Shown here: positions 1 to 26,780 of the stretch, piece by piece
How the letters are laid out: each line of letters opens with the position of its first letter
How positions within the stretch are numbered: position 1 is the stretch's first letter
DNA from: a virus
Lineage: Duplodnaviria; Caudoviricetes
Reading direction: 5' to 3' (one strand)
DNA length: 26,780 bases
Virus record (IMG/VR): IMGVR_UViG_3300020043_004036
Coordinates: 1 to 26,780 of that record
Made by a program: the position numbers and the translations under genes
Notes under the pieces: generated by a model
The model's input: only the letters and a program-made list of their open reading frames with translations
Database searches by the model: none
What the model was told of the DNA's origin: nothing

Positions 1-195
1 CCGTGGAAAACGATCGGCCCGGGCGCGTTTATCAATAACCGTTTTCAGACATTGTGCCAACCGTGCCATTCTCAAAAAACGGGCTTAGAACAACGGGGGG
101 TTTTTAGGCATTACACCGATCACGGGGCGATTGACTACCAATCGGGCGATTGGCCCCAGATGATCAGCGACAACAACCCCGCCCGGGGCCAATGA
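1..195 (+). CDS. HNH endonuclease, C-terminal part (5'-truncated by window edge; terminase-associated gp74-like type)
   Basis: Not in the ORF track. Frame 1 reads PWKTIGPGAFINNRFQTLCQPCHSQKTGLEQRG...ARGQ*, with the N-x2-Q-x-LC-x2-CH-x2-KT signature of phage HNH nucleases; TGA at 193-195. Confidence 0.8.
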   Translation, partial: PWKTIGPGAFINNRFQTLCQPCHSQKTGLEQRGVFRHYTDHGAIDYQSGDWPQMISDNNPARGQ

Positions 196-426
196 CCCCC
201 CAAAACGACCCCAAACAACCCCAAACGGGGCAAAACGGGGCCAAAACGGGGCCAATTCCTTATAAATTGTACAATCTAGCATCAATTCTGTAGTACTGGG
301 GTTTGCAGTTTGCCATTGCCACCATATAAACGTAGTACCCCAACATTACCAACCCAACGATTTGAAACTAAAAGTGTGCGGTTTGGCGATGGGTATTGGC
401 CCCGTGTTTCTGTCGTTGGCAATGGT

Positions 427-458
427 GACCATTGGCGGGTTTGCAATGGTCGTTTTTT
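427..458 (+). terminator. Intrinsic terminator-like hairpin upstream of the early operon
   Basis: GACCATTG (427-434) pairs with CAATGGTC (444-451) around a 9-nt loop, followed by GTTTTTT. Confidence 0.5.
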
Positions 459-480
459 CTGGTTTATTGGGGGATTGATC

Positions 481-690
481 ATGCATTTGGACAAAACAAG
501 GGTTACTTTTCATCACGGTTGCGGGTTTGCCCCCGAAGGGATCGACAAAAAACCGTTTGCAACATTGGTTGTAAATGACATTGTCCCCCGGGAATTGATC
601 GACAAAATTTGTGACGTGATGCGCGAATATCACAATGGGATCGGGGATTTTTGCAACGTCAAAATCCAATCCGAAGATTGGGATTGTTAA
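481..690 (+). CDS. Hypothetical protein (69 aa)
   Basis: ATG at 481 follows GGGGGA (RBS-like). It is the 3' part of ORF 310..690 and is co-oriented with the downstream operon. Confidence 0.7.
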   Translation: MHLDKTRVTFHHGCGFAPEGIDKKPFATLVVNDIVPRELIDKICDVMREYHNGIGDFCNVKIQSEDWDC

Positions 691-719
691 CAATTTTTCA
701 CATTACAGGATAAAACATC

Positions 720-1592
720 ATGCAAATCAAATCATTCAAAACCGCCCCCAAATTTGCAAAATTGCAGGATTTGGCAATTGCCGTGCAAATGGGGGATGAT
801 CACGTTATCGCCCGGGCAATCTATAAATTACAAATCGATAACGATTTTTCCGGCCCGGGTTGGCAATCCAACCTTAACAAATTGTCGGATGTTTTCAGTC
901 AAAAAACCCCCCAATTTTCAATTTTTGCGCTGGGGGGCAATTCAAAATTGCCGTTTGTCTCGTTTTCCACTATTCCCGGGGTTACATGCCCCGGGGCGGG
1001 GGATTGCATCAATTTTTGCTATTCCTATAGGGCATGGCGATTCCCTGCAGCGTTTGCGCGCATGATCCAAAATGCATACTTGATGCGGTTTGCCCCGGAT
1101 CAAATTGCACGGGCATTTGCAGCGATTGCAGCAAAACGACCCGGGGGGTTTGATTGTCGTTTGTATGTGGATGGTGATTTTGCAAACGGGGGTGACGTTG
1201 CGTTTTGGATGTCATTGTTGGCATCAACCCCAAACGCCCGGGCTTATGGTTACAGCAAATCATTTCATGCATTGTTGGGGTTTGACGTTGTCGGGGTTTG
1301 GCCTACCAACTACCAACTTAACATTTCAGGGGGTCACAATGCATCCCGGGCGATTGTTAACGCTGTAAAAAAATTGCCGATCACACGGGGGGAATTTATA
1401 GCGGTTTCGATTGGGCGAAAAGTCAAAAGCAACGATCACGGGTCACCCAGCGTTAACGCTGCAATCCGGGCCAAATTTCCGGGGGTTAAGGTTTTTCCGT
1501 GCCCGGGGGCATGTGGATCATGCACGGGGGCGGGGCATGCATGCGGTTTACCTAAGATGAAAAACCGCGTTATCGCGATTGCAATGCACTAA
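720..1592 (+). CDS. GP88-family Cys-rich protein (possible Fe-S / radical-SAM-like)
   Basis: 290 aa with GNSKL, TCPGAGDCINFCY (Cx5Cx3C), RLYVDGDF, YGYSKS and a C-terminal CPGACGSC..C cluster. These motifs are typical of phage 'gene product 88' proteins. AGGA RBS upstream. Confidence 0.8.
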   Translation: MQIKSFKTAPKFAKLQDLAIAVQMGDDHVIARAIYKLQIDNDFSGPGWQSNLNKLSDVFSQKTPQFSIFALGGNSKLPFVSFSTIPGVTCPGAGDCINFCYSYRAWRFPAAFARMIQNAYLMRFAPDQIARAFAAIAAKRPGGFDCRLYVDGDFANGGDVAFWMSLLASTPNARAYGYSKSFHALLGFDVVGVWPTNYQLNISGGHNASRAIVNAVKKLPITRGEFIAVSIGRKVKSNDHGSPSVNAAIRAKFPGVKVFPCPGACGSCTGAGHACGLPKMKNRVIAIAMH

Positions 1593-1605
1593 AAAGGGGT
1601 CAACA

Positions 1606-1818
1606 ATGACAACAATTTCAAAATTTCATACGGGTTTTATCAATGCAATGGTGGAAAGTGCATACAAATTTGATGCACAAACCGCAAAAACAGTTAACGA
1701 CCCCCAAATGACAAATTGTCAATTAAGGGATTTTTTGTGCGCGTTTTGCGGTTGCACGGAAAAACCAATGAATGAACCGTTTTGCTATCCAATTTGCCCA
1801 AAATGCGGGGGGGCTTAA
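1606..1818 (+). CDS. Small zinc-finger-like protein (70 aa)
   Basis: AAGGGG RBS before ATG 1606; C-terminal CAFC...CPKC pairs. Confidence 0.65.
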   Translation: MTTISKFHTGFINAMVESAYKFDAQTAKTVNDPQMTNCQLRDFLCAFCGCTEKPMNEPFCYPICPKCGGA

Positions 1819-1820
1819 CA

Positions 1821-1994
1821 ATGACTAACCAACAAATTTGTGATTTTTACGATAACAACCCAAACCTGACAATTGCCCAATTGGCGCAAATGCTTAGGAT
1901 GACCCCTGATCAGGTCAAAACAATCCTTCAAACCCCGCCCCCCGTGCAATCGTACGGGCGCAATCGGGGTCGTTCAAACAATTACAGGGGCTAA
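1821..1994 (+). CDS. Small HTH-like protein (57 aa)
   Basis: ATG 2 nt after the previous stop; NPNLTIAQLAQMLRMTPDQVKTIL resembles a helix-turn-helix. Confidence 0.65.
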   Translation: MTNQQICDFYDNNPNLTIAQLAQMLRMTPDQVKTILQTPPPVQSYGRNRGRSNNYRG

Positions 1995-1995
1995 C

Positions 1996-2217
1996 ATGGG
2001 CAAATTTTCTGATATCGATATCGAATTGACTTATGGCACAAAACCGACAAAAATGCCCCGTGAAGGGTCGTTTGGGGTATCAATCAACGACCCAAACAAC
2101 CCGCCAATGTTTTATGAATTGTTAACGATTATGGGCAATGTGGGGCTTTTTTGGCCTAATGATGGATCGGGCGATATTGTTCAATTTTCATTAGATGATT
2201 ATTGGGAATTGACGTAA
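1996..2217 (+). CDS. Hypothetical acidic protein (73 aa)
   Basis: AGGGG RBS; starts 1 nt after the previous stop; followed by a terminator. Confidence 0.7.
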   Translation: MGKFSDIDIELTYGTKPTKMPREGSFGVSINDPNNPPMFYELLTIMGNVGLFWPNDGSGDIVQFSLDDYWELT

Positions 2218-2227
2218 AACCAAAACG

Positions 2228-2253
2228 ACCCCGGGCAAAACCGGGGTTTTTTT
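2228..2253 (+). terminator. Rho-independent terminator closing the GP88 operon
   Basis: ACCCCGG-GCAAAA-CCGGGGT stem-loop followed by a T-run, just after the stop at 2217. Confidence 0.85.
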
Positions 2254-2268
2254 GGCTTTGCTAAGTTA

Positions 2269-2280
2269 GTTAGCGCTCAC
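2269..2280. promoter_or_regulatory. SlmA-binding-sequence-like imperfect palindrome GTTAGCGCTCAC
   Basis: Matches the E. coli SBS consensus GTGAGTACTCAC at 9/12 positions, keeping the GTnAGnnCTnAC frame. It is a local AG/CT cluster inside otherwise AG/CT-poor DNA. Confidence 0.45.
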
Positions 2281-2283
2281 TTC

Positions 2284-2640
2284 AAAATTGGCCCCGTTTG
2301 CGGGGTTGTTTGGGTTTTGCTGGGGGTTGGCCCGGGGTGATCGTTTGGCCCGTTTGCGGGGCGATTGGCCCCCAGCGATTGGGCGATTGTTTGGGCAATT
2401 GTTTGGGGTTGGTTTGGCGGGGTTTGTTATCCCCGGGCGATTGACCCCAATGATTGGCCCGGGTTGGATCGGGCGGGGTTTGGCGGGTTGACCCCGTTTT
2501 CTGGGGGCGATTGGCGGGGGTTTGCAGCGATTGGGGCGGGTTGGTTTGGCCCCCGGTTGATTGGGGCGGGGTTGGCCCCGGGGCGATTGGGCGGGGCGGG
2601 GCGATTGGCCCCCGATCATGCCAACCCGGGCGGGTTATGT
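2284..2640 (+). repeat. G/T-skewed degenerate repeat array (GCGATTG, G-runs, TTGGCCCC)
   Basis: GCGATTG at 2361, 2375, 2383, 2437, 2507, 2527, 2583 and 2601. The + strand is very A-poor. No credible ORF. Confidence 0.75.
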
Positions 2641-2718
2641 AATGATTTCCCCGTCATTTTGCCATTTTTGTAGGTCATTGGGTCACATTTCCAATGGCAC
2701 TAGGGGTAAACCCTGTAG

Positions 2719-2738
2719 TACTGTATGGGCATCCAGTA
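2719..2738. promoter_or_regulatory. LexA (SOS) box
   Basis: TACTGTATGGGCATCCAGTA fits TACTG-N10-CAGTA and has 2 mismatches to the E. coli recA operator TACTGTATGAGCATACAGTA. Confidence 0.7.
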
Positions 2739-2798
2739 ATACTAGGGCCAGAAAAGTCTAAAAGCCAACTACGCATTTCGGAAAAAAAATTTAGAAGC

Positions 2799-2826
2799 AA
2801 AAAAAATGCCCTAACTGACAAGGCAT
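2799..2826 (-). terminator. Rho-independent terminator of the leftward operon
   Basis: Minus strand reads AUGCCUU-GUCAGUU-AGGGCAU followed by a U-run, downstream of the stop at 2870. Confidence 0.75.
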
Positions 2827-2869
2827 AAAAAGGCTTTTTCCGAAAAGCCACTCACCAAGGAAAACTTTT

Positions 2870-3070
2870 CTAAACCTGTTCAAATTTTTTGGTCAGATTT
2901 GTTGGTGCTTTCCACGAACTTTCGTCAACTCTGTAGGAAATCACATCTTTGCTTTGTGCTTTGTAGCCAGAAGCGTAAGCAGCGCGAGAAACTGCCAGTG
3001 CTTTTGCTTTTGTATCAAATGGCCCTTGCGCCCCCCAATACCAGCCTGATTGTTTTTTAACGAGTGGCAT
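2870..3070 (-). CDS. Conserved small phage protein (66 aa)
   Basis: MPL..GWYWG.QGPF.TKAKAL.V.RAAYASGYK pattern; start overlaps the upstream stop. Confidence 0.75.
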   Translation of the reverse strand: MPLVKKQSGWYWGAQGPFDTKAKALAVSRAAYASGYKAQSKDVISYRVDESSWKAPTNLTKKFEQV

Positions 3071-3480
3071 TATTTTAGGAACTTCAGTTTGTATTTGGTG
3101 GAATCTGTCAGGTCAAGCAGTTCATCCACGATGTTTTGCAGTTCGCTTTCTTGTGGGAATCCGGGCATTTTGCGATAGCTTTCAATTTGGTCACAAATGT
3201 ATTCAACAAGCTCCAGACCATTTTCCCCCAGAAAAAGTGCCTTTTCCGCGAAAATTATTTTCGACTTTTTTCCTTGGTATGCCTCAATGAATTTGTCAGC
3301 ACGTTTATCAAGCTCAACATAGAAGTCACCCAAAGCCATGTGCTGTGAGTAGCTATCAGTGCCAAGGTGGTGGATATGCCCTGCTGTCACGCCGTTAAGC
3401 AGACACATTGCAAACTCTCCCATCACATTGGACGGTGCTTCGTTGATGCTAAATTTCATGGTGGATTCTCCTGCTGTCAT
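3070..3480 (-). CDS. DUF5856-family ferritin/Dps-like four-helix protein
   Basis: HIHHLGTDSYSQHMALGDFY...D.FIEAYQG and ELQNIVDE...TKYKLKFLK motifs. Confidence 0.75.
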   Translation of the reverse strand: MTAGESTMKFSINEAPSNVMGEFAMCLLNGVTAGHIHHLGTDSYSQHMALGDFYVELDKRADKFIEAYQGKKSKIIFAEKALFLGENGLELVEYICDQIESYRKMPGFPQESELQNIVDELLDLTDSTKYKLKFLK

Positions 3481-3935
3481 TGTATAACCGTAACGTCTTT
3501 TGAGCGAGAGCGCAGTTTGTTGCGTGTTTTGGCAATCATGCGCTCGTACTCTGATCGGCTAATTGATGTTCTTTGCAGGTGATGCCACTCTAAAACCTCA
3601 TTGATGGCCCTCAGACCTGTGCCTGTCAGTAACATTTTACCTGTGGCCTCATATCGCTTGGCAGCGTGTGTAAGCTCAATCTCAGCCATCATAGAGTCTG
3701 GTAGTGCTTCTGGCCCGATGCCGTTTCTTGCCATAACCTGACAGATGTTGTTCATGTCTACCAGTTCTTGCCATGTGTAGACAGTTGCGTTACCTGTACG
3801 CATAGCTTCAATGGCGGCAAGCTCTTTGTCTTTGAGTTGTTTAAGGCAATCGTCTGTTGTGATACCTGCGCCAGCGATAGCGTGAGCTATTGGGTTGACC
3901 AGTTGATATACCCGTCTACGACAAACTTTTCTCAT
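3477..3935 (-). CDS. Hypothetical phage protein (152 aa)
   Basis: Long ORF with 4-nt overlaps on both sides. Confidence 0.8.
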   Translation of the reverse strand: MRKVCRRRVYQLVNPIAHAIAGAGITTDDCLKQLKDKELAAIEAMRTGNATVYTWQELVDMNNICQVMARNGIGPEALPDSMMAEIELTHAAKRYEATGKMLLTGTGLRAINEVLEWHHLQRTSISRSEYERMIAKTRNKLRSRSKDVTVIQ

Positions 3936-4153
3936 TTGAAGTCTCTGATGTAAACAGCAAAACTAGCGGCTGTATCGCCAAACGGCATAGCGTCAATAGC
4001 GGTTGCAAGGCGATGCTTGAAGTCTTTAATGGCAATTTCACGCTCATCCGCACGGACAATGGCAACAAGCTGCTCCAGCCGGTCAAGCGGTGCGCCAGAC
4101 CATTCTGTGTGTGCGCCGTAGACTTCATGTGCAAGTTCTATCGTGGTTTTCAT
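3932..4153 (-). CDS. Hypothetical protein (73 aa)
   Basis: ATG at 4153 (MKTTIELA...) is ATGA-coupled to the upstream stop at 4150. Confidence 0.7.
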   Translation of the reverse strand: MKTTIELAHEVYGAHTEWSGAPLDRLEQLVAIVRADEREIAIKDFKHRLATAIDAMPFGDTAASFAVYIRDFK

Positions 4154-4494
4154 TTCATCATCTCCATCATCGCTTGCCTGCAATCGTTCCACCCTGCCAC
4201 ATATTCGATGTGCTCCTGAATGTCGGCGCTTGTCATAGCATCAGGCACGGCTGGCTTTGCTGCTTTCAACCGCTTAATCTCGGACATATGCTCACGCAAC
4301 GACTCCTGCGTGGCTTCAAGCAAAGACCAGTCTCGGCCCTCTAGTACAGGTGCTGGCTGTGCTGCGGTATGTTCTTTCAAGATGGCGTCAATCATCTCAA
4401 TCGCTGTGTTTGCATGGACGCAAGGGTCACGACTGAGCAGCGTCTTGATGGCGACCAAGCCACCACCAACACCAAAGGGCAATGCTTCTCTCAT
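4150..4494 (-). CDS. Hypothetical protein, Eaa/nin-region type
   Basis: ATG at 4494 overlaps the stop at 4491. The C-terminal YVAGWNDCRQAM motif is typical of lambdoid accessory proteins. Confidence 0.65.
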   Translation of the reverse strand: MREALPFGVGGGLVAIKTLLSRDPCVHANTAIEMIDAILKEHTAAQPAPVLEGRDWSLLEATQESLREHMSEIKRLKAAKPAVPDAMTSADIQEHIEYVAGWNDCRQAMMEMMK

Positions 4495-4589
4495 AACACC
4501 TCCACCAGCCACCACAGGCCATAAATGATTGACACAGACACTGTTGCTGATGCCAGCAGCGATGCAATTAGGATTGTTCGGGTTTTCAT
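4491..4589 (-). CDS. Small membrane peptide (32 aa)
   Basis: MKTRTILIASLLASATVSVSIIYGLWWLVEVL; ATGA-coupled on both sides. Confidence 0.55.
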   Translation of the reverse strand: MKTRTILIASLLASATVSVSIIYGLWWLVEVL

Positions 4590-4678
4590 TTGATGATCCT
4601 CATAAAAGCGCCACAACGAGCGCATTTGTACAAGGGCAAATCGCTTAAAGGTTCCCACAAATGTTTGCAATCCATCAT
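4586..4678 (-). CDS. Small zinc-ribbon peptide (30 aa)
   Basis: Not in the ORF track. MMDCKHLWEPLSDLPLYKCARCGAFMRIIK (CxH...CxxC) fills the gap with ATGA overlaps at both ends. Confidence 0.6.
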   Translation of the reverse strand: MMDCKHLWEPLSDLPLYKCARCGAFMRIIK

Positions 4679-4929
4679 GTTCCCTTTGTGCCCCAATCGG
4701 GCATCTTTTCGTTAGCTGCAAGTTCTTCAAGCTGTACGTACAGATTGTCCAAGCCGGGATCGCCAAAACTACGGCTGCAATAATGCGACCAAAACCAAGT
4801 CGCTTCTTCCCACAGACATTCTTTAAACAATCTGTCTCTAACAAATGCGCCGGGGCTGTTGGGCATGTACAGTTTTTTGCTGTCATCTATTTCGGCTCTC
4901 ATAGCCGCTGCAATGGCTGCGTAATTCAT
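4675..4929 (-). CDS. Hypothetical protein (84 aa)
   Basis: ATGA-coupled in the operon; GGAGG RBS. Confidence 0.75.
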   Translation of the reverse strand: MNYAAIAAAMRAEIDDSKKLYMPNSPGAFVRDRLFKECLWEEATWFWSHYCSRSFGDPGLDNLYVQLEELAANEKMPDWGTKGT

Positions 4930-5135
4930 GCCTCCCTCGCTTTCAGCATGGCATCGGCCATTTGGTAGGAGTCCAGTGCAACACCCATGCGCCAGTCCTC
5001 ATCAGGAAAGCAGTCGCATTGGTAAAGAACAACTTGCATTGCCTTGGCCGCAAAGTAGTCGCGCAGGGTCATGCCTAATTTGTATTGACCACTAGGAAAA
5101 GCTGGAAATTGTTTAACAAATTCATCTTCAGTCAT
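4926..5135 (-). CDS. Conserved small phage protein (MTLRDYFAAKAMQ family)
   Basis: PAFP...GMTLRDYFAAKAMQ...YQMADAMLKAR motif, widespread in proteobacterial phages. Confidence 0.85.
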   Translation of the reverse strand: MTEDEFVKQFPAFPSGQYKLGMTLRDYFAAKAMQVVLYQCDCFPDEDWRMGVALDSYQMADAMLKAREA

Positions 5136-5418
5136 GTGTTTTTCCTATCTTGTTTAGTGTCCACTCAAGCAGTTCTTGCTGAGTGACTCCATAATATTCC
5201 ACAAAGCCCCTAGTCCCCAATCCGTGAATACCCTTATTGCCACGATGATGTTCGTAACATAAGCCCATCAGCGTCTTGTAATCACCCTTGCCCCACCCCC
5301 CTGCTCTTAGGTGATGCAGTTCCACAGGAGCGGGGTCATGCTCACCGTAAAGGTGATAACACAGCGCACAGCCAAGGCTTGCCACGGCCTCTTTATGCTT
5401 CTTCTCTGCGTTCTTCAA
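5128..5418 (-). CDS. Ref-like (recombination enhancement) HNH-type nuclease
   Basis: VASLGCALC...VELHH...GLCYEHHRG..GIH..G...F...YG pattern. Confidence 0.7.
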   Translation of the reverse strand: MKNAEKKHKEAVASLGCALCYHLYGEHDPAPVELHHLRAGGWGKGDYKTLMGLCYEHHRGNKGIHGLGTRGFVEYYGVTQQELLEWTLNKIGKTHD

Positions 5419-5716
5419 GCGTCACCCCATTTGTGTTGGCCCAATACAACAACCACTCAGTAAAGCTGACAGCTTGCTCTTTGGTAAACCTGCGGCTTTG
5501 CAACCCTAGCTGGACTACTCGCAAACCGTCAATGCTTGGCATCACCTTGCTAACTGATGCTGATTCGCCGTTCTCATGTGCCCACTGATCTATCAGGTAT
5601 CGCTTCCATGATTCTGTTGACCAGCGGCTACCGTGCAGCTTTGATTGTTTGGCAATCTGGTTAATGATGGCGTGATATAGCTTTTCTTGCTCACGGCTTT
5701 TCATGTCGGGTGTCAT
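5393..5716 (-). CDS. ninB: NinB/Orf-family recombination protein
   Basis: Q.KLYHA....IAKQ...W..ESWK...V.PSIDG..VV.LG.QS..F..EQ...F.EWL pattern. Confidence 0.7.
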   Translation of the reverse strand: MTPDMKSREQEKLYHAIINQIAKQSKLHGSRWSTESWKRYLIDQWAHENGESASVSKVMPSIDGLRVVQLGLQSRRFTKEQAVSFTEWLLYWANTNGVTLEERREEA

Positions 5717-6126
5717 GGCAATTCTTCCCTGACCAACACATCAACTTTTGAATCTGTGTCGTAGCGTTTTGACACTCGCAACTTAACGACCTGCACATCA
5801 TCTTTGTAGACAATGCCGTTCATTGCATCAAGAAAAACTTTAGCAACGTTATCAAGGTCAGGCTTTTTAGGCCAATCCAAACCGTTTAAACAGGCTTCCT
5901 TGCGCTTTTTGGAGTAGCTGGCGGGGATAGCATGGCTTATCCAAATAAAGATTGCTACAGGCGTTTGTAGCGGCTCTGATGAACCCATTGCTTGACTTGC
6001 TTTGCTAGCAATGATGGTTTCATAGTCCACTGTCTTTTTTGGCGTGTATGTCCGACCACGGGAAAACCTTGGTCTTTGTTTGCCAACAGGATCGCCTTCA
6101 ACGCTGTAAGTTACTTGAAACGTCAT
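5713..6126 (-). CDS. rusA: RusA-family Holliday junction resolvase
   Basis: GKQRPR, YTP.KT..YE, KKPDLDNVAK..LDAMNGIVYKDD.QV catalytic motifs. Confidence 0.9.
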   Translation of the reverse strand: MTFQVTYSVEGDPVGKQRPRFSRGRTYTPKKTVDYETIIASKASQAMGSSEPLQTPVAIFIWISHAIPASYSKKRKEACLNGLDWPKKPDLDNVAKVFLDAMNGIVYKDDVQVVKLRVSKRYDTDSKVDVLVREELP

Positions 6127-6233
6127 AGCGGCGACTCCCCTGCGTCTTCACGCTTTTTCTTTTCGTACTCTTGGATTTGTTTGCGTGTCCAAGGAGTTGG
6201 TCCTGATGGTGGTGGAAAGGGCCAAGTGTTCAT
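6123..6233 (-). CDS. Small hypothetical peptide (36 aa)
   Basis: Not in the ORF track. MNTWPFPPPSGPTPWTRKQIQEYEKKKREDAGESPL; ATGA overlaps at both ends. Confidence 0.6.
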   Translation of the reverse strand: MNTWPFPPPSGPTPWTRKQIQEYEKKKREDAGESPL

Positions 6234-6436
6234 TCCAATTCTCCATTTTGTAGTCTTGTCATGTAATCACGAATCCTTGCTACAGAACCCGTGCCGTACT
6301 TTTTTTCCAACCATTCCATTCTTGCTTGCGTAAGAACTTTCTGCTTGGTCACTTGGTAGGTGCAAAGCAATACCCTTGCTTCACCCAACTCAATCATGTA
6401 TCTGTCTCCAGCGTCTTGTATCTGTCTGCGTGTCAT
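6230..6436 (-). CDS. Hypothetical protein (68 aa)
   Basis: ATG at 6436 (MTRRQIQDAG...) is coupled to the stop at 6433. Confidence 0.7.
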   Translation of the reverse strand: MTRRQIQDAGDRYMIELGEARVLLCTYQVTKQKVLTQARMEWLEKKYGTGSVARIRDYMTRLQNGELE

Positions 6437-6621
6437 GGGTAAGGCCAAAGTTGAATCAAGCCCCACTTCATCTTTGGGTACTTGCGAACAGTGTTTGTCT
6501 TTTGCAGACGCTGGATGCTGGCCCACACTTGCTTTGTTGTCCAGCAGGTGATTTCTTCAATCTCTTTGCTGGACAGTTCGCCGTGTTCAAGCAGTTTCTT
6601 CAATGCGTAAACTCTTGTCAT
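6433..6621 (-). CDS. Small winged-HTH-like protein (62 aa)
   Basis: LLEHGELSSKEIEEITCWTTKQVWASIQRL pattern; coupled in the operon. Confidence 0.7.
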   Translation of the reverse strand: MTRVYALKKLLEHGELSSKEIEEITCWTTKQVWASIQRLQKTNTVRKYPKMKWGLIQLWPYP

Positions 6622-6956
6622 TTTTTTACCCTTGCAATTATTTCAGCAATCCGTTTTTTGTTCGCAGCCATTTGCTCTGCTGTTAGTTTGTTTTCCAACA
6701 TTGGCAAGGTAGGTTCAGGTGCTTTCCTGCACATAGCACGAAATTCAAGAACTGTTGGCGGCTTGCCGCTGTCAGGCATGTTTTTCAAAGCATAAGCAAT
6801 TGAGTCAGGATAGTCTTTAAATCCAGCTAACTCATGTGACCAATCAGCTTTGACTTCAGCAATGTCCAAACCTTCCCAACGACCAAGAAAGTCTCGTCCA
6901 TAGATCATGGTCAACTTAGTAAAGATTCTTTCAACCCAAGGCATAGGCAAGCTCAT
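6618..6956 (-). CDS. Replication protein P-like helicase loader/inhibitor
   Basis: Directly follows the initiator; VERIF..L...YG..F..RW and PPT..EFR.MC motifs. Confidence 0.6.
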   Translation of the reverse strand: MSLPMPWVERIFTKLTMIYGRDFLGRWEGLDIAEVKADWSHELAGFKDYPDSIAYALKNMPDSGKPPTVLEFRAMCRKAPEPTLPMLENKLTAEQMAANKKRIAEIIARVKK

Positions 6957-7717
6957 TTGTTCACCTCAATAGCTTTCTGTGAGTCCATGTCAATGGTGCG
7001 AAAGAAATCGCTTGCGTCTTGGTAAGGTGCTTGCTTGGCAATGCTTGGCACTGCTTCTTGCATCTTCAAACGCATTGATCGTTGGTAAACAGTCTCTGTC
7101 TGGTTTTGCTTTTCATCAGACTTTAGCCAAGAAGCCTCAAGCCCTTGTGAACCTCTTGCACACCAGATGGTCAGAAATGCGTTTAGGGTAATGCCGGCCT
7201 TTTCTGCTTCTTTCCTTGCAGACTTCAGTACGGTTTCGGTCACAGGTGCTTTCTTGGCTTTCCTGAGAGACAACCAATCTTCCCACTCTTGTAAACCAAC
7301 ATCAGGTGGGCAAGCAACGCTAGTTGCGTTCTCTCTCTTTGGTTTATGGTTATTGGTTATTGGTTTATGGTTATTGGTTGGTTGAACGTCCGTTGAACGT
7401 ACGCTTGACCTGCGTTCAGCAGATGCTTTACCAGCCTTTGACGCTTGTTCAACTTTTGAGTGGTAATGTTGTATTTCCTTGTCTGCTCTTGGCGAAACAA
7501 AGCCATCATCAGTCGAAACAAAGAACTCATTGAGGACTGTAAGAACGTCCTGCTCCCAATCTCTCATGCCTATTTGTCGAGCAATGTCTCGTTGCTTAAT
7601 AGGTTGTTCGTGGAGATAGTAAAAGTCCAAAAGCCTACGGTAGGCAATATCTTCAATTAAAGAAAGATGACGAGTGTGACTTGCATAGTCACCTATGTGA
7701 AACTGGTAGTAGTGCAT
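6953..7717 (-). CDS. DUF1376 (YdaU-like) replication initiator
   Basis: MHYYQFHIGDYASHTRHLS..E..AYRRLLD.YY..E.P N-terminus, KAGKASA, internal repeats and a W.DWL..RKAKKAP C-terminal domain. Start placed at 7717. Confidence 0.85.
   Translation of the reverse strand: MHYYQFHIGDYASHTRHLSLIEDIAYRRLLDFYYLHEQPIKQRDIARQIGMRDWEQDVLTVLNEFFVSTDDGFVSPRADKEIQHYHSKVEQASKAGKASAERRSSVRSTDVQPTNNHKPITNNHKPKRENATSVACPPDVGLQEWEDWLSLRKAKKAPVTETVLKSARKEAEKAGITLNAFLTIWCARGSQGLEASWLKSDEKQNQTETVYQRSMRLKMQEAVPSIAKQAPYQDASDFFRTIDMDSQKAIEVNK
7340..7400. repeat. Iteron-like direct repeats inside the initiator gene (candidate origin)
   Basis: TGGTTTATGGTTATTGGTT at 7340 and 7361 (period 21); GTTGAACGT at 7381 and 7392. 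Confidence 0.55.
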
Positions 7718-7832
7718 GATTTCCCGCTTTTTCAACACCCTTTGAAGAAACTGCGGCAGGGGAAGGGGTAACCCTTTTCGGTCGGGGGATCAATCCCAAC
7801 CTAGCCGTTGTTTCAAATTACTATACCATTAC

Positions 7833-8252
7833 TCAAGCCCTGCTGTAAACAGTGATCGGGTTGTTGTTGTTGTACTTCTGTTGCGCCAAAACAATCTCAC
7901 GCTTAGTCATGAGTTGTTGCTCTTGGTTGCGCCAGTTAAAAGCATTGCCTGTTGACTTGACTGTTCCATCTTCCCAAGAATTAAGATCAGTCGGTTGATC
8001 TTGTTTAACAACATCCATTGCTTGTTGCTTTTGTGCAACAAATGGTTTGCCTGTTAATTGGTGATGGTAGGCGTACTTGCCGTTACCTTGCAAAACTTTC
8101 TTGACGCAGACAATGTAGCCTTCTTTGACCAATGCGTCTTTGATGGCTGCTGGTGAATCATGGAATCGTGTTGACATGCGGTTCATGATAATTCTATGGC
8201 TTACAGGGCCATTTTTTAGTTGCTCAAGGTAATACGCTTTTGCATGTGACAC
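7833..8252 (-). CDS. Hypothetical protein (139 aa), possible N-terminal winged helix
   Basis: ORF with AAGGA RBS, co-oriented with the replication operon. Confidence 0.75.
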   Translation of the reverse strand: MSHAKAYYLEQLKNGPVSHRIIMNRMSTRFHDSPAAIKDALVKEGYIVCVKKVLQGNGKYAYHHQLTGKPFVAQKQQAMDVVKQDQPTDLNSWEDGTVKSTGNAFNWRNQEQQLMTKREIVLAQQKYNNNNPITVYSRA

Positions 8253-8416
8253 AGGGTTAGTTCCTTCTTTGTGGTTAGTTCAATAGCGCGAGCTAAGACA
8301 GCAACGGTAGCTGCCTCAAAGTCGCCGGGGTCAAAAGTGTATTGCTTTACAGATTGAATTGCAGTGACGCAAAGCTCCTGTGCGGCAACGGTTTCGTGAT
8401 GGTCTGGTGTAGTCAT
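8216..8416 (-). CDS. Hypothetical protein (66 aa), first gene of the leftward operon
   Basis: ATG at 8416 (MTTPDHHE...); overlaps the next gene by 37 nt. Confidence 0.55.
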   Translation of the reverse strand: MTTPDHHETVAAQELCVTAIQSVKQYTFDPGDFEAATVAVLARAIELTTKKELTLCHMQKRITLSN

Positions 8417-8642
8417 GCTGGCAAGGTTATCATTGTTGACCTGCTTGTCTACTAGGGTTTGTCCTAATATAAAAAACAAGTTTTTCAATTACATTTAAGT
8501 TGTTGGCAACCTAGAACTGTGAAGTCCATCATGGTAAAAAGTTGCAATGCCATCGAAACTTAACGCCAACAAACGAGGTGACTCGTCATTGTTTAGGGAC
8601 GAATTGCAAAAACGGACATTTTTTAACAAGACAGGAGTTCAC
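8417..8642. promoter_or_regulatory. Divergent intergenic control region
   Basis: AT-rich gap between divergent operons; contains the imperfect palindrome TAGGGTTTGTCCTA (8453-8466). Confidence 0.6.
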
Positions 8643-8807
8643 ATGGTAATTACATTGTCCCGCAAAGAAATTGAGAAAATTCTTCTTGATTACGCAAACA
8701 AAGTCGTTGAAGGTTACGGCTTTAATGAAGTTGTTTCTTCTACTTACCGTGATCTGCCAGCCACTATTGAAGTGGTCAAATCAGAGCCAAAAGAGGTGCA
8801 AGAATGA
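8643..8807 (+). CDS. Hypothetical protein (54 aa)
   Basis: AGGAG RBS before ATG 8643. Confidence 0.7.
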   Translation: MVITLSRKEIEKILLDYANKVVEGYGFNEVVSSTYRDLPATIEVVKSEPKEVQE

Positions 8808-8962
8808 ATACATTTCAAATTCGTTGCAAAGCCCGTGAGTTGTTTAAGACTTACGATGCGCCACCACAAGTCATTCAGCAGTACCAGCGCAAGTGGGTGC
8901 GTTCTGTTATCCAGCTTGGCCCTAACTGGCTGCTGGCTCAACCTGTAAGGAAAGTAGCATGA
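8804..8962 (+). CDS. Small conserved phage protein (52 aa)
   Basis: Not in the ORF track. MNTFQIRCKARELF...YQRKWVRSVIQLGPNWLLAQPVRKVA; GAGG RBS; ATGA overlaps at both ends. Confidence 0.7.
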   Translation: MNTFQIRCKARELFKTYDAPPQVIQQYQRKWVRSVIQLGPNWLLAQPVRKVA

Positions 8963-9573
8963 ACGTCTATCAAAAACTTAATGTTGCTCGTAATAAGTTT
9001 CACAACACTGAAATCAAGAAATCAGGTCACAACAAGTTTGCTGGCTACAAATACTTTGAACTTGGCGATTTTATAGTTCCAGCCTTGAGCATTTTTGATG
9101 AAGTTGGTTTGACAAGCATTATTAGCTTTGGCAAAGAGTCTGCTGACATGCGAATCATTAACACTGACAAGCCAGAAGAAATGATTGTCATTGAGTCGCC
9201 AATGTCGGAGGCCAATCTTAAAGGCTGTCATCCCGTGCAGAATCTTGGTGCTGTGCAGACTTACATCCGCAGATACTTGTGGGTTGCTGCGCTTGAGATC
9301 GTAGAACACGATGCGCTTGATTCTTCTAAGCCTGTAGAAGACAAGAAAGTCATTATCACCCCATCACAAGGTATTGCAGACACTATTCCTCCAGAGGAAA
9401 TGCAGTACCTTCAAGAATTAGCAGTCGAGTTGATTGCTAACGTGGCTGAAGGAAACCCAAAGCAAGCCTTAGAAAGACTTGACTCTGAGAATCTTGAGGC
9501 TGATCAAAAGGTTGGACTGTGGTCATTGCTAGACAGCAAGACTCGTTCGGCTATTAAAAAAGCAAAGGAATAA
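8959..9573 (+). CDS. erf: ERF-family single-strand annealing protein
   Basis: KKSG.NKF.GYKYFEL.DF and Q.LGA.QTY.RRY...AL.I.E.D.LD motifs. Confidence 0.85.
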   Translation: MNVYQKLNVARNKFHNTEIKKSGHNKFAGYKYFELGDFIVPALSIFDEVGLTSIISFGKESADMRIINTDKPEEMIVIESPMSEANLKGCHPVQNLGAVQTYIRRYLWVAALEIVEHDALDSSKPVEDKKVIITPSQGIADTIPPEEMQYLQELAVELIANVAEGNPKQALERLDSENLEADQKVGLWSLLDSKTRSAIKKAKE

Positions 9574-9575
9574 AT

Positions 9576-9830
9576 ATGCAATACGACAACACCAATCGCG
9601 GAGCCATCTTTAAAAACGATGACAAGCAACAAGACAATCATCCAGACTACAAAGGCAGTCTGAACGTCAATGGCGTTGACATGTGGGTGTCAGGATGGCT
9701 TAAAACGTCCGACAAGACGGGCAAAAAGTTTATGAGCCTGTCGGTTAAGCCAAAAGAAGATAAGCCCGTTAAACAGGCTTCTAGCCCAAAGCGGCAACCT
9801 GTTGAAATGGATGACGATATCCCATTTTGA
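9576..9830 (+). CDS. Phage single-stranded DNA-binding protein-like
   Basis: NRGAIFKN...HPDY.G...W.SGW.K...G.KFMSL with an acidic DDDIPF tail; follows erf. Confidence 0.75.
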   Translation: MQYDNTNRGAIFKNDDKQQDNHPDYKGSLNVNGVDMWVSGWLKTSDKTGKKFMSLSVKPKEDKPVKQASSPKRQPVEMDDDIPF

Positions 9831-9835
9831 TTAAC

Positions 9836-9915
9836 GGGGGAAAGCGGATGCTGACGAGTCATTGTTCTAGGCAGTGCAGGATGATCTCTAGGAAGTTAGA
9901 CGCAGCGAGTACCCC
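9836..9915 (+). ncRNA. Candidate structured RNA element (long hairpin with loop-E-like motif)
   Basis: GGGG-GAA / AGTA-CCCC outer motif, then GCG/CGC, CTGAC/GTTAG and GAGTCAT/ATGATCTC stems. Confidence 0.45.
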
Positions 9916-9984
9916 ACCTTAATTAAATTAGCAATGTTATTGGCATTTAATAAGGTTGCTAACATTTATAACTTAGGACAAAAC

Positions 9985-10296
9985 ATGACATACGCAAAAA
10001 CATTCAAAGACTTCTTTGACATCAAGTTTCCTCGTGTCCGTGCGACTGATCCAATTGAGTCGTTTGAGGCTGCTGATTTAATCGTAGAGTCTGCATCAAA
10101 GCATTGGAATCTTATTGCTGATTGTTTAAGAGAGCATGGGCCACTTGGCAAAGATGGCATTGCAAGGTTAACTGGTCTTGATGGCAATCAAGTTGCTCGG
10201 CGCATGAACGAAATGAAAGTTATGGGCATGGTGTTTTTAACAGGCAAGACAGTTAAATCAAACTCAGGACGTAACGAAAGAGAGTGGACAGTATGA
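9985..10296 (+). CDS. Winged-HTH DNA-binding protein
   Basis: R.TDP..S..AA motif followed by L...GPL....IA..TGL....V.RR..E; AGGA RBS before 9985. Confidence 0.75.
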   Translation: MTYAKTFKDFFDIKFPRVRATDPIESFEAADLIVESASKHWNLIADCLREHGPLGKDGIARLTGLDGNQVARRMNEMKVMGMVFLTGKTVKSNSGRNEREWTV

Positions 10297-10607
10297 AAGA
10301 AACACAATCGTATAGCAGCACAGAGTTTGCTGTAATGCAGTGGGCAAAAGACCGAGGCATTTACGAAAATGGTACAGCACTAGGCCAAGCAAAGAAGACG
10401 CTTGAAGAAGCTGGTGAGTTGCTTGCTGCTGTTGCCAGTAATGACCGTGAGGAAATTGCAGATGCCATTGGTGACGTTATGGTCACGCTGGTCAACGTAA
10501 GCGTATTGTGAGACATGGACTTACGCCAGTGCTTTTACAAGGCTTTTAAAGTCATAGAACCAAGGCAAGGTTACATGAACAAAAACGGTCAATTTGTTAA
10601 AGCATGA
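10293..10607 (+). pseudogene. MazG-like nucleotide pyrophosphohydrolase interrupted by an in-frame TGA (10509-10511)
   Basis: WA.DRGI...Q..K..EE.GEL...DAIGD..VTL. The frame continues past TGA as DMDLRQCFYKAFKVIEPRQGYMNKNGQFVKA, matching the family C-terminus, and ends ATGA-coupled to the next gene. Confidence 0.8.
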
Positions 10608-10792
10608 ACACTTTACCGTTTGATTACTCAAGATGTCAGCCAGAGTTACCAGACTCACACTGCAAGAACTGCCGCAGATGGTTTCATCACCCTGAACAAG
10701 TGAACAATCCTTACGGTCAGTCTTTTGTCAGTGTTGAGTCCAGTAGCTCAGAGGCTTGCTGCTATATGCCAATTTCACTCTTGAAGAAATAG
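10604..10792 (+). CDS. Small Cys-rich protein (62 aa)
   Basis: LPFDYSRC......HCKNCRR...CC; last gene of the + operon, overlapping the lysozyme end. Confidence 0.7.
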   Translation: MNTLPFDYSRCQPELPDSHCKNCRRWFHHPEQVNNPYGQSFVSVESSSSEACCYMPISLLKK

Positions 10793-11281
10793 GGCAATCT
10801 CGGCTTCCCTGCGCCGCACCAGACCGGGCAGGACTTTCCCGCCTCCCTTTGTCCACATTCTGAAGGCTTGGGCTGCGCCTTCCCAATCGCCCCGGTTTGC
10901 CTTCATGCGGATGGTGCTGCGTTGGAGGTTGCCTAGTCCGAAGTTAAAGGAAATAGAGACAAGAGCGTCAAAAGCGCCTTGCTTGCCAACAACGCCGGGA
11001 ACAAGTCGAAGAACACCACGTTCAAAATGAGCAATGCTGCGGTCGAATAACTGATTGATTTCTTCCTTTGACCAGACACGGCTGTCCTCCTGACGCAGTG
11101 GATACTCTTTTCGAATCATGCCCGTGTAACCTTCTTTGCGTACAACAGGTAGGCGGATTTGGTCTTGATATAAAACCTCTCCAAAACCGACCGTCCAAAT
11201 TTGCGCCGGGCAAAGGTAAGGCTTGTTTCTGCACCCCTCAAAGCGGTGCATTAGGTCTGCGCCAGCTTTGGACAGTTTCAC
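10775..11281 (-). CDS. Endolysin, GH24 phage lysozyme
   Basis: FEGCRNKPYLCPAQIWTVGFG (E-x8-C-x5-T triad), FDALVS..FN.G.G, W.K.GG.VL.GL.RRR..E..LF. Confidence 0.92.
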   Translation of the reverse strand: MKLSKAGADLMHRFEGCRNKPYLCPAQIWTVGFGEVLYQDQIRLPVVRKEGYTGMIRKEYPLRQEDSRVWSKEEINQLFDRSIAHFERGVLRLVPGVVGKQGAFDALVSISFNFGLGNLQRSTIRMKANRGDWEGAAQAFRMWTKGGGKVLPGLVRRREAEIALFLQE

Positions 11282-11802
11282 TTCTTGCTCCAGCCTCTTG
11301 ACCCAAACCAGTAGCCCAAAATTCCACCAAGCATAGCCATTTCATCTGCACTAAACACTACATCTGCATAGCGCAGCACATCGTCTATGCTGGTGATCAA
11401 ACCGGGGTGCTGCCACAGGTAGTAACACAGGAAGGCGTTGATCGCCACCAGTTCAGCAACGAAGATGTAGGTCACTGTCGGGCGCACTGTGCCCACGTAG
11501 CTGGCAACCCATGTAGATGCCTTGGCGAGCACTGCTTTGTCGTGGTCCTGAGCGCCACGCACCATGTCTGCTTCAGCCTCGGCCATCTGCGCTTGGGTTT
11601 GCATGGCGACTTGCTCAGTGCGGATTTCTTCAACACGAGCTTGTGCAGCAAAGCCAGCAGCAGCAAGTGCCAATTCGCGTTCCGTTTGAACAGAAGCCAA
11701 AGCCAGTTCATGTTTTTGGTCAGCCTTGTTCTGAAAGTATTCCAGCAGTTTGGGCAAGCCAGAAATCAGCAGACCCCCAAGAGTTGAAATTAGTGAAAGC
11801 AT
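11278..11802 (-). CDS. Holin-like protein, GTA 3TM holin type
   Basis: N-terminal hydrophobic helix, coiled coil, W...Y.G.VRP..TY, two TM segments and G.WFGSR; adjacent to the lysozyme. Confidence 0.7.
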   Translation of the reverse strand: MLSLISTLGGLLISGLPKLLEYFQNKADQKHELALASVQTERELALAAAGFAAQARVEEIRTEQVAMQTQAQMAEAEADMVRGAQDHDKAVLAKASTWVASYVGTVRPTVTYIFVAELVAINAFLCYYLWQHPGLITSIDDVLRYADVVFSADEMAMLGGILGYWFGSRGWSKK

Positions 11803-12410
11803 TAGTTACCCCTTTTGGTTAGCATGGCGCTGGCAATTTCCAGCATAAATTTTACTTGCTCTAGGTTTTCTGGTTGTTCATTCCAACCAACCGTAATTTG
11901 TCCGACAAACCGATGTGAGTCTGGTGGTACGCTTACCCGACAGGTAAACCCAACACCTTTTTCTAAGTACCAAAGCCCAACCTCAGACTGAGCAAAACGG
12001 TATTCCCCGCATGGAATCTCGTTAGTCATCAACTTGACCACATCAGCATTGTTTGCTGAGTTCTGGCTAAACAATCCAACATCAATGTCTTCAATCGTTT
12101 TGTCTCTACCATCCTTTGTGTAGGCCCGGTACAGCACCCGGCTGTTGAACAAAGGGTTGACCTTGAATACCGCCACCACCGTAGCTCCCGTCTTCTTGAG
12201 CAGCATGGAGCTTGCGTCATCAGCCCTTGAGGTGTTGATCTCCGGCAGCTTCTTGGACTCCTTGTAGGCATCGCGCATGAACTCTTGGTTCTGCCAGAGG
12301 AAGTAACCGGCAAAAGCCACCACGCCCATGACAAGGATGGCAAACAGCTTAAATGGGCTGTCTACGTAGGTCAACACCCTATCAACAACGGACGCTGGTT
12401 TGTTGCTCAT
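11802..12410 (-). CDS. Single-TM protein with a large C-terminal domain, T4 gpT-holin-like architecture
   Basis: One N-proximal TM followed by a ~160-aa soluble domain with two Cys; short motifs resemble T4 T as recalled; lies in the lysis cassette. Confidence 0.55.
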   Translation of the reverse strand: MSNKPASVVDRVLTYVDSPFKLFAILVMGVVAFAGYFLWQNQEFMRDAYKESKKLPEINTSRADDASSMLLKKTGATVVAVFKVNPLFNSRVLYRAYTKDGRDKTIEDIDVGLFSQNSANNADVVKLMTNEIPCGEYRFAQSEVGLWYLEKGVGFTCRVSVPPDSHRFVGQITVGWNEQPENLEQVKFMLEIASAMLTKRGN

Positions 12411-12853
12411 CTTAGGTGATTCATGTATATGATGAAGCCTCCAACCAGAAGGCCAGCAAGCACAATTACAGCCAAGCCGATAGCGATGTACTCCGCTAAG
12501 TCTTCAAGCTCTTGCTTGCGCCTTTGAGCCTCTTTAGCGGCTGCTTCCTTGGCCTCCCTGCGCTTACGTGCTGCTGCTGCTTGAAATTTTATCCAATCAT
12601 TCCACATTCCCGGTCTGCCAGCGTAGACCATGCGCTCACGCAATTCTTCTTCTTGCTGCTTAAGTTGCTCAAGAGCCATGAATTCTTCAAGGTCTGAGCC
12701 GCCACCTTTCTTGGTAGCGTTTTCTTGAATCTTGGCTTTGCTGTCGAAGTAGTCAAAGACTCTTGAGCCAAGTTGATGAAGCTCTTTGCCGTTAGCCAGT
12801 GCTTGCTTAATGACAGAAAATGCCGCATTTGCAGCCATCAACTCAGCAATCAC
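12407..12853 (-). CDS. Coiled-coil protein with a C-terminal TM helix
   Basis: GTG start; charged helical core; YIAIGLAVIVLAGLLVGGFIIY TM. Confidence 0.75.
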   Translation of the reverse strand: MIAELMAANAAFSVIKQALANGKELHQLGSRVFDYFDSKAKIQENATKKGGGSDLEEFMALEQLKQQEEELRERMVYAGRPGMWNDWIKFQAAAARKRREAKEAAAKEAQRRKQELEDLAEYIAIGLAVIVLAGLLVGGFIIYMNHLR

Positions 12854-12942
12854 AGCAACACCTCAACAAACACTTTGACGCACCAGATTACCATGCCAAC
12901 AAGACAGGCCGCTGCAATAAAGCTGACGGCCCAATCTTTCAT
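12850..12942 (-). CDS. Small membrane peptide (30 aa)
   Basis: Not in the ORF track. MKDWAVSFIAAACLVGMVIWCVKVFVEVLL; 4-nt overlaps at both ends. Confidence 0.6.
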   Translation of the reverse strand: MKDWAVSFIAAACLVGMVIWCVKVFVEVLL

Positions 12943-13145
12943 ATGCCAAAGACTTTTTTGACGAACTCAGCAGCAACACCGGGGCCAAGCAGCACAGCAG
13001 CAATGACAGCGTAAAGCAGATACTCGATCTTTGCCATGCGCTTTGAGCCTGACTCAAAAGACTTTTGGATGCCCTCATAACGATGGGCGCAAACTTGCTC
13101 GTGTGTGGTCAATCTAGCCTCCGTTGCGTCGATCTGCTCAGACAT
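12939..13145 (-). CDS. Small coiled-coil + TM protein (XhlA-like architecture)
   Basis: RL..HE.VCA.RY..I......RM..IE followed by a hydrophobic helix; GGAG RBS; first gene of the lysis cassette. Confidence 0.75.
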   Translation of the reverse strand: MSEQIDATEARLTTHEQVCAHRYEGIQKSFESGSKRMAKIEYLLYAVIAAVLLGPGVAAEFVKKVFGI

Positions 13146-13161
13146 GTACTACTCCGAAAAA

Positions 13162-13476
13162 TTAAGCCCACACGCGCCGCGGCACAGTAGGGTGTACTTC
13201 ATATGCTTGCAAGGCTTCAGCATCTTCATCCACCACACGCACGTTGACGTGCCAGCCCTCGATTGGAGCCATCACAGGCACAGCCATGCCGTCCTGCTCT
13301 GTTGTCTCGCCTGTGGGCTTGTAGATGATGCCGATGGTGTCAATGTTGGCGTAGTTGGGCGTGACGTAAGCCTCTGCGGTCACGTTGCCTTCTTCATCCG
13401 TTACAGCATCGTGTGTGGTGTACAGCACTGCATCAGCAGCAGCTTGGTCGGGAAAGGATAAGTACAGGTCGGTCAT
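13162..13476 (-). CDS. Fibre-associated small acidic protein
   Basis: DLYL.F.D...GWHVNVR...P..P.RVWA; coupled to the fibre gene. Confidence 0.75.
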   Translation of the reverse strand: MTDLYLSFPDQAAADAVLYTTHDAVTDEEGNVTAEAYVTPNYANIDTIGIIYKPTGETTEQDGMAVPVMAPIEGWHVNVRVVDEDAEALQAYEVHPTVPRRVWA

Positions 13477-15311
13477 GATGTGAGTCCTTGAAGCTGTGCA
13501 GACGTTGCGGCTAATGGATAGTAGGCGACTTTGCGAATGTGGCCGTTAATGCAACCCCCGCTTGCAGTGTCTGCCCTGTTTCCAATGCTTAATTGAGTAA
13601 CAACAGGAACATTCCCAGAAGTATCTGGTGTTCCTAAGCTGCCGTTTGCAGAAAACGCAAAACTGTTAGTTGCATACGCGCCAACAAGTTTAGAAAACTG
13701 ATTAATCGCTCCACCACTGGTTATGGTTGCCTGACTAACAGCAGAAGACAATACATTAAATCTGGATTGCGTTGTATTTCTAAATTCAACACTTAAAAAG
13801 CTGTTACCTGTTCCATCATTTATTTCAGCATATCGTCTAGCCGTTGTTCCAGCAATTGAATCAACAGACACCCCTTCTGCATACAAAGTCCCCTCCGCTT
13901 GGTTATACCAACTTGAGAAGTTTGTGCCTGTCATGCTTGCAGCATCAGCAGCACGGGTCACTTGGCTTGCTACTGTGGGGATGTAGCTGGTGCTGAACGA
14001 TGAACTTTCCAGTTGAGCGCCCCAGATGTAGATGCCGCTGTAGCCATCGCCTGTGTTGTTTCCAACAAAAAATAATGTATCGGACGCTGTGCTGGTTGCA
14101 CTTATAGTCCCAACGCATCTATACCAGCCGTTTCCTACCGCAGTCATAGACGCGCTTGTCCAAGTTGCGCCAGTTGTTGTAACAGTTCCAGAAGTCAAAT
14201 TAAAAGTTACAGTTCGGGCTGCAACCGTTCCAGTAAAGGCAGTAGACCCAACCCTTAAAAGTATTGTGTCAAATTCGCCTTTCTTTGCATAAAAAGACGC
14301 TGTATATGCCGTTCCAGAAGTAAAACTTAAACTCGGTTTATTTACGTTTCCAGTTTGTCCGCTGTCCGAAACAAGCTTATCGCCCGTCAATGCTCCATCA
14401 GGAGCAATAATAGTGTTTGCAGTAATTGTTGAGTTTGATTTTGTCCAAGCCGCATTATCAAACTGCTCAGAGTACGTCAGCAGGTTAGTCCGGCTTTCCT
14501 CAATCAGCAGCCCCAAGCTCTCAAACGTAGTTGGGTTGTGGTCAAACCGTGCCACACCAGACGCTGCTGTTTCCAGCACAGGGATGTAGTTGGTGATCGG
14601 CTGTGTGGTTGTGACTTGGTATGCTGTGGCTGCGGAGCGTTGCTCTAGCTGAGCGCCCCAAACCTCTATTGTCTTGCTTGTGCCTGTGTAGATAGGGCGA
14701 CCACGGGTATCAAAACTACCTGAGCCGTCAGACATATAGATTGTTGCACGAGCATCAGATACACTTGCCGAACCTAATGTGATGGTGGCTACACACCTGA
14801 ACCAGCTATTCCCAACGTCTGTGATTGACGAGGCGACAATCGAAAAGCCAGTGCCTAAAACATCAGTTCGATTGACAGAGCCGGAACCGGAAAGGTTAAA
14901 TTCCACCGTGCCGTAGTTAGAAGCTGCCGTATTGATAGCCAATCCAGCAAAGCCTGCGTCTACGTTTTTAATAAAACAACTAAGCGTGTATGTAGTTGAT
15001 GCCAACAAAGCTGGCACTTGATGCAGGCTGTGAACGCCAGTTAACGTTTCTTCGTTAAGCGTATCTGCGGTGGCTGTTCCGTCTGGTGCAGTGCTAGTAT
15101 TAGCTGTCTCAGAAGAACCTGTATTTACCCAAGTTGTCGTAAAGTCCTGCGACTGCAACAGCAAATTCTCCTCAGCCTTAGCCGTTTGAGTGCCGTAGTA
15201 CGTGGCAGTGCTGGCTCTGGCGAAAGTAATTCTTGGATCGAGTTGCTCTACGTTGGCAAAGTCAAGCAGCAGCGTTGGCTTGATTGCGGGGAAGTTGGTT
15301 TGTATGCTCAT
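13473..15311 (-). CDS. Fibre/spike protein with two beta-sandwich (CBM/LamG-like) repeats
   Basis: 612 aa, S/T/G-rich; P.L.LDF, ITF.RAS.ATY, GLLIEESRTNLL, and two NLL..S...APDG...GN.W.RC...WGAQLE modules. Confidence 0.8.
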   Translation of the reverse strand: MSIQTNFPAIKPTLLLDFANVEQLDPRITFARASTATYYGTQTAKAEENLLLQSQDFTTTWVNTGSSETANTSTAPDGTATADTLNEETLTGVHSLHQVPALLASTTYTLSCFIKNVDAGFAGLAINTAASNYGTVEFNLSGSGSVNRTDVLGTGFSIVASSITDVGNSWFRCVATITLGSASVSDARATIYMSDGSGSFDTRGRPIYTGTSKTIEVWGAQLEQRSAATAYQVTTTQPITNYIPVLETAASGVARFDHNPTTFESLGLLIEESRTNLLTYSEQFDNAAWTKSNSTITANTIIAPDGALTGDKLVSDSGQTGNVNKPSLSFTSGTAYTASFYAKKGEFDTILLRVGSTAFTGTVAARTVTFNLTSGTVTTTGATWTSASMTAVGNGWYRCVGTISATSTASDTLFFVGNNTGDGYSGIYIWGAQLESSSFSTSYIPTVASQVTRAADAASMTGTNFSSWYNQAEGTLYAEGVSVDSIAGTTARRYAEINDGTGNSFLSVEFRNTTQSRFNVLSSAVSQATITSGGAINQFSKLVGAYATNSFAFSANGSLGTPDTSGNVPVVTQLSIGNRADTASGGCINGHIRKVAYYPLAATSAQLQGLTS

Positions 15312-15320
15312 GTTGTTTCC

Positions 15321-18300
15321 TTAAACGAGTAACAGTGTTGCAGAGCGTACAGTGCCGTCTGAGCCGCGAACCTTGACCACAAGACTTGTGTTGCTTGCAA
15401 GTTCAAACGTCATGTCTGCGTTGCGTGCAGGAGTCATTGTGGCAAGCAGCGGGAATGCCAAGCCGTTGGGCGACTCAATTGGCGCTGCATAGGCTGTGGT
15501 GATTGCCGTGGCAACTGTTTGCAGGTATGCGGCAGGGACTGCGCCAGTGTTGAGTTGAGCGCCCCAGATGAAAATGCCGCTTGTACCATCGCCTGTGTAA
15601 ACCCGGTTGTTTGGAGTGTTTTCTAAAGTGACCAACACACTTCCAGACCCCGTAGATGTTGCTTGAGAAACAAGAGAGCAACGATACCAGCCATTACCAA
15701 CAGGGTTTATGGAAACCGATGAAGATGTGCCACTAATTGCAAGCGTGGCTGTACCTGTTAACAAGTTAAATGAACCTGTTACGCTTGCACCAAATTGACC
15801 ACTGGGGAATTGCAGTGAAAGTGATGTTCTCTCAGACGCCTTTACGAACACGCTAAAACTGTAACTGGTTCCAGATGTATAAGAAGCCGATTGATTTGTA
15901 TTATGTGTATTGCTGGCTGTCGTGTCCTCAACCAATTTATCGCCAGTCAACGTGCCATCAGGGGCCACTACAGCGTTTGCAGTTATGGACGAGCGGGTTT
16001 TAGTCCAAGCCGCATTGTCAAACTGCTCAGAGTAAGTCAACAAGTTTGTAGAACCACCACGCAGCACGGCACTGCTTGCAGCCGTGAAGTTGTCCACTAA
16101 AAGCTGTTCAGCTATTACGCCGCCACCAGCCTCAACTGCGCCAGTAACCGTGGCAGATGCCATAGTTGTCGCAGCAAGGGTTGTCGCACCAACAACCGTC
16201 AGCGCACCGCCAACACCCACAGGGCCAGCAATGTTTGCAGCGTCTTGATACGCCAAGTTGCCCAGATACTGATTCAGCGGAATCTCGTTGGGTGCTGTGC
16301 CGATGTCGGTTTGGCTGACCAAGTTGTAGTATTGGCCGCTGATGTTCTCTCTAAAGCCATTGTTCAGGAACGAGCCCGTTGTGTTGCCGTAGACAGTCAG
16401 GTCTTGCTGTACGTCCAAAGCCGCAGCAGAAGTTGGGCCAGTCAGTTGGATGTCAATGCTTGGTACTGTGTATTGGTAAACAGTGTCGTTGGTCTGCCCC
16501 ATGATGTACATCTTTGTGCCATCAGGCTTGATGTAAATTCCTTGTGGTGAAGTGTCTTGGCCAGAAACGCTAAACACGTTGACAAACGCTGATGTGCTGA
16601 TGTCCCAAGGTGTTGTCAGGTTATAGACGTTAACGTCGTCGCCTGTACTCCCAACAATAAACATCCGTGAGCCATCGCCTGTAAAAGCCATACCTGTTGG
16701 AACAGATTCTTGACCCGATACTGAGAACGATTGCAAAAAAGTGGCCGTTGATACGTTCCAAGCGGTTGACAACGTGTACTGGTAAACAGCGTCACCCGTG
16801 TTTCCAACCACATACATTGACAAACCGTTTGGTTTAAATGAAATTGCGCTAGGGGATATTTCTTGTGCTGTAACAGAAAAAGAAATGTTGTCATAGGACG
16901 CTGTTGCAACAGACCAAGGTGTACTCAGTGTGTATTGGTAAACGGCATCGTTGGTTGCACCAAGCACATACATTTTTGTGCCATCAGCACGAAAGAACAA
17001 CCCAGTAGGAGAAGTATCTTGACCAGACACACTAAAGTTGGTTGCAAACACAGCAGACGATACAACCCAAGCCGTAGACAGGTTGTACTCATTGACATCA
17101 TCGCCAGTAGACCCAATGACATACATCTTCAACCCGTCAGGGCTAAAGAACAAATCAGTTGGTGTTAACTCCTCTCCCGCAACAGAAAAAGACACACTGT
17201 CGTAGCTTGCACCAATTACGTTGACGTTGCTCAAGATGGTGTTGCCAGCCACATGAACTGTTGCTGCTGGAGCATCGGTAGCAAAGCCTGTCTTGCCAGC
17301 ACTGGTGATACGAACACGCTCTACTGGGGTGTCAGAGCCATCAGGTGTGGTGCTCAAAACAAGGCGTCCCGGCATGTCGTTTGTGCCGGGGGTTCCGTCT
17401 ACTTGAGCGACAATGGTTGCTGCGCGTACAAACGCAGTGCCGTCATCGCCGTTAAACGTCAGGCCACCCAAGCTATCTCCACTGGACACAACGCCAAATG
17501 TACCCACCGAAGCCCCACGGCTTTTTGACAATATATATTGTGGCGCACCTGATGCATTTGCTTGCCATGAGAATGCAGCAACAGCAGAGCCTGAATTTGA
17601 AGTGCCTTGTGATTGAATGCCGGGAGTCAACGCAGTCGTAGTACTAAATCCGGGGGTTGTGAGCGCAGCCGCATTGCCTTTTACGACGTTGCCACTAGAG
17701 TCAATAACAAATGGCGTTGCATCAGGGTTGGTGGCGTCCTCAACTACCAACGCATTGCCAGTGCCTGTCTGTGTGATTCGCAGGGCGTCACCAGTTGATG
17801 AGCCGCTGATAACCACGCCGGGCTGCACAGTGCCGTTAATGGTTACGGTTTCAGCAGTTGCATCACCCAAAGTGACGTTGCCCGTAGCAGACAGCGTAGT
17901 AAAAGCACCAGTGTTGGCTGTTGTAGCCCCCACAGTGCCGTTGATGTTGATTGAGGCAGTGCCCGTCAGGTTTGTCACCACGCCCGATGCAGGAGTGCCA
18001 AGAGCTGGAGTCACCAGTGTTGGGCTGTTGGACAAGACGTTGTTGCCTGTGCCTGTGTTGGTGACGCTCACCACGTTCTTGCTGGCATCTAGTGCCAAGG
18101 CTGTGGAGGCTGTTAGGCCGGACAAGGTTACAGCGCCCGATGCTGCAAGAGTAGTAACACCAGCTACCGCGCCTGTGTCGCTCACAGTCACCACGCTATT
18201 TTCAATTAGCTTGCCTGTAGTGCCATCAAAACGGGCTACAGCGTTGTCTGTTGCAGATGCTGGCCCGTTGACATCACCCGGCCCTTGTGGGCCTACTGGT

Positions 18301-18419
18301 CCTGTTGGTCCTGTTGGCCCTGCAATACCGCGATCAAGAATGACCGTTGTGTCTGGTGTTGGTGTTACTTCAAGGACGAGGTTGTTCCCGTCTTCTACGA
18401 CTACTTGTATTGGCCCCAT
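15321..18419 (-). CDS. Tail fibre protein with a collagen-like segment and beta-propeller-type repeats
   Basis: 1032 aa; GPTGPTGPVGPQGP; fibre shaft repeats; GTNDMPGRLV; five ~51-aa F..DG.KMY repeats; C-terminal NLL...WGAQL module. Confidence 0.85.
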   Translation of the reverse strand: MGPIQVVVEDGNNLVLEVTPTPDTTVILDRGIAGPTGPTGPVGPQGPGDVNGPASATDNAVARFDGTTGKLIENSVVTVSDTGAVAGVTTLAASGAVTLSGLTASTALALDASKNVVSVTNTGTGNNVLSNSPTLVTPALGTPASGVVTNLTGTASININGTVGATTANTGAFTTLSATGNVTLGDATAETVTINGTVQPGVVISGSSTGDALRITQTGTGNALVVEDATNPDATPFVIDSSGNVVKGNAAALTTPGFSTTTALTPGIQSQGTSNSGSAVAAFSWQANASGAPQYILSKSRGASVGTFGVVSSGDSLGGLTFNGDDGTAFVRAATIVAQVDGTPGTNDMPGRLVLSTTPDGSDTPVERVRITSAGKTGFATDAPAATVHVAGNTILSNVNVIGASYDSVSFSVAGEELTPTDLFFSPDGLKMYVIGSTGDDVNEYNLSTAWVVSSAVFATNFSVSGQDTSPTGLFFRADGTKMYVLGATNDAVYQYTLSTPWSVATASYDNISFSVTAQEISPSAISFKPNGLSMYVVGNTGDAVYQYTLSTAWNVSTATFLQSFSVSGQESVPTGMAFTGDGSRMFIVGSTGDDVNVYNLTTPWDISTSAFVNVFSVSGQDTSPQGIYIKPDGTKMYIMGQTNDTVYQYTVPSIDIQLTGPTSAAALDVQQDLTVYGNTTGSFLNNGFRENISGQYYNLVSQTDIGTAPNEIPLNQYLGNLAYQDAANIAGPVGVGGALTVVGATTLAATTMASATVTGAVEAGGGVIAEQLLVDNFTAASSAVLRGGSTNLLTYSEQFDNAAWTKTRSSITANAVVAPDGTLTGDKLVEDTTASNTHNTNQSASYTSGTSYSFSVFVKASERTSLSLQFPSGQFGASVTGSFNLLTGTATLAISGTSSSVSINPVGNGWYRCSLVSQATSTGSGSVLVTLENTPNNRVYTGDGTSGIFIWGAQLNTGAVPAAYLQTVATAITTAYAAPIESPNGLAFPLLATMTPARNADMTFELASNTSLVVKVRGSDGTVRSATLLLV

Positions 18420-18428
18420 GATGATTCC

Positions 18429-18923
18429 TTAAATGTTAGTGATGCCGTCAGAGCGAACAAGAAACATAAGGAAGATTATCAAATCATCCTGCGGTATTCC
18501 TCCTGCTGCTGGAAAGCTAACTTTGACTCGACCACTAAAACACACAGGGTCAACCAAATCAATCTGCAATCCCGCATCACCAGCAATAACAGACCATGCA
18601 GAATCATCAAGCACAAGCGTAAACGTACCAGCAGCATCAACACGATTAGCAATCGTTAAGTTGATGGTCGTAGGTGTTGGGGTGTAGTTACCTATATCAA
18701 AAGACAATCCCGTTCGAGTGTCCTGTAGATTGGTAACGGTTCGCCTAACAATCTGTGCGCTAATTGTTGCGCCTGTCAAATTGATAGGAGTGCTAGGAAG
18801 TGTTGCGGTTGTTTTAAGCGCAAGATTCCAATAGGTTTGTTGGTTGTAAACAAGTTCACCAGACAAAAGCGGCGAGTCGAAGCCACTGACTTGTGTGATG
18901 ACGTTGCGGCTGAAGATCGGCAT
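18429..18923 (-). CDS. Tail/baseplate adaptor-like protein (BppU N-terminal-like)
   Basis: PINLTGATI.AQI.R motif; lies directly upstream of the fibre. Confidence 0.65.
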   Translation of the reverse strand: MPIFSRNVITQVSGFDSPLLSGELVYNQQTYWNLALKTTATLPSTPINLTGATISAQIVRRTVTNLQDTRTGLSFDIGNYTPTPTTINLTIANRVDAAGTFTLVLDDSAWSVIAGDAGLQIDLVDPVCFSGRVKVSFPAAGGIPQDDLIIFLMFLVRSDGITNI

Positions 18924-18931
18924 AACAGTTC

Positions 18932-18970
18932 CCTGTACTCAGGTTAAACGCTCCCCATGTACTCACGGGG
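18932..18970 (-). promoter_or_regulatory. Twin hairpins with identical AGUA loops overlapping the RBS
   Basis: Minus-strand RNA CCCCGUG-AGUA-CAUGGGG and CCUG-AGUA-CAGG, the latter 8 nt before AUG 18923. Confidence 0.55.
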
Positions 18971-18999
18971 CTACGGGTCTTGTCATGTAGTGGCTTATT

Positions 19000-19311
19000 T
19001 TAACTTCTAGATCGAATCAAATCAATGTAAGGCCACAAATCTTCAGTTGACCACGAACCGTTGGGGTATTCGGTTGACAGGTCAGTGTAGTCTGTTAAAG
19101 CAGGTTGCAAAACTTCTTCTGTTTGAGGGTCTAGTGTTTCATTACGATCAGCAATTAACACAACATTAAATTGTTGTGGAACAGTGTATTTAAACACACC
19201 ATCAACTTGAGTGCCAACACCAATTGTTACTCTTACAATTGAACCAATAATATGTTCAACCGATTGGATTTCTTCTGAAACCGTTTGTTGTGGAATTGTA
19301 GAAACGCGCAT
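19000..19311 (-). CDS. Hypothetical tail-region protein (103 aa)
   Basis: AGGAAG RBS; follows the tail-tip gene. Confidence 0.75.
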   Translation of the reverse strand: MRVSTIPQQTVSEEIQSVEHIIGSIVRVTIGVGTQVDGVFKYTVPQQFNVVLIADRNETLDPQTEEVLQPALTDYTDLSTEYPNGSWSTEDLWPYIDLIRSRS

Positions 19312-19320
19312 TTTTCTTCC

Positions 19321-22044
19321 TTATTGCCAAGCTGGTATGTAATAAAAAACACCACCAATGTCAATTTTTAGCCATTGATTTGATGTCGTGGTTGATGATG
19401 GTTTTGTAGTGCCAACATAATTCCCTGTTCCTGTTCCTGCTGCTGCAATAGAATCAAACTTTAAACCGTTTAACAAATCAGCATTTAAGTTTGTAACTTT
19501 TGTGTTGTTGGTAATTTGCATTTTTCCAGAAACAAACAAAGCCGTTCCAGCAGCATTGTTAGCAGCAACAACACCATAACTTGCGTTTGTTAATGATGTA
19601 CCTTGCGTTCCAGCGCCTGTTGAAATATGGTTTGTGTAGCCAACAACGCCAATACCAAAAGCATTGTCAGAGAAACCAACAACGCCGTAATCGGCATCTC
19701 CACTGGAGTTTACATCAGCAGCAGTCGTAGAGCCTAGTGAACTAGCTGAAGAACCGTTGATTTTTACAACACCACGAGAATAAAACCCGTTAGCAAACAT
19801 ATTGCCAGTGTTGCGTTCAATGTAATATCCCGTAGTTCCCCAAGAGGCAACCGTAGCAGCTACTGGAGGGTTAGAGCCGTTCCAGTTGTCTGAGCGAATG
19901 TCTTGAAAGATGCTTGCAGCTATTGGCCCTGTCCAAGCAGTTGTACCAGCAGCAACACCATCAATCGTAGTTGAAGAACTGTTGTAACGCCCTTGGATAT
20001 ACCAAAGAACTTGTCCAACAGCCACAGATGGTGCTGTTGCAACCCATCCAGCAGGTATAGCAGCGCCAGATGTCGGTGTAGTAAATGTTGGTGTAGCGTC
20101 AGATTGGTTTTGAACTCTATAAGCATTGATAAAGTTCAATCCATTTAATCCGTTAGAACCTGCTGGCCCCGGTGGTCCAATAGTGGCTGCTGGTGTCCAT
20201 GTAAATGACGCACTTGTAGGACTTCTGTTAGACCGCGAAATATCATTTCCAACTACATAGGAAAAGTAATATGTTGCAGATGGGTCTGATCCTGTTGGCA
20301 ACACTTGATTGGTAAACACATAAGATGTTCCCGGTGTTACAGGCTCACCATCAATGCGGCCAGCAGTTGACAGCAAGCGCCAATCGTTTGCCGTAGGAAT
20401 TGCTGCCGTTGTGTAATACAACTCAGTAAACGTAACTCGACCAACAGCAGGAATTGAGATTTGTACGTTAAAGTTTGGAATTGGGCTAGCTGGATTGCTT
20501 GCAGTAACTGTTGAAGCAGACAAAGGACTAAAGTAATTTACGCTTGGCAAATCACTGTTAGGCACAGGTGTGTATTGCGTGATGTCAAAGTCATCGTACA
20601 CAGCCGCGCTGTACTCTGTCATCTCTAGCTTTGCGCCAAGACTGCCATCAGGCAACGATGCCTCATTAACCTTGACCACACGAAACAACTTGTTTGTCCA
20701 GCCGTAATCAGCATTGGTTACGCTAACAACGTCACCAGCATCTACTTGGATGCCGTAATAGGTTGTGCTGAAGCTGACAATTAAATCCTCACGGGCTTGC
20801 TCAAGAATTCTGTTGGCAAGGTATTGTGCTTGAACAGAATCGTTGCACAGGTCATAAGTAACGCTGTACTTGTTTACTGGCTCGTTGGGGTACAGCAGCA
20901 ATTGTGGTGTTGCAATGTTGACAAAGTTAGGCTGATCCCGTGAACCCTTGTCAGGGAACTTGGCTTCAACTTGGTTGATTGACTGCGTAATGTCTGTTGC
21001 ACTTACGCGCACCTCGCCAATGATGTTGTCATCATCAAATGCGTATGAAGTTGCATCTGCTTTGTTAATGACAATAGACCACTGACCAAGAGCAGCGTTG
21101 TACGCCATCCAAGAGTCAGCGCAAGTCATTATCTTGTCAAGGTTGCTCAACACTGTTTGACCAGCATCAAGCACACCGTTCATGCGGTATCTAACTTGCG
21201 TAGCAGAACCACCACCAGAAGGTGTGTATGTGATTAGCTGATCTGAATAGACGTTTAACGCTGTTGCAGAACTTGAATTTACAAATGACGCATCTACAGC
21301 GCCGCCATATGCTGCATTGGTAATGTAGTCATACCAAACATCTCCCGGCTTTGCTGCACCAGTGCTGTTCAGGTAATGCTTGGCATAAAACGTAATTGGC
21401 GACAAGTTAGTTGTGCCAGCGTCTTGGTTGTAGTTCAGCTTTATGATTGCAAACGCCAAGCCATTCATTTGGCGACCGCTAGAAGGCCACCGCAAGGCTA
21501 CGTCAATGTCAGCGCCACCCATGACCACGTTAGGGGCAGATGCGCCGTTTAATGGCGTGATACTGCCAGCAGCAGTAGACCTATACAGACTGATGAACAA
21601 GTTGCCGCTAATCTTTGTGTCTACATTACCCGCCTCGTCAGTCAAGCTAACAACTTTGGTTTGGTCTGTGCCATCAAACGTAATCAGTCTATCGCCGTAG
21701 TAAAACTTGGTGCTGTCAAACGTGAACTGGCCGTTAGGACTGACGCAAGACACAGCAACAACGTAGTACATTGTTTTTTGGTCCGTAGACAATACAGCAT
21801 CAACAAACGTACCGCCAAGATATGCGTCACCGTACACAATAGGAATTGCGTTAATGTTGGATGGAGGTACTTGCTGTCTTGTTCCGCTGTCTTGTGGGCC
21901 TTGTCCACTTTGCCCAAACACTCTGCTGACAATAAGTGAAACAGCAAAGTTAACAGCAAACGCAGCAGCCGTAAGCGCAAAAGAAGAAGCAACAGCCGCC
22001 GCCGTTACGTTAGCCGCCGCAGCGACAATCATTGTTCCTACCAT
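19321..22044 (-). CDS. Tail tip / central fibre (host-specificity J-like) protein
   Basis: 907 aa; Ala-rich N-terminus, IPIVYG.A..GG, GDVV.VT..DYGW..K.FRV, short collagen stretch and variable C-terminus. Confidence 0.85.
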   Translation of the reverse strand: MVGTMIVAAAANVTAAAVASSFALTAAAFAVNFAVSLIVSRVFGQSGQGPQDSGTRQQVPPSNINAIPIVYGDAYLGGTFVDAVLSTDQKTMYYVVAVSCVSPNGQFTFDSTKFYYGDRLITFDGTDQTKVVSLTDEAGNVDTKISGNLFISLYRSTAAGSITPLNGASAPNVVMGGADIDVALRWPSSGRQMNGLAFAIIKLNYNQDAGTTNLSPITFYAKHYLNSTGAAKPGDVWYDYITNAAYGGAVDASFVNSSSATALNVYSDQLITYTPSGGGSATQVRYRMNGVLDAGQTVLSNLDKIMTCADSWMAYNAALGQWSIVINKADATSYAFDDDNIIGEVRVSATDITQSINQVEAKFPDKGSRDQPNFVNIATPQLLLYPNEPVNKYSVTYDLCNDSVQAQYLANRILEQAREDLIVSFSTTYYGIQVDAGDVVSVTNADYGWTNKLFRVVKVNEASLPDGSLGAKLEMTEYSAAVYDDFDITQYTPVPNSDLPSVNYFSPLSASTVTASNPASPIPNFNVQISIPAVGRVTFTELYYTTAAIPTANDWRLLSTAGRIDGEPVTPGTSYVFTNQVLPTGSDPSATYYFSYVVGNDISRSNRSPTSASFTWTPAATIGPPGPAGSNGLNGLNFINAYRVQNQSDATPTFTTPTSGAAIPAGWVATAPSVAVGQVLWYIQGRYNSSSTTIDGVAAGTTAWTGPIAASIFQDIRSDNWNGSNPPVAATVASWGTTGYYIERNTGNMFANGFYSRGVVKINGSSASSLGSTTAADVNSSGDADYGVVGFSDNAFGIGVVGYTNHISTGAGTQGTSLTNASYGVVAANNAAGTALFVSGKMQITNNTKVTNLNADLLNGLKFDSIAAAGTGTGNYVGTTKPSSTTTSNQWLKIDIGGVFYYIPAWQ

Positions 22045-22047
22045 CTT

Positions 22048-22494
22048 TTACTCCCGTACAAACGATGCGCCAAGTGGCGTGTAACCGCGTTTTGTGTAAT
22101 CAATCAAAGGACCGTTGGCAGATATGCTAGTGACAACAAAATCAATGTCGCCAGCTTTAAGCATTGCTTCAGCCCTCTCGTCAAATGCTTTCCATAGCCT
22201 ACCGCCAATTGTCCCATTTCGGTGTTCAGGTTCAACCCACCACAACAGTTCATTTAGCTCTTTAACCTTGGGCGACCATACGTTACTTTGCTTGATAGCA
22301 ATCAGTGCGCCGCACATATTGTTGTCAATGTAGATAAACCCTCTGCCAGCAATGATGCTAAACAGCAGTTCTTCTACATACTTTGGAAAGTGATTGTTTG
22401 GCCTACCAAGGCATTTGATGGGATTCTCATAAGCGTATGCTTCAACAATTTCTAGCAGCCTTGGTATGTCATATCTTGTCGCAAGTCTTATCAT
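22048..22494 (-). CDS. GNAT-fold acetyltransferase-like protein
   Basis: MIRLAT..D start, E..WWVEPEHRNGTIG.RL (acetyl-CoA motif A-like), Y.KRGY. Confidence 0.8.
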   Translation of the reverse strand: MIRLATRYDIPRLLEIVEAYAYENPIKCLGRPNNHFPKYVEELLFSIIAGRGFIYIDNNMCGALIAIKQSNVWSPKVKELNELLWWVEPEHRNGTIGGRLWKAFDERAEAMLKAGDIDFVVTSISANGPLIDYTKRGYTPLGASFVRE

Positions 22495-22498
22495 TTAA

Positions 22499-23137
22499 TT
22501 ATGCAAATCCAGATTGGTCAACTTGTGTAGTGTCTGTTGATTGTGTGTTTGTCTGTGGTGGTTTGCCAAAGTCAAAATAGGTGTTGGCAATAGTTGCTAC
22601 ACGGTTCATGCTTGCATCGCCGGGATACAAAAACTGCCAGCTAGATTGGTTTGTCTTAACACCGCCAAGCCTGTTCTCTAAAATGCGCCTCATTGACGAG
22701 GAAGCAATAGAGCAAGTGGCAATGCGTGTACGCATTTCAGAGTTAAAGTCTTCTGTGATGGAAACGCTATTGATGATGCCCTGATAACGCTTAAAAAATT
22801 GCGTTGTAGGCGTAGTGATGATCTGGTTGTTAGAGTCAAAGAATCCACGCCACACCTCAACAAGCGACCCTTTAATGTCGTTGCCAAGGATGATGCCTAC
22901 GTTTGCTGGATCAATACCTGTCAACGCAATGGTCATGTCATCCGAGGTTGAGCGCATATCACGCTGTACGTCACCCACGTTAAGCAAAGCACCAAGGTTT
23001 GCAAATGTGATGCCGCCAACAGTAATAGGGGCTGCTGCGTTGCAGAATGTGTAAACAGTAGCGGCTGTGCCTACCGTCAGCTTTACAAATTCTGCGTGTC
23101 TAATCTGTGGGCCACTGAGGGCTGCAATGTCTGTCAT
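22499..23137 (-). CDS. Tail tip/hub protein (gpL/DUF2163-like position)
   Basis: 212 aa beta-rich protein between the Dit-like and tip genes; G..VE.WRGFFD, YPGD, FDFGK. Confidence 0.7.
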   Translation of the reverse strand: MTDIAALSGPQIRHAEFVKLTVGTAATVYTFCNAAAPITVGGITFANLGALLNVGDVQRDMRSTSDDMTIALTGIDPANVGIILGNDIKGSLVEVWRGFFDSNNQIITTPTTQFFKRYQGIINSVSITEDFNSEMRTRIATCSIASSSMRRILENRLGGVKTNQSSWQFLYPGDASMNRVATIANTYFDFGKPPQTNTQSTDTTQVDQSGFA

Positions 23138-23730
23138 GTGATGTATTCCCTAAAAACAAACGCATCATCCCATTGAACAAATGCGCCATCTGTCATTGGG
23201 TTCAAAGTATACGTTGGGCAGCGTTCAGCCACAACAGTAAAAGTGCAAGCGTTGCCAATTGACACAGTAGCACCTGAAGATGGCGTACCGATCAATGGCC
23301 GATGGATGTTGACAGAAGCGCCAGCAGAGTCTGCTGTGATCTTGTAGGTATAGCCACCTACCATAATAAAATCACCAGCCTTAAACGTCCCGTTAGAGGT
23401 CAATGCAAGTGTTTGCGTGTTAGGTGTAGGTGCGCCGTTAAGAACAGCCGCAGTAGCTGTGCCAAGTTTTTCGGTAAACCAATTCAAGGTGCTTGTGTTG
23501 AACGTAATCGTTTCAGGTAATTGACGGTCTTTGTTGTCAATGGCTTGAATGATGTCGCGCACCTGTGGATAGTACAAGTAGTTGTGTGGCGTGACAGTAA
23601 ACACCCAAGGCACTGCTGTCAGGTACTGAGCAACAGTGATGTACCCCGACCTAGCAACTTGCTGACCAACCATCCTACGGTTATTCACCGTCATAGACTG
23701 CTGGATATTGAACACAGTTTGGAATGACAT
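23134..23730 (-). CDS. Distal tail (Dit-like) protein
   Basis: Immediately downstream of the tape measure gene; FKAGDFI...Y motif and F.F.E C-terminus. Confidence 0.7.
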   Translation of the reverse strand: MSFQTVFNIQQSMTVNNRRMVGQQVARSGYITVAQYLTAVPWVFTVTPHNYLYYPQVRDIIQAIDNKDRQLPETITFNTSTLNWFTEKLGTATAAVLNGAPTPNTQTLALTSNGTFKAGDFIMVGGYTYKITADSAGASVNIHRPLIGTPSSGATVSIGNACTFTVVAERCPTYTLNPMTDGAFVQWDDAFVFREYIT

Positions 23731-23732
23731 GG

Positions 23733-26150
23733 TTAAGCCCTTCGTCCGTTCGATGCTAACTGTTTGTTAGCGTACTGATAGCCAGCCCAAATAGTGTTGC
23801 TGCTTTCCAACAGTTTAGTCTCAAACGACTTTACATCAATGGCGTTAATGTAGTTGTTTGTGACGTTGGTGGTAGCGCCCATGTTGTTAATCTGGTTGTT
23901 TGGAATGATTGTCCCTGAGCCTGATGGCATAAACAATTCAGGGCCACGCTCACCCACCATATACGGACTACCCGCGCTTACAGGGCCACCTGTAGCTCTT
24001 GGTGTTGCTTGATAGACATTTTTAAACCAGCCATCATTTGAACCGCCGGGTGCGGTAGGAAGACCAAAAACGCCACCCAAAAAGCGCATTACAGCAGCCT
24101 TCATTTGGATTGCAATCAAGTCTTGAATGATGCTACGAGCCAAGTCCTTCATGCTCAACTTGCCCGTCTTAACAAAGTTGTCAATGGCAGAAGACAAGTT
24201 GCCAAACACACTGTCAAACACTTGCTGTGTGCGCTTGGCAGATTCAGCCATAGTGACAAACATTTTTGCAATTTCTTCTTGTCGGTTAACCTCTTGTAAT
24301 ACAAGTGGGTCTTTCCCTTCAGCCTCTTTACGCTTTCGAGCGTACTCAAGAGAAATCTGAGCCAACCTTTGCTCAGTCTCTGTTGCGTAAATCATTTTAT
24401 ATTTCAACTCAAGCGATTCCCGTTGAAATTCAAGTTCACGGGTTTGCGCTTGTGATGCAGTACGAGCAGCCTCGTTAGCTTTGTCTATTGCCACTAACCC
24501 AAGATTTTTTTCATCTTCTATCTTTAAACTTTCGGCCAAATCCAACAAAGCATATTTTGTTTTTATTTCGCTTTGTTTTTTGGCTGTTTCAATTGCAATT
24601 GTTATAGCTTTGTTTTTATATATTTCTAGATTTTGTGATGTTGCTCGACCATCTTCTTGTTTGTTTTTTTGCAGCATTTCTCGATTAGCTTCTGCAAGTT
24701 GATTCTTCATGTCAAGATCAAGTTGTATAAGCTCATGCGCGTTTTGTTTTGCAATAGCAAGTTCAGTTGCCGATTGAGATTTTGCTAATTCACCTGCTTT
24801 AGTTACTAACATTCCTTTGTATTTGTCGTACTCGTCTATTTTTTCTTTTGCACTTCCAACATCTTTTGCAGATGCGGATCGACTTTGAAGACGCTGAATT
24901 TCTAGCAAGTTTTCTTTAGATGCTTGCAAAGATTCAAGCACTTTTCGCAATCCACGTACAAAGCCATTGTCTTCATTGTCTTTGCCAGCAAGCCTTTCTT
25001 TTATGCTTGCAATTTGTTTGTCCAAAGCCATCATGTTTTCTGATTGCGTTGGGCCAGCAAGAAAAGATTTAAATGTATCCCAATAGTTGCTTGTTGCTTT
25101 AGTGACAGAATTCCATGCACCCTCAAGCAAACCAAGTTCTCTGCGTTGTTGCTCAAGTTTTGTGTTTAGTGCTACTGCAACTAATTGTGCAGCCTCTTGT
25201 TTTTTACCTGATTTTTCCAATGCTTCTATTTGCTTGTATTGCTCAAGCGTCAAGAAATTCATTTCTTTGTTAAGTGACTTAGCGCCTTCTGCTGTTCCAC
25301 TCAAACCGCCTTTAAGTTTTTGCGTTGCTTCTGTTGCAGATACACCAGCAATTTCTGCATAAGTAACAATTGCTTTAGATACAGCACCGATAGACTTTTC
25401 AGTAAATTGACCAGAAGAAATTAAAGCTAACAATGCTTCTTTAGCATCGGCAATGCTTGATTTTGTTTGCCCACTTAAAGTATTTGCCAGTTTGACAAAA
25501 GATTCTTGCGTCATGCCAGAATAGTTGCCACTCAAAGTTAAAGCGTCTTTAAATTTTGCAAGGTCTTCTGAAGATTGATATGCAGCCAATCCAACAGCAC
25601 CAAGGCCAATAGCAACAGAACCAAGGCCAACGCTAAACGGAGTAAACAAAGACCCAATAGCACGGAACATATTGCCCACGCCGCCCATTGTGTCTTTCAA
25701 CTGACCACCCTGTTGCAACGCTGCAATAAACGGACTTTGACCAGAAGCAATCTGAGTAAAAAAGTCAGTTGTCTGATAGGTCAGGTTAATTTTCTGTTGC
25801 TCATTCATTTTGAACGTAGCGCCAGAAGCGTTCTTGGCAGCATTAGCTACTTTGTCGTAAGCAGCCGCTTGCGCCAAAAGTTGTGCTGCTTTTTCAGTTC
25901 CCTTAATGTCCTTTAACCGACCTGTCGCTAACTGACGCTCAATTTCCGTAACCTTGCTAACAGATTTGCCGTAATCTTCTGTTGCATATTTCAGCGACTG
26001 AATTTCTTTGTCAGCCGCCTTCATTTCACGCGCAATGGCGTTCTTCATCTTTTGCGTTTCGTAAGCAACCTTTTGTGCTTCCGTAGCAAAGTTACCCATC
26101 TGGAGATCAAGCGCGATCCCCAATGTTGCTGCGTTTTGATGAGTAGCCAT
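23733..26150 (-). CDS. Tail tape measure protein (lambda-like)
   Basis: 805 aa, helical and Ala-rich; Q.TD..TQ.ASGQSPF....QQGGQLKD and A.GGPV.AG.PY.VGE.GPELF.P motifs. Confidence 0.93.
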   Translation of the reverse strand: MATHQNAATLGIALDLQMGNFATEAQKVAYETQKMKNAIAREMKAADKEIQSLKYATEDYGKSVSKVTEIERQLATGRLKDIKGTEKAAQLLAQAAAYDKVANAAKNASGATFKMNEQQKINLTYQTTDFFTQIASGQSPFIAALQQGGQLKDTMGGVGNMFRAIGSLFTPFSVGLGSVAIGLGAVGLAAYQSSEDLAKFKDALTLSGNYSGMTQESFVKLANTLSGQTKSSIADAKEALLALISSGQFTEKSIGAVSKAIVTYAEIAGVSATEATQKLKGGLSGTAEGAKSLNKEMNFLTLEQYKQIEALEKSGKKQEAAQLVAVALNTKLEQQRRELGLLEGAWNSVTKATSNYWDTFKSFLAGPTQSENMMALDKQIASIKERLAGKDNEDNGFVRGLRKVLESLQASKENLLEIQRLQSRSASAKDVGSAKEKIDEYDKYKGMLVTKAGELAKSQSATELAIAKQNAHELIQLDLDMKNQLAEANREMLQKNKQEDGRATSQNLEIYKNKAITIAIETAKKQSEIKTKYALLDLAESLKIEDEKNLGLVAIDKANEAARTASQAQTRELEFQRESLELKYKMIYATETEQRLAQISLEYARKRKEAEGKDPLVLQEVNRQEEIAKMFVTMAESAKRTQQVFDSVFGNLSSAIDNFVKTGKLSMKDLARSIIQDLIAIQMKAAVMRFLGGVFGLPTAPGGSNDGWFKNVYQATPRATGGPVSAGSPYMVGERGPELFMPSGSGTIIPNNQINNMGATTNVTNNYINAIDVKSFETKLLESSNTIWAGYQYANKQLASNGRRA

Positions 26151-26665
26151 TACTTCCTCTTTCTAGCGAGTTTTTGCGCGTATTCTGGAATTATCCTACC
26201 AAGACTGTCTTTCAAATCACTGATGACAGTTGTGGCGCCATATTGCAATGCTGGACGCAAAAATGGTCGTGCAGGTATTTTAGATGTGCCGTATTCTTGA
26301 GCCAAAGAAACAGCACTACGTTTGACAGAAACAATTGCCAAGACAACCGAGTTGTCACCAATGCTAGGTGCTTCTCTGTCGTTTGGAGTTGTGAGCCGAG
26401 ACTTCAGTTTGAGGGTATCCCTCATGTGAAATGGGCTGTAGGCGCTACGAGGCTTTTCGCTGTCGTATGGGGCATAGGCTAGGGCAGCGTAGTAAACGCT
26501 CTTCATGGACTCTTCAGCGGCCTTGGCAAGCGTGTTCTTGAGCACAACATCCATCTTGAAGCCATTGGCTAGATCAATGATTTGTTGCTCAAACTCAGCA
26601 AAGCCAGAAAGCTGGAACTTCATGTCCTTGCCTTCAAAGCCTTGCGTATCAATATGTTGAGCCAT
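26150..26665 (-). CDS. HK97-gp10 family tail component
   Basis: EYGTSK.PARPFLRPAL motif. Confidence 0.85.
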   Translation of the reverse strand: MAQHIDTQGFEGKDMKFQLSGFAEFEQQIIDLANGFKMDVVLKNTLAKAAEESMKSVYYAALAYAPYDSEKPRSAYSPFHMRDTLKLKSRLTTPNDREAPSIGDNSVVLAIVSVKRSAVSLAQEYGTSKIPARPFLRPALQYGATTVISDLKDSLGRIIPEYAQKLARKRK

Positions 26666-26666
26666 G

Positions 26667-26780
26667 CTACTCTTTCAGGTAAGCCTCCGAACCCGGTCTA
26701 GTAGTCAAGAATGCCATCAACTGCTTGCTGGCTTGCTCTTGCTGTTGTTCCTTTGTCAGCGGCGGGACAATGTATTCGTG
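26667..26780 (-). CDS. Partial gene (3' end), probable tail assembly chaperone C-terminal part
   Basis: Open frame HEYIVPPLTKEQQQEQASKQLMAFLTTRPGSEAYLKE* running in from the window edge; product inferred from position. Confidence 0.55.
   Translation of the reverse strand, partial: HEYIVPPLTKEQQQEQASKQLMAFLTTRPGSEAYLKE

Follow-up and report, generated by a model that had tools for sequence, protein, structure and literature searches.

The dinucleotide step AG/CT has been selected out of a single cassette of an uncultured freshwater-type phage, as a whole and on both strands, with the remaining genome under a different avoidance rule; we found no such case in the literature on dinucleotide avoidance and first-entering DNA. 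The window analysed here, a stretch of 26,780 nucleotides (positions 1 to 26,780 of IMG/VR record IMGVR_UViG_3300020043_004036), opens with this 2.7-kb cassette, an early-type operon around a GP88-family gene, which has lost about three quarters of its AG and CT. Comparison of relatives shows that purifying selection, acting directly on the DNA, still keeps up the purge. It is likely that the cassette is exposed to a DNA-reading agent of some kind and that the remaining genome is not.

Results

Organization of the window

The features of the window are collected in Table 1. The operon genes lie on the + strand, and the block is transcribed toward the remainder of the window, as the initial annotation had stated. 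Full-length homologues of the truncated HNH gene are found in the relatives L004 (3151-3648; PHROG phrog_144, 2e-21) and L007 (59-511). Relatives carry the adjoining non-coding stretch inverted, as the final ~230 bp before a common contig start. The product of the next gene, which aligns to relatives over window positions 380-476, is read as membrane-type from its hydrophobic sequence. The 57-aa protein is kept in L007, L008 and L021. The array at the inner border holds the window's only three motifs of the G-quadruplex type (2302-2337, 2461-2487 and 2580-2601), and it is within this array that L008 and L012 cease to be homologous with the window; a 117-aa minus-strand ORF there is probably an artefact, because stop codons are absent in the array. 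The backbone genes include DUF5856, RusA, NinB, ERF, lysozyme, tail tip and tape measure.

Table 1. Features of the analysed window
Feature	Position	Strand	Basis or remark
AG/CT-purged block	1..2672	.	runs on past left record end
HNH endonuclease gene, 3′ part, truncated by record start	1..195	+	PHROG HNH families, E 5e-4
Non-coding stretch	196..361	.	CCCCAAAC-type runs, ~10-bp phasing, at 196-256; GTAGTAC motifs at 290, 332
Small hydrophobic protein, ~34-38 aa	362..479	+	short version of 60-aa protein in L004, L008, L012, L021
69-aa ORF, no family	481..690	+	accessory, variable among relatives
GP88-family protein, 290 aa, core cassette gene	720..1592	+	Pfam PF17338
70-aa Cys-rich ORF, accessory	1606..1818	+	no family match
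57-aa conserved small protein	1821..1994	+	weak helix-turn-helix-like match, Sigma70_r3 E 0.005, under cut-off
73-aa conserved small protein, operon's last gene	1996..2217	+	conserved in relatives
Terminator-like hairpin, then T run	2227..2258	+	sequence
G+T-rich low-complexity array with GCGATTG-type repeats, inner border	2266..2672	.	sequence
Lambda-like siphophage backbone, normal AG/CT, strong palindrome avoidance	2701..26780	.	Pfam/word counts

Two candidate functions of repeated words were tried and dropped. The GCGATTGG repeats were considered as Chi-like; the word is frequent in a Polynucleobacter metagenome-assembled genome (MAG), with 244 copies vs. 35 of the reversed control (rank 94 of 65,072 octamers), but many block-like words are also common there, and, given the polarity of RecBCD, the array would be in the wrong orientation for an enzyme that comes in at the putative genome end. 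DnaA boxes as a stop signal were likewise abandoned: there are three perfect boxes, but L008 is the only relative to have them, and they lie at the outer border.

AG and CT are depleted up to a sharp border

The depletion of positions 1-2700 in AG and CT, together with its sharp bound, was the central claim of the initial annotation, and all the counts given there hold: 43 AG, no GAG, three CTC (at 71, 959 and 2276) and 18 GATC in the block, and seven AG just past the border, at 2941-3000. By base composition, 177 AG and 159 CT (46 found) would be expected in 1-2700, giving ratios of 0.24 and 0.29, respectively, vs. 1.07 and 0.90 in the remainder of the window. Positions 1-2672 hold 88 AG+CT, vs. 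a mean of 322.6 (sd 22.8, minimum 283) in 429 overlapping windows of equal length from 2701-26780, a deficit of about 10 sd. The 300-base bins contain 3-14 AG+CT up to 2700 and 26-47 beyond, and the inner border can be placed at 2672-2700, with the final AG-free stretch stopping at 2671; on the left, the record starts within the HNH gene. Both strands are affected, and non-coding DNA as well.

The lost AG/CT steps became AA, GG, CC and TT, which are one-transition escapes and are raised 1.45-1.66-fold in the block. Codon use is shaped as had been described: the GP88 gene has 16 AAA vs. 2 AAG for Lys, 9 CAA vs. 1 CAG for Gln and 13 TTR vs. 3 CTN for Leu, and codon choice in the block has moved toward GGG, CCC, AAA and TTT. 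Among the AG-containing trinucleotides, GAG is the rarest (0.12 of expectation); AAG stands at 0.31, TAG at 0.35 and CAG at 0.36. Distinct hexamers number 1734, vs. 2555 ± 70 in equal windows of the remainder. Avoidance of primase sites (CTG/CTA) was dropped as an explanation, both being among the least purged AG/CT trinucleotides, as was avoidance of Shine-Dalgarno sequences at the RNA level, because AG and CT are depleted equally on the sense strand.

Computation from the genetic code showed that CG and AG/CT are the only classes removable without amino-acid loss, and that among complementary dinucleotide pairs only AG/CT can be removed from coding DNA on both strands at no such cost. AG/CT may be the purgeable pair because it is the sole complementary pair that the code lets go on both strands.

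The purge is maintained by selection

In ten GP88 sequences, synonymous third-position transitions creating, neutral to or destroying AG/CT were found at 0.069, 0.216 and 0.370 of the opportunity sites, respectively, and the corresponding transversions at 0.064, 0.121 and 0.234. The other block genes gave 0.061, 0.236 and 0.350. In the flank genes of the same phages the values were 0.260, 0.227 and 0.264, and in unpurged GP88 relatives 0.242, 0.267 and 0.289. Within the block, synonymous changes that create AG/CT thus occur about 3-fold less often than neutral changes, a difference not seen in the flank genes; therefore, the purge is maintained in place. The destroy/create ratio of about 5 corresponds to a weak, additive effect per site. 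Selection extends into the protein sequence, as AG-forcing amino-acid pairs number 2-3 in the purged GP88 genes vs. 5-18 in the others.

Recurrence in relatives and the putative cos end

The same purged block, 2.2-3.4 kb in size, is present at eight of the 20 IMG/VR loci with a GP88 relative; among metagenome loci, 34 were found and 26 profiled, and three of the latter have it. With 2.4-3.4 kb, it accounts for 6-9% of a genome of about 37 kb. An assembly chimera, named in the initial annotation as a possible origin of the border, is rejected: the inner junction is spanned by L005, L006, L021 and L022 and by short Logan contigs from three runs of three studies (each run with 0.28 of the words at most), both block and junction recur in contigs that are diverged and come from different samples, and in the complete 37.5-kb record G002 the block is internal and single-copy.

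The suggestion that the block lies near a physical end stands as a likely reading. In relatives the small terminase gene directly adjoins the block, which in L008 has lambda-type terL/terS beside it; in the distant relatives L010, L014 and L023, GP88 is the first gene after the terminase genes. In L004 the order is portal, terL, terS and HNH, all leftward, then the operon rightward, with HNH set off on both sides. In L004, L005, L021 and G008, the HNH gene immediately precedes terS and terL and is read the same way, as with cos-associated HNH endonucleases of the HK97 type; in the window and in L007, records without terS, its segment is inverted. Three diverged contigs, G003, L005 and L098, share a single homologous base as their first, and this base is also the composition border at the outer edge of the block. 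This fits a physical cos end, which the outer edge likely is, at a position that probably corresponds to L004 2913. A scan of IMG/VR for the terminus motif gave 91 loci, mostly chance matches, with eight related; IMG/VR classes all the records as having no end repeats.

Depletion at the same position in relatives, which the initial annotation had suggested as a check, is indeed seen, though not in two records whose gene content differs there. G007 and G008 share the backbone, a cos-like motif, HNH, terS and DUF5856, and four other small genes replace the GP88 cassette. At this site, AG/CT is normal (0.91/0.93; range 0.7-1.3), and palindromes, at 0.32 of expectation, are as scarce as in the backbone. 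Position alone, therefore, does not give the purge, at least in this one lineage. Their shared geometry with neither cassette nor purge, again in one lineage, also speaks against a purely positional stealth role of the terminal segment.

Palindromes follow a different rule in the block

The backbone avoids 6-bp palindromes 3-fold and the block overall does not. Observed vs. expected numbers in the block and in the backbone, respectively, are 127/29 and 0/6 for CCCGGG, 32/3.8 and 3/28.5 for TGATCA, 25/9.8 and 0/48 for GCATGC, and 22/11.5 and 4/39 for ATGCAT. The initial annotation had noted an abundance of palindromes, and these words are plentiful in the block, but GGGCCC, GGCGCC, CCATGG, TGGCCA and others are avoided in the block too, and the notion that it is merely exempt from palindrome avoidance proved too simple. 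If the block were the stealthiest genome segment, its many copies of palindromes avoided by the backbone would be odd. The avoidance in the backbone argues against any disarming of Type II enzymes by products of the cassette.

The GP88 protein

The GP88 protein scores 55.1 bits on Pfam PF17338 (gathering cut-off 24.4), and all nine relatives scanned match the family too. Invariant cysteines in the alignment form two clusters, 90/96/100 (C90-x5-C96-x3-C100) and 261/265/268/275 (C261-x3-C265-x2-C268 ... H273-x-C275), and the alignment lacks the canonical radical-SAM CxxxCxxC motif. In a wide structural alignment (VIA-align), the model gave weak matches to radical-SAM enzymes, whose solved members have a partial TIM-barrel fold, with Z of 5.0-6.5, all under 8: spore photoproduct lyase, a DNA-repair enzyme (6.5), viperin (6.2), SuiB (5.4), lysine aminomutase (5.3) and QueE (5.2). 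A Foldseek search with the model (pLDDT 78) returned nothing at E ≤ 0.001. Against 50,697 phage records, tblastn of GP88 found no cultured phage carrying a close homologue, and blastn of the block no match; we found no literature naming PF17338. In Pfam and PHROG scans, which named only HNH and GP88 in the cassette, its proteins had no match to a known anti-defence or T5 pre-early family. This lack of a known anti-defence family, like the unpurged surroundings of gene 88 in mycobacteriophage L5, runs counter to a stealth function. The relative L020 also carries a gene of the L5 gp82 family.

Discussion

A tentative explanation and its rivals

Our best explanation, which we put forward tentatively and which may well prove wrong, is that the nearly AG/CT-free GP88 operon beside the packaging end plays a T5-like stealth role on first entry, directed against a nuclease with short recognition words. 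The cassette end would be ejected first into the cell, as lambda and HK97 suggest by analogy, and DNA entry might pause at the G-rich array. The cassette, alone in the cell as in T5, would then likely meet such a nuclease, which could be host-made or made early by the phage. Two-step entry is not known outside T5-like phages, and AG/CT is not known to have a described reader.

It is also conceivable, if doubtful, that the cassette avoids its own product: most plausibly GP88, as an Fe-S, radical-SAM-like protein, would act on DNA at AG/CT, and its cassette would have to stay target-free for expression. The purge indeed tracks the GP88 cassette and not the position, G007 and G008 being without both; the purge extends over the whole cassette, down to its variable accessory genes and to HNH, which points the other way; GP88 modules of unrelated phage types show a milder AG/CT dip vs. 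their flanks; and radical-SAM enzymes, spore photoproduct lyase first, are the best fold matches. However, the remaining phage genome, normal in AG/CT, would be a substrate too, and L5 has gene 88 without the purge. The fold matches are weak, the canonical cysteine motif is absent, and any activity of GP88 is putative. Protection by an AG-directed modification of phage DNA, one of the initial proposals, is at odds with the backbone, where AG/CT-containing palindromes such as AAGCTT, CTGCAG and CAGCTG are still avoided.

Rather improbable is a purge of CRISPR PAMs, in which the segment at the free cos end, as a hot spot of spacer uptake and the best target, would lose PAMs of the AAG/GAG/AGG type on both strands together with AG/CT, if the host has a CRISPR type that uses them. 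Inclusion of non-coding DNA and of both strands, the weak additive effect per site and the particular rarity of GAG, with AAG also low, agree with this; moreover, T5 is CRISPR-sensitive only in its first-entering segment, according to a report on T5 (bioRxiv 10.1101/866236). On the other hand, CAG and TAG are nearly as depleted, ATG is not removable, and relatives of the same geometry without the cassette are unpurged.

We give similarly little credence to a regional mutation bias, by which local repair or replication turns AG/CT into AA, GG, CC and TT and the state is unselected. The excess of the four homodinucleotides does mirror the AG/CT deficit, and codons have shifted accordingly, yet AG/CT creation lies below the neutral rate in transitions and transversions alike, which disfavours the bias, because a destroying process alone would not suppress creation. 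By our own calculation, a single selection coefficient of about 1.7 accounts for the create/neutral ratio of 0.32 as well as for the destroy/neutral ratio of 1.72; the depletion of AG-forcing amino-acid pairs and the sharp borders are further points against it.

Packaging mechanics appear very unlikely as the cause. DNA packaged last would pass a terminase that is armed, alone or together with HNH, or need special physical properties, and selection would remove pseudo-sites containing AG/CT from the DNA upstream of cos. The purge is confined to the putative cos side that would be packaged last, and the putative cos core CCTGCTCCTGC is rich in CT, but two unrelated terminase types, with and without HNH, show the same purge, relatives with the same terminase and cos motif and no cassette are unpurged, and the inner border is sharp where a gradient would be expected.

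A foreign or chimeric segment passively retaining its donor's composition can hardly be believed, although the composition contrasts sharply with the flanks, the cassette occurs in several backbones (in L012 adjoining high-GC DNA) and its tetranucleotide profile correlates somewhat better with that of the Polynucleobacter MAG (r 0.46) than with that of the phage carrying it (r 0.30): the junction is repeated in diverged contigs, neutral synonymous divergence is alike in block (0.22-0.24) and flank (0.23), and instead of relaxing toward the recipient the block remains constrained, with creating changes at 0.06-0.07 vs. neutral ones at 0.22-0.24 (flanks, 0.26 vs. 0.23). No donor AG-poor throughout, as envisaged in the initial annotation, was found among the whole records G001-G005, 19 loci around HNH/accessory-gene relatives (only local dips of 0.4-0.7), 11 MAG contigs and a 400-kb sample of the Polynucleobacter MAG (AG 0.88).

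As a more speculative idea, to which we assign a low probability, the cassette might be a portable "landing module" of tailed phages that enters first, halts entry at the G-quadruplex-type array and uses a reduced DNA alphabet free of AG/CT, by which it alone would survive DNA damage by a dinucleotide-reading agent, possibly its own Fe-S GP88 acting against the host chromosome. If true, this would amount to a new kind of self-immunity, one that works at the level of sequence. The finding as such points to a reader of two-letter DNA steps that has yet to be described, and to two parts of one virion chromosome facing different sequence-reading agents. A local AG/CT ratio below 0.4 can serve as a signature of such cassettes in metagenomes.

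Comparison with known systems

Mycobacteriophage L5 resembles the present phage in carrying a GP88-family gene near the genome end and pointing inward, gene 88 being 1.9 kb from the right end, but it differs in that gene 88 shows no AG/CT deficit (1.16/0.89). The L5 right arm (genes 89-88 ...) is an early operon.

The closest parallel to the stealth reading is the first-step-transfer segment of T5, in which EcoRI sites are reported to be cut while those elsewhere stay uncut (bioRxiv 10.1101/866236); it takes up 7.9% of the T5 genome, with a repeat-rich stop signal at its end. Just as in T5, the segment here is probably terminal and of similar share (6-9%), has its own early-type operon of small, variable genes, ends at a repeat-rich inner border (here a G-rich array, as a candidate stop signal only) and follows a word-avoidance regime unlike that of the rest of the genome (AG/CT 0.24/0.29 vs. 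1.07/0.90, with the contrast reversed for some palindromes). Unlike T5, the backbone is lambda/HK97-like with cos-type terminases; there is no long terminal repeat, the complete G002 having one purged block (assembly could collapse a repeat); no Pfam/PHROG match names a T5 pre-early gene (A1/A2/dmp), as compared by family names alone; avoidance concerns a dinucleotide rather than a restriction site; palindromes are still avoided in the remaining genome; and two-step entry is putative.

In some Autographiviridae, as reported for Murciavirus (PMC12455610), avoidance is likewise regional and not genome-wide, because only the Type I motifs of the first-injected, highly variable region set the sensitivity. 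That case concerns one motif, a known system and experimental proof, whereas here a whole dinucleotide is concerned and the entry order is deduced. T5 and some T7-like phages thus already offered examples of regional restriction-motif avoidance in first-entering DNA, each concerning single motifs; in the literature on dinucleotide avoidance, leading regions and first-step transfer, we found no dinucleotide-level purge of a phage segment. Like the genome-wide avoidance of CpG or restriction sites by synonymous recoding, the purge described here uses the slack of the genetic code; unlike it, the purge is limited to 2.7 kb, has sharp borders and is directed at AG/CT.

Dinucleotide Depletion and Vocabulary of the Block

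The initial annotation had counted AG, CT, GAG and CTC by hand in window positions 1-2700, and our recount confirmed these numbers. AG occurs 43 times (0.24 of the base-composition expectation vs. 1.07 in the rest of the window) and CT 46 times (0.29 vs. 0.90), with GAG at 0 and CTC at 3. In the purged segment proper (1-2672, the block), AG and CT together amount to 88 vs. 322.6 ± 22.8 (minimum 283) in 429 same-length windows elsewhere in the stretch. The inner edge of the depletion is abrupt (2672 to 2700), and the start of the record, which at 26,780 bases is the complete IMG/VR entry with an estimated completeness of 71%, falls within the block.

The missing AG/CT are offset by an excess of AA, GG, CC and TT (1.45-1.66), the single-transition products of AG/CT, and the codon usage is moved toward AAA, CAA, TTR, GGG and CCC/CCG. 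When eight purged blocks were pooled, all AG-containing trinucleotides appeared low, from GAG (0.12) to AGC (0.41). A check of the genetic code showed that CG and AG/CT are the sole classes removable from both coding strands without amino-acid loss, an AG/CT site being forced by just 15 of the 400 amino-acid pairs, [KQE][GAVDE]. The purged genes for GP88, the Pfam PF17338 protein of the block, hold 2-3 AG-forcing pairs vs. 5-18 in unpurged ones. The copies of a GTAGTAC repeat are among the few AG/CT kept by the block and its border.

For 6-bp palindromes, shuffles that preserve dinucleotides give 362 ± 18 in the backbone (2701-26780), which actually contains 121 (z -13.5, about 3-fold avoidance); the block shows no overall avoidance (64 vs. 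55 ± 7). Backbone avoidance was also seen outside the blocks of two other IMG/VR records, G002 and G003; pooled counts are 444 of 1325 expected for the backbone of three genomes and 518 of 465 expected for eight blocks. CCCGGG, TGATCA, GCATGC, ATGCAT and ATCGAT are abundant in the block but avoided by the backbone; avoidance of GGGCCC (0 of 29 expected in the block), GGCGCC, CCATGG and TGGCCA is common to both. The block vocabulary is small, with 1734 distinct hexamers vs. 2555 ± 70 in same-length windows outside it.

Many palindromes are wholly missing from the backbone, including GCATGC, CTGCAG, CAGCTG and GTCGAC; TTGCAA and CAATTG are exempt from its avoidance. In the pooled blocks, CCCGGG was found 127 times vs. 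29 expected and GGGCCC 0 times vs. 29; C-runs followed by G-runs occur, but G-runs of at least three are never followed by C-runs of at least three.

Recurrence of the Block in Related Genomes

Among 20 IMG/VR loci that encode a protein related to the largest one of the block, eight (L004-L008, L012, L021 and L022) show the same sharply bounded depletion over 2.2-3.4 kb, with AG/CT ratios of 0.2-0.4; L004 and L021, identical across 2295 bases, were counted once. The remaining 12 have milder dips (0.5-0.9, flanks 1.0-1.4). A metagenome scan gave 34 loci, of which 26 were profiled, the other eight being duplicates of IMG/VR records or incomplete matches; three were extreme (L097-L099), and the others grade to zero deficit. 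In G002 (complete, 37.5 kb) the block is internal and the sole such region of the record, and the same is true of G001 and G003.

A chimera at the ~2700 junction, which the initial annotation had named as an alternative, is not borne out, as both diverged relatives and short contigs span the junction. The alignment of the window with L005, L006, L021 and L022 runs unbroken over the inner border at 67-84% identity, and short contigs from three public runs of three studies bridge it with a 54-base difference. The block is thus real DNA. Two other records have unusual structures. G001 (72,563 bases, holding L007) is an inverted pseudo-dimer of two phage genomes, ~78% identical and head to head, with the purged block at one end only, and is probably an assembly join. 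The 6.8-kb contig L012 (positions 4226-6805) joins the purged block directly to high-GC head-tail genes from a very dissimilar phage, which reflects either genuine acquisition by a second backbone or a chimera of the contig.

Gene Content and Genomic Position

Features of the block and related elements in the window
Feature	Coordinates	Strand	Remark
HNH gene, 3' end		+	first in block
Small hydrophobic protein		+	membrane-type reading from sequence alone
69-aa ORF		+
GP88-family protein, 290 aa	720..1592	+
Three small ORFs		+	3' of GP88
Terminator-like hairpin			3' of operon genes
G+T-rich repeat array			inner border, after hairpin
G-quadruplex-type motifs	2302-2337, 2461-2487, 2580-2601	+	within border array
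GTAGTAC repeat	290, 332, 2715		both block edges
Longer form, CTGTAGTACTG	288, 2713
(AT)TAGGGTTTGTCC word, then -10-like TATAG/TAATAT	8447-8475		central divergent early region

The accessory genes vary between relatives, yet are purged in every case. GP88 has seven invariant cysteines; the sole matches of its predicted structure (pLDDT 78) were radical-SAM enzymes, all weak (spore photoproduct lyase, Z 6.5; viperin, 6.2; QueE, 5.2), and Foldseek found no significant match to the model. The G-quadruplex-type motifs are the only ones of the window, with none in 3001-26780.

In L004, the gene order is portal, terL and terS leftward, a 349-base gap, a leftward HNH gene and then the rightward operon. 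In L008, the block directly adjoins terL and terS genes of the lambda type and has no HNH gene beside it. GP88 directly follows the terminase genes in distant relatives whose portals are of the SU10 type, where it leads toward a primase-helicase; in mycobacteriophage L5, gene 88 is situated 1.9 kb from the right end and is directed inward. A common homologous base (CTCCTGCGCC / CTCCTACGCC) is the starting point of three contigs, which come from three datasets and have diverged sequences: L021 in G003, L005 and the contig that carries L098 (39 kb). This base corresponds to L004 2913, where the sequence reads GCGCCTG|CTCCTGCGCC; it falls in the gap between HNH and terS, at the point where the composition changes. 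Five related contigs (L004, G007, G008, G009 and G010) continue across it, as expected of circular or concatemeric forms. The simplest reading is a physical cos end. Alternatively, the assemblies could branch at a site of rearrangement, given that the HNH-terminal segment occurs in both orientations, one in the window and L007, the other in L004, L005, L021, L098 and G009. In lambda, the end lying opposite terS is the last to be packaged and the first to be ejected; by analogy, the same may hold for these phages.

Besides the HNH gene, the two-orientation segment includes the final ~230 bp before the shared contig start (window 1-394 vs. L004 2913-3648, L005 1-1025 and L007 1-720), and in the window and L007 the inverted terminal sequence contributes the beginning of the gene for the small hydrophobic protein. 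The (AT)TAGGGTTTGTCC word of the central early region also lies upstream of the cassette operon of relatives (L008 9516, L099 69, L107 61, L012 531 and L007 14, minus strand); together with the -10-like element, it suggests early control common to both. Perfect DnaA boxes (TTATCCACA), three in number, were seen in L008 alone, at 9162, 9194 and 9263 in the interval from the start of terS to the block; the T5 stop-signal region likewise has DnaA boxes, according to bioRxiv 10.1101/866236.

Probable Selection on AG/CT

Synonymous third-position changes were expressed as a share of opportunity sites for changes that create AG/CT, leave it unchanged or destroy it; as the compared pairs are non-independent, the rates are to be taken as descriptive and not as tests. 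In ten purged GP88 genes they were 0.069, 0.216 and 0.370 for transitions and 0.064, 0.121 and 0.234 for transversions, respectively, and two further block genes gave 0.061, 0.236 and 0.350. The corresponding values were 0.260, 0.227 and 0.264 for six genes flanking the block in these phages and 0.242, 0.267 and 0.289 for unpurged GP88 relatives. A two-state calculation puts AG/CT creation at 0.32 times and destruction at 1.72 times the neutral rate, near a single scaled selection coefficient of ~1.7, which would predict a slight, cumulative cost for each site. The AG/CT constraint on the block is present-day and acts in place.

Possible Origin of the Purge

Two same-backbone records without the GP88 cassette, G007 and G008, have in common with cassette carriers the cos-like motif, an HNH gene, terS/terL (78-79% identity) and a DUF5856 gene, and hold four other small genes at the cassette position. 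Over this 3.1-kb region, the AG/CT ratios are 0.91/0.93 and palindromes reach 0.32 of the expected number, i.e., the backbone dialect. Normal AG/CT here indicates that neither position nor host restriction pressure alone yields the purge, which, in this one lineage, accompanies the GP88 cassette. L5 has gene 88 without the purge. On one of its contigs (6 kb), a Polynucleobacter MAG (G006) encodes a GP88 with 77% identity. The AG/CT ratio of the MAG is 0.88, though its frequent octamers resemble block words; freshwater Burkholderiales such as Polynucleobacter are thus no more than a lead to the host. This 1.7-Mb MAG contains 244 copies of GCGATTGG vs. 35 of the reversed control, and its commonest octamers in a 400-kb sample, TTGATCAA, TGCGATTG, GCAATTGC and GCGATTGC, look like block words.

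We tentatively propose that the cassette might enter the cell first, as a pre-early segment, and would there alone meet a nuclease reading short words, AG/CT being the pair purged because the genetic code permits it. The proposal is weakened by the unpurged cassette-less relatives and the tolerated palindromes, which give more weight to a cassette-bound cause. Self-avoidance by a cassette enzyme seems unlikely as the explanation. A PAM purge is more doubtful still, and mutation bias equally so: AG/CT creation is suppressed for transitions and transversions alike, which argues for selection on state and not for one mutational process. Packaging mechanics appear very improbable. Least credible is a passive foreign origin of the block, since block and flank show the same neutral divergence, which points to long co-residence.

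For the tentative first-entry reading, the closest model is the first-step-transfer segment of T5, as presented in bioRxiv 10.1101/866236, and a second precedent comes from certain T7-like phages and their leading region, as presented in PMC12455610.
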